NCBI GenBank assembly: GCA_010909165.1
Contig: VJWM01000173.1
Location: forward strand, 434,001-498,000
DNA length: 64,000 nucleotides
Reading direction: 5' to 3'
Origin: Anthoceros angustus
Taxonomy: Eukaryota > Plantae > Anthocerotophyta
Program-made: the position numbers and the translations under genes
Part shown: in pieces, positions 1-64,000 of the stretch
How the letters are laid out: each line of letters starts with the position of its first letter
Numbering within the stretch: position 1 is the stretch's first letter
The notes under the pieces: generated by a model
What the model was told of the DNA's origin: nothing
The model's database searches: none
Seen by the model: only the letters and a program-made list of their open reading frames with translations

Positions 1-3000
1 TATTTTCGTTCAGCGTGGGTGGTATCGTCCGGTAGTATACGGGATAATCCGCGCTTGTCGTCGCCGGCTCGGCACTACTACTCGATAGCAAAGCGGACAC
101 ATCTACATACACATGAAATTTCTGCTCGATCCGGTCCTCTTAGAACCGGTGCGCTTACCAAGGTGTTACGTAAATCCGAAGGCCTCCTCTCGCTCACGAC
201 CGGTCCAAACCTCCTCCTTCGGATTACATCAACTTAGCGCCCTCTTGCAAAGTCCTTAATAAACCGGTAGTATCCCACCATTCGAAACCTCTCGGCTCCT
301 TTAGGTTCGTCGGGTGGAGGCGGATGACCGGACCTTGTCTGGTCCACCTCGATTCAGCCGACACCGATGTCGACAAGATTCCCTCCGTCATTCCAAAGTA
401 GCATTTCTCGGTGTAGGCTCAATTGAGTCTCCGGCGCTCAAGCACCTTCTTAGATGCCCAAGGTGTTTGTCCCTCCCCATGCACACAAAATCATCCGGAA
501 TATCTCCATGAAGTCCCTCGAGTCACGGAAGGCGTTGGTCACCATACATGAGCGACCACAGGCGCTCGGTCATCCCAAAGGCACTTCTCTTGTAGGCAAG
601 CGTACCCCACTCCGTAGTGAAGGTCGTCTTGTCGGTCAAACTCCCTTAGGTGCAATTGGTTTGTATCCGGAGTAGCCATCCGAGGAAGGAGTAAGTAGTC
701 CGTCCAACCTTGTCCAAAATGTCGTCTGAATGGCATCGGAAGTGGTCCTTCTCCGTTCTTGCGTTGAGCTTCCTCAATCTTGGCATACCGAATTTGTCTG
801 GTTTCTTGGGAACCACCACAATCGCGACCCACTCATGTGATGGGGAAAATGATGTCTGCCTCCGGTACTTATCAAGGACCTCCTTCACCTTGATCGAATA
901 CTTGGGGTTGAGCTTGTATTGTCGGATTGATGGCACGCTCCGGCTTCGTCGATCTTATGCTCTCCCACTTCTTGAATGCCCTTCATGTCCTTGAAAGGCG
1001 AACACCTCATAAAACTCCCCAGCTTTAGTCCTTCCTTGGTCCGGAGGCATGCCTTTCTTAAACTTGAGAATTTTGGCGGACCTCCACTTCTTCCACGTCG
1101 TCCGGGTTCACCGTCTCCGTTCCGTCTTGCCTCATTGCGTCAAACCCCTCGTCCTCCTCTGGGATCGTCCTCGCATCCCCATTCTGAAGAGCTCGTCGGA
1201 GGTGTACTCCTTGATGTCGCTTTTCCTTGGTCCGACTCTTGTTGTCTCCCTTGTCTTTGGTCCGACCTCCTCTTCACTTCCTTCCTCCGGCCCGTTGTGG
1301 CGTTTACTCCAAAACAATCAATCACTTCGCACCAAAGGCATCCGCGGTAGTCCATCTCCTCCTCGGACCGGCGGATCTTGGCGAAAGTCGCCTCCTCGGA
1401 ACTATCTTGTTCGTCGCCGGTGGAGTCCTGAGGTATACCCGCCAGTAGTGCTCACGGTTTCCCACAATAGGTGTCCTTGCTCCGGTGATAGCAACCCTCC
1501 CTTCCTTAGGGTCCCGGTCCACCGGCTTGAAGTGAATCTCCTTCCTTCCAAAGTGTAGCTTCGTCAGGCCAACCCCACCATGGCCGCCCAACACCTCATA
1601 CCCTAATGGTCCGGCGGTTTGATCACAACAAAATCCGGTTTGTAGGGTGCGGCTATGGTGGCCAAGACTCGGTTAACTCCCCGGATCTCTTCTTGACATA
1701 CGCCATTCTCGAGTCTTCGTTGAGGTTGAAGGATGTGAAGCCCAATTTTTCGTCGTGGTGATGAGGTTGACTCGGACCCGTGTCCAACGGTACATCCTTG
1801 ATGATACATCCAATCTCCACTTGTACCATGGCCCACAGGTCGTATGGGACACCACCCTCACTTCCATGCTACCCTTCACGGCTTTGGTGCTCCGGTGGGT
1901 TTCCCTAACCGACGGACCTCTTGCGGTATTTGGGTTATCCTCTCGGCCGAAAGGACACAAGTGCTGCGATTCATCATCGGTCGCCACATTAAAGGCGAGG
2001 CTTCTACCCCAATCGAGGATCCTGCTGCTGCGTCCTCATCCTCTCCCCTTCGCCGTACGGTATTCTCCGGATGCTTGCGCATTTCCTCCTGCAACATCTC
2101 GGTCACCTCCCGGACTACGTCCTGGCCTCGTCGGAGGCACCTCCCTTCTCCCTGTCACATCTGGAGAACTTCCTTGGGTAATCCCTCCGGCCTGCCGTCC
2201 AGCCCTCCTTCGGTCGGATCCTCTGCTGGTATTTGTTTGATTGCCTTCCTCGTCGTGGCGCTTCCTCGATCTTGTTCTTCTTCAATGGCGCCTTTCTCGT
2301 CGCTCCTTCCTTGACTCAGTAGACACCTCAAGATTTCCTCCCAACTCCCTTCCTTTCGACACCCCATTACCTTCTTGTTCTTTTCCATCTCGCGTACCTG
2401 GGAATCTCTTCCCACTCCGCCATGAGCATCTTGACTTGCCGTGCAGTGGTCTTAGGAGGTGGCGTTGGTGGTCGGTTCTCCGCTTGGTGTGGCATCGTAC
2501 CGTCCTTGCGGGGTTGGGACATAGCGTCTTGCACATATGCCGGCCCTTGCGATCGCCACCTGGCTCGAAGTCCCCATTACCACCTCGTTGAGTGCGGACG
2601 CGTTGGATGGCGGATTCGCGGTTCCAGACCACGGTGTCTGAGAGATACGAAGGGCTCCCATGCGGTCTTTGCATCGGTGGGGCTCGTTGTATTCGGACCT
2701 CCGGTTGGCGGATACATGGTTTTGGGATATCGCGGCCCGGAGGGGCTTCACATACGATAGGCCTCTTCCCATTGCTCCTCGGCCTCCTCCTCGTGGTAGT
2801 CCACTTGATGCACCTTGAGGCGGTTGGATTCGAATGGCCGTGTTCACCGGCACACGTTCGCCGTGGTCGGTGTTTTCCGCGCTCGGTCCTTAACACAGTT
2901 GGTCCTCTACTCTCTTTATCACTTTTCCGGGTCCTCCCGCGGACACTGCTACCTCCTTTGAGGGAGTCGGGTCCGTGGAGCTTCTCGGACGGTCTGGTGT

Positions 3001-3948
3001 CACCACCTCCTTCTTACCTTTTTAGGCGGGGCTTCTTGCTCTTCTTCTTGCGGGGATACTCTTCCTCGCTAGAGACCTCCGTCTCTTCTTGGACTGCTCC
3101 TCCTCAGAAGACACCTCAGGTCTTCCTCCTCCTCGAAGACTCTTCCTCCTCGAGTCCCGAACCCCGTTTCTTCTTCTTCTTCTTGCCTCCTTGGCGGTTC
3201 TTTATCCTCGATGTAGCGATTCCTCGTAGTTTTCGGCCTCGACCGCCTTGCCCCGTCCTTCTCGGCCGGCGGGGCGTGCACAGCCATGGGTTTGGCTAGA
3301 CCGGCCGCGAACCACCGTGCTTGCATCGTGGTATGGGTTGGATGCCGATCCCTCGGGCATAGAACCGCTCGATGTCTGAGCCCGGCTTCTCCTTCTTCCT
3401 CGCTTGATTTTCCAACTTTGATAATACATACCCCTCACGGTCGATCCCTCGAAACCGTTCTAGAAGGCATTTTCAAAGCTTCAAGCGAGGGTGGGGCATT
3501 CTCCGGTGGTCGGTACTTTCTCCGATACCATTGAGCTGTCCCTGAGAACCCCTTGGAAAAGCTGGATGGCTGCGTCGACTCCCTCTCCGTTGAAGTTGGC
3601 TTTGGACACAGTCCTCCACAAAGGTCTCGCATCCGCTCCTTCTTCCCTCCGAATATAGATGCGCTTGTTTGGTCGGTAGGGGCCATGGCTGCGCCATCGA
3701 TGGGTTAGGCGTGGGCATCCTACCTTCTTCCGTTGGCGTCCCTGTACCCGTACTCGTCTTGGTCGACAATTCGACCACGTTCTCCCTCCTCGATCGGTGC
3801 TCTCTCGTTGGGTTTGGCGTCTCTCCCTCTCCACGGCTCGGAGAGCACGCGAGGTGACGTCCGATCCTCCCGGGTTCACTCTTGGCCGTCGCTCGACACG
3901 CATTCTTACCTTCTCTTCCTAAGGGCGCACTGCGGCGGACCGATTTCA

Positions 3949-3966
3949 TTCCCGGCAGCGGCGCCA
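3949..3966 (-). promoter_or_regulatory. Primer-binding site of the gypsy element (TGGCGCCGCTGCCGGGAA, Athila-type)
   Basis: Reverse complement of ttcccggcagcggcgcca, 3 nt from an LTR end reading ...GCCACA; close to the Athila-type PBS TGGCGCCGTTGCCGGGGA. Confidence 0.85.
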
Positions 3967-3969
3967 AAA

Positions 3970-4672
3970 TGTGGCGGACTTTCTTATGGCCGGTAGCGCA
4001 CAATCCGTGTCGTTGTAGGAAGAAGTCCGTTCCCAAAGGGAATGATAGGCCCGTTTACGCGTTTGGTGATTCTTACCGTCCTTAGCGCTCGTTCGGTCTC
4101 CACACACATACTCCTAACTACTCAGCGTTCACCGTCTGAGCCGGTATGGCCAAGCGTTTGAGGACCCGTTCGCGTCGTCCGTATCGTTCACATACATCCT
4201 CACGCATCGTCCTTTCCTCTCTCTCTCACGCTACACTCTTGATCTTAGAAAAGGCCGGTTTCTGTGATCCGGACCTCCTCGTCGTTCGCGGGCCTCTCCG
4301 TCCGGGCTCTACACCACCCTCGGAGTTCCTCCGGCTCACGCGTTCGGTCCGTTGTGTCGGACGCGGCTCGGACGAGCACGGATCACGGTCACCCTTCTGC
4401 ACACACCACAGCGCGTTAAGTCGTCACGGGACCTTGATCAATCTCCCGGGCGCCGTGCACCTTTCGGTGACTCGGGACTCACGTTAGCAAGAAGACTCAC
4501 AAAGGTGCAAAGCGGCATCAACACCAAGAAAGATGCTTTACTAGGCGACCTCGGCCCCTCTTATCTGCGCCCAAGGTGGCGTCTTTATTACACCCCTATT
4601 ACGGATAGCCTCGGTATACCCTAATCGGCCTACCACCTATCCCCCTATCTCCTTGTGTGTGGGAAGGTCACA
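3970..4672 (-). repeat. LTR of the gypsy element (~700 bp, TGTGAC...GCCACA)
   Basis: Abuts the PBS; imperfect terminal inverted repeats TGTGAC/GCCACA; AATAAA on the minus strand near 4585-4590. The second LTR is outside the window, so the 4672 end is inferred. Confidence 0.6.
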
Positions 4673-7600
4673 GGCCCGCCTCGGAATGGGTGGTCAATCC
4701 CCGTCACGGCGGTTGTGGTGCACCCAATCGGATGATCCGTGAGGCCCCTCCTCTCTCCGGAATCACATCGGGTTGGGCTCTGGCGGTCGACCGCCGTTAC
4801 CACGGCGTCATCCTCCTGGCCTCCACAGGTCCTTCGCCCGGTGGGGCCACCTATCGGCTCCCCTAAGCGTAAGTCGAAGGGGCTCCTCCTTCTTGCCGCC
4901 GGTCCTCGAGGTCTGTCTCGACTCACGAACTTGAGTCCGGCTTATTCTGAGTCCGGCCGGCTGGGTCCGACCTTGTCTGCAGGGGTCCGGACCTCGGTCG
5001 GGGTCGGACTTGGTCGGACTTGTCGGACTTGGTCCGGACTTATTCTGAGTCCGGACTTGGTCAGCCTCCTCTGGTCCGGACAAAGTCCGGACTCACGCCC
5101 ACCGGGTTTCCTCCCTCACGGGACTCCTCAGTGGCTCTCCTCGAAGTCCTCAGCTGTTCCCGATCGCCCGGTGACTCGCCGTTGGCCCTCCTTCCATGGT
5201 GAGGTGCGGGGTGCTTACCTCGATCGCATCCGCGCTCCTCGTTCTGCTCCTCGGTTGCTCCTCTCCCGCTCCGTCATCTCAAGCAGGCCACTAGGGTCCC
5301 TGTCTTTGTCCGTGGCCTTCATCTCCTTGAGCCTTCCAGGGGTCCGTCTCTGCGGCGTCGAGGCTTCTCGCCTTGAGCTCGGGCGTAATAGGCAAAGTCA
5401 CAGATCGACTTGTTGAATTGCCTCTTCCACGTGTGCGGGCACCGATACTCCCTCCGCCATAAGTGTTAGGGATTTGCTGCTTGTTGGGCCACCTCTCACC
5501 CGGTTGTGGTGGGCAGGCGTATCATGAGGCTACAAGGGCCTCGGTCACCTCCTGCATGCTGTTGCTCACTGCTCGGCTCCGTCGTTTCCCTTTCCATTGC
5601 CGGCTTACCGCCATAGCGCGGCGTTCCCTTCCGCCTTTCTCGGTGGACCAGCGGCTTCTTTTACCTTCCGGTGCTCGCGCTCCGTTCATTCGGCCTTTAG
5701 CTCGCGGCTCCTCTCCAGTGATCGGATACCTCCGTCCAGGCTCGGACTTCCTCCGGCTCCTTACAGCACAGCAGCGTCCAACTCCTTGGATAGTCGCGAT
5801 TTTCCTCCGTCTTGAGACGGGCCGGGCACTGTTTCGTGCTCGAGTCGTGGATTCTCTCGTTGAGAATCACTTGCTCAAGCGCATCTTGGGTTGTAGCTCC
5901 AGTGTGTCCTTCATCCTCCATCTGCGCCTCCCTTCTACCTCCTGCGGTACTCGGAGATCCTCTATCTCCCAGTCGGCCTTGCACGCTCCATAGCGCTTTG
6001 TCGGCCTTGAGTTAGCCTCGGTACTGTGACTCTCTCCACCGGTTCGATCACGTGCATGGTGATCCGGTCGCTCTTCACCGGCTTGACTCGCCCGCCTTTA
6101 CGGGCCTCGCCCATTTGGCTCTGGCCGGGCCGCCTCCAGTCCGAGCTCTCTGCGTGTGCGGGCCTCTTCCGCCTCCTGCGCTTCCCCTCTTCTGCAAGGT
6201 CCTCCGCTTGGGCCTCGAGCTTGCTTGCCGTGAAGAACCTTGATCTGCTGAACGCCCGGGCCTCGCGCTCACCCGGCGTTTCCCTTCCTCGATCCGAGGG
6301 ACTCCGCCTTTCCTTTGCCCCTCGGCCGCCTTCACTTGCTCTTGGGTTCCACCATCCTCCTCGGGTGGCCTCCACTTCCAGGTCTTCTCTTGTACCACAG
6401 AGACCCCAAAGCATTCCGTCCATGGCGGTGGCAGACTTCGCCGTGTTTCTTCCACGGCCAGTGAGGCCCCACAAAGTCCGTAGTGGGGCCGGCATTTCTC
6501 GATCGCCAAGGACCTCCATACCTTGATCGGGAGTAAGTCGGTGGGTTCTCGGACCTAATCGGGACCCTCGGGTCACAGTGGTGAGTCGAGTCTCACCCTC
6601 TTGGCCCTCTTGGCCTCTAACTCCTTTGTGCCCTCTTTCTCACAGGGCTCGGAGGAGGTGAGGTCGGGAGCAAGCTCTTTTGCCCCTTCACAGCCGGGGC
6701 AGGGCCTCGGGTGGGGCTGCGTGACCTCCTGCTCCTTGGGCCACGTCCCTTTCGCCCTCCTTCGCCTCTTGACCTCTTGCCACTCAGGTAGGCGGGGTAA
6801 GTCTGGCACCTTGAGGTCTTTGCGTTGGTAAGCGGCGTCTTCCGCCTCTTGGCTCCGTTGAGTTCGTCGGGGCTCGGCGGTAGTCGTGGTTGTTGGCTGT
6901 TACGTGGTGCGCACGCCCTCGGCATCGGCTCCCTCTGTCTGCTCGGAGGGCACCAAAAGGAGGGAAGAATCGCCTCCCAAACTTCACACGGTGGTGAGGG
7001 GTTCGCTCAGGGCGTGAGTCAGGAATCCTCGATCGTCCTCCTCCGAGTCGCTTGGTCTTGAAGGGCGACCCCCACCTCAGGCGCCGCTCTGCCACAGCGG
7101 GGCCTCCGGCCCTTCCGGGCGCCGCTCAAGCTCTCCCTCCTTGAGGAGCTCTGTCCCCATACATGAATCGGTATGGGGTCGGCCGATGGCGAGGCTTCTC
7201 GCTCCTTAGCTTGCGTGCCTCGAACCAGGCGAAGATAATCCTTCCCCGTCCGCTCTCTTCCCATTGGCGCATGCGAGAATACCAGGTTATCACCAAGGTG
7301 ATCCACCTTGGTGGCGAGTTCAATGGACAATGATCCGGGCTACCGCCCTTACTCGGATCCGGCGGATCGGATATCAACCATCCGTTGGTTGTCGCTGCGT
7401 TCGAGCCTCGGCGCCGTGGGGCCCTATCTTCCCTTCGCCTTAAGGGCTCGGCACCACCTTCTTCCTCCTTGGGCGGTTGTAGGCCATCCTCGGGACCTCA
7501 AGGTCCATCGCCTCGAGTCCTCCGGAGGTTCTTGGATCGGACCTCCTTGTTGATCGCCGGCATCTTGGGCAAACTCCGGACTAGAGTGCGTTGTCAAAGG

Positions 7601-8340
7601 TCCGGACCATTTGGAACACGTCCGGATGCCACTCCCCCAATTCCCTGCTTCCTTCCGGGGCCCGGATAGGATCCGGGTCACAATGTTGCGCTCCACGAGG
7701 TCCATGGCTCCCAGACTTCTCGGCTTTTGGGTGCCATTGCTTTCTCCTCCTCTTGTTCTTGTAGGCTGTGGCGAGTCCGGCGCACGATGTTCCTCCTTCG
7801 CGCGTTCGTTGCTCCAACCTTGGCGTGCGCCACGCTCTGGCGCCCAAAAGATAGCGCCGAGCCGGATTGCGGGCGCAAGGCTGAGGATTATGCGGAGGCG
7901 CAATGACCTCCCTCCTTGGCGCTTGTGGAAGTAACTGGCGGGCGCCTCTTCGTTGTCCGTAGCGCGAGTGCGCATGGCTACTCGACCCTACGCCGCCTCG
8001 GCCTTACGCGCCCGGCCGGGCGTGAATACTGCCTGCGGCCTGCAGCAGGTTACTGGCCTCTGCATGCCCGACCTCCACTCGGGGCCGTCACGTGGCGCGC
8101 CGCCTGCTCACGCCTCGCTCCTGGGTTACTTTCCTGGCGTACTTATCCTATTTTGACACAGGTGGGTTCGGACTTATCCGTTACTCGGCGTAGTCGGAGC
8201 TTGCCATAGTGGTAGGGGTCCGTTGTTCACTCAGTCCGGAGTATACTCGAGCCTCGTCCGGCGCTACCCCAATTTATTCCTCCTTTCCGCCTTATTTATC
8301 CTTCAATCCTAAAAAAGCGAAACCCTACTTATTTCCTAAC
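4673..8340 (-). mobile_element. GC-rich retroelement-like segment with a decayed extra ORF (about 7980 to 5400), probably the 3' internal region of a second gypsy copy
   Basis: Same composition as the gypsy element; frameshifted coding-like text with a coiled-coil/basic stretch (KLEAQAEDLAEEGKRRRRKR); purine-rich GAGGCGGG just before the LTR start; no RT or integrase motif. Confidence 0.45.
4928..5095. repeat. Degenerate 9-11 bp tandem array (gtc[c]ggactt)
   Basis: ggtcggactt / gtccggactt repeated more than 10 times. Confidence 0.85.
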
Positions 8341-8472
8341 TCCCAGTGCATAGCCCATGAACACTATCCTCGGTCCTCCCATATTTGGGCGATAAGTTCA
8401 TGAAGAATGCTGACAGAGGCATTAGGCATGGGGCATACAAGCTCTGAGTTTGACAGGAGTTGCACCGAGTCC

Positions 8473-8658
8473 GATTAGCATCGGAGACCGCGTTGGTTAA
8501 AGTTAGCATAAATAAACCCAGCGTGGATGCACCGCTGGTATCTAGTACAAGAGGTACAACTCTTGAGACGGAGCTATAAAAGCCACCTCTTGTAATCAAT
8601 TGTATCAATTAGTAAAGCACTATCTTTGATCAAGCGCTTCCATAAAGCACCTCAAACT
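8473..8658 (+). repeat. 5' LTR of copia A1 (186 bp)
   Basis: Direct repeat of 14741-14925 and 50610-50797; TATA box ctataaaag; ends ...cctcaaact directly before the PBS. Confidence 0.9.
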
Positions 8659-8670
8659 TGGTATCGAGCA
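8659..8670 (+). promoter_or_regulatory. PBS complementary to initiator tRNA-Met (tggtatc[a]gagca)
   Basis: One base short of the canonical TGGTATCAGAGC; the copy at 50798-50810 is exact. Confidence 0.9.
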
Positions 8671-10610
8671 TAGTTTGATTACTAAGTCCACCATGCATTA
8701 TGATGTGAATCTAGATGTTCTTCTAATATGCAACGTCTTTCCAATGCTTTTGGTATTTGTAATTTGAAGCTATTTTATACTTATTCATAGTTTCTTTATT
8801 CAACCAAACATATTTTACTAATAAAATAGTTTGGCTTCTTCTATGATTAACCTTTATATTCATTAAAGTTTCATGGCTCATTGCCACTCTCTCATTCTTC
8901 ATCTTATTCTTTCTAGCATTCTACTCATTCTTCCTTGCTACAAGACATTGTTCCTTATTGTTTTACATAAAGTTACAACATGGCAAGAAGAACAATCACA
9001 AGAGTATTCATGCTAAGAGAACTAGAAATTAGAGAGGAAAGTAGAAGAGTGCATCTCGTCGATCTACAAACATAGTCGATTTAATTCTTCTCTTTTCAAT
9101 AACTAGGGAGCAAGATAGCCTACATGCTATCCTTCTTCCTAGAAAACAATTTGGTGTCATCATCAGCGAGCTTTTAGCAATCAAAAATCAGCAAGGCCTT
9201 GGTCCACTGATGATCGATCTCGATCTTGTGGAGATATCTCGGTGATGAGAATCTCCTCCTCCTATCATTCACACAACAAAGACCAACTCACCATTTTATT
9301 CTCCAACCACACCGATGAGTAATTCTTCTCACATCATTCTAATCGATCATCGGCATCATTCCACGGTTTACGCTGAAACTCTATTATGCGATGAATGCCG
9401 CAACACCCTCGGAAACACTCAACAAGTTACTCACAAAGTACTTCATAATGCAAATTCAACTAATCGATTGTACATGTGGTTATGGCGTCACGTATGGGCA
9501 GCAATGTTTTCAAAACAAGCTCCCAACCCGACTCACTCGGCCATCACCACAACCAAATGACAACCTATCAACAAGTTCGCGAGATTTACGCTGTGCAGAT
9601 TTTCTCTCGATTAGAAGAAATCGGCATGATTTATCTCGGAGATCTCACCAGCTACTGCCTAGTGCAATCTACGCCCCTCTTCAATCCATGATATCGAGTT
9701 TGAATTCAAAAGAAATCATTTGCAGATCCTAAATGATTCGCCGCAAACTTGAATCTCCTCAATCTGCAATCTCCATATGGTGCTCCCACACGGCGACGGC
9801 CATCCACAGCGGTTCCAATCAAATCGGCCTCGTGGCGGTGCTCATTTTCGAGCCAATTCGATTCACGCTTATTCGCAACGCCATCTTTAGTCGATGCCTC
9901 CTCGGCGCCCCCTTCCAGCGCCGAATGGAGAAGAGGCCCCGATCGATGGAGGTCGATCGGGGCCCCGGGCGGTTGCGCCAGCGCCCGCTCCGCACCGTTC
10001 GCGAGCTGCCCTACCTAGCCGTTTCGAATGGTGCCCTAAAATTAATAATTGGCACCCGTTGCGAAACGGTGTCCATGAACGGCGTTTGAGCGAAGCGTTT
10101 GAAACGTTCGCCTTCAAACGGATTGGCTCTTGGGGCTGTTGGTGGGGCCCACTCTTCTTGGATCTCCTAGCATACTGTTCAACCTCGCAACTATTAGCTC
10201 GCCCCTTATAGCCTCTATCGGTTGAGTTTTCTATTCCGGCTTCCAATCAAACAAGAGCCCTTGTCGCCCCTTCCATCGGCGACATTGCTTCGGCATTATT
10301 TTTATGAGAAGCGGTGCTACTGCTCAAGAGCTATTCCATTTAGTGTCATCACCTTTGGGATCATCTTCATCGGCTCTACGAGTGTTGCGATCGGCTGCCC
10401 AGATTCGGCAACTTGCTCGTCTATGCTCCTAGTGATCGCGGCATCGTTCCGGGCTTTGATTTCATAATCATCATTGGCCTTGGATCTTTAGCAACATTTA
10501 ATTTGCTCATAGTCAAGCGTTGCTATATATATTTGAAGACTTCTTAGCTTCTTGTCATAACTTGGAGTTGGCGTTCTTCTATATATATATATCTATCTAC
10601 TTCTATCACG

Positions 10611-13600
10611 ATGGCCACCTCTCCAAATGTGCCACCCATTCCCATCATCAATTATATGAATGTGACATCGATTTTAAGGAGAAGGACCGTTTGGCACTAA
10701 GTTGAAATATGGTCCAAGCGTATGCGTTATCTTAAATACCAGATCTAATTGGCATAGTTGATGGCACCTCAAGCCCATCGGGCCCTCGCTCTCGACTCTT
10801 GGATCAAACAAGACAGCTTGCACTTCACATTCTTATTTGAGCCTTGGCGAAGTCACTACATCATCTTGATGGGGCTACTGCTGCAGGCATGGCGGTAGAT
10901 ATTTTTCAATCTACCAATGTTATGACATTAGTAATGCATGTAATTTTATTCCTTACGCATGCATAATAATGAGAGCATTGGTACTTATGTTGGGAAGTTT
11001 CGATATCTTGAATGCCTTTAGGCACTCCTTATCGAATTTGAAGCTTGTGTCCAACTCGGCCTCCCTTCCCGACTTTCAAGCATTTGTGTCCTCTCGAATG
11101 GCACATTCGAGAGGCTCATCAGATAAGGCGGCCGCACCCATTCCATCTCCAAATTGCGCTCTCCTTCAAGAGGAGGCTTCCAGTTCAACGCCGGCACTTG
11201 AGCATGGTGGTGAACGAGTTATGTTCGTTAGCAAAGGCGTCAACGTCACCTCGGCCCGGCGGCGTCCTCCTCCACGAGCGGCCCTTCACTGCGCCTTCTC
11301 GGCTCCTTCTCGCTTCCTTCTCCAAGCTGGTGGTTCCGGCCCAAGCACAGTACTGGCGGTGCGATTCGAGCCAGGGAGCTGCCGAAAGCCGGTGAGCCTC
11401 GACGCCTTCCAAGTCGCCAATATGGCCTCGACCTCCAAGCGAGCAGGCCGACATTGCCCTCACGATGCGGTAGCTTTTGAATACAAGACCTCTTGGCTAT
11501 TGGACTCGCTTCCACTATTTGCCATCACCATATGTTTTCGATTATCTCCTCCGAAGATCAACGTTTTGTTCTTCTCGGCGATGACTCGGCCTTACTATTG
11601 CGCGCAGCCTTTATTACTTTTACTCTTGAAGATGGTTCATCCTTCTTTTAAGTGATGTGCTACATGTTCCAAATGGCGAAGAATCTTATCTCCGTCACAC
11701 TTGGTGAAGGACGGTACTTTCGAGCTAGAGTTGGCGGGCGATTGCCTCCTCACAAGATCTGTTGCTCTGGTCGCGTGGTTGCTGAGGTCGTCGCATGACC
11801 TCTATGTCTTCCGCCGTACCGATCACACTTCCTCGACCGCTCCCGCCATGGCCGCTGCTCGAGAGGAGTTCGCAAAGGTGACTCCTATTATGGCATTCTC
11901 GGCTTGGACATATTAATCATGATAAGCTTTTAGAGATGTCTAGGCGGGATTTATTTAGGATAAGCTACCACACTTTTCACTCCTCCGTTGTGAACCTTGT
12001 ATATATGCTAAACAACGTAGCTTCCCCCTATCTACACGCCCGTCGGGCTACTCATTGGAGTTGGTCCATGTTGATCTTTGTGGTCTCCCGTCCCTTCACT
12101 TGGCGCGCCGCACTTTATGACTATTGATGACTATAGTCGCTATACCTTTGCTATTCCTCAAGTTGAAGAGTGATTCCTTGGCTCCTTTACTCCTTTTGTC
12201 ACTATGGGTGCAAACCGGTTGCAAGCTTGATTGCATTAGATCGACAATGCGGAGAATTAAATAACCGCAATTTAAGGACTTACATCTTGAGAGGGGATTA
12301 TCCGTGGGTTCGGTTCCTATACTTCTCGGCAGAATGGGGTTCTTGAAAAGGCCAGCAGCGATCGCCGCCATGGCCGCGCTAGCTCGGCTCCCAAACCCTT
12401 CAGGCGGCGGTTAATCTGCGGCGTATCTCCGCAGGTTCTTTCAAGTCGGTTCTGGCGGACACCCTTTGAGTCCATGGATATAAGCCTCTTATTACTCATC
12501 TTGGATTTTGGCTGCCCGCTAATATTCCTTCGCCGCGACAAGCTTTACGCTCGTGCTCAGGTATTTGTTAATGGCGAGGACCGTAAGGCTTATAAACTGG
12601 TTGACTTGGATACCCATGCTATTGTATATGCTCTGTCACTTTTGATGAGGCTCGGTTAGCATCGCTCGTTACGAGTCCATGGATTACCGGCTCCTTGGAC
12701 ACGCTTCTTCCGACCAGTGACCTTATGCGAGTTTTGACTCACCTCTTTCCGGACTCGGTCCCGCCCTTTGCTCCATCCGGCCTCTTCACCTCAAGCGGCA
12801 CCTATACCTATTTCACGCTCGAGAGGGGAAGATGACAGCCATTGTTGATCCTTATGAAACAGAGACTTTGGTGCTCTTAATTCCACAAGACCCAGAGCAG
12901 TTCTGCTCCACCTTCTCCGTAACACTTGATCCATTCAGCGGTATCCTTCGTCATCGTCAACCGAGACACCTCGGAATGAGATCCCTTTGATTTAGAGTTC
13001 AATCAAGGCTACACACCACCGCCTGCAGTCATTTCAACGCCTTGATGTTGCCCCTTGAGAGGAGATCCTCTCACTCTTCAAGAGGCATATTCGACTGATG
13101 CGCTAAGTGGAAGTTTGCTATTGATGATGAATATAATTCTCTTATCAAAAACAATACCTGGACTCTAGTAAACTTGCCGAAAGGCAGAACTACTGTCAAA
13201 TGCAAGTGGGTTCTCAAAACTAAATTCCAGGAGGTTGAACCTCGTATTCGCTATAAGGCGAGACTAGTGGCTAAGGGTTATAGTCAGAAAGAGGGAGTGG
13301 ACTATCAGGGCGATAAGGTTTATTCACCTGTAGTCAAGGCTGCTTCCGTGAGAATGCTCCTGGCTTTATGTGCCGAGCTTAATCTGGAAATTTATCAGCT
13401 TGATGTTTGCTTTTCCTTTATGGTCATCGCAAGAAGAGATCTATATGGATCAACGAAGACTATGAAGATGAGCAATACCCAAACAAGGTGTGTAAACTTA
13501 TTCGTTCTATTTACGGACTAAAGCAAAGCCCACGTTTATGGTATGAGAGAATGGACTCTTACCTCAAGAAGATAGGTTTATCCAAAGTGAAGCGACACCA

Positions 13601-14520
13601 ATATCTATGTACTCATGAGGACAGCTCCCTTGTCTGGTTGCACTATATGTTGATGACTTAGTTATTCCAGCAACAATATTGAACTAGTTAACAAGATTAA
13701 AGTGACCTTAGTAAAGAATTCGAGATGAAGGATCTCGGCAAAGTTAAATATATTCTTGGTATGCATGTACATAGAGATACCACGGTGCTATATCTCCATC
13801 AAGGAAGATATGTAGCTGGTATGTTAAAACGCTTCAATTTGGAGAATGCACGTCGCCACACGCCGTGGAGTTAAGCTTTCATCACTACATCCACAATCGA
13901 GCAGGAAAGAAAGAGATGGAAAATATTCCTTATCGTATGGGAGTTGGTACTCTCATGTTCTTGAGTAATCGACCGGACGATATCTCAAATCATAAATGCT
14001 ATTGCTCGTTCTCGGAGAATCCGAGGAAAGGATCACGGGTTGCTCTCAAGCGCATCATGCGGTACCTCAAGGGTACTCCAAATTATGGCCTCTGCTTCAA
14101 GCCTAGCGGAAAGCATCTCTTGACATGCTTTGTCGATGCGATTGGGCTTGACGACACCGAAAAAGTATCTCGATATTGCTTTCTTGGCTCCACTGTTAAT
14201 TGGTCTTGTAGAAAACAAGCTGCAATATTATCATCAGCAATCGACAAAGCACTCACTGAAGCCACGAAGAGGTGAATGGGAAAGAAAGCTATGTGAAGAT
14301 TTGGATATGAAGCGGGAAGAATAGCATGCTTAATTGTGACAATATGTCACCATTGCTGTCGCTAATCCGTCTTTCATGCGCGCAAGCATATTGAGATTCA
14401 ACACCATTATATTCGTGACGCGAGAGGAATTGTTAAGATGCGTATGTACCCACATACACAGATATCTTGACAAAATCCTTGCGAAGTTCAAACACGCTTC
14501 CACAGAGAAGGGCTTGGATT
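10611..14520 (+). pseudogene. copia gag-pol polyprotein (frameshifted)
   Basis: Gag start MATSPNVPPIP...EIWSKRM; protease SWLLDS near 11500; integrase LWHSRLGHINH and LELVHVDLCG; RT KCKWVLK, YKARLVAKGYSQKEGVDY, IYGLKQSPRLW and LYVDDL; RNase H VNWSCRKQ and KHIEIQHH. Confidence 0.92.
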
Positions 14521-14740
14521 GGTTGTTGTGACTTTTGCCTGGACCGATCACACATTTGGTGAGGCGTATCTTATCTCGAGCGTTCGATTACTTGAAGTTG
14601 TGCTATTGTAGACCGCTTCAATCTTACTTGCGACCGGTGATCGGTGAGTTGAGTTTAGTTGAAGACCGTAGTACTTATACAATACTCCGACAAATGATTA
14701 TTAGTTCTTTGATTTAGATAACCCAACTAGTCGAGAGGAG

Positions 14741-14925
14741 AGTTAGAAATGCATGCGTTGGTTATGGTTAGCTTAGCTAAACCCGTGGTCATACCCTTTG
14801 GTATCTAGTACCGAAGAGGTACAACTCTTCAGACACAGGCTATAAAAGCCCACCTCTTGTAATCAATTGTATCAATTAGTAAAGCACTATCTTTGATCAA
14901 ACGCTTCCGCAAAGCACCTCAAACT
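14741..14925 (+). repeat. 3' LTR of copia A1 (185 bp, AGTTAG...AAACT)
   Basis: Follows the polypurine tract gagaggag (14733-14740) with no spacer and is followed by the TSD ggtcc. Confidence 0.92.
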
Positions 14926-16479
14926 GGTCCACACTTTCATCTTGGTCCACATCCAAATCTTAGACCCATTCTTGCAGCAGTACAAGGAGGAAGTGGAACA
15001 AGGAGTAACGACGGAGCCATCTTTTCGTGCATGGATCCATGCGGTCGGGCGGTGGGAAGATTCGATCCATCTCACGGATGTGGCTGCGGTTATGGACGGG
15101 CCGTCCCTTTGGGCCACGGCATACAGGCACATGGCATGCAAGGAAGCCACCTTGGACGATCGCCCGCGGTGAAGTGACACGGGGCGGTGTGTTCACCGTC
15201 GTCATGGGGGCGAAGGAGGCGGACTTACTATGGCCATGTCCAAGAAATCCTGCGGGTCTCGTTTTGAAGTGCGAACCACTCATCCACGAAGGTGAAGTGG
15301 TTCGAGTGCAATCCATGCAGCGGTCTCCCGTTGATAGAAAGCGATCACGAGGTTTCCACCGCGTGTTCACTAGGCGCTATTATGCGTGTCGGGCGGATGA
15401 TGTCGATACCCCATTCATATGGCCAAATCAAGTGACCCGATGTATTCTACATGCGATGGGAGACGGAAGAGGGGTGGGCATTAGCGTGCCCACTCCCGCG
15501 GGGTGGAGGGAGGAGCGAAGGAGGCGTGATGGACAGCGTGGGCGGCTTTCGGATAGGAAGTGAAAGCGATCCATTGAAACCCTAACTAGCGAAACCCTCT
15601 ACTACCCGCATGTATGGACACGGCTTACAAGCTCAATTACGCCTTTAGGCTAATAACAAGAGATGCGAGATAGATTCGCACTATTCCCGAGATGTCGGAT
15701 GTTCGAAGTCAACAACAATTACGCTCTATGCCATCGTCTTCTTTTCCAAAAACTATCCAAAGATATGCGTAAGGTGGCGACCTCGGGTCATTTATGGCGG
15801 GCTTTGTCCGCGTCTCTCCACGACTTTAAGAAGGACCCACCAAGTTTGGCGCTCATCCACGAACCAAGCCCAAACATCGAGAGCCGGCACCAAGTCCATC
15901 CACGTGTGATTTCAAGTAAACACCTCCCTACCTCCACGCCGCGCGCTGCAGCATCCAAGGCATCTGCGTCGGACTCCGGTAGCGGCAACCGGTGGCGAGC
16001 TCCTTCTTCGCGATTCGGGCGCGGAGGCTGGCAGCCGAGCCGACCAGTGCGGATGATGCTCTCCATCTCCGTCGGAAAAGGATCCCTATTGGCGTCGCCG
16101 GTGCGGCCATTCGAGACACTTTCCACCGATGCACGCAAGTGCACAAAAGCGGTGGTGGCGGAAGGTCGGGCGGAAGCGCGAAAGTGAAGAGGTCGTCACC
16201 ACACACGGCAAGCTTGCGCGGGCCGCAGCCGCGATTTGGAACAATGGCCCCGAGGAATGGCTAACCATCGATGAATTATAGAAATGCGCGCCGCATCACG
16301 CGGCGCGCAACGACGGCCGGCGCACACAAGCGTCTGCGGGAATCAAGTTAGCGCGGTAAAGATTTTGTTCAAGCATGCACGCGCAACGACCCATTGCGAC
16401 AAGCATGTAGGTGTCTGCGAAAACAAGTGAATGGTGAGGGTGATGTATGCGGAACACATGGACATGTACCACATCGCAA

Positions 16480-17200
16480 TGAAGGTCATGTGCCATGTAT
16501 AGGCAGAAAGATGGGATGCCGGAGGATATACCCTTCGATAATGGTGTGTAGCAAAACATCGAAAAACCCACGGATACTAGTACTTATTCATTCCCGCCAC
16601 CCAAGGACGACAGGCATATGGATGTATGGACACCACATACATACATGAAGCTAATGTGACATATATAGACAAGAGGTTGGGAGGACGGATGAATTATCCT
16701 TGGATAATGGAACGGGATGACATACATCGAATAGTGTATTAATACATTCAATAATGTATTAATACACTAATAAGTACTTAATTATTCCGACACCCAAGGA
16801 CGACCGCCTATAAATCTTTGGCGCATGTATGCGGAAAATATGGACATTTTCCACATACGGACATGTGGTCATGTGACATATGTAGGCAGGCAGGCATGTG
16901 ACATATGTAGGCACGACATGATCCTTGGCAAACCAACGATGCCGCATAAATTTGACCTTGGAGAATGGTATATATTAATATCCGAATTAAACGTGGACAA
17001 TGCTCGCATTATGCCCGACACCCAAGGACGACCGCCTATAAATGGTGAGGGCCTATGGATGGAGATGCGACGAGTCATCTCTTTTTATGACGATGCGCGG
17101 TATGTGACGGACACCAAAAGTGGCGCGTTCAAGGGAGGGCGTCGGGAGGATGTGTGAACCCGCACATCCATACCCTAGGACATTATCTGGGCGGAGGCGG
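16480..17200. repeat. Degenerate ~200-230 bp tandem repeat inside the CACTA element
   Basis: cacccaaggacgac core near 16598, 16791 and 17019, with shared acatgtg/catatg-rich flanks. Confidence 0.7.
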
Positions 17201-18499
17201 ATGAAGGTCCGTGAGTCTCCGTGCGGAGGTGAATTTGAAGGAGAAGGCATCGACGCCCACGCTAGCGGACAACACGCCATCCCGAAAATACAAAGAGATG
17301 CCGGATAACACGGAGGAACTTGCAGGCGGTTCGTGATTCGATTCTTGCGTAATGTGTGCACATATGGGCGGAGGATGACGTCATTGGGGAGAATCTTCGA
17401 TTGCGGGGAGCTCGGGTATGCACCCTCTCTTTGGAATAGAGACACGGTAACCAGCCCTCATCGAGGAAGAAGTAGGAAATCGGAATGAATATCACACCCT
17501 TTCTTAGATGGAAAGGGCAAGCCGATAATGGCGTGTTTGGCGATGGCTTTGTTGCGATTGCATTGTGAGCGATGAGATTCATGTATGAAACTTGCCTTCC
17601 ACGCCGTTGCAAAGCCGGTTGTAACGAAGAGGAGTAAAGGAAGCGTGTAACACTTGTCACCCTATCGTCGCCATGCAATTGGAATGAGAACGGGTGGCAT
17701 GCGATAACAGAATGGAAAAGCGGCTGTAGTCCAGTGTAACAGTCGATCAGTGTGGCGAGTCCATCGGTTTTCTCACTCTGCATGTAAGGATGTGCCGGCA
17801 ATAAATTGCCATGTCAAAAACTATTCCCAGCAATTCCATCAATTGAAAACATCGGGGTCGGTAGGAGGCGGAGGGAGGTCTGGCGGTTTCGGCTGCCATG
17901 TCGAGATGGAGTCGAAGGAACAAGTTTCCCTTTGCTGGTGATTTCGTCACATGGCGCGGGCGAGTCAAGTCGAGCGGGTGGTCTTTTGTCCGGCGGCACG
18001 GCGCGGAGGGGCGAGGCAGCGGGTTTGAAAGAGGCTACAATCTGCGCCATTCCGCCGGTTTGCCATCTCGTTTACGCTGCCTTCCCATCTTGCGCTTTAT
18101 CCTAACCAAGTACGAAATGCCTTGCACATCGACAGGACCCAGCATTCGTGAGTCCGGCAATTCCTCGCCGGTTCCAGGAGAACTCCAGCTTCGAAGACAT
18201 GGTTTCGAAGTGCCTATACCTTTGCCGGACACGGTTAGTTTGAACATGTTCATGATGTCCGTTTGATACTAAAGCTTTGGCAGGCGCCGTCCTGTACCTT
18301 GGTCACGGTGACAACAGAATTTGCTGTTCAGAAGGAAGCATACGACGTCTTGGCCGGCGCCGATGTCGTGGTTGTGGTAGCGGAATTTCGAAGGGTGGAC
18401 ATTGGGAGCACATGGAAATGCCATATGGGATCCGGATGCGGATGGAGGACATGGATGTTGGGGAGGACCTCGAGGAAAATGTGACGAGGTTCCAGTTCA

Positions 18500-19700
18500 G
18501 AAGATGCCGAGTGTAATGGCACGCGGGTAGTGCCGCGTGGCTTCTTGCAGCAGCCCTCACACGAAGTGTGGGCGGGGAATTTTGCAGTGCGGGTCAGGCG
18601 GAGGCACCATGTTCTGCAAACATGGGCCAGCGGTTTGTGGGCGACATGGACAACAAGGAGCTGGTCGGAGCAATACTACGGAAAAGGGGATTGCGGTGGG
18701 TCCAGACCAACTTGGAGCTAACAAGTGGCGGGCAAGAGGAAGGGAATGTGGCGACGCCGGGCCGCCACCATTGACATTTGGTGGCCTCGGTGTGCCAGCA
18801 CAAGAAGTTCATGGAAGTCATCCAGCAAAGCGCAAGCGAGATTCCGGGCAAATGGGCGACTTGTCGCGAGCAAGGAGGAAGGCGTGCGGTGAAGTGGCTT
18901 CCGGTTCCCGATCTCTGGTGAAGTCCATGATTAGGTCGGAGTTTAGTCAAGTACACCGAGCGGAACAACGATATGTGGGCGGCAAAGGCATACGCCTTAG
19001 CGGAGAAGAGAGTAGGGAAAAAAGCGCAGCTTTGAAACCTCCAGGCGGATGAAAAGGTGTGGAGGATATTGTCACATGGGCACGAGTTGAACTCGGACAA
19101 CACGGGAACTTTTGCCGTCAAGGCATCGCTTGCGACAAAGGCGAGATTGAGAAATCCAATGGACAAGGGCCAAACCCATGGGGCAGTGTGGGCCTTGGGG
19201 TGGAGTTCAAGTTCCAAGAAAAGTATGGGAGAGCCCCAACCGGCGAAGAATCACGAATTTGGTGCACTCGGCCACTAGCGAAAATGCATGAAGCGTGGGA
19301 TGTGATGAGCGGAGAACCACTGTGAGACTTTCGAAAGATGCGGGTCATAATAAGGGCTCAACGCGATGCCAAAACCCTTGAGGCCAAGCGCAATTCGGGT
19401 AAGTGTGCGAATTAATTCCGATTCGGATGTTGGTGCCGAGATGAGGATGAAGACGGTGGGGAAGAGCCGGATGGGGATGACACATACGAGGACACAAATT
19501 CCGAGGGGCGGTGCTTGGGAGGGCGAGGGACGGAGAAGAGTATGCGAGAAGAGGGGAAGGACGGTGCATGGGGATGAAGACAAGGCAGAATGGAAAAAGC
19601 GCGGCATCTCACACATATGCACATCGAGTCACTAGGTGGAGGGGCATCGTCGAGACAACGATTTCGAGGAAGTGTATACTCGTTCTCGGGCCGACAGAAG
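18500..19700 (+). pseudogene. Decayed second CACTA ORF (TnpA position)
   Basis: Peptide GQGPNPWG...FQEKYGRAPTGEE (19059..19325) is homologous to GMGPNPWG...FHKRYGTYPADDE (49207..49821, minus) in the other CACTA element. Confidence 0.55.
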
Positions 19701-20859
19701 CGGCGATAGGTGGCCACGTCTTGGCGGAGGCGAGGGGCGCGAGGGGCGTGGCGGTGAAGACAAAGGCCTCGGCGTCGAAGGGAAGGAGAGGCGAAATCCG
19801 GTGAGGCGTCTTGATGGACTCATGAGGTTTGGGCTGCACAGTTAGTTACGCACTAATGTTTCTTCTCATGCAGCTGGCGGTCATGGGCGTCGGCAATGTG
19901 GAGGGCTGCAACCATCCGCGAAGAGAACCAAGCGATGGAAAGGCACAAAGCGGAAAGGAGCACGGCACATATCACGGAATGCGAAAAGAGCCAAAGGCCG
20001 CAAAAGTGTCATATGATGCAATGATCAAATCGCCCGCGCGAGTATAATTAGATGTCGAGGCGAAACTACAAAACCCATGAAATGACATCGACATGTGCTT
20101 AGCGATGGGTGTAACCCACAGTGTATTGTGATTTTGACCCGAAATAACGCGACTTCAGTATAGCATCGACCGTATACCGACGTATGTATCAAATAGCGGA
20201 CATGACATCTTGTCGACATACTGATCGGACGTATATCGGCGAGTTCGAGGCGTACATGGGGCCCGTGGGATGTACATGCCACATGTCCGGGCGGGGCGTG
20301 TGGCTCGGGACATGAGCCGTTACACACCGCCGAAAGGACCGGCGTGCTGGTGGAATGATTCGGGAGGCGGAGGGGATGTCGAGCGTGTTAAGTTTGAAAA
20401 CAAACCCGATGGGTAATTAATGCGTGGACCGGAAGGCCACAAACTCGACAAGGCGGAACCGAACGACTCGACCACCGGGCCCAAAGTGTGTAACAAATTT
20501 TGTTGTCACGACCTTCATATTCTGAGGTTTTATAACGGATCCGAGGCCGGACACGGCCTAATCCATGTTACAAAACCGGCATAAACGTTACAAAAACCCC
20601 GAATCCTGTTATAAAACACCATAACATGGACACCATGTTTCTAGTAGTGCTTGCTACCTCGGCTTCCGCACGGAGCAAAGAATTTTGAAAATAGTCCCAA
20701 TAGTAGTCTCCATGAGGCTTGTCAGGCGAAAGTGTATACCTTCATGTTTGTGCTTGATCATTAGATCCGAGTCTTCCAGGCAGTGTTGGGCAATTGTTGT
20801 TGGTTCTTCCTCGTCCCACACTCCTGTTGCGACGTTGAACTTCTCAGGCTCCGAGTATT

Positions 20860-21330
20860 TTGATAAGGTCTGTGATCTGCCTATCCTGCCTTCTTTCTAT
20901 GGGTCACCGTCTGAAGATCCAGACGAGCACCTGTCCCTGTTCGAATGACTGATAAAAGCCAAGATGATATCATGCAGTGATAAGGAATGTGTTAAATACT
21001 TTTCCACCTCCATGCACGTGAAGGCAAAGGCCCGGTTTCAGGAATGAGGCGACTCCAGTAGGATTGATTGATCGATCCTCGAGACTGCATTCCTCACTCA
21101 ATTCCGACACAAGACCTTTTGAGAAAGACTGTAAGGAGAATTTGAGTTGCTTGGACCCAAAAAGATGGCGAGGACTTACCAGCTATATCGATTACACGTG
21201 CATGTTGGTGAAAAGGTTGGGCTATGCCACCAATTGATGAAGCCAATATGAAACGGGTGAAAAACAAGTTTGTCCGAGGAATCTATGACGAGTTCTTCTC
21301 GCGATTCTGGCCATTTCACAATGAATTGGC
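20860..21330 (+). pseudogene. Gypsy gag relic
   Basis: LPSFYGSPSEDPDEHLSLFE...VKYFSTSMHVKAKARF...LETAFLTQF, a retrotransposon gag pattern with stops. Confidence 0.7.
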
Positions 21331-21395
21331 CGAGGACAAACCAGTTCGATCACTTCCCCAAGAATGGGGAGGGAGGTGGTAGTATGGGGGGTGCA

Positions 21396-22620
21396 GGTTA
21401 GAGATGCATTTGCGGAAGCGTCTTGCATCAAGCAGATGCTTTATTAACAATGATAGAGTTTGATTCATAGGTGGGCTTATAAAGGATGGTTACGAGGGGG
21501 TGTGTCCTTCACTAGCCTGTTAGTTAACTAACTACCCACTAGCAAAGTCTAGCTTGACTAGTCTATATTGGGTCTAGTCTAGTCGACCTTAACCAACGTG
21601 GTTTGCACTACTTCCAACTCTTCCTCTCAGACACGTTGAGTTATTTGAGATCTCCATAAAATAAAAGAAGACCACTCGTCATCGGAGTCTTGCAATGTGC
21701 TATAGTCTTCTACTCGCCTGTCCCAACTCACGGTCGGACTCCCTCGTCTTGAGGATCACCGGCTCACTCACGGAGTAGAACACGGTTGTGGCCGAGGCGG
21801 GAAGCAGGCAATTTGTCAACTTCAAGTAATGGAATATAAGATAAAAGCCTCACCATATGAGCGACTTGTCTAGCATCATAAAGCTACTACAGTCTTCTAA
21901 TCCAAGCCCTTCTTTGTGGAAGTAGTGTTTAAACTTGGGCAAGGATTTTGTCAACACATGTGTTGTGTTATCGTCTGTTGGTACATACCGTACCTTTACT
22001 ATTCCCCTTTATGTGGTATCACGAATATAATGATGTTGAATCTTTACGTGTTTCGTGTGTGCATAGAATACGGGGTCAACAACTAAAGCAATTGTTGACA
22101 TGTTACCATGGTTAAGTATTGTTGGCCCTTCCTGCAGCATACCCAAATCCTTGCATAGCTTTCCTTCCCACTCAGCCTCCTCAGTGGCTTTTGTGAGTAC
22201 CATATTCTGATTTTGTTGATGAAAGTGAAACGACTACTTGTTTCCTACAAGTCCAATTGACAGAAAAGCCTGGCAAGAAAGCAATATGCTGAGATACTTT
22301 TCGTGGTGTATGCATCTGAAGCCCAATTTGCATCCACGTAGCATGAAACCAGAAGGCGCTTTTGACCACTAGGTTTGTAGCAGAGGCCAAAATTTGGTGT
22401 ACCCTTAAGCTACCGCATAATGCATTTGAGAGAAACCCAGTGATCTCATCCTTGGTTCTTTGAGAACTGAGCAACAACATTCATGGTGTTTGAGATATCA
22501 GGTCTTATCTAATTACTCAAGAACATAAAAGAGTACCAACTGCCATGCGATAGGTTACAAACTCCATATTCTTTTTGTCCTTTTCAAACTGAGGACAGGA
22601 GGCAGATGAGAGCTTAACAC
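21396..22620 (-). mobile_element. Diverged copia family A relative (A3): RT end, RNase H, 3' UTR and a 138 bp 3' LTR (21533-21396)
   Basis: VNWTCRKQVVVSLSSTKSEY and HTKHVKIQHHYIRD; 3' UTR and LTR align with A1 (aagggcttggatt, attacttgaagttg, agcccacct...taaagca...acgcttccgcaaa). Confidence 0.85.
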
Positions 22621-22697
22621 CAACAACACCTGGAGTGTTTCTTCAGACTGAGGGCAGGAGGCAGATGAAAGCTTAACACCAACAACATTTGGAGTGA
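22590..22697. repeat. Two-copy repeat, 58 bp period
   Basis: tgagg(a/g)caggaggcagatga(g/a)agcttaacaccaacaaca..tggagtg occurs twice. Confidence 0.85.
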
Positions 22698-22933
22698 CTG
22701 CAGCTTGTGCGTTTGAGACCCGCTATTTGAAGAACGCCATAAAGTAGGAAAGGGACAGCTTGATAAACATTGGCACAAGACTTGATAAAATGTATCAAAA
22801 TACTTAACCATCGCCCCCTGCGCTTCATGGGTGAGAGAAATGAGTTAGCAGCCAACTCGCATCCCACTACATTGTGATGTGAGTGCGCTGAATTATATTT
22901 TGTGTGGTTGCATGACTATATTTGATGCATATG

Positions 22934-22999
22934 CAAAGCTTATGGCAATGAATTGCGTTCTTGACGAAAGAAGAACGCAATTCATTGCCATAAGCTTTG
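22934..22999. repeat. Perfect 29 bp inverted repeat with an 8 nt loop
   Basis: caaagcttatggcaatgaattgcgttctt - gacgaaag - aagaacgcaattcattgccataagctttg. Confidence 0.97.
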
Positions 23000-23376
23000 A
23001 CGAAAGAATTGTTAGCTAGTGGGATACTGTGACACCTGCACGGCAAGGGCGTTGTCGATGCCTCTGTGGGCTTTCTTTACCTTCCGTCTCTATGCGACTC
23101 CCTTTGACACCTGCAGCGCACAGTTGCACAGTATCTGCAGTGGCAGGACAGGGCACCATGTTGCTTTGTTTTGAAGTGAATCTAGTGGTGATGTATGTAC
23201 ATACCTCGTGATGAAATCAGCAACTTCCTGTATCAGATCCATGCCTGCAGACTCCAGAATCGAAAGTCAAGTTGACCTTACGACGAATTTCAAGGTGATG
23301 CTGAGCGGCAACTTGTGGGCCCGCTTGAGAAACTGAGGCAACCAGACGCCACACTGTCTAGCTGATTCAGCCTTCA

Positions 23377-26300
23377 TTAACGCTGGGGAGGCCTCTCCTC
23401 CCCAACAAAGAAGCTATGCACCAGTCCATCATTGTCTGTCCACCAACTCAGACCTGGCTGCTTCCATGCCTTGATTTTTGTTCTCCTTGCCTGCAAATCC
23501 TGTGCCCGATCCCACATCTGGGCGCCAAAGTATATGTTTGACATTAGCACATATGCGGCAGCATCTTTCCTGTCCAGCTTCAATGCTTCATTGAAAGCAT
23601 GGCATCCCACCTCCACATTATTCCACTTTTGACAAGCACCCAATAGAGTGTGCCAAATTGCAGCATTAGGTAGTACTGGCATTCTCCTTACTAAATCTAG
23701 CGCCTCATCCAGTTGTCCTGCACGCCCCAGGAGATCCACCATGCACGTGTAGTGATTCTCTGTGGGAGTGAGGCTGTGGAGTCTACCCATAGCCTCAAAG
23801 TACTCCCGTCCCTCGTTCACTAGACCCACATGACTGCAAGCTGTGAGTACACTGAGAAATGTGATGCTGTCAGGCTGCACGCCATACTCTTTCATACTCT
23901 CAACAAGGTGAAAGACTGTGTCACTGTCACCTTGACAGGTGTATCCCGCAATGAGTGCATTCCAGACAACAACATCTTGTTCAGGCAATGAATCAAACAC
24001 CTGTTGTGCATCAACCATGCTCCCGGACTTTCCATACATGTTTATCAAACTGCCAGCTACAAACAAATCGGCGTGAAGCCCTTGCTCTACAATCTGTGCA
24101 TGTAGCTGCGTTCCCAGATACAAGGCTGCCACATTTGCACATGCCTGTAGGAGGCACACAAATGTCATGGAATCAAGTGCACCCACGCTTCCTTCTTGCA
24201 TAACACTGTACAGACGGAGCGCTTCTTGTCCCATATCCTGCTGGGAATACCCTGCTATCATGGCACTCCACATTACCACATCTTTTCGACCAACTCCATC
24301 AAACACTCTCCGCCCGTCCTCCAAGCCGCCACACTTTGCATACATGTTCACCAAACTACTGGCTACACACATGTCAGCTTCAAGTCCTTGCTCTCTGATC
24401 AGTGTGTGCAGATGCTTTCCCTTCTCTAAAGCGGGGGTGCCCAAATTTGCACATGCCTGCAGGAGGCACACAAATGTCACGCAGTCAGGTGCAACTATGC
24501 TTTCCTCTTGCATTGCACTGTAGACGAAGGCTTCTGCCCCATGCCCTGCTGGGAATATCCTGCTATCATGGCATTCCATGTCACCACATCTTTTGACCAA
24601 GTCCATCAAACACTCTGAGCATCTTCCAAGCTGCCACACTTTGCATACATATTTACCAAACTGTTGGCTAAACAAATCAGCTTCATGTCCTCTTCTCTAA
24701 AGCGGGGGTGCCCAAATTTGCACATGCCTGCAGGAGGCACACAAATGTCACGCAGTCAGGTGCAACTATGCTTTCCTCTTGCATTGCACGGTAGGCATCA
24801 AGGGCTTCCTGCCCCATGCCTTTCTGGGAATATCCTGCTATCATGGCATTCCATGTCACCACATTCTTTTGACTCAGTCCATCAAATACTCTTTGAGCAT
24901 CTTCCACACTCCCACACTTTGAATACATATTTATCAAACTGTTGGCCACAAACAAATCACCTTCATGTCCTCTTCCTCTAATCTGAGTATGAAGCTGCTT
25001 CCCCGTCTCCAAAGCTGGGGTTCCTAGACTTGCACATGCCTGCAGGAGGCAAGCGAATGTCACAGAGTCGGGTGCAGCCATGCCATCTTCTTGCATAGCA
25101 TGATAGAGATAAAGGGCCTCTTGCCCCATGCCCTGCTGGGAATACCCTCCTATCATGGCATTCCATGTCACCACATCTTTCTGACCAAGTCCTTCGAACA
25201 CTCTCTGCGCATCTTCTAAGCTGCCACACTTGGCATACATGTTCACCAAACTGTTGGCTACAAACACATCAGCTTGATGTCCTTGTTCTCTGAATCTGCA
25301 TGAAGCTGCTTCCTTCTCCAAAGCCAGGTGCCCACACACACATGCCTGCAGGAGGCACAAATGTCACTGAATCAGGTACAGCCTTCTTCTTGCATAGCAC
25401 AGAAGAAAGGGCTTCACCCATGCCCTGCTGGGAATACCCTGCTATCATGGCATTCCACGTCACCACATCTTTTGACAAGTCCGTCAAACACACTCTGAGC
25501 ATCTTCCTGCCACACTTTGCATACATGTTCACCAAACTGTTGGCTACAAACATCAGCCTGTCCTCGTTCTCTAATCTTTTATGAAGCTGCTCCTCTCCAA
25601 AGCTGGGGTGCCCACACTTGCACATGCCTGCAGGAGGCAAACAAATGTCACAGAATCAGGTACATGCCTCTTCTTGCATGTGTACTGTAGAGGGCTTCCT
25701 GCCCCATGCCCTGCTGGGAATATCCTGCTATCATGGCATTCCACACCACATCCTTTTGAAAGTCCATCAAACACTGAGCATCTTCCAAGCTGCCACACTT
25801 TGCATACATGTTCACCAAACTGTTGGCTACAAACATCATCTTCCTGTCCTTGTTCTCTAATTTGCGCATGAAGCTGCTTCCTTCTCCAAAGCTGGGTGCC
25901 CACACTTGCACATGCCTGCAGGCACACAAATGTCACAGAATCAGGTACAGCACCCCTTCTTCTTGCATAGCACTGTAGATGAAGGGCTTGCCCCATGCCC
26001 TGCTGGGAATACCCTCCTATCATGGCATTCCATGTCACCACATCTTTCTGACCAAGTCCTTCGAACACTCTCTGCGCATCTTCTAAGCTGCCACACTTGG
26101 CATACATGTTCACCAAACTGTTGGCTACAAACACATCCCATTGATGTCCTTGTTCTCTGATCTGCAAATGAAGCTGCCTCCCCGTCTCCACAGCCAGGGT
26201 GCCCACATTTCCACATGCCTGTAAGAGGCACACAAAGGTCACTGAATCAAGTACAGCTTTAACTTCTTCTTGCATAACACTGTAAAGATGGAGGGCCTGC

Positions 26301-28546
26301 TGCCCCATACCCTGCTGAGAATACCCTGCTATCATGGCATTCCACATCACCACATCTTTTTTATCAACTCCGTCGAACACACTTTGAGCGTCCTTCAAGC
26401 TGCCACACTTTGCATACATGTTCACCAAACTGCTGGCTACAAACACATCGGCGTCCTGTCCTCGTTCTCTAATCTGCATATGAAGCTGCTTCCCCATCTC
26501 TAAGCCTGGGGTGCCCACACTCGCACATGCCTGCAGGAGACAAACAAATGTCACAGAATCAGGTACAGCCACGCCCTCTTCTTGCATGGTACTGTAGAGT
26601 CGAAGAGCTTCCTGCCCCATACCCTGCTGCGAATACCCTGCTATCATGGCATTCCACATCACTGCATCCTTTTGATGCAGTCCGTCAAAAATCCTACGAG
26701 CGTCTTCCAAGCTGCCACACTTTGCATACATGTTCATTAAACTGTTGGCTACAAACACATCTTCCTGCCCTTGCTCTGTGATTTGCGCATGAAGATGCCT
26801 CCCCTTCTCCAACGCCGGGGTGCCCACACTTGCACATGCCTGGAGCAGGCACACAAAAGTCACAGAATCAGGTACAGCGACCCCTTCTGTTTGCATAGCA
26901 CTGTAGAGCCGAAGTGCTTCTTGCCCCATGCCCTGCTGGGAATACCCTGCTATCATGGCATTCCACGTCACTGCATTTTTTTGACCAAGTATGTCAAATA
27001 TCCTCTGTGCATCTTCCAAGCTGCCACACTTTGCGTACATGTTCATCAAACTGCTGGCTACATACACATCAGCTTGCAGTCCTTGTTCTCCAATCTGCAC
27101 GTGAAGCTGCCTGCCCTGCTCCAATGCCTGGCTGCCCAGGCTTGCACATGCCTGCAGGAGGCACACAAATGTCACGGAATTGGGCACTGCCTTGCCTTCC
27201 TCTTGCATAGCACTGTAGAGATGAAGGGCTTCCTGACCCCTGCCCTCCTGGGAATAGCCTGCTATCATGGCATTCCACGTCACCACATCTTTTTGACCAA
27301 ATCCATCAAAGACTCTCTGAGCGTCTTCCAAGCTCCCACACTTCGCATACATGTTCACCAAACTGCTGGCAACAAACACATGAACATCATGTCCTCGTCC
27401 TCTAATCTGCGCATGAACCTGCCTCCCCTTCTCCAAAGCCGAGGTGCCCAAACTTGCACATGCCTGCAGGACAGACGCAAATGTCACAGAATTGGGTATA
27501 GCCTTGCCTTCTTCTAGCATAGCACCGTACAGGTGAAGGGCTTGGTCCCCCATGCCCTGCTGGGAATACCCTGCTATCATGGCATTCCACGTCACCACAT
27601 CTCTTTCACCAAGTCCGTCAAAAACCCTCTGAGCATCTTCCAAGCTGCCACACTTGGCATACATGTCCACCAAGCAGCTAGAGACAAACAAATTCGGCTC
27701 CACACCACTGGCCAGCACATCCGCGTGCACCTGCTGCCCGGACTTCAAGTCTGACCCCCTTGCACAAGCCTGAAGAGCTGCCACAAACACATGGCCATCC
27801 GGCGTCACACCGCACGTTCGCATCCGATGATACAATTCCATGGCCTGCCTGTCCTGTCCCTGTTTAACATGCGCAGAAATTATCCCAGACCACGTAAAGG
27901 CATCGGGTTCCACGACGGCGTCAAACACGTCCATCGCCTCTTGCAACCTGCCATGAGAAGCATACATTCTAAGGATGTGGAAGCCCAGGAAAGTGTCCGA
28001 ATGGTACCCCTTTCGCACCGTGGCAGCATGAACGCGGGTTCCCAAAGCAAGATCCTTCCTGGCTACACACTTCTTCAAAACAGCATAAACGAGGGATTTG
28101 GAAACACAACGGTCTGTCTGCAACAAAGCCTCCAAGACCTCGACAGCATCACGGATTTGGCCGTCCTGAATGAGCTTCCTCACGGTTTCAGCTGTTACTC
28201 CCCTACCGTCACCTCCAAGCCTGCGAGGGTGAGGATAGTCGTGGAGGTTCCTGTCGGAGACACAACGACCCATCCCCACATCCACATCCACAGGAGCAAG
28301 CGGTGGCTTGTACAAGTTGTTTAACCAGAGGACCTCTTGAGACTGCCTGTGCCGCCGGAGGTCAGGCGGCCGGAGGCTCTTGTCAGTTTGCCACAAATCC
28401 TCCTGGCGACGGCCCGCGCTGGAAGCCAACCATCCTCTGGGACGGGCTCCCTGTCTTGCAAAGGTGCTGCACTTCCCGACCTGGTTGTGCGCCCTTCCTA
28501 CCATCCCCGGAACTCCACCAGCCATGCTCCAAAGCGAACGCGCCAA
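23377..28546 (-). CDS. PLS-class pentatricopeptide repeat protein with E1/E2 and a PG/WW box but no DYW deaminase (organellar RNA-editing specificity factor); frameshifted between about 24500 and 26000
   Basis: About 14 P-L-S triplets with a ~312 nt period (DVVTWNAMIAGYSQQG / DSVTFVCLLQACAS / DVFVANSLVNMYAKCG); P2-L2-S2 (TFLSVLTACSHVGLV, HYTCMVDLLGRAG); E domain (IWHTLLGAC, YVLMSNIY); ends KQPGLSWWTDNDGLVHSFFVGEERPPQR*. The N-terminus looks like a transit peptide. No introns. Confidence 0.95.
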
Positions 28547-28989
28547 GGTGGAGCTGCTCCTGGTGCTACGTGGAGTCCAATTCCACTGCTAACTCTGGTC
28601 CGTGCCAGAATTCCTTCGAAATCCGCCGCTTCTCTGATGCCGACATTGCGTTCCAGCTCTTGTTCACGCTGACGCACCTGAGTTGCCGCTCTTGGAAGAT
28701 CGTGACAATTGGGAAGCCGAGTCCCACCAGCAAATCCACGAGTGTTTCGTCACCAGAAAGGATTCGAGCCTAAGTTTACACACGTTTCATTGGCATCATT
28801 TAAGTCATATAGCTAAGCTGATTCTCGTTACCACTTAAGTCATCTAGAGAATCCTCCTTTATCTTCGGAACGTGGTATATTATCTAGCTGTAACTTAACT
28901 AGTTTATTCTGCATCGGTTAAGGCTTTAGTTTAGTTTTAATCTCCGAAGATTTTCATCGCATCTAAATAAGCTATTCCAGTACCATTCG

Positions 28990-29618
28990 AGTCATCTGTC
29001 CTTAGTTTTTCTCTCACATCTTTGGCCCCATGGACAAGGTCAACGAGGCATTTGAGTTATTCTCATATGAGCTCTCATTGCTCGGATTGAGGGTCAAGCT
29101 TTTTAGACAAGGCCTTGGGGGATGACCTTTCCCACATCGAAGACTTTCCTTTGCTAGAGGATCACATGTGGTTTTTGGCATTCTCTCCTCATGCTTTGCC
29201 AAACGCCCATGTTACCTTATCCGCACATTATCTCCGCCTTGGTCCTTTTCTCACATAAAAGAGTTTGACAAGAAGATTATGAATGTCTTGGGAGACATCC
29301 TAGGCCTAGGGGCTTTTGAGTGTCCAGTAGACAATTTGGCACATTGGCAAGCATCCTTGCTAGTGGCTTGCAGCAGAATAGGTTTGGTTTCCATGGAGGA
29401 ATCCTCGCCTACGGCGTTTTTAGGCAGCTGGGCTTTATCTACCACTGCTTTGGCCTCCATTTCTTGCTTCATGACAAGGCCTTTTTGGAGGACTTCGAAT
29501 TAGGAGTTGAAGAGGGAACTCTCCCTCTTCAAGTGTCCCTTAAGCAAGTTAGGGACTTGTTATCAGCGGAAGCAAGGTTACTCTTGCCTCCTTTCATGAC
29601 CTTCCTCATCGACAATTT
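28990..29618 (+). pseudogene. Non-LTR retrotransposon fragment (CRE/RLE-type post-RT region)
   Basis: ILSSCFAKRPCYLIRTL...FDKKIM...WQASLLVACSRIGL...PTAFLGSW fits the CRE-like pattern YLLRT...QASLP..GGLGL...A.L.SW. Confidence 0.6.
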
Positions 29619-31949
29619 CAGGGGAAACATGATAATTTTTGAAGGGGGGGAATATAGTAACCCCCTTTGGTGGAGACAGCACCCCCTTGTCACGATGTAC
29701 ACCCTTCCTGCAACAGCATATCTGCCCTACTTTGATAATGCGCACACCCTTTCTGAGCCCATACCTTTGATAAAAGACGCACTTTCAAGTCTACACTCCA
29801 GAACTAGAGCACAGTAGGGTGTGGGCCCATCTGCGTTTTAGTAGAATGCATAGAGGGCTACCATTTTCATATGTTTATTACAACCGAAAACTTTTACTTT
29901 CAAGTGGTGGAACACAATGAAAACAATCCTGTATTAGCGGGAGTCTTATTTCAGTAGTCGTGAGAAAATTTCAACAAACAACTGCTAAAGGAGGAAGTGG
30001 TCATCAGCAGCGACAATAGTCATTCAAGAGTAGCGACTTGTCTATGCCGTATCTTGAGTCAAGGACCACCATCAAATTCAGTGGTCCATATCCTCTGCAA
30101 AGTCATCATTCTCCTCCAATGCTTACTCGTATTCATTAGTATAATTCTTGGGCTGAGCTTCGGACGGTGTCGACTGCCACACAACATTTAGGGTCTGCTG
30201 ACCCTCATCCAAAAGCTCACCAATCGTGGTCTTCAACCTTCTGGCACTCAATGCAACCACTTGGGCTTTAAGGCAATGCCAGCGTCGTTAAAATGAACAA
30301 AGTTGGTTGCCCATGCGCCCATGCAAGCGTCCTTAAAATCAACAAAGTTGAATTATCAAGAAGATGTAGGATTCGAATTCTAAACCTCCTCATTACTACA
30401 CCTTTTCCCCACCCACTTGAGCAACATTTCCAAGTTATAAGCCTTTTGAGCCGCTAAGAATTCATTTTCTTCAGGATCCCTATGAAGAGCCCATGGGGAG
30501 GCGCCTACGCCCATGGCGTGGTGGCGTGTTGGAGGAGGCGTCCGGCACGCCCATGGCGGCAGCTAGGAGGGCGCCGGGCCGGCGCCCATGGGTAGGGCAG
30601 GTGAGGGGAGCTGGCACCGGGCGCCATGGGCAAGGCAAGGCGTTTGGGGGAGCGCCGGCGCCCATGGGTGAGGTGTGTTAGGAGGCGGCCGGCCAGCCCA
30701 TGAGACAGGGAGGCGCCTGGCTGGCGCCTCCTGCACCACCAGGCGGGTGGAGCTAGGGGGATAAGAAGGAACAGTATCCTATCACCGTGGAAGGTGTGGC
30801 CCATTTGCGGGGAAGGGTTAAAGATTTGCGTCCATAGGTGATACCAAGAGTACAAGTGGTGGGAAGCCTTTTGGGTGGACCGGAAGGAGATTGTTATCAT
30901 TGTGGAGAATAACATTGGGCTAGTGCTAGCGTCCTTGGAAGTGGTTTTCACGTGCGAAGTGGATCATACAGCCTGACCACTTCAAGTGCCCGATGAAGCT
31001 TTGTTGGATGAGGCATTATTGAGGACCTCCACGTGTACTTGGGAGGATATCAAAATGCAAGGCAATGATGAGAATGACGTGGATGAATGGAGACATAATG
31101 GAACCGGAAGGATATTTACGGCGTGCACTATGGACACGCACAGCCATTACGGATTGGGAGAGTCATTGACGGAAGCTAGATGCACCACGACCTCACTTTC
31201 TTATCCATCGGTATCGGATCGAGCACGATGCGTGAAGGAGATATGTGTAGGAATACATAGTCCGTCAGTGCTAACCCATACGTGATGTCGAGGAAAAAGG
31301 GAATAAGGTCCATTACTCAAAAACATCAGAGGTGTTTTGGAATGAACACCCATCTTGTATTATGGGTTTGTGTTGAGCATGCGGAAACATGTGTATGCGT
31401 GGACAAAAAGCGATAAGGATAAGCTCATGCGAGTTGCGCGCTTCACTGCGAGTCAAAGTGTCACCAAGATAGTGATGACAATCTTTGGAGAAGGACCAAG
31501 TGATGATGAAGGATTGAACTCTGGTCATGAGTGAAACTGAAATCACGGTTTGTCCCGGGGTCCCAGAGTGAATGTTGTACGTCTGGTTCCAGATGTTACT
31601 ATATTTTGGAAATACCCTGTCCGTGGCTTTTATTGTGTCCTTACTAAACCACATTTTCCTCTCAAAACTGAATTTACAGTCGTCCCTTCCCGGAAGGAAC
31701 GACCTTTCTTACCATTCCTACTTTGCATTAATCCCATAGGTTCGAGTTTACGACCACCATTCGATAGAAACATTGCTCGATGGAAAGTAGGAACTTTAGT
31801 GGGTGACACCCTTTTTTTCGGAGATGTTTTCTGGAATGCCTTAAAAACGCTGTTTTAGGGTCCATCAAAAACCCCCTTCAGAGATTATTTACGAAAAACC
31901 CCCTTCGAGATTATTCACCCCCTTCAAAAATTATGATGTTGGCACCTTG
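29619..31949. mobile_element. Segment bounded by ~35 bp terminal inverted repeats (hAT-like, non-autonomous or decayed)
   Basis: caggggaaacatgataatttttgaagggggggaata (29619-29654) versus the reverse complement of 31911-31949, caaggtgccaacatcataatttttgaagggggtgaataa. No matching TSD found. Confidence 0.55.
30488..30730. repeat. Cluster of gcccatgg / aggcgcc motifs (transposon subterminal-type repeats)
   Basis: About 7 (g)cccatg(g) motifs and several ggcgcc motifs in 240 bp. Confidence 0.65.
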
Positions 31950-32399
31950 CAAGCATCCTTGCTCAACAAACAACCTAGCCAAGCTTTCCAATCCATCCTT
32001 TTGGACCCTTCTATACCAAGGAGCTCTATTCCAAGGAGCCCATCTTCGCTCTTCATTTTGTAAAGGCTGGGAGCTGTGCTTCGTCGTACATACAGGGGAC
32101 TTCACGCCAGCCTTTAACCTTCACTACTCTGGCGATGCTTGCATTGAGCTCGATTCTGGTGGCTTCCTGCCTTCTTACCATGAATGCTTTGCCTGCAACA
32201 CGTATGGGACGCATCTTGCTCGTTGTCTCGATGGGGGCTAATGTATTGGCATTCATGATGTCATTTGTGATGTTATATTTGCAATGGCTCGTGAAAGTGG
32301 TTATAATATCACTTCGACGGAGTGTTAGTATACTTTACGTGTAGGTCAGACGGTCAGGGCCAACTTGTCCAGGGTGACCAAGTCTTGGTGGCAGACGTA

Positions 32400-32620
32400 C
32401 AAGGTGGTTACAGACCCTACACAGGAATCCACCTATGATCAGGTTATCCTAGATTGTCCAGGTTGGGTGGCAACTGCAGGGGCGGCTTCCAAGGTTACTA
32501 AGTATAGGGGAATGTAGGTTGGCCACCTCTTCATTCGGCCGCTTGCCTTGGAGAGTTATGGGGTGATGGCTAAAGACTTTAATAAATTTATCAAGTCCTG
32601 TGCCAAAGCATAACATGGAA
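32400..32620 (+). pseudogene. Restriction-like endonuclease (RLE) C-terminus of the CRE-like non-LTR element
   Basis: DPTQES...GWVATAGAASKVTKYRGM*VGHLFIRPLALESYGVMAKDFNKFIKSCA fits the RLE pattern D...A..K..KY....F.PLA.E.YG. Confidence 0.7.
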
Positions 32621-33444
32621 GGAGATTTGGTTATCCTACAAAGAGGGAAGTTTTGGATTCATCAAAGCAACATAGCAAAATGGTTGGATTATGTTCACTT
32701 GCCCGGAGATTTTGAGTCATCCTATAGAAAAATAAGTTTTGACTAGATATATGAGTTTATAGTTAAGCAGGAGGTGCATGTGGAAATTCTTTCTCTGCTA
32801 GCACGAAAAGAAAGCTTATTCATAAGAGCCAATTGGCCGCTAGGGCCTTAGTTCACCTAGTTTCGTTTAACTAAAGCACCTATACGTCTAGTTCCTGCAA
32901 ATCGCTCCAGTTTACCCAGGCGTTCTGCCCTCCCTCGTGCGCGAGATTACTTCTTTGTAACAATAACAATAATAGCGGACAGCCGGTTGTGTACTACATT
33001 ACACATGCGCCAAAGACGGAGTTCTAGATTTTCTACCAGAGACTGAGTTCTAGATTTTCGCTGTGCCTTTGGAAATGAAGAAAACATAAAGGCGAAAATT
33101 TTCAACATATCATAAGAAGTGTCCACAACTTCAGAGATTAACCCCAAAATACCTCCAAAAACTTTTCATTAATTTTATATTTTAGTTTTCCCTATTCAAG
33201 ATTCGTTTTTTGTTTCATCAAGCAAAAAAGCACCAAAAAGAATTCTTATAATGAAAGGCGCCCAATTCTGTATTCCAAAACATGTGCATCCTCATGACAA
33301 TTAGTGGTAAGTTCATAAGATAGAAGAATGCCAAATCGAACTTGGATTGAAACAATTCTTCAAGACAAAGTACTTGATATGCTTGCTACCTATTACCTCC
33401 ATGCAACAGAACAATGCGAGCTAAAAGACTTTGCATCCATATGA

Positions 33445-33986
33445 CTACAAATCTTCTAAGTCTTCGTCATCTTCCTCACTTTCCTCATCTTCCTCATCTT
33501 CCTCCTCTTCCTCGTCTGTAAAAGGATCACCACACTCAGCTCCGAGATGTGTTGGAAGTTGAAGAACAATCTTGTTGTTGGCACTAGGATCTCTGAAAGA
33601 AATAATGCGATATTTTGAAGTGTGTGCCCAATATATAGTGCATGTCAATTTCTTGACTGTACACTCATCTGCTTGATGATTGATCAATGTAGTAGGGACT
33701 AATTCAAAGTTCATCTGTACAACAAGATGATTTCTGTTATCCTCTCGGGCACCTGATACCATTATGGTAAGAACTAAATCAAATTTTACCTGTACGGTAG
33801 GAATTCTTTCTTTGATCATTTTGACTAGGCTTTGTGCATCTTCCACAGCACAACCAAGTGCACATACTACCACAGTGGAAAAAACAGATCGTAAAAGATG
33901 GTCTTCAGCATTATTCGCCTTCCTTTCGAATGCAGCTTCAGAACAACCTGATGTCACCCGGATCTCCAAATTATGCTCATTCATGA
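33445..33986 (-). CDS. Terminal exon of an unidentified gene; 179 aa with an acidic tail
   Basis: Clean 540 nt ORF in AT-rich DNA, preceded by the acceptor ttttattttgcag; ends DEEEEEDEEDEESEEDDEDLEDL*. Family not recognised. Confidence 0.55.
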
Positions 33987-34438
33987 CTGCAAAATAAAAT
34001 TAGAATTAGTTACACTCAGAAGCTAATGGAAAAAAAAAAAAAACCCAACAGTTACATAACAGAAGATAGTAAAAACATTTCTCAGGTATATACTTAAAGA
34101 ATGAGTGATGTTGAGCTCTCAATTTTACATGCGGTAGAATTCTTTCTTTGATCATTTTGACTAGGCTTTGTGCATCTTCCATGCAACCAAGTGCACATAC
34201 TACCACAAGTGGAAAAACAGATCGTAAAGATGGTCTTGACATTATTCGCCTTCCTTTCGAATGCAAACCCGAACAACTGATGTCACCGGATCTCAAATTA
34301 TGCTCATTCATGACCTGCAAAATAAAATTAGTTTTCGAGCTAATGGAAAAAAAAACCCATGATTACATAACAGAAGATAGTAAAAACATTTCTCAGGTAT
34401 ATACTTAAAGAATGAGTGATGTTGAGCTCTCAATTTTC
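33782..34438. repeat. Tandem duplication (~320-340 bp) of the exon's 5' part and the preceding intron
   Basis: 33795-34125 is repeated, with indels, at 34132-34436. Confidence 0.9.
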
Positions 34439-34705
34439 CATTCTGTACACAGGTGCTACATATATAGTGTTTAAATATTCAACAGCAAGTTAACCATAGA
34501 TAAGTTCTCGCTCATGGATTTTTAAAACTATCATTAATAGATGATTAAAAATTTATGGTATTTTTCATGTTCGCTTTGAAAATAATCACTACTGAGTTCC
34601 TATATCAAATGTTTAAATTAGTCAAAGCTATTTAAAAGATGTAGGTCACTTTGTTTGAAGCCGAAATATTGATATGGGGGCTCGACCATTGTACAGAAAG
34701 AAGTG

Positions 34706-34900
34706 ACAAAGTATGGTATATATGCTTAATAAGGGTCCATTGTTTACATGAATTGTAGGGACAAAGTATGGTATATATGCTTGATAAGGGTCCATTGTTT
34801 ACATGAATTGTAGTGAAAAAAGTATGGTATATATGCTTGATAAGGGTCCATTGTTTACATGAATTGTATATCAAGGGTCCATTGTTTACATGAATTGTAT
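34706..34900. repeat. ~55 bp minisatellite, 3.5 copies
   Basis: aaagtatggtatatatgctt(a/g)ataagggtccattgtttacatgaattgta. Confidence 0.95.
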
Positions 34901-35229
34901 TGATCCGCTTACCAATATTGCATATTTTTCTTCCATAAACTGGTCCGACTAAATTATATTTAAAAATATTTTATCTATGGTCATTGAACACGTCGAACTC
35001 GTATTCAGTCCCTTGTAGTTTAGTCTCATGACATCACCTGTCCCTACTAGACTTTAATAAATTGTGATCTTCTTCTAGTTTTAGTCAAATTATAACTCAA
35101 TTTTACTCTCTTCACCATAGATCCATGACTTAAAAAACCCTTCTAGTTATAGTTTTGATGGTTACGAGGGTTGATCCTTTTGAACCAAAAGGAATCCGTA
35201 GTATAAATTGAAGTGTTGAAGGATCACTA

Positions 35230-35510
35230 AAGAATGCCTTGAGATATGAAACCAAATCCTTATACGGTATAGGAAAGGCCTTGAAACTAAACTACGGTAC
35301 AGGATTGTTATATGTGAAAGGCCTTGAAACTAATATGATGAAATACAAAACTGAATAGTTACACAAATCACAAAAGAATGCCTTGAGATATGAAACCAAG
35401 GCTTTATGCGGTATAGGAAAGGCCTTGAAACTAAACTAAGGAGCCGGATCGTTATATGTAAAAGACCTTGAAACTAAACTAATGAAATACATAACCAAAT
35501 AGTTACACAC
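35230..35510. repeat. ~144 bp tandem duplication with an internal aaggccttgaaacta sub-repeat
   Basis: aagaatgccttgagatatgaaaccaa...ggtataggaaaggccttgaaactaaacta at 35231 and 35375. Confidence 0.9.
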
Positions 35511-35828
35511 ATGGAACGTCATAACCAATCATGCATGGGGACGAATATGAAAGCACAAGAGTTCTATAAGTAGTTATTAAATGTATACAGATATATTTCA
35601 TACAAATCTTGAATATACATGTATAGATAATCATAATAACAAGTTTTAAAAATATACTTATGGAATGGCCAAATCTAATGTTGGAATGCTTCTACATTAA
35701 ACTCAAGATTCAACTCTAATTTAGATTCTATGACACTCACACAATGTTATGCATTGTAAAGTACACCCTCTCTTTATATAACACATATCTCATCCATTGT
35801 GCAAGCCTACCTAACTTGTAACCATTTC

Positions 35829-38550
35829 GGGGTACTATACTACTGAGAATAACCCTACATCACTAGGCATTTTCGAGAATAGCCCTATATCACTAGGTAT
35901 TTTCGAGAATAGCCCTACTTCAATAGGCATTTTCGAGAATAGCCCTACTTCTTGCACCATCTCCGCACAGAGCGCATGCATCTTCACACACCACAATCAA
36001 ACACATGGACTTCCACGCCAAAAAGCGTACGCATGCATCAACTCGGATCATAGAGTAAAAGCAAGTGCTCGGTTCCTACCAGCCTTCACTACCACCCTTA
36101 GAAGCAGGACTTCGGAGAACAACAAACACGCCCGCTTTGTAGCAGCAATCATTGCACACTCATTACGAACAACCTGACCTTGAAACATCCTCCGCATATT
36201 CCGGTAGAATAACAAACATGTGCACACATGAGATCGAAGGACACAAAATCAAAAACTCCCCTCGAGGGCAGCTACATTGAGTGCGAATGACTGTGATCTT
36301 TGGACTATGAAAACGTACTGATGCGGACCGACATCTTATTACGCCGGTGGTGTGGCACAGTGGGAGTGGCATGGAGCCTTATCCGGTGGCGTGGACTTCT
36401 TCACTCTTAGCTGGTGAATCTGCTGGATCGCCTGTTCAAAATCCAAAAACCCAGCAACATGTTCTTGCAGCTTGCTCCTACAAGCCAGGTTTTCGGCCAA
36501 CTTCTTGTTCACAACATTACAGTGGTCTGTCTTGGCCTTCACACTTTGGCGGACCAGTTCCATGGTGCATCGTTTTGTTTCTGAGTCCAACCCACCGCCA
36601 TTGAGCACAAGGTCTGCTAGCTGGACCTTTGTCAAGTCCGGATCCTTCAAGGCATCCTCCCCGCCTTAGCAAGCTTTGACTCCTCATCGCGCCTCCAAGT
36701 CCTTCTTCACACGAAGCCACGGTAAATCACCTCCATTGGAGCCCATGGTGAGGCCACTTTTCTCACGGTCATATGTCTTACCTTTCAATGGACGTCGTGG
36801 TCCTTCTCCGTCAAGCTCGCCACAACTTTCGACGAGGACAATGGCTCCTTGTCAATCAATTGCTTTTCCTTTGTTGGCAGAGAGCAGCTCCAAACTTTGT
36901 TGGGGACGGGTCGTGTGGCCTCCCGTGGGCTCCTGCGAACAGGGGAGTTTCCCTCCAGACATGGAACGGCCAGCCCCCCTGCACCAAGCTTCACAGCTGG
37001 TGGAGCATCATCAGCTGCATCCGAGCCCTCATCTTCCTCACCTCCACCTTCCTCGTCCCCAGCATCGTCACTCCCATCTTTACACTTCCGTTGTTTCTTC
37101 TTCATCTGAAGCTTGTCCCAATAAGCTTGCCAGTTCACCCTTTTACCGAGCAGTTTCTCCACCAACACACCAACAGCAAGGTTTCGAGGAACCCTCTCAC
37201 AAGACAAGCTAGGCGCCTGCATAACTGTACACCAAGTCATCGATGTTCCTCCATTCTTCCACGAGAAATTAGTAGTCCCTAGAAGGTAGCCATCATTTGC
37301 TCCGGAAGGCCTCCAAAGTACCTAGCCAAAACATCCGACCCACCCACACGCTTCCTTAAGCCCAATTGCTGTGTTCTCATCCCGCACATTCACCAACAAG
37401 GTTTGAGGAACCCTCATGCGCACAAGCTAGGCAGCGCCCGTACAATCCACCAAGTCATCGATGTTCCTCCATTCTTCCAGACGATGAAATTAGTAGTCCC
37501 TAGAAGGTAGCCATCATTTGCTCCGGAAGGCCTCCAAAGTACCTAGCCAAAACATCCGGCCACCCACACGTTCCTTAAGCCCAATTGCGAGGTTCTCATC
37601 CGCACATTCACAGCGGATAGAACCGCATCCCCGAGTGCCAATTCCACGGCGGCTCGCTCTCAAGAGATGTCGACTTGCAAGGCTGCGGTCACTCTCTCGC
37701 CAAGGGTGGCAGCCCTCTGCCTCCTTACGTTCCTACTCTCCCTTGGGCGTGATGCCTCCCTGCCACCATCCTCACTGCAGATCTTGCCATAGCCGCCGCC
37801 TCCCCGCAAAGCCACACTGCCTCCCTCCACCCCGCCAAGTGGTTCACCCATGGATTCCGCCCACACACCCACACACAAGCCCCACCAACCCAAACTAGCA
37901 CTTGAGCACCCAAAACGCCTCACGGGCGCCACACTAGCACCCTCCTAGGTAGCAAACAAAACCGTGTTAGAAACGACCTCCAAAAGCAAGCAATCCAATC
38001 GAAATCCAGCCCTACGCCTGCCACCCACAAACGAATCTAAGCTCGCCACACTTCCGGCTTCCACGCCACGCAATCGATTCTGCACACGAAGCGCCGGCCT
38101 CCACGACGCGCCCACGCCACAAACGTCTGCTCACATGAAGAGTCCGCCTCAAAACACTCGCTTTGCAAAACCAAAGACCTAATCAACACATGTGGTCGCG
38201 TCGCACGCTGCAACATTCAAATAGTGGACAAGGGTACTTAGTCACCGAAATTGTCATTTGTCCCACCGCTAATTCTGTAATAATGGCAATGATATATGCT
38301 ATGCATGTTTTATGGAGAAAAAATTCAACAAAATTCTCCTCCCAAAACGTATTGTACACTAAAATTGAGATCAATTTGACGATATTTTTGCATAAAACAT
38401 ATTCCATGTAACTCGAACATGCCAACCGGGACGGCGCTTCCGTGGTTGTGGTCACCATACTGTGCTTAGACCCTCAATAGGCATTTTCGAGAATAGCCCT
38501 ATATCACTAGGCATTTTCGAGAATAGTACTACATCATAATGCATTTTTAA
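35829..38550 (-). mobile_element. Mutator-like (MULE) non-autonomous element with 30 bp quasi-palindromic terminal arrays and a decayed cargo ORF
   Basis: taggcattttcgagaatagcccta units at 35845-35950 (about 3.5 copies) and 38475-38530 (2 copies); internal minus-strand ORF pieces (GKRVNWQAYW, coiled coil, Cys/His-rich end); no transposase seen. Confidence 0.55.
37170..37612. repeat. ~220 bp tandem duplication within the MULE-like cargo
   Basis: caccaagtcatcgatgttcctccattcttcca...gtacctagccaaaacatccg at 37230 and 37448. Confidence 0.9.
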
Positions 38551-39542
38551 AACCCGGATTTCATGGGATATTGGAAATCGGATATCATCAAGTAAAAGGT
38601 TACAATCAGGTAGAGAGTTACAACCGAGGCAAGAGTTATAACCCCAAAAGGATTCAGAATGGTTACAATCGAGGCGAGAATTATAACTCCAAAAGGATGT
38701 AGACCACAAATTAATTATAACCACAAAAGGGTTACGTCACGTCCGGTAGCAGTGCCCGTCGGCATGTTTTGTAGTTTGAAGCCCCACGGTGGCCGGCTCT
38801 GGCCATTGTCGACATCATCAATAATTTAATTATGTTAATAATTTAGTGCTTGCTGATAGTCTATATTGGTCACACTTGTTCCTTCCAATATATCTAGTTT
38901 TTTGCACATCAAATAGAAGGTGGGAATGCATTTGGTAGTAGCCAGTAAGAAGCAATAAGTGCCAGATTCCCAGCAATCTAGGACCTTTCCAATTCACTCC
39001 GGAATAAAGACTTGCACAACTCTCGGTGCTCTCAATCTCACCATGCAGCACTAGGCTCCAAGTAGCCCGCCGTCAACTGACGACTCATAGGCCACCTCTT
39101 CGAGGTGCTGCTCTTTATTCACAAAAGACACACTTGAGTCTCGCTATCTACGCCCAAATGGCTATTGCCCTTGACTCAACAACAAGCTCACTTGCTAGGT
39201 TCTTCACAGCTTTCTCAACACAAGGCTTGCAGTGCTCAATGAACTAACTGATCCTAAGCTCTTGGTCTAGCCCTTATATATCTCGCTAGCTCGCCGCAAT
39301 TAGGCAGCTACTAGCCTAGGGGATTCTTGTAGACCACCCATCACCAAGATCTCTAGGCTCTTCATTAGAGGCTGCAGCAATTCCTCTGTAATAGGAGATT
39401 GCATGAAGCATGTAACACATGCATCTTCTCTTTTAACTTTTTATCTTTCTACCTTGTTTCACCAGTACTGTTACTCTTTCCCCCACGGGAAGATGTCCTT
39501 GTTCTCAATGACATCACCTCAATGTCAATGTTCTCAATGACG

Positions 39543-39642
39543 TGTAATGTGAGATCATCTATGATCCTTGTTACACATCTTCAAGTGAAACCTGTAATGT
39601 GAGATCATCTATGATCCTTGTTACACATCTTCAAGTGAAACC
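39543..39642. repeat. Exact 50 bp tandem duplication
   Basis: tgtaatgtgagatcatctatgatccttgttacacatcttcaagtgaaacc occurs twice. Confidence 0.95.
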
Positions 39643-41695
39643 CAGACACGATCTGCAAAACCACGAAGCCTTACTGGATACTCTGGTACTTAACCAAGAA
39701 CAGCAGGTGCTTCTCTCTCTACCAGGAATTCAACAATCTTTTTGCAGTCCATGAGGTCTGTGCTGAACCAGGATGACATACTCCTTCCTCTTCATATTCT
39801 CATTCTCTTTCCAAATCAAAAATGGTTTCAGCAAAGAGACATGAAACACATAATGAGAGAAGATACAGTCATGTAGTTATAGTTTATAAGCCACATTTCC
39901 AATGCGCTTTAGAACTAAAGAAAGGTCCTCCATACTTAGACCTGAATTTTGAGGTCAACCCTTGTGGTAGTGGGCAATTCTTACACAAGGCTCAAACTTA
40001 CACACTTTGTGATACTTATAAAAAGCCAAGTCTCAAAGAAATTCTTATCGTTTTTTTTTTTCAGTATCCTAAAATCAGTTTTAAGTTTTATTAAACCTAA
40101 GATATAACAGTTAAAAGTAATCTTTATCTATAAAAGCATTATTCAACCAAGGCATATATTAAAATACTTCTAATCGCAACTAGAGCTCAATAGATAACAT
40201 GGAGATATGCATAGAGGACCCCAATAACCCTTTCCCGCAACAAGAGGGTTATGTGGGATTACTATCACATGCAAGCTTCCACTTGGGCATGTCTACGAGA
40301 AATACCAAGTTGAAAAATTATGTGATTGATATTTACCACAGATTCTGTATGTGACTACTCCCAGCTCTTCGAAACCTGCCACGTCGTCCAACTTGGTGGC
40401 ACTTCCTTCTTCATCAGCTGGTCTTAGGAGCCTGGAGTCAAGTTAACAAGGCCTATGTGTGGAAGAAGTTGCAACGTTCTCCAGGTGCAGTCCAGCCTTG
40501 CTATTCTGCAGCATTTAGCCAGGTTTCTGAGCACAGCTTAACTGCCCGCTGTTCAGCAGCTTTGTGGGCATTGCCATTCACCGTCCAGGTCAGTCCACCA
40601 ACCCTGGCCTGGCTGCTGTGAAGGCTGTGGGTTAGAGCGGCCTTGTCAACTACCTTTACGCCCGTATACATGGTGTGGTCATACAAAGTACCTGGGCATT
40701 CTGCCGTAGTCTGGTGTTCGACCCATATTCCTACAGCGGTCCCTGGACCATGGCCACAGGATGGCAACCAGACCCCTTGTGAACCCAACAAATTGGTGTG
40801 TGTACCAGGAAGCTACATTTTGGCTGACCATGTTACCTTTGCTTGCCTTCCGAAGGCTGTGGGAGCACTGGTGCCTTATGTACAGAAGGAGGTCACTGTG
40901 GTTGCACGATCTGGCTGGGTCACGAAGATCAGGGATCGGGGGTGCCAGCCTGGAATTTGGCGCAGATTCGATCGAATCGGGTCCGCGCTTGCCGGATTCA
41001 GCTTGTAGCAAGTTTTTGCAAACTTCTCGTTCTGTGGCTGTGGAAGAAGAGCTGCTAAGCTGCAGGGCGGCCGGGTCCTGAGGATCGATGCTGGTCGCGG
41101 CATCGCCAATTCATTCCGTGCGAGAGGGGATTAAGGGTGGTCCTGCCTGCCAGTAGCTGTGGATGCGCATGGTGTCTCCGGACAAGGTAAATTCCAACAT
41201 CCCTGCGACACTTCGCAACTTCACTTGCAGAGACGAGGGCAGTTGAAGGCATCTCATGAGGTACTTTATTAGAAGTCATTCTGGAGTTTGGACAGTCAGA
41301 AACGGGCATTGCAGGTACGAAACCCGGTCTACATCGCCGACCCTTAGCTTCCTTCCTTCAACTGGCCAGGTTTGTGGACGGCTGCGAAATCCCGCGACAT
41401 ATGGATAGCGCCTGGGCTTTCTCAGCGCTCTCTGATACGAGACACGCGTTGCATTGTGTTTTTTTTGTGTCGTGGTCCATTAGCATCATGTTCATCTCTA
41501 AAGAAAATTCACGAAGGATTTAGATTATAAATAATTCTAGAAGTTTTATGTTCCTACCATTTCAAATGTATTCTAAAGACTAAATCCTCTTTACCAGTAC
41601 CGTCTAAAACCAAATCTTCGATCATAACTTTCACCAAACTTTTACAAAATTCAAATTTGTACAAGGCTTACTTTCGGCCTTTGCGGATCGATGCA

Positions 41696-44609
41696 TTACC
41701 CTTCCAACTTTTTTAGCATTTGTAAAATGGCCGAGTGTTGAGCTAATAACATTTTAGGCTTTGGATCGCCGGTGCATTCCATCTTATCACATTGAGGTAT
41801 ATCAATATTCACCATATATGTAAACCTGTATAAGTATAACAAAAAAATTATTTGGTATAATAAATAGATATTAAAACTGTATTAGTTTTTCAAATAACTT
41901 CAAATCTTACTTTTTGCAATTTGGAGGACCTTCTTCTTTGAAAAGTTTGATTTTAGGTTGTCCATATTTCATGTGAGAACACAACTCCTTCAATTTTTCC
42001 AAATCAGGTCGAAGTGTCCCTATCAATTGCCGACGTTGCATATTGCCTGCAAAGAGTTCAATTGGATAAACTAGAATATTTAAATTTATTTACAAACAAA
42101 TGACAAAGTCAAGACAAGAAAGACAAAAGTGTGAACATTACGGTGCATTCTTGAATTCTCCTTCTTACAATTTGCTAAGCTCTAACACATTAGAAAACAA
42201 GAGATTAGTAATTCATGATTAGCTTTACAAACATCTAAAAAAACTGTGCAAAAGACTCACTAGAATGTACCTCCAAGTGTGGTAGTATCTTTTCTGCTAA
42301 ATTTGTACGTGCCATCTTTCGACTTGATGAGGGAACTGATTTCTCCGTCAATAAAGGATCATGTGGCCTCTTTGGATCAATTAAAACTCCCACAGCCATC
42401 TTCAGGCTAGTACCGGCCACATTTTCAAACTTTATAACAAAGTTGATACCTTTTTCTTGACATGCCTCCTGAACAAGACGAACTGGGTTCATCGGCAAGT
42501 CTTCCACTTTGGAACTTGTGATACTATCAATAAGTGGACGTAAAATCGTTTGCACTTTCTCTTCGTCAAACTGCATATCCCAAAATATTGCTCCAATGAC
42601 AGTTTCTAAGTAGTCTGCACATACCTACATCATAAAACATGTCTTGCTTCAATATGTAGCACAAAAACAAAAAAAATTCAAATTTTTCTTAACGAATACT
42701 ATAAAATAAGCTTACTTGATGTCTTTTTGAAGTACCCCATGTAATGCTTGTTGTTCCTCTTGCACGGTGATCATTGACAATATCATTGTAGTGCTCTATT
42801 TTGTGACTGAAACATTGCGCTATACCCTTGTCCACAAATACATTTGCCAAGTGTCCATTGTTTACTGCTGTAGCTCTCAAGTCAGTTAATTTCCCAGAAT
42901 CTTCGTTTGGATATGCTTGAACCAGATGTTTGGATACTAGGAAGCTAAGCACAGTGTCACCCAAAAACTCCAAGCGATCCATATACTGCAACCATAAAGA
43001 TTAGTTTTGTTAACATTTTATGAGTAATACTGTGATTATTGAACATAGCGAATTACTCAAAACAATCAATGTGCATCATAAACTACAACATAAAGGTAAA
43101 CAAGTCAAGCTTTTGTAGGAATAAGATTAAATAAGATTGGGGTTAAAGTTCATAACCTGAATTTGTCGGTCACTTGAAGGCCCATAAATATCTCGTACAA
43201 TGACCTTATGATGAAATCGATATTTCAATGCACACTCCAGTCTCTTTACATCCTTTTCTATGTCTCTAAATTGTGGAGGGGATTCAATTCGCATTTCTTT
43301 TCTTGCTGTTGCATAGAACAACACACAAGTCATGTTAATAAGGCTATAAAAGGAATTTATTCAATGTGTTTGAAGATATGATCACAAAATTTAGTATAAT
43401 TTGAATAAAAAGAATAGTTGGATGCATTACATTGCATGTTAGAAGTTTTTCTTCTAAAATCCGGTAAACTCTACATCATAACACTTGTCTGTAATAATTA
43501 GCACATATTTGAAAGGTCAATCAGTAAACATATTACGAATTGAAATTAAATACAATATAAGTACCTTTAGTTGTGGTAGCATACTTTCTGCGAGATTAAT
43601 CCTTGCTGTTTTCTTACCAACATGCGGGTGTGATTCGTTGCGCATTACAATATGTGAAGACCCGTCTTCCATTGTCACGACCCTTCCTTTAGCCTTTGTG
43701 GTTCCATCATCTAAAACTTCCCACTCTACCTTCCATAAGAGACCTTTCTGCTGGCATATCTCTTGAGCCGTGCGAACTGGATTTTGTGGCAAGTTCTTTG
43801 GATTGAACTTCTCTATTCGTGAATACAGTGGTTTGATAATCCTTTTCACCTCCTGAATGTTGTAGTTACTGTCGACATATATTACTCCAAGAATACTTTC
43901 ATAATAGTTGGCAAAAATCTACATATATAATAAAAATAATATCAGTATCAAATAAACATATGGACTTGTCATTAATAATACAAGATGAATTCATTATACC
44001 AACAAAAAGATACATACATGTTGTCGTTTCATTGTACCCCATGGTGTATGATCTTCTTCTACCGGAAGAATAAGTTGCTCCACAAGTGTATCATAATCAG
44101 GGAATCTATGACGGAAGCATTCAGCAATACCTTCAAATATACAAATACTAGCAAAGTGAAGATCTTTAACATGTCCGTCATAACCCCAAACACAAAGGCA
44201 TTTCGCAATACATTCAAGCATGAATACAAAGTATCTAACAGTACCTTGTTTCACACAAATAGTAGCCAAGTGGCCATTATTCACAGCTGCTGCCCGCATA
44301 TCAGTTAATATGCCAGAATGTACGGCTGGAAATTGGTCATAGAAGAATGTTGAGATTAAGAAACTCAACACAAAATCCCCTACAAACTCATATCGCTTAA
44401 GCAACTGCAATCAAACAAACTCATACTTAAGGAAAAATAAATATTATTATTATTATTATTACAAAATAAAGTGAAAAATGTCAATATACCTTCGTATTCT
44501 CTTTATTCTGCGGTTCGAAGAAAGTTTTATGCACAAATAGTGCATCTTTGAAATAATAATCAAGTATCTCCTGTAGGGGCATAATATCATCCATAACTTT
44601 TCTCGCCAT
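41696..44609 (-). CDS. RNase III-like (RTL-type) protein, RIII-dsRBD-RIII-dsRBD-dsRBD, ~621 aa, 11 exons
   Basis: GT-AG exons 44609-44490, 44404-44245, 44130-44018, 43918-43565, 43470-43431, 43305-43157, 42985-42716, 42624-42271, 42181-42142, 42046-41911 and 41825-41696 join in frame without stops (1866 nt). Motifs KRYEFVGD/ANYYES and DRLEFLGD/ADYLET; dsRBDs NPVRTAQEICQQKG, NPVRLVQEACQEKG and LKELCSHMKYGQP...EEGPPNCKKF...ECTGDP. Start and stop are provisional (acceptor at 44627, possible donor near 41670). Confidence 0.88.
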
Positions 44610-45065
44610 AATGTCATCTATATTGACCTAAGACATATGTAGTGATTAATTGAGTGTCTAGCATTACATATATAGAACAAACTTATGTCTTTCATTCGAC
44701 GATGGGATGCAAATAGTCGCTCACTTAGTTTTTTGTTTTTGTTTCAAGTTGATATGAAGATGTATTATCACTGATTAAAACTATTTTTTTTCTCATTTAT
44801 GACCGAATCAATTGGCTAGTGTTTCACTACCTTAATCTTTAGTTTCAATGAAAGGTACCTAGACGTTAACTCTATATTCACTTTTCTTAATTATGCACAC
44901 CATAGATTGTACTTTAAATCCTAATTTAACTTGTCTTTTTAATAGAAGAACATAGAGAGTACGAGACTATCCTAGAGAATATATTAGTCTAAGTAAAGTG
45001 CAAGCATGATAGGTTCACTCATATTGGCTCTCCAATCTGCACTCATGGTGGCTCTTATCATGCCG

Positions 45066-46560
45066 TGTGACACTAATATGAGCGCTTTGGGTTTAATGTT
45101 TGATTAGTGTTAATTAATCTAATTAGTTATCTTTAAGTAGTTAGTATTAATTAATCCTAAGTGCATATGTTAATAGGCTAAAGGAGAGGCCCAAGTCCCA
45201 AGGCTTAAAGCCTAGAGAGGGGACCAAGGCCAAAGAAGAGGCCCAAGTCTCAAGGCTTGAAGCTAAGAAAAGGGACCCAAGGCACAAGGAGAGGCCCAAG
45301 TCCCAATGCTTGAGGCCAAGAAGAAGAAGGAGAAGAAACCCAAGTCCAAGAAGAGGAATGAGACCTCCCCAAGGAAGATTGCCCCTTTAAGGCCAACCAG
45401 CCAAGGGAGAAAGAAGAGTAGAATACTCTTGGGCGCTTGGAAGCCGGATTTCAAGGCGATAAGGAAGGAGAGGATAGCATTTGGTAAATTATTCATCCAT
45501 TCGCATTGGCTATCCATTCAAAACTCCAAGTTGATTAGCACCCCATCCTAATACTGATCCATTCCCAAGGTGCTTAATTGTGGAGTTCTCATAGGACGGT
45601 ATCCAACTCTGACACTCATCTAAACTCCTTGCACGTCCAAAAGAAATTGAAAAGTACTTGTATGGTGTTTAGGCACGCAACCCATAGATACTTAGAGGTT
45701 TCACTAATCACGATCTAAGCGACTGGAGAATGTTAACCTTGATTGAGGGTTGTGACATAGCCACTAACCACCTTGGAGTGCATGCCTGTACATACTCGAT
45801 CCAAATGGAGCTACCAACCAGCCAATCCACCGGAGTGAATTCGAAGTCTCGACCAAGAGAGAAAAGTATGAACACCTCGATTTTGGTGCCAGCAAAGGAC
45901 GCACAAGAACTCAGCGACTCAATCAGCAATCTTTGAAGGATATGTGAGTGGAAACACACAAGACACGTCGGTGCCGTTGGGACAACTCAACCAAAGCGAC
46001 AGCGAAGAGGACTAGTCTTTAGGAGTCGTCAAGATGGGAGGAGACAAGGATCGAATGGAGTTGTTCATGGGACGAGCAGGCACCTTGCCATTGGAGGACT
46101 TCATCGAAAAAGCACTTGGTGCCACTACTCCGTTTGCACTGGTTCCTGCCGCAAGTGTCCCAGTTTCTACTGCAGGTGTACTACTTCCTATGGAGCTCGA
46201 ACTGCTACTCACTAGTCCTCCAGATGTGCTGCTCAACAACCTCGGCTTGTGCTCCCAATAGCACGCCAATGCTTCGTCCCCCAAGTACTTCGGCATTTGA
46301 ATGAAGCCGTATCGCTTCGGGTATCCAGTCTTCAATTCCATCTTGGCACATATCGCACCAGATCCCATTGAAGGGATGTTTGACATCTTTCAGCTGGAGC
46401 TTCCTGCAAGCACGGATGGGAAGATCTCCGAGTTGACACACTTCAAGCTGAAGTCAGGCGAGACTCTGAAGATGGCTTACCGAAGAATCAACCAGTTGGT
46501 TTGTGACACTAAGATCATGAGTGACTGACTAGCTGCAGAGAAGTACTTGCAGACATTGCC
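45066..46560 (+). mobile_element. Decayed gypsy-like element: LTR-like region and gag fragment
   Basis: LTR-like repeats (gaggcccaagtc x3, 45186-45302); PBS-like ggtgccgttgg near 45970; gag-like KISELTHFKLKSGETLKMAYRRINQL. Confidence 0.5.
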
Positions 46561-46937
46561 ATATGTGGTCGCCGCCAACTCCTTCTCCGCACATCTTGGC
46601 AGGGTCCGGGAGGCGAGGAGTCAAGGCGCCCGCTTCTCCGTGAGGGAGATAGGGGTAGCTCGGGGTGGGGTTCCCCTGGCGCCTTGGCGGCATCGCTCGC
46701 CTCCTCATCGCCTCTCCCGCCACTCCGTTGGCAAAGGTAAGGGCACAGGAGCTGTCCTTGGGACGGTGGAATTGGGCGCCTGTTTCCTCTTCTTCGCTTC
46801 CTCCCCGAGGCTCGGCGGCAGTGGGAGGCGTTGCGGGCGGGCGACGGCCACCATCTCCATCCCCGTCGTGATAGCCCCTGGGGATGGCTGTTCTGGTGGG
46901 GGAACCAAGAGAAGGGAAGCGGGAATATCCTCCCATA

Positions 46938-49900
46938 CCCTACTAGAAATGGCCGCCTATGTTACACTTTTTGTTAAGATTTGAACCCCCCCTTGTTGCA
47001 ATTATGTTAAAATCTTGGTGTCTTGTTACACTTATTTGGCCCCTTGTTACGCTTTTGGTAACCAACCCTCCATCTTGTTACAATCACATGTTTTGTTGCA
47101 ATTTTGTTGCAGCAGTAGTGAGAGGTGGTATCCCTTTCAAAATTTCAACATATTTGCAACAACCAAAGTGTTACACCCTCTTTGTTACGCTTTGTGGCTT
47201 GGTACCGAACCTCCTTCCCATGTGGGTTTGCCATTATTGCTTTCATTCCTTTGTTTTTCCCCGCTTTATTGTTATCGTGTACGGACTATAAGTATATAAT
47301 ATGCCTTGGCTTCCTGACATTGCCCGATGTCATTACTCAAATACATATACGATGCCTTTTCAAATTAAGTATACGTACAAGTGGTATCCGTGTTGTGCAC
47401 TGCTTTGCAGCGGCCGCAAATTTCTGTGCGTTTGTTTCCACCCATTCGCAAAGGCCTTTTCACGTCACTCGTATTTCGTGCCCTTGTGGGCGTCCCGTAT
47501 AGGGTACTTGTTTTGGAAACCCTTATACCACAAGAACAACGAAGGCGTAGTTTCGCACCCTACATAACATGCGGTTCTTTGCCGCATCCACATCCAAAAT
47601 TGGCGTCCTCCCTCGGTAGCGGGATGAATCCACTGCATCCGCATCCGCGGTGTCCGTGCTCCTCGTCGCGAGGAATGAACCGCAATCTCCATCCGCGACC
47701 TCGTGCTCCCTCCTCGCTGGAGGGGTGAATTTGGGGTTGTGGTTGGCATTCTCTGTTGCCCGCCCGTTCTCGTTCGGTGAAGGCCTACTCGTCAGATGCA
47801 AAACCGTGCACCTCCCACACTTACCGATTTTGCCCTTCCTTCCTCAAGCGGTCTGCTGGTTTTCCTTCCGTCTTTGACTCCCGATTCCACCTGCTTCCGG
47901 GATTGCAAGAATGACCACATGCCATTCCATGGCCCTTGGCTGTAAGCATAAAAAAACCAGAGTGCTGCAATTTTGTGCTTACCTTCGGCCTTCTCTTTGT
48001 TTTGTTTCCGCCCACTTCCCGCCTCCAGCTATGTTTGTCCGCTCCTTGGGCCACAGCCTCGACTGTAACTCTTCCTTCCCCATACGCCTTGCGGGCATTC
48101 CCTTCCTTTCCTCTTCCGCCTCCTCCATCCTCCATAGGTTGCGTCACCTTTTGGAGCCCATGTCCATGCTCTCGGCATCGGCTCGGCCGGTATGTGTCGG
48201 GTACAAAGTTCGCACGGCTGCTCACATCTCCATCCTCTTCCGCCACCTCCTGCTCTCTTCCTCATCGTCACCATGTCGTGACGCTGCCCGTCCATTGGAG
48301 GCTGCTGGATCCCGTGATGATGTCTCATTTACATCTCGCGCCTCCATCCTCTTCCGCCTCACCGAGCAACGTTGGCACCATTGCGCACACATGTCGTCAC
48401 CCCACGGCCCCCCGCCGCCTCCATTCCCACCGCCCCGAGGCAACGTTTTGGCACCATTGCGCACACATGTCACCCACGGTCCCCCCCTGCCCTCCATTGT
48501 CCATCCCGCCCATCCTGCGCCACTACCGGCCTTGATGTCCGCTGACACGCCATTCCCTGGATGTGTACCGGCCCCATGTACAACTCACTTACACCGACGC
48601 CTCTCCCTACCATGTTCTTCGTTGCCCCGTTTTCCCGAGTCACCCATGCCCACCATGCCCCCTCACGATCATGACCATCGCTATGTCGCCACAACCACGG
48701 CCGTTCGTGGTGTCGCTGACCACCACCTCATCGCCTCGCCATAGTCGATGCCGCCTTGCCCCGCTCACACCGCCATGCTTTGCCCCACCGTAAGCGCTTT
48801 CCTTCTCTCGTCGCACCCTGTTTTGTTTTGTTACATCATTTGGTGCTCCATGGCCTACCACCGCCTTGATGTCCTGTCCTCCCATGGTTGATCGCTCACC
48901 TCGTGACGCCCCTCTCCCTACCATGTTCTTCGTTGCCCCGTTTTCCCGAGTCACCCCACCACCATGCCCCCTCTCGATCATGACCCTTTGCTATGTTACG
49001 CCACAACCACGGCCGTTCGTGGTGTCGGGACCACCACCTCGCCCTCGCCATAGTCGGCGATGTCGATCATGCCCACCCGCTGCTGTCATCGTTGCCCCAC
49101 CGTAGCGTTTCCTTCTCTCGCCGGTCGCACCCTGTTTTGTTTTGTTACATCATTTGGTGCTCCATGGCCTACCACACCTTGATGTCTGTCCTCCCATGGT
49201 GATCGTTCACCTCGTGGCGTCCCTCTCCATGTCGGGTTCCACGCCTTGTTGTCCCCCGCCATTCGTCCTTCCTTCCCGCACATTTGTGCGCGTTTTTTCT
49301 CCACCACATGCTTGTGGCTCCCCTACTGCGCCTCGAATGCCTTCCCGCCTCACATCTAGCGCCCCACTGTCCGTTTCGAAGGATTGACCCATTCCCACTA
49401 TCCTCCTCCTTGGGAAGGCCACGAGATCAGGATCCTTCTCCAACTCTATATCATTCAGCAACGCAGTCCTTTCCCGCGTTATCCTGGCAATCTCCTGCAT
49501 CTCGTGGGTTCGTGCATACTTTGCCTCCCTCACACGTCTGAGGAACTCCGGCACCGAATCGCCCCTGTCGCGGACTGCCCATAGCCCTTCCATGTTTGTC
49601 GTTCCTTCTAGCATGCCATACTCTGCCTCGTCATCTGCAGGATACGTGCCATACCGTTTGTGAAACCGCAACACCCAGCCTGTCCGACCTCCCTTTCCCC
49701 ACGGGTTTGGACCCATACCGCCATTTCTGGCTAGTCTCTCCTTCGCTGCTATTTCGTGCTTGGATGAAAACGGCCGCTCCTTTTCAGCTCGTGTCGTGCC
49801 CATGCTAAGGCATCTTCCCACTCTTCATCGTCCACCATGGAAGGTTTCCTATTCGAGGTAGTTCCCCTTTTCCTCTCTCTTCCAGAACGGCCTTCGCAAA

Positions 49901-50609
49901 GATCCACACATCGGCATTCGCGTCCGCGTCATTTGAGAGAAATGTCTACTTATGCACGACTTCAAAGACTAACGGGAAGGCTTCCGCCACACACTTGATT
50001 AACCGGCCTTCTCTCGCTTTGAACGTCCCTCCACCTTGTCAGTACCCTGTGTCGCTCACAACCTTTGTCCCGACTAGCTCCAAGATTTCTTCGTGTCTCC
50101 TTCGCTTAGCCCACCAAACAACAAATGTGCTCGCCGACGCCTTTCACAACTCATCAATTCGTTCCTCAGCCATTTCACTCCATGCTTGTGCAGAAAGCAT
50201 TCACCAAGGCCTCGTTATCAACACCATTTACGAGGGCATTCACATCTATTGTGTGCCCTTCCCTCGCCTCACGGCTGATATGACACCTCCACCGCAACAA
50301 ATTCCGCCCGCCATTCCCTTTCTAGGGCCTCTGCACCCGTCGGTCCTTCCCCGCTGTCCTCCCTCCCTCCGACCGTCCGCTGCTCGTGCTCATATTTTCC
50401 TGTGCATTCCCGCATTTCGTCCTCCTCCTCTCTTACATCCAACTCCTCCGTCAAGCGTGACGGTTGTTCTCCTCTTCCCTTGATAGTTCCCATTCCCCCT
50501 ACTTGCCATCCATCGCCTTCGCGGCACATCCAAGCATTCACACAATGCACATGGAAATGACGTTTCATCCCTGATACCGGTCTATATGTCAGACAGCGTA
50601 CAATGTGTT
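46938..50609 (-). mobile_element. Second CACTA element, 3' portion, inverted relative to the first
   Basis: TIR ccctactagaaa (CACTACTAGAAA with one mismatch) at 46938-46949; many tgttac subterminal repeats 46960-47280; ORF 49207..49821 homologous to 19059..19325. Confidence 0.75.
48590..49235. repeat. ~310 bp tandem repeat, a little over 2 copies
   Basis: cctctccctaccatgttcttcgttgccccgttttcccgagtcaccc at 48600 and 48911; tail gtcgcaccctgttttgttttgttacatcatttggtgctccatggcctacca at 48810 and 49124. Confidence 0.9.
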
Positions 50610-53600
50610 AGTTAGAAGTACAGACCGCGTTGGTTATGGTTACCTTAGCTAAACCCCATGGTCATACCTTTGGTGTCTAGCACCAAGAGGTACAACTCTT
50701 CGCATACGTGCTATAAAAGCCCACCTCTTGTAATCAATTGTATCAATTAGTAAAGCACTAAACTTTGATCAAACGCTTCCGCAAAGCACCTCAAACTTGG
50801 TATCAGAGCATAGTTTGATTACTAAGTCCATCATGCATTATGATGTGAATCTAGATGTTCTTCTAATATGCAACGTCTTTCCAATGCTTTTGGTATTTGT
50901 AATTTGAAGCTATTTTATACTTATTCATAGTTTCTTTCACATTCAACCAAACATATTTTACTAATAAAATAGTTTGGCTTCTTCTATGATTAACCTTTAT
51001 ATTCATTAAAGTTTCATGGCTCATTGCCACTCTCTCATTCTTCATCTTATTCTTTCTAGCATTCTACTCACTCTTCCTTGTACAAGACATTGTTCCTTAT
51101 TGTTTTACATAAAGTTACAACATGGCAAGAAGAAACAATCACAAGAGTATTCATGCTAAGAGAACTAGAGAATTAGAGAGGGAAAGTAGAAGAATTGTGC
51201 ACTCTCGTCGATCCTACAAACATAGTCGATTTAATTCTTCTCTTTTCAATAACCTAGGGAGCAAGATAGCCTACATGCTATCCTGCTTCTTTCTAGAAAA
51301 CAATTTGGTATCATCATCAGCAACAGGAGCTTTTAGCAATCAAAAATCAGCAAGGCCTTGGTCCACTAGTGATGATCCTGATTTGCTTCGATGTTGTGGA
51401 GATATCTCGAGTGATGAGAATCAGAAGTCCTCCTCCTATCATTCACACAACAAGGAGACCAACTCACCATTTTATTCTCCTACCACACCGATAGAGTAAT
51501 TCTTACGTCATCATTCTAATCGATCGGTCGGCATCATTCCACGGTTTACGCTAAGAAACTCTATTATCTTGCTGATGAATGAATGACAACACCCTCGGCA
51601 AACACTCAACAAGTTACTCACAAAGTACTTCATAATGCAAATTCAACTAATCACGATTGTACATGGTTACGGCGTGCGTATGGGCAGCAATGTTTTCAAA
51701 CAAGCTCCAACTTGACGACTCACTCGGCCATCTCCTACAGCCTGCAAATCATGAAACAACCTATCAACAAGTTCAAGCTGAGATTTCTGCTGCTGCAGAT
51801 TTTCTTTCTCGATTAGAAGAAATCGGCATGATTTATCTCAGGAGATCTCACCAGCTCAGCGCCTAGTGCAAATGCCCCCATATCTGCCATCGTCTCTTCA
51901 GATCAGCTGATATCAGGGGGTCCAACCACTGAAATTCAAAAGAAATCATTTGCAGATCCTAACAGCCATTCTTCTGCAAATCTCCGTCTTGAATCTCCTC
52001 AATTCTGCTGCAATCTTACTCCATATGGTGCACCCATCACCGGCGATCAGATCCCATCCAGCATGGCGGTTCCAATCTCAGAATCGACTCAGATCGAGGC
52101 CGGTACTCTTCATGTTTTCCAGGCTAATTCAGTTACTGCTTACTGTTGCAACGCTTGCAATCTTTGGGCAGTAGAGGCGCCCTTCTCCAGCGCCCCTGCT
52201 GCATCTGGCGCGACTGGAAATGGTGAAGAGGGCCCCCAGATCGATGGAGATTCAGATCAGGGGGCCCCGGGCGGTTGCGCGCGCGTGTCCCCCGCGCGCG
52301 CCCGCTCAACCTCGGCACCCGTTCGCGAACGGTGCCCTAAAAACTCTTTTTTGGCACCCGTTCGCGACGGTGCCCTAAAATATTATTTTGGCACCCGTTG
52401 CGGTGCCAGAACAGGGCGTTTGAGCGAAACGTTTGAACGTTTCGCCTTCAAGATTGGCTCTTGGGGTTGTTGGTGGGGCCCACCTGGCATCTTCTGGATC
52501 TCCTAGCATACTGCTCAGCCCTCGCTTGCAACTATTCGAGCTCGTCGCCCCTTATAGACCTCTATCGGTTGATTTTTCAATTTATTCGCTTGACAATCAA
52601 ACAAGAGCCCTTGTCGCCGCCTTCCATCGGCGACATTGCTTCGGCGTTATTTTATGAGCAGCGGTTACTCGCTCAAGAGCTATTCCATTTGGAGTGTCAT
52701 CATCTTTGGGATCATCTTCGTGACTCTACGAGTCGGTGTAGTCGGTACCCAAGATTCGACATCTTGCTACATCTATGCTCCTAGTGACCGCGGCATCGTT
52801 CACTGGGTTGTTTGATTTTTCATAACCATCATTGGCCTTCGGGATCTTTAGCAAAGTAACATTTAATTTGCTCATAGTCAAGCGTTGCTATATATATTTG
52901 AAGACTTCTTAGCTTCTTGTCATAACTTGGGGTTGGCGGTTCCAATCTCGAATCGATCGGATCGAGGCGGTACTCTTCATGTTTTCGAATTCGATTCTTC
53001 TTATTTGCGCTTGCAATCTTTGGGCGATGGGCGCCTTCTCCAGCGCCCTGCATCAGCGCGACTGGAAATGGTGAAGAGGGCCCCGGATCGATGGAGATTG
53101 ATCGAGGCCGGTGTTCTTGTGCGCGTGTCCCAGCCGCTCAACCTCGGCACCCGTTCGCGAACGGTGCCCTAAAACTCTTTTTTGGCACCCGTTCGCGGTG
53201 CCCTAAAATTTTTGGCACCCGTTGCGGTGCCGTTTGTAACGGGCGCGTTTGAGCGAAACGTTTGAAGCGTTTACGCCTTCAAGAACGAGATTGGCTCTTG
53301 GGGTTGTTGGTGGGGCCCACCTGGCATCTTCTTCTGGATCTCCTAGCATACTGCTCAGCCCTCGCTTTGAACTATTCGAGCTCGTCGCCCCTTATAGACC
53401 TCTATCGGTTGATTTTCGGCTATTCGGCTTGACAATCAAACAAGAGCCCTTGTCGCCGCCTTCCATCGGCGACATTGCTCTCGGCGTTATTTTATGAGCA
53501 AGTGGTGCTCTTTTCAAGAGCTATTCCATTTGGAGTGTCATCATCTTTGGGATCATCTTCATCGACTCTACGAGTCGGTGTAGTCGGTGCCAAGATTCGG

Positions 53601-56600
53601 CATCTTGCTCATCTATGCTCCTAGTGACATCGCCGTTCAGGTTGTTTGATTTTTCATAACCATCATTGGCCGGGATCTTTAGCAAAGTAACATTTTGTTG
53701 CTCATAGTCAAGCGTTGCTATATATATTTGAAGACTTCTTAGCTTCTTGTCATAACTTGGAGTTGGCGGTTCCAATCTCGAATCGATCGGATCGAGGCGG
53801 TACTCTTCATGTTTTCGAATTCGATTCTTCTTATTTGCGCTTGCAATCTTTGGGCGATGGGCGCCTTCTCCAGCGCCCTGCATCAGCGCGACTGGAAATG
53901 GTGAAGAGGGCCCCGGATCGATGGAGATTGATCGAGGCCGGTGTTCTTGTGCGCGTGTCCCAGCCGCTCAACCTCGGCACCCGTTCGCGAACGGTGCCCT
54001 AAAACTCTTTTTTGGCACCCGTTCGCGGTGCCCTAAAATTTTTGGCACCCGTTGCGGTGCCGTTTGTAACGGGCGCGTTTGAGCGAAACGTTTGAAGCGT
54101 TTACGCCTTCAAGAACGAGATTGGCTCTTGGGGTTGTTGGTGGGGCCCACCTGGCATCTTCTTCTGGATCTCCTAGCATACCTGTTCAGCCCTCGCTTGC
54201 AACTATTCGGAGCTCGTCGCCCCCTTATAGACCTCTATCGGTTGATTTTCGGCTATTCGGCTTGAGCAATCAAACAAGAGCCCTTGTCGCCGCGCCTTCC
54301 ATCGGCGACATTGCTCTCGGCGTTATTTTATGAGCAAGTGGTGCTCTTTCAAGAGCTATTCCATTTGGAGTGTCATCATCTTTGGGATCATCTTCATCGA
54401 CTCTACGAGTCGGTGTAGTCGGTGCCAAGATTCGGCATCTTGCTCATCTATGCTCCTAGTGACATCGCCGTTCAGGTTGTTTGACTTTTCATAATCATCC
54501 TTGGCCTTCGGGATCTTTAGCAAAGTAACATTTAATTTGCTCATAGTCAAGCGTTGCTATATATATCTGAAGACTTCTTAGCTTCTTGTCATAACTTGGA
54601 GTTGGCAGTTCTTCTATATATATATATCTATCTACTTCTATCACGATGGCCACCTCTCCAAATGTGCCACCCATTCCCATCATCAATTATATGAATGTGA
54701 CATCCGATTTTAAGAAGGACCGTTTCGATGGCACTAAGTTGAAATATGGTCCAAACGTATGCTCTCTTAAATACCAGATCTAATTGGCATAGTTGATGGA
54801 ACTGTCCTCAAGCCGCCCTCGACTCTCGACTCTTGGATCAAACAAGGCAGGCTTGCACTTCACATTCTTATTTTGGCCTTGGCGAAGTCACTACATCATC
54901 TTGATGGGGCTACTCTGCTGCGAGGCATGGCGGCATAGTAGATGGTTCTTCTTTTACCAATGATGTGATGTGCTACATGTTCCAAATGGCGAAGAATCTT
55001 ATCTCCGTCCGACACTTGGTGAAGGACGGTACTTTCGAGCTAGAGTTGCGATTGTCTCCTCACAGATCTATTGCTCCTAGTCGGCGTGGTTGCTAGAGGT
55101 CGTCCGGCGGCATGACCTCTATGTCTTCTCCGCGTGCAGTGATCACGACTTCCTCGACCCGGCTCCGCCATGGCCACTGCGGTCGAGGAGGAGTTCTAAA
55201 GGTGACTCCTATTATGGCATTCTCGGCTTGGACATATTAATCATGATAAGCTTTTAGAGATGTCTAGGCGTGATTTATTTAGGGATAAGCTACCACACTT
55301 TTCCAGACTCCTCCGTTATGTGAACCTTGTATATATGCTAAACAACGTAGCTTCCCTATCCTACTCTACACGGTCTACTCATTTAGTTGGTCCATGTTGA
55401 TCTTTGTGGTCCTCCCGGTCCCTTCACTTGGCGCATCGCACTTTATGACTCTTGTTGATGACTATAGTCGCTATACCTTTGCTATTCCGCTCAAGTTGAA
55501 GAGTGATTCCTTGACTCCTTTACTCCTTTTGTCACTATGGTGCAAACCGGTTTGCAAGCTTGCATTAGATCGACAATGCGGAGAATTAAATAAAAGCAAT
55601 TTAAGGACTTACATCTTGAGAGGGATTATCCGTCGGTTCGGTTCCCTATACTTCTCTGAGAATGGGGTTCTTGAAAAGGCCAGCGATCGCTCGCCATGGC
55701 CCGCGCCATGCTAGCCTCGACTCCCAAACCCTTACGGGCGGCGGTTAATCTGCGGCGTATCTGCAGGGGTTCTTTCCAAGTCGGTTCTGGCGGACACCCT
55801 TTGAGTCTGGCATGGATATAAGCCTCTTATTACTCATCTTGGATTTTTGTGCCCGCCTATGCTAATATTCCTTCTCGCGACAAGCTTTACCTTTCGCTTT
55901 CATGGTAGTATTTGTTGGCTATGGCGAGGACCGTAAGGCTTATAAAGCGGTTGACTTGGATACCCATGCTATTGTATATGCTCTTGTCACCTTTGATGAG
56001 GCTCGGTTAGCATCTGCTCGTTACGAGTCCATGGATTACCGGCTCCTTGACGACACGCTTCTTGACCCGGTGACCTTATGCAGGTTTTGACTCGACCCTC
56101 TGTTTCGGACTCGGTCCGCAACCTGCTCCATCCCTGGCCTCTTCACCTCAAGCGGCACCTATACCTATGTTCACCTTTCGAGAGGGGAAGATGAGCAGCC
56201 ATTGTTGATCCTTATGAAAGCGAGGCGACTTTGGTGCTCTTAATTCACAAGACCCGAGGCAGTTCTGCTCCACCTTCTCCGTAACACTTGATCCGGCGAA
56301 GGTATCCTTGCGTCACGTCAAGAGACACCTGGAATGAGATCCCTTTGATTTAGAGTTCAATCAAGTGGCTACACCACCTGCTGCGGGTCATTTCAACGCC
56401 TTTGTTGCCCTTGAGAGGAGATCCTCTCACTCTTCAAGAGCATATTCGCGACTGATGCGGCTAAGTGGAAGTTTGCTATTGATGATGAATATAATTCTCT
56501 TATCAAAAACAATACGGACTCTAGTAAACTTGCAAAAGCGAACTCTTTGTCAAATGCAAGTGGGTTCTCAAAACTAAATTCCGGAGGTTGAACCTCGTAT

Positions 56601-56884
56601 TCGCTATAAAGGCGAGACTAGTGGCTAAGGGTTATAGTCGGAAGAGGGTGGACTATCGTAGGCGATAAGGTATATTCACACCGTAGTCAAGGAGTAGAAT
56701 GCTCCACGGCTTTATGTGCCGAGCTTAATCTGGAAATTTATCAGCTTGTACTGCTTTCCTTTATGGTCATCTGCAAGAAGAGATCTATATGGATCAACCA
56801 GAAGACTATGAGGATGAGCAATACCCAAACAAGGTGTGTAAACTTATTCGTTCTATTTACGGACTAAAGCAAAGCCCACGTTTA
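50610..56884 (+). mobile_element. copia family A copy 2: 5' LTR 50610-50797, PBS 50798-50810, triplicated leader segment, gag/protease deletion, cut in RT by copia B
   Basis: Colinear with 8473-13540; gag ATG at 54646; about 0.75 kb missing near 54940 (matches about 10890-11630 of A1); homology ends at gcccacgttta. Confidence 0.93.
52064..54605. repeat. Three tandem copies of an ~830 bp unit of the copia A leader
   Basis: Units start tggcggttccaatctc near 52064, 52934 and 53764; ORFs 52885..53172 and 53715..54002 differ by one residue. Confidence 0.93.
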
Positions 56885-57996
56885 TGATGAAAATCATACA
56901 CTAGGCTCTTGAGAAAGAGATTCTTATATGACAATTGATTTAATACAAAATACAAAGCCTATTTATAGGCAAGGTGGTTAGGAGGTTAGGTGGTTACAAC
57001 CATAAGTAGTTGTAACCATCAAGTAGTTATAACTACCTAACCTAACTACCTAGAGCAACTAACTAGTAACTACTTAATGCCCTAGGTAGATAAAGATGAT
57101 TAAGTTAGGTACCCTAGTGAATAGTGCCTAACCTAATCTATTTCATTACTCCCACTCACTATGAGCGTGGGTGAGAGAACTACCATTAAAATGAGGCCTA
57201 AAATGTCAATAGACTCCCACTAAATAACAAGCTATAAGCCTAAGAAAAGTAATCAAAAACAATACGGACTCTAGTAAACTTGCTTGGCGAACTCGCATCA
57301 CGCAAGTGGGTTCTCAAAACTAAATTCCGGAGGTTGAACCTCGTATTCGCTATAAAGTGAGACTAGTGGCTAAGGGTTATAGTCGAAAGAGGGTGGACTA
57401 TCGTCAGGCGATAAGGTATATATTCACCGTAGTCAAGGCTTGTGAGAATGCTCCACGGCTTTATGTGCCGAGCTTAACTGAAATTTATCGACTTGTCTTG
57501 CTTTCCTTTATGGTCATCTGCAAGAAGAGATCTATATGGATCAACAAGACTATGAGGATGAGCAATACCCAAACAAGGTGTAAACTTATTCGTTCTATTT
57601 ACGGACTAAAGCAAAGCCACGTTTATGATGAAAATCATACACTAGGCTCTTGAGAAAGAGATTCTTATATGACAATTGATTTAATACAAAATACAAAGCC
57701 TATTTATAGGCAAGGTGGTTAGGAGGTTAGGTGGTTACAACCATAAGTAGTTGTAACCATCAAGTGATTATAACTACCTAACCACTAACTACCTAGAGCA
57801 ACTAACTAGTAACTACTTAATGCCCTAGGTAGATAAAGATGATTAAGTTAGGTACCCTAGTGAATAGTGCCTAACCCTAATCTATTTCATTACTCCCACT
57901 CACTATGAGCGTGGGTGAGAGAACTACCATTAAAATGAGGCCTAAAATGTCAATAGACTCCCACTAAATAACAAGCTATAAGCCTAAGAAAAGTAA
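56502..57996. repeat. ~745 bp tandem duplication spanning the copia A2 / copia B junction
   Basis: RT piece, LTR-B and PPT appear at 56502-57252 and again at 57252-57996. Confidence 0.92.
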
Positions 57997-58649
57997 TAAT
58001 AAAACTTAAGCTATGAAAAGAAAGCTGGAAATAAGTTTAAGAACCTAAACAAATTTTAAGAGAACTTAAACCAATTAATAAAACAAGTAATTAATGAAAA
58101 TACGGTGAGTCAGGGTACCCTCACGTTAAATCGTGGGCGGGCCAGCGATTATTGCGCCCATCTTCAATTCCATAGCGGGAGGGGCAGGAGCTCCAAACCA
58201 CCGCGGGATGGCGGGCCGCGGAGCAGCCGCCCGCGCCGAGCGCGTCCGCATCGCAGGCGCCCAGTAGCCGACGCCTGCAATTCCAGTCCAGCGCGGTGAA
58301 TGCTCAACTCGAACACGGCCATGCGCAATTCCTTCACGACATGGTGGCGTTGGGGGCGGTGTACCCTTTACATCGCCCATGGCGGTCCTTAGGCGCTCCC
58401 CGGTGTGGGAACATCGCCACGGACATCTTGCCAAAGCTCGGGGTCTTCAATCATCTTGTAGACCTCCAAGAAATGAGAGAAAGCGTTGATGGAGGAGGAA
58501 GGCCCGTGATGGGGCCTCCCATGAGTGCCAGGTCGTATCCATCAGGACCAAAATAGCTGTAAATTTTGATGCATGTTGCCTTAATGTTGTTCTTCTCCTG
58601 CGGGTAAAAGGGTGTTAAGGGACATAGCCCTTCCTCCACCGCCTCCATA

Positions 58650-59818
58650 GCGAAGTGAGGACAGAGAGAGCAAAGCAGCCACCGGATCTAGCTTCATTGT
58701 TCAAGCCTCCACCAATTGTTATGCATATCGGATTCGGAAGATGATCCAACATATGAAGATGACAAATTCCAAATTGATTCGGAGGAGATGGAGGTGTCAG
58801 TGCTGCCCACAAACTTGCAAAGTCACCAATTGTTGAGCAGCACATCGCGAGAGGAGCTGTTCAAGAAGTCCCTCATGGAGGTCGCGTGCGGTCGTCGGGA
58901 AAAATTTCTTCATCCTGAGCACGTGAAAAGCTTCAAAGTGCGCCTCAAGTAAGTAGCTCATGCGAAATTTCGATGCAACATAAAAGCTGATGACATTTCC
59001 TCGTGGTAAGGGATATGAAGAAATTCTTAAGGAAGTGAGGATTGCGGATAGGAAAAGAGTGGACCAAAATAGGGAAACGAAATAGGAGAAAAGAAAATAT
59101 GTAAGAGCGTTTAGTAAAACTAAAAACGAAAAAACTCCTACTATATTATCCTATTTATATGGTTTGGTTTATTAACCTAAAACTAAATTGTATTTCCCCC
59201 TTTTTTAGGTTTAGACAAATGTATTGGGACTGGAGGTATAAAGGTGGCAGTCTCGGTGAAGCCCAATATGGGAAAAGGAATACATATGAGATCCGGATTC
59301 TCTATTGCCTAAAGCTGATCTAGCCAAAATGTGTATTTAATATGTCACGGGATATTGAAAATCACGAAGCCCAGAGGAGTATACATGCCAACAAGCAGCA
59401 TTCATATGGTGTGGCTAGGCCTAAGCCATGTGAGGAATATGAGGGGCACACAAAACACATCTATTGTGAGTGCCCTACAATTAAGCTGCATTTAATTAGT
59501 GCAAAATCTAATTATTATAAATTATTAAAACCTGATTACTTATATGTACTAGGTTCATTTTGGAAACTCAGCGAGGAGGATAGAGAATACAATGAGGAAT
59601 ATGAGGGGCACACAAAACACATCTATTGTGAGTGCCCTAAGTGCCACAATTTGCATTTAATTAGTGCAAAATCTAATTATTATAAATTATTAAAACCTGA
59701 TTACTTATATGTACTAGGTTCATTTTGGAAACTCAGCGAGGAGGATAGAGAATACAATGAGGACTGTGTAGAGATAGAGGAAGAACTTAATGAATTGGAC
59801 AAAATACTTGACCTTTAG
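58650..59818 (+). pseudogene. Two-exon antisense gene inside the copia B 3' region, encoding an unknown Cys/His-rich protein
   Basis: Intron 59006-59208 (gtaagg...ccccttttttag, AT-rich) joins ADDISS|WFRQMYWDWRYKGG in frame. One internal TAA (58950-58952) and one frameshift near 59320. A T-run and aataaa follow the stop. Confidence 0.65.
59431..59762. repeat. In-frame 162 bp tandem duplication in the antisense ORF
   Basis: EEYEGHTKHIYCECP...LSEEDREYN occurs twice in ORF 59342..59818. Confidence 0.92.
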
Positions 59819-62800
59819 GAGATCTAAGCCTTTTTTTTTTTTTAATGCCCAATAAAGTTTTTCTTCTTAATCAACCAAGGTTAGGGTGATTTAACATACA
59901 CTATGCCTAAACTTCTCATGTGTTTGTTTTGTAAATCTTGTCCTAAAGACTTAGTTAGGATATCAATTTGGGTTCTCATGGGTTTGGACATAACTTATGT
60001 TTATTGTCTTATTTTCTAGCATTTCTCGAATGTAGTGATATTCAACGGCTATATGCTTGGTCCGAGAGTGAAAGGCGGGGTTTCTAGCTAAGGCTATGGC
60101 TCCACGGCTATCACTAAATAGAGAGTGGGATCATTCGAGGATGACCAAGTTCACTTAAAGCTAACGCTCCGGACAATATCCTTGGGGCGAGGTTAGGACT
60201 CTATATTCGGACTCGATGCCAGAGGGCAATGGTTGGTTGTTTCTTACTTGACCATGATATGGGTGCTCCTCCCGGTAATAATATGTAACGGATACGGACT
60301 TGCGGTGTCGGATCGGCATAATCGATCAAAAATGCTGCTAGAATTAACCGGGATGCGGGTCGATGCTTAAACATTAATCCAGTGTGCATAGTGCCTTTGA
60401 GATATCTAAATATTCGTTTGACGGATGCCCAATGTTCTCTTCCGAGTTTTCAAGAAATTGGGAACATGCACTTGAAGGAGATGTCGGGTCTTGTAAAATT
60501 GCTTAAATAAATCAAGGTACCCACCGCATGTCTATAAGGGAACTAACATCTCTTGTTTTCATCTGTTTGAGGGCTCATAGCTTTAGTGAGCAGAATGCCA
60601 CTTGCAAATGGTGTAGTGGATGGCTTAGCATCTTCAAGTCCAAACTTGGCTAAGCTTTCTTTTATATACTTAGTTTGTACTAAGCTTAAAGTTTTGTTGC
60701 CTCTATCCCTTATAATATTAACCCCAAGGGCATAAGTCATCTCTCCTAAATCGGTCATTTCAAAATGACTTTTAACCATGCCTTGGTTTTGACTAAGAGA
60801 GAGTGAGGATGAGGCCATAAATAAGTCTCAACATAGAGCGGAGATATAGAAAATCACTACGATTTCAATATGTACATGCTAGCATCTTGCTTTGTCGAAA
60901 GCCTCGGTTAACTAGCTTGACATGTATGACGTTCCATTCTTTGCTGATTGCTTGAGCCATAAAAGGCACTTAATGAGTTTGCATACCAAGTCTTCCTTTC
61001 CCTTGACCTCATAGCCCTCACATTTCATATAAATTTCTTCTTCTGCGCGCCCATGAAGGTATCTTGTTTTGGCGTCCATCATATGGAGGTGTAGGTCATA
61101 TTGTGCGGTTAAGGCAAAGATCATTCTTAGGGAGGCAAACTTGGTGCATAGGTGGCCGTATGTAATCTAAACCGGTGTCTGGTAAACCCTCTTGCCACTA
61201 AGCGTGCCTTATATCTTTCTATGGAACCATCGCCCTTTCTTTTATTTTGAATACCCACTTGCTAGTCACTATCTTTCTTCCCTTAGGTGGTTTCACTAAT
61301 TCCCATGTAGAATTCTTGACTAATGAGTCGTACTCGAATCTCTGACTACTTTCCACAAGTCTTTCTCGGAGAGGAAAATGCTTGTTTTAAGGTAAGCGGC
61401 TCTTGGATCAAGCGTGGCTTTGTATACTGACTTGATGATAAGGTGAAAAGGCTGGATCATCTATGGTAGCAAGGTATCCAAGGGTGGTTCCTTCCATCCT
61501 GCAGTCTGGAATGTTAGGTCTAGTTCTCGGTTGTACCTCGAGCGGGTTGTTGTTGTGGAATATTTTCTTCAATGTCGACTTCCTCATGAGGGGCTCTTGT
61601 GTTGGTGAGTCGAGACTCATCTTCTTGACTCTTCGTCAATCTCGTCATCATGCACAATTCGTTCATTCTCGGGATAATGAAATGTCCACGAGATGATAGT
61701 CATCCTCAAGTGGAGAGGTTCTTGTGTCGGGATCGGTGTAGTAGGTCGGCGTGGAATATGTTCTAACACTCCTCCTCCTCCTGCGAGTAGGTTCAACAAA
61801 AGGAGCAGCGAGGAGGCGGATGAAGGGTGACATATTCATCATCATCAAAAGATGAGGACCCGTTTGCATCCCGAAGGGAACATCGAGAGTGGCGGAGCTC
61901 CCAAGGGAAAGTAAAGGGGACTCATGAAAAGTCACGCTCTGGCATAGATAATTTTCCGTGGAAGGGTGGAATAACTTATATCCTTTGATGCCTTAGTAGC
62001 CAATGAAAGTATACTTGCCTTAGGTCTAACTTGCGTTGTACTTTGGGTATAAAACATACGCGGTGATCCAAAAATCGAAGATGGTCAATGGAGGCTTGCG
62101 ACGTGAAAGCTTCATAAGGTGTCATACCTTGGAGAGGTGGGCAATCGATTGAGGAGATACGTTCTTCATAATAATCATTAATAACTCTTGGATAGTTGGG
62201 CTTGAGTGAGCAAGCAACCGATGATCTCTTGTAGGCGTAAATTCTTATTCTGCGGCGCCATTCTTTGAGGAGTGTGTACCACGTGAGTTGCTGAGCTATT
62301 CCTTCAGCTCGGCAAAAATCAGCAAAATTATTGGATGTAAACTTCGCCACCATTGTCGAGCGCAATGTTTTGAGTTTCTTATCCGTAAGTCGTCGCCCAC
62401 ATCATGTAATCCTTGAAAAGCGAAAGGCTGGCTTTTGTGTCTCGGGATATAGGTGAGGACAAAAGCGAGTAATCATCAATGAAGGTTAAAAAGTATGCAA
62501 CCACTAAATGAAGGCGAAATGGGACCACAAATGTCTTGTATGAACCAACTCAAGAGGTGCCTTAGCCATGTGGAGATGGGTTATGAAAAGGAGCTTGGTG
62601 CCGTTTGGTGACAACACAAGCTTCACACCAAGGCAGGGGTTCTATCTTGGAGAGGAGGGTGATCGATAAAATTTCCCTTAGACATTTGGATCGACACGGC
62701 TATTAGGATGACCTAAGCAGCGTGCAAAGCATAGTATGGGAGGAGGTGGCGGGAATTTTGGGAAGCTACATTGATGAGATGTGAGGGACCCACTTGGTGA

Positions 62801-64000
62801 GAGTTTGTATAGTCCATCTTCTAGTGTACTGAGGATGGTGTGCGACTTACTTGATAGATAAGAAAGAAGACAAATATCGCTTGGAGGAGAATTTGCATGC
62901 TATGTTGAACACAAACTAGCGGTGACACTAGGTTTTACACATGGATGGTACATGGAGGACATGAGAGAGAGAGAACTTGGCACGAAGAGCATCACGAGAA
63001 CAAGAACCTACACGAGATTGTGAGGTTATGATCATCGGGGTTTGATGTCCTATAATGGCGAGTAAGACTCAAAAGAGTTTAAGTTGTGAGATATGAGATG
63101 TAGCACCTTGTCTAAATACCAATATTGGTTGGAGGGCTTGGATGATGCCAAGCATACGGTGAGAATCTTGATGGCGTTCTTGAGCTCTTTTCTTCAGCAA
63201 CATTTGCTCGAGGGTAGCCTCCTTCTTGGGCTCGCCGTTCTTCTTCTTATGTGATCCTTCTCCATGTGATTGATTTGCACCAATTACAAATAACTCCAGC
63301 CTTCTTCTTACCTCTTGCGGTGTGGAAGAAGCGCGTTCTCCATCGGGAGAATTAGGATTTGGCCTAGGAGGAAAGGGTCTTCCGCGGCCTCGGCCACGCC
63401 CTCTTCCTCTGCCTCGTCACTGTAAACATCACTGTTTGCACGGTAGATCGCGATTCTCTTGTCGACGGCATCCTCTGTATAATGGCTCCAATTAATTCAT
63501 CAGCGCGATATCCAGCGTATTGGAGCCGATTGCATTCTTTTCTTTACGTGCGGCTCTAAGGGCATTTTGTGTTGTCACAAAGGACCTATAGGAGGGTGGT
63601 AAGGAGGCAAGGAGAGCAATAAAAGCTGCTTCTCGGTAAGTTTCTCGTCGGATGATGCTTGAAATTATTCTTAGCAACACGGAAAGCGTGATATGATGAT
63701 CAATGGAATCATTCTCCTTCATTTTCGTTGTGGAGATGACGGTAGCGATCAATAAGCTCATCCGTCTTTAGAGGCATATAATTGAGCTAGACGCTCCCAC
63801 GTATTATGAGATGTGCGGCTCACGAAACTTGGCGTACCATGAATTCGGTAAGACCTTGAAGAAGGATATCTCGGCCCTTAAGTCCTTAGCGTCCCATTCT
63901 TCATGTTTATCTTCGTCCCAAAGGTGTCGGTCTCGGTTCCTCGACAATATTCCATAGGCCATGACTACGTCCTTGCGCTCGGTCTTGCCATACATCATAT

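Follow-up and report, generated by a model that had tools for sequence, protein, structure and literature searches.

Does a Ty1/copia family of Anthoceros angustus integrate with long terminal repeats (LTRs) that end AGTT...AACT, where TGTT...AACA would be expected? The question is raised by a 64-kb window (the whole stretch of A. angustus DNA analysed here, 64,000 nucleotides), in which three copies, designated A1, A2 and A3, bear LTRs with unusual end letters. It is probable that A1 is a dead, short-LTR Ty1/copia copy, that A2 and A3 are independent insertions, and that the family ends AGTT...AACT and not TGTT...AACA.

The A1 element and its relatives in the window

A1 is a Ty1/copia (Pseudoviridae-like) element, with a Copia-type reverse transcriptase (RT; Pfam RVT_2 at 13174-13658, E=1.1e-19 and 9.2e-9), integrase located 5′ of RT and RNase H, an LTR pair, a primer-binding site (PBS), a polypurine tract (PPT) and a target-site duplication (TSD). 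The LTRs lie in the same orientation, with the PBS behind the 5′ LTR and the PPT ahead of the 3′ LTR, and the order integrase, RT, RNase H is collinear with full-length polyproteins in blastx comparisons. Between the integrase remnant and RT, the catalytic core of the integrase has decayed beyond detection by blastx. A1 is old, its LTR pair being 86% alike (69% identity over the first 75 nt, 90% over the remainder) and all of its ORFs broken, and it is the only complete element in the window. The PBS of both A1 and A2 is presumably of the initiator tRNA-Met type, by analogy with plant Copia elements. The coordinates of all features are compiled in Table 1.

Table 1. Positions of the A1 element, its A2 and A3 relatives and their parts within the 64-kb window
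Feature	Position	Strand	Remarks
A1 element	8473-14925	+	decayed Ty1/copia, LTRs ~185 bp
Left TSD copy AGTCC	8468-8472	+	4/5 match to 14926-14930
A1 5′ LTR, 186 bp	8473-8658	+	starts GATTAG, ends CAAACT
A1 PBS TGGTATC-GAGC	8659-8669	+	adjoins LTR without gap; one base fewer than A2 PBS
A1 integrase N-terminal remnant (gag_pre-integrs/rve start)	11889-12085	+	blastx against full-length Copia polyproteins P0099, P0098
A1 Copia-type RT remnant, several frames	13106-13866	+	Pfam RVT_2; blastx
A1 RNase H remnant	13869-14423	+	blastx, collinear with polyprotein C-termini; representatives search
A1 PPT GAGAGGAG	14733-14740	+	abuts 3′ LTR; A3 counterpart GAGAGGAAG
A1 3′ LTR, 185 bp	14741-14925	+	starts AGTTAG, ends CAAACT; internal TATA-like CTATAAAAG
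Right TSD copy GGTCC	14926-14930	+	4/5 match to 8468-8472
A3 3′ LTR, 224 bp, diverged relative	21396-21619	-	starts AGTTGG, ends CTCTAACC; nhmmer E=4e-43
A3 PPT GAGAGGAAG	21620-21628	-	same RNase H end as A1 in alignment
A3 RT/RNase H fragment	21817-22552	-	71% identity to A1 positions 5459-6128
A2 5′ LTR, 188 bp	50610-50797	+	starts AGTTAG beside host ...TGTGTT, ends CAAACT
A2 PBS TGGTATCAGAGC	50798-50809	+	flush with 5′ LTR
A2 internal region	50810-57627	+	internal tandem duplications; RT interrupted at 57627 by foreign insertion

The best explanation of A2 and A3, the latter more distant, is that both are further independent insertions of the A1 family. The 64-kb window holds no 3′ LTR of A2, and lacking this end the copy does not permit a TSD test. 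A3 is 5′-truncated and lies beside a PPR gene, the ORF of which matches conifer, fern, lycophyte and moss proteins at no more than 48% identity; its LTR is only ~60-66% similar to those of A1. The window was searched with nhmmer using a profile of the four LTRs, and a search for further LTR pairs, undertaken as a test of AG...CT ends, returned none in the window besides that of A1.

Termini of the LTRs

The 3′ terminus of A1's family, ...AACT, is solidly established. It is common to three LTRs (A1 5′, A1 3′ and A2 5′), and in both A1 and A2 CAAACT runs straight into TGGTATC, the PBS beginning at the base right after the LTR. The earlier note had described both 5′ LTRs as ending AAACT flush with the PBS, which is borne out; the last base of the A1 5′ LTR is 8658, one later than 8657. 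The A3 LTR departs from this pattern in ending ...AACC, not AACT. Public reads were consulted as three small runs of Logan contigs (shares 0.08-0.11), and in one of these, X1, nine contigs align as far as 14925 and then pass into unlike flanks (agreement 0.59, no PBS), which supports this end independently.

The TSD of A1 (AGTCC/GGTCC) is flush with the claimed ends, matches at four of five positions and has the 5-bp length expected of Ty1/copia. Boundaries shifted across 8469-8476 yield matches at just 0-2 of five positions, so that the claimed boundary is the unique best and the only good match in its neighbourhood. A match of at least 4/5 has a chance of ~1.6% at a fixed position and of ~0.1 when shifted boundaries are allowed for. 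A second argument for the same boundaries, that excision of the element restores the reading frame of a host transposase, did not survive: in the joined frame, the last three codons before the junction include two stops, excisions of the same length shifted by a few bases preserve the frame equally, and the flanking ORFs are without any Pfam match.

At the 5′ terminus AG is likely, with less security than for the 3′ end. AGTT stands at three of the four LTR starts (A1 3′, A2 5′ and A3 3′), the exception being the GATTAG of the A1 5′ LTR, which the earlier note had itself entered as a caveat; the first base is accordingly A in three starts and G in the fourth. Among the AGTT starts, that of A2 alone is a host junction (T followed by AGTTAG), and the other two are PPT junctions, where GAGAGGAG is followed by AGTTAG in A1 and GAGAGGAAG by AGTTGG in A3; the A/G run of the PPT blurs the cut between PPT and U3 by up to two bases. 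The start of A2, AGTTAGAAG, is found at 50610 as first described, with non-homologous host sequence (...TGTGTT) ahead of it, and the A1 3′ LTR likewise begins AGTTAG straight after the PPT and ends AAACT. In A3 the AGTT start stands and its place does not, since alignment with A1 puts it at 21619 (AGTTGG after GAGAGGAAG) and not at an AGTTAG at 21533. Because the junction of PPT and AGTT is kept in A1 and A3 despite their diverged LTRs, it must be older than their split and have survived rounds of transposition. Read as its reverse complement, the 3′-terminal hexamer (AGTTTG) agrees with the 5′-terminal one (AGTTAG) at five of six positions. By copy, the ends read AG(GA)...CT in A1, AG...CT in A2 and AG...CC in A3, and no copy has TG...CA. 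The likely AG end is thus based on the A2 host junction, the two PPT junctions, the mirror symmetry and the position of the A1 TSD, and an integrating copia family with AGTT...AACT termini is the best reading of these four LTRs from three independent insertions. Of the two ends proposed for the lineage, CT-3′ is well supported and the AG 5′ end less secure.

It is improbable that the true family type is TG...CT or another T-first form, the leading A having come about by decay or through a misplaced boundary. Such a form would draw on the sequence of A2, where TGTT, its TG noted at the outset, precedes AGTTAG and offers a possible true start four bases outward, on the age and mutated state of every copy, and on two plant-wide surveys that report an unvarying T at the first LTR position (10.1101/137141; PMC9804982). 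However, no TGTT stands ahead of AGTT in the A1 3′, A3 3′ or A1 5′ LTRs, the 3′-terminal T mirrors the 5′ A, and an identical A recurs in three independent insertions, distant A3 included, which rules out decay after insertion.

Less probable again is a start two bases further inward, giving TTAG and a TT...CT element in which AG belongs to the polypurine primer and the AG or GA at the 5′ LTRs to host DNA. AG does extend the purine run at both 3′ LTRs, and the A1 and A2 5′ LTRs differ at just those two bases (GA and AG), but with this boundary the A1 TSD drops to 0/5, the host bases at A2 would be AG by chance at ~1/16, and the mirror symmetry with ...AACT is lost. That the odd end letters and broken frames are consensus errors of the assembly, as the one base missing from the A1 PBS might suggest, is very improbable given identical termini in three separate copies, a mirror symmetry at both ends that errors would not be expected to produce, and agreement with the window at 99% or more in 143 of the 382 X1 contigs.

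Proposed replication and comparison with known systems

The junctions, the termini common to three insertions and the 5-bp repeat are the observed parts of a replication scheme for an AGTT...AACT family. Here, the minus strand would be primed by initiator tRNA-Met at a PBS that begins one base past ...AACT, and the plus strand from a purine tract whose last base precedes AGTT. As PBS and PPT are both flush with the LTRs, full-length cDNA would end precisely at the LTR ends, and because these ends mirror each other each strand would present one ...AACT-3′ hydroxyl; integrase would then link both hydroxyls to target DNA with a 5-bp stagger. The integrase of the lineage may tolerate or favour T-3′ ends, and 3′ trimming may be unneeded. 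The terminal changes may have been separate in origin and then spread by transposition, with base 1 of U3 presumably inherited via the 3′ LTR and the last base of U5 via the 5′ LTR.

Yeast Ty1 integrates blunt, unprocessed cDNA ends, and its termini are TG...CA. A1's family resembles Ty1 in having PBS and PPT flush with the LTRs; the zero spacers reported in the earlier note are real and would leave nothing to trim from the cDNA ends, from which we infer that a blunt, Ty1-like cDNA lacking 3′ processing may be used. In contrast to Ty1, the ends are probably AG...CT.

Closer comparisons are found among plant Copia elements with non-TGCA ends, which include the TG..CT elements of lotus, the commonest non-canonical type there (PMC9804982), rice Tos17 (TG..GA) and tomato TARE1 (TA..CA) (Ou & Jiang 10.1101/137141; PMC9804982; PMC3701649). 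Mean LTR lengths are 272-316 bp in non-TGCA Copia and 911-972 bp in canonical Copia (10.1101/137141; PMC9804982; PMC3701649). A1's family shares with the former its Ty1/copia affiliation, very short LTRs and 5-bp TSD, the LTRs of A1 and A2 (185-188 bp) and A3 (224 bp) falling within or near the published short-LTR range (~200-350 bp), and it shares the CT-3′ end with the abundant lotus group. It differs in being A-first where those elements are T-first, invariantly so in both surveys, and in its mirror-symmetric AGTT/AACT ends, most of those elements having lost their inverted ends.

The premise that known non-canonical ends all begin with T proved incomplete. Rosaceae Copia/TRIM AACA families have A-first LTRs with boundaries set by TSDs (PMC5659011); they too are plant Copia-like, yet they keep CA-3′ and are non-palindromic, whereas A1's family departs from the canonical letters at both ends, which are complementary to each other. 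Drosophila errantiviruses (the gypsy, ZAM and Idefix groups) have AGT...AnT ends as a rule (PMC5408687) and offer near-identical end letters (AGT...ACT) together with an integrase matched to mirror-image non-TG/CA ends. These insect Ty3/gypsy (Metaviridae) elements carry env, insert at specific targets and have TSDs of 4 bp, and an assignment of A1 to them was rejected on its RVT_2 domain, its integrase ahead of RT and its 5-bp TSD, just the end letters being alike; a Copia-type RT, an initiator tRNA-Met PBS and a 5-bp TSD point to a convergent likeness. Troyka elements end CG...CG and have TSDs of 3 bp (PMC12440569); their non-TG/CA termini are likewise conserved, lineage-wide in their case, but they form a separate animal superfamily with other letters and another TSD length. 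No description of an AG...CT Copia was found in the literature searched. AG...CT ends are an unusual form of an exception already known and not a new mechanism, and the published lotus TG..CT, A-first Copia and errantivirus AGT...AnT ends make them less exceptional than first rated.

Searches for further copies and significance

Searches for relatives outside the window reached distant elements. The conserved LTR 22-mer had no matches in a metagenome scan, and a second scan with the RT piece recovered just distant copias (41-76% identity over short stretches); the RNase H piece had no match in a protein word-index search within the length range searched and a best identity of 35-43% in an exhaustive search of representatives, and the conserved leader ORF, looked up by exact match, has no record. 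The loci of these 35-43% relatives, one on an NCBI assembly record, probably of a green alga, and the others on metagenome or Logan contigs, were considered as a test of the ends and set aside as too distant; they held no clean LTR pairs, and the single LTR start read was TGTTGG.

As a decayed locus, A1 alone has no functional consequence. It is possible, though somewhat doubtful, that AG...CT (AGTT...AACT) is a working, integrase-recognised terminus across a whole Copia lineage of this non-flowering plant, and hence a host-lineage-wide departure from TG...CA with palindromic ends and with the reputedly invariant first T exchanged. If so, a considerable share of the LTR elements of this genome would be un-annotated and hidden from LTR finders that rely on the TGCA motif; LTRharvest and LTR_retriever, when limited to TGCA or seven listed motifs, would overlook such families, which would lower both intact-element counts and assembly indices for the A. 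angustus genome. A Copia family that transposes with A-first, T-last mirror ends would contradict the surveys in which T is invariant, and would show that the pairing of integrase and end in Copia is able to shift as a unit, as in the insect errantiviruses.

Structure and state of the A1 element

The A1 element (8473-14925) is one complete LTR retrotransposon of the Ty1/copia class, an assignment based on RVT_2 matches together with an integrase remnant upstream of the RT and RNase H regions. Its two LTRs are 86% alike in a pairwise 5′ versus 3′ comparison and are the sole complete pair, as no second one was detected in a search of the 64-kb window. All reading frames of A1 are broken and neither gag nor protease is recognisable, and A1 is therefore an old and dead copy.

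Divergence between the two A1 LTRs is uneven, with 69% identity over the first 75 nt (8473-8547 versus 14741-14815) and 90% over the remainder, and the 5′ LTR of A2, a relative of A1 in the same window, resembles the A1 3′ LTR more than the A1 5′ LTR does. This could reflect either patchy decay or conversion of part of one LTR. A GC-rich stretch at 9700-11700, lying between the leader of A1 and its integrase remnant, has no recognisable gag or protease and exceeds the normal gag-protease length by ~1.7 kb. The high depth at which contigs of a second organism (public sequencing runs X2 and X3) cover 10900-12300 shows that the insert in 9700-11700 is repetitive in itself.

Features located in the window, with the basis of each assignment
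Feature	Position	Strand	Basis or remark
A1 5′ LTR	8473-8658	+	LTR alignment
A1 integrase N-terminal remnant	11889-12085	+	blastx against full-length Copia polyproteins; upstream of RT
A1 RT	13106-13866	+	blastx against full-length Copia polyproteins
A1 RVT_2 matches	13174-13658	+	Pfam
A1 RNase H	13869-14423	+	blastx against full-length Copia polyproteins
A1 3′ LTR	14741-14925	+	LTR alignment
A3 3′ LTR (224 bp)	21619->21396	-	RNase H-end alignment with A1; LTR profile
A3 RT/RNase H	21817-22552	-	fragment; A3 is 5′-truncated and retains its 3′ LTR
PLS-class PPR gene with E motif	23377-28546	-	ORF/domain analysis
A2 5′ LTR	50610-50797	+	comparison with A1

Termini of the LTRs

An earlier note had claimed that these LTRs end AGTT...AACT instead of TG...CA. 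The ends are real, but the coordinates given for A3 and the accompanying argument from the host frame were wrong, and the interpretation is supported in part.

At the 3′ terminus, the 5′ LTRs of A1 and A2 both end CAAACT, and TGGTATC(A)GAGC, which we take to be the primer site for initiator tRNA-Met found in plant Copia elements, starts at the very next base. The A1 3′ LTR also ends CAAACT, and its likeness to the 5′ LTRs stops at that point. When Logan contigs from three public runs were aligned to 9101-15100, nine contigs of run X1 matched through 14925 and then entered sequence unlike the window flank and unlike the primer-binding site (PBS), with poor mutual agreement (0.59) beyond this position. 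This is the pattern of one LTR family at different insertion sites, and AACT therefore belongs to the integrated LTR and is not a spacer behind an internal CA. At the aligned 3′ position A3, a second relative of A1, ends CTCTAACC.

At the 5′ terminus, the A1 3′ LTR begins AGTTAG immediately behind GAGAGGAG. The RNase H ends of A1 and A3 are collinear through a conserved GAGAGGAAG, followed by AGTTGGAAG at 21619, and a profile built from the LTRs matches 21619-21397 (E=4e-43). The A3 LTR therefore starts at 21619, likewise with AGTT, and not at 21533 as had been proposed, where an internal AGTTAG is located. The A3 LTR shares just ~60-66% identity with those of A1 and A2, and their common junction of AGTT with the polypurine tract (PPT) therefore predates the split of A1/A2 from A3 and has been transmitted via transposition. 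In the A2 5′ LTR, AGTTAG adjoins unrelated host sequence; the A1 5′ LTR, within its poorly conserved first 75 bases, reads GATTAG, which is two transitions away from AG. AGTTAG at the start of the LTR agrees at 5/6 positions with AGTTTG, the reverse complement of its final six bases; this is the short inverted repeat typical of Copia LTRs, in which the outermost T/A pair has become A/T.

The boundary at 8473 yields a target-site duplication (TSD) with 4/5 matches (AGTCC, 8468-8472; GGTCC, 14926-14930), versus 0-2 matches for boundaries 1-4 bases away. AG is seen at one host junction only (A2), and there is only one TSD. Overall, the LTR ends of the A1/A2/A3 family are probably AG...CT. The PPT/U3 cut is ambiguous by two bases owing to the purine run. 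Less likely alternatives are that the ends are TT...CT, that the LTR is T-first, or that the terminal letters stem from an assembly error. A2 has TGTT four bases further out, but this motif is missing at the other three LTR starts, and the TGTT is therefore read as host DNA.

Excision of A1 had also been said to restore the frame of a host transposase. In the joined frame two stops lie ≤3 codons before the junction, the frame would survive any other excision of equal length just as well, and no Pfam family was matched in the flank ORFs around A1, so that the transposase identity of the host sequence is unsupported.

Neighbouring elements and the PPR gene

No 3′ LTR of A2 is present in the window. 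The internal region of A2 contains tandem duplications, among them a unit of ~830 bp in three tandem copies (52064-54611), and ends at 57627, where a foreign element has been inserted. The A2 RT is interrupted after ...CACGTTTATG by this minus-strand element (breakpoints 56886/56887 and 57627/57628), and a tandem duplication of ~742 bp (56876-58003) repeats the junction of the A2 RT with the insertion. The end of the inserted element reads ...TGATTTTCAT, and it is therefore not AG...CT. A different Copia RT on the minus strand at 60023-61335, with 45-55% amino-acid identity to A1, may belong to the same nested element, the 5′ part of which would fall outside the window. The post-PBS leaders of A1 (8666-8937) and A2 (50806-51080) are 99% identical over ~270 bp, versus just 83-89% for the adjoining LTRs and ~82-88% for the remaining A1/A2 sequence, which suggests strong constraint, recent gene conversion between elements that lie 42 kb from each other, or an effect of the assembly.

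In the database, the PPR gene has its best relatives among conifers, ferns, lycophytes and mosses, all at ≤48% identity; the window DNA is that of a land plant. The gene is made of many 312-nt (104-aa) units and is broken into three ORFs (432, 225 and 991 aa), and could be either a pseudogene or a gene frameshifted through assembly errors.

Proposed mechanism and comparison with published LTR ends

With zero spacer at the PBS and the PPT, the termini of the full-length cDNA would coincide exactly with those of the LTRs, AGTT...AACT. Each 3′ hydroxyl would then belong to an ...AACT end, and the ends joined by the integrase, at a stagger of 5 bp, would be T-3′. In line with the TARE1 model (PMC3701649), the two LTRs pass on different end bases: U3 base 1 comes from the 3′ LTR and the final base of U5 from the 5′ LTR, so that mirror-image ends require two changes, tolerated or followed by the integrase. 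The A1 integrase is too decayed for inspection.

Seven non-TGCA motifs, every one T-first and mostly carried by Copia elements whose LTRs are short (272 bp), were reported by Ou & Jiang (10.1101/137141), and a lotus study (PMC9804982) lists TG..CT as the commonest non-canonical type and states that the first base is always T. The T rule is already broken by the AA..CA families of Rosaceae (PMC5659011); AGT...AnT ends are a lineage trait of Drosophila errantiviruses (PMC5408687), and Troyka (PMC12440569) has the ends CG..CG. No further copies of the A1 family outside the window were reached by scanning DNA and proteins, by exact look-ups or by way of distant homologues, and a literature search found no published description of an AG...CT Copia. 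Compared with these published ends, A1 is thus a member of Copia whose end letters form a new combination, and not a new kind of element.
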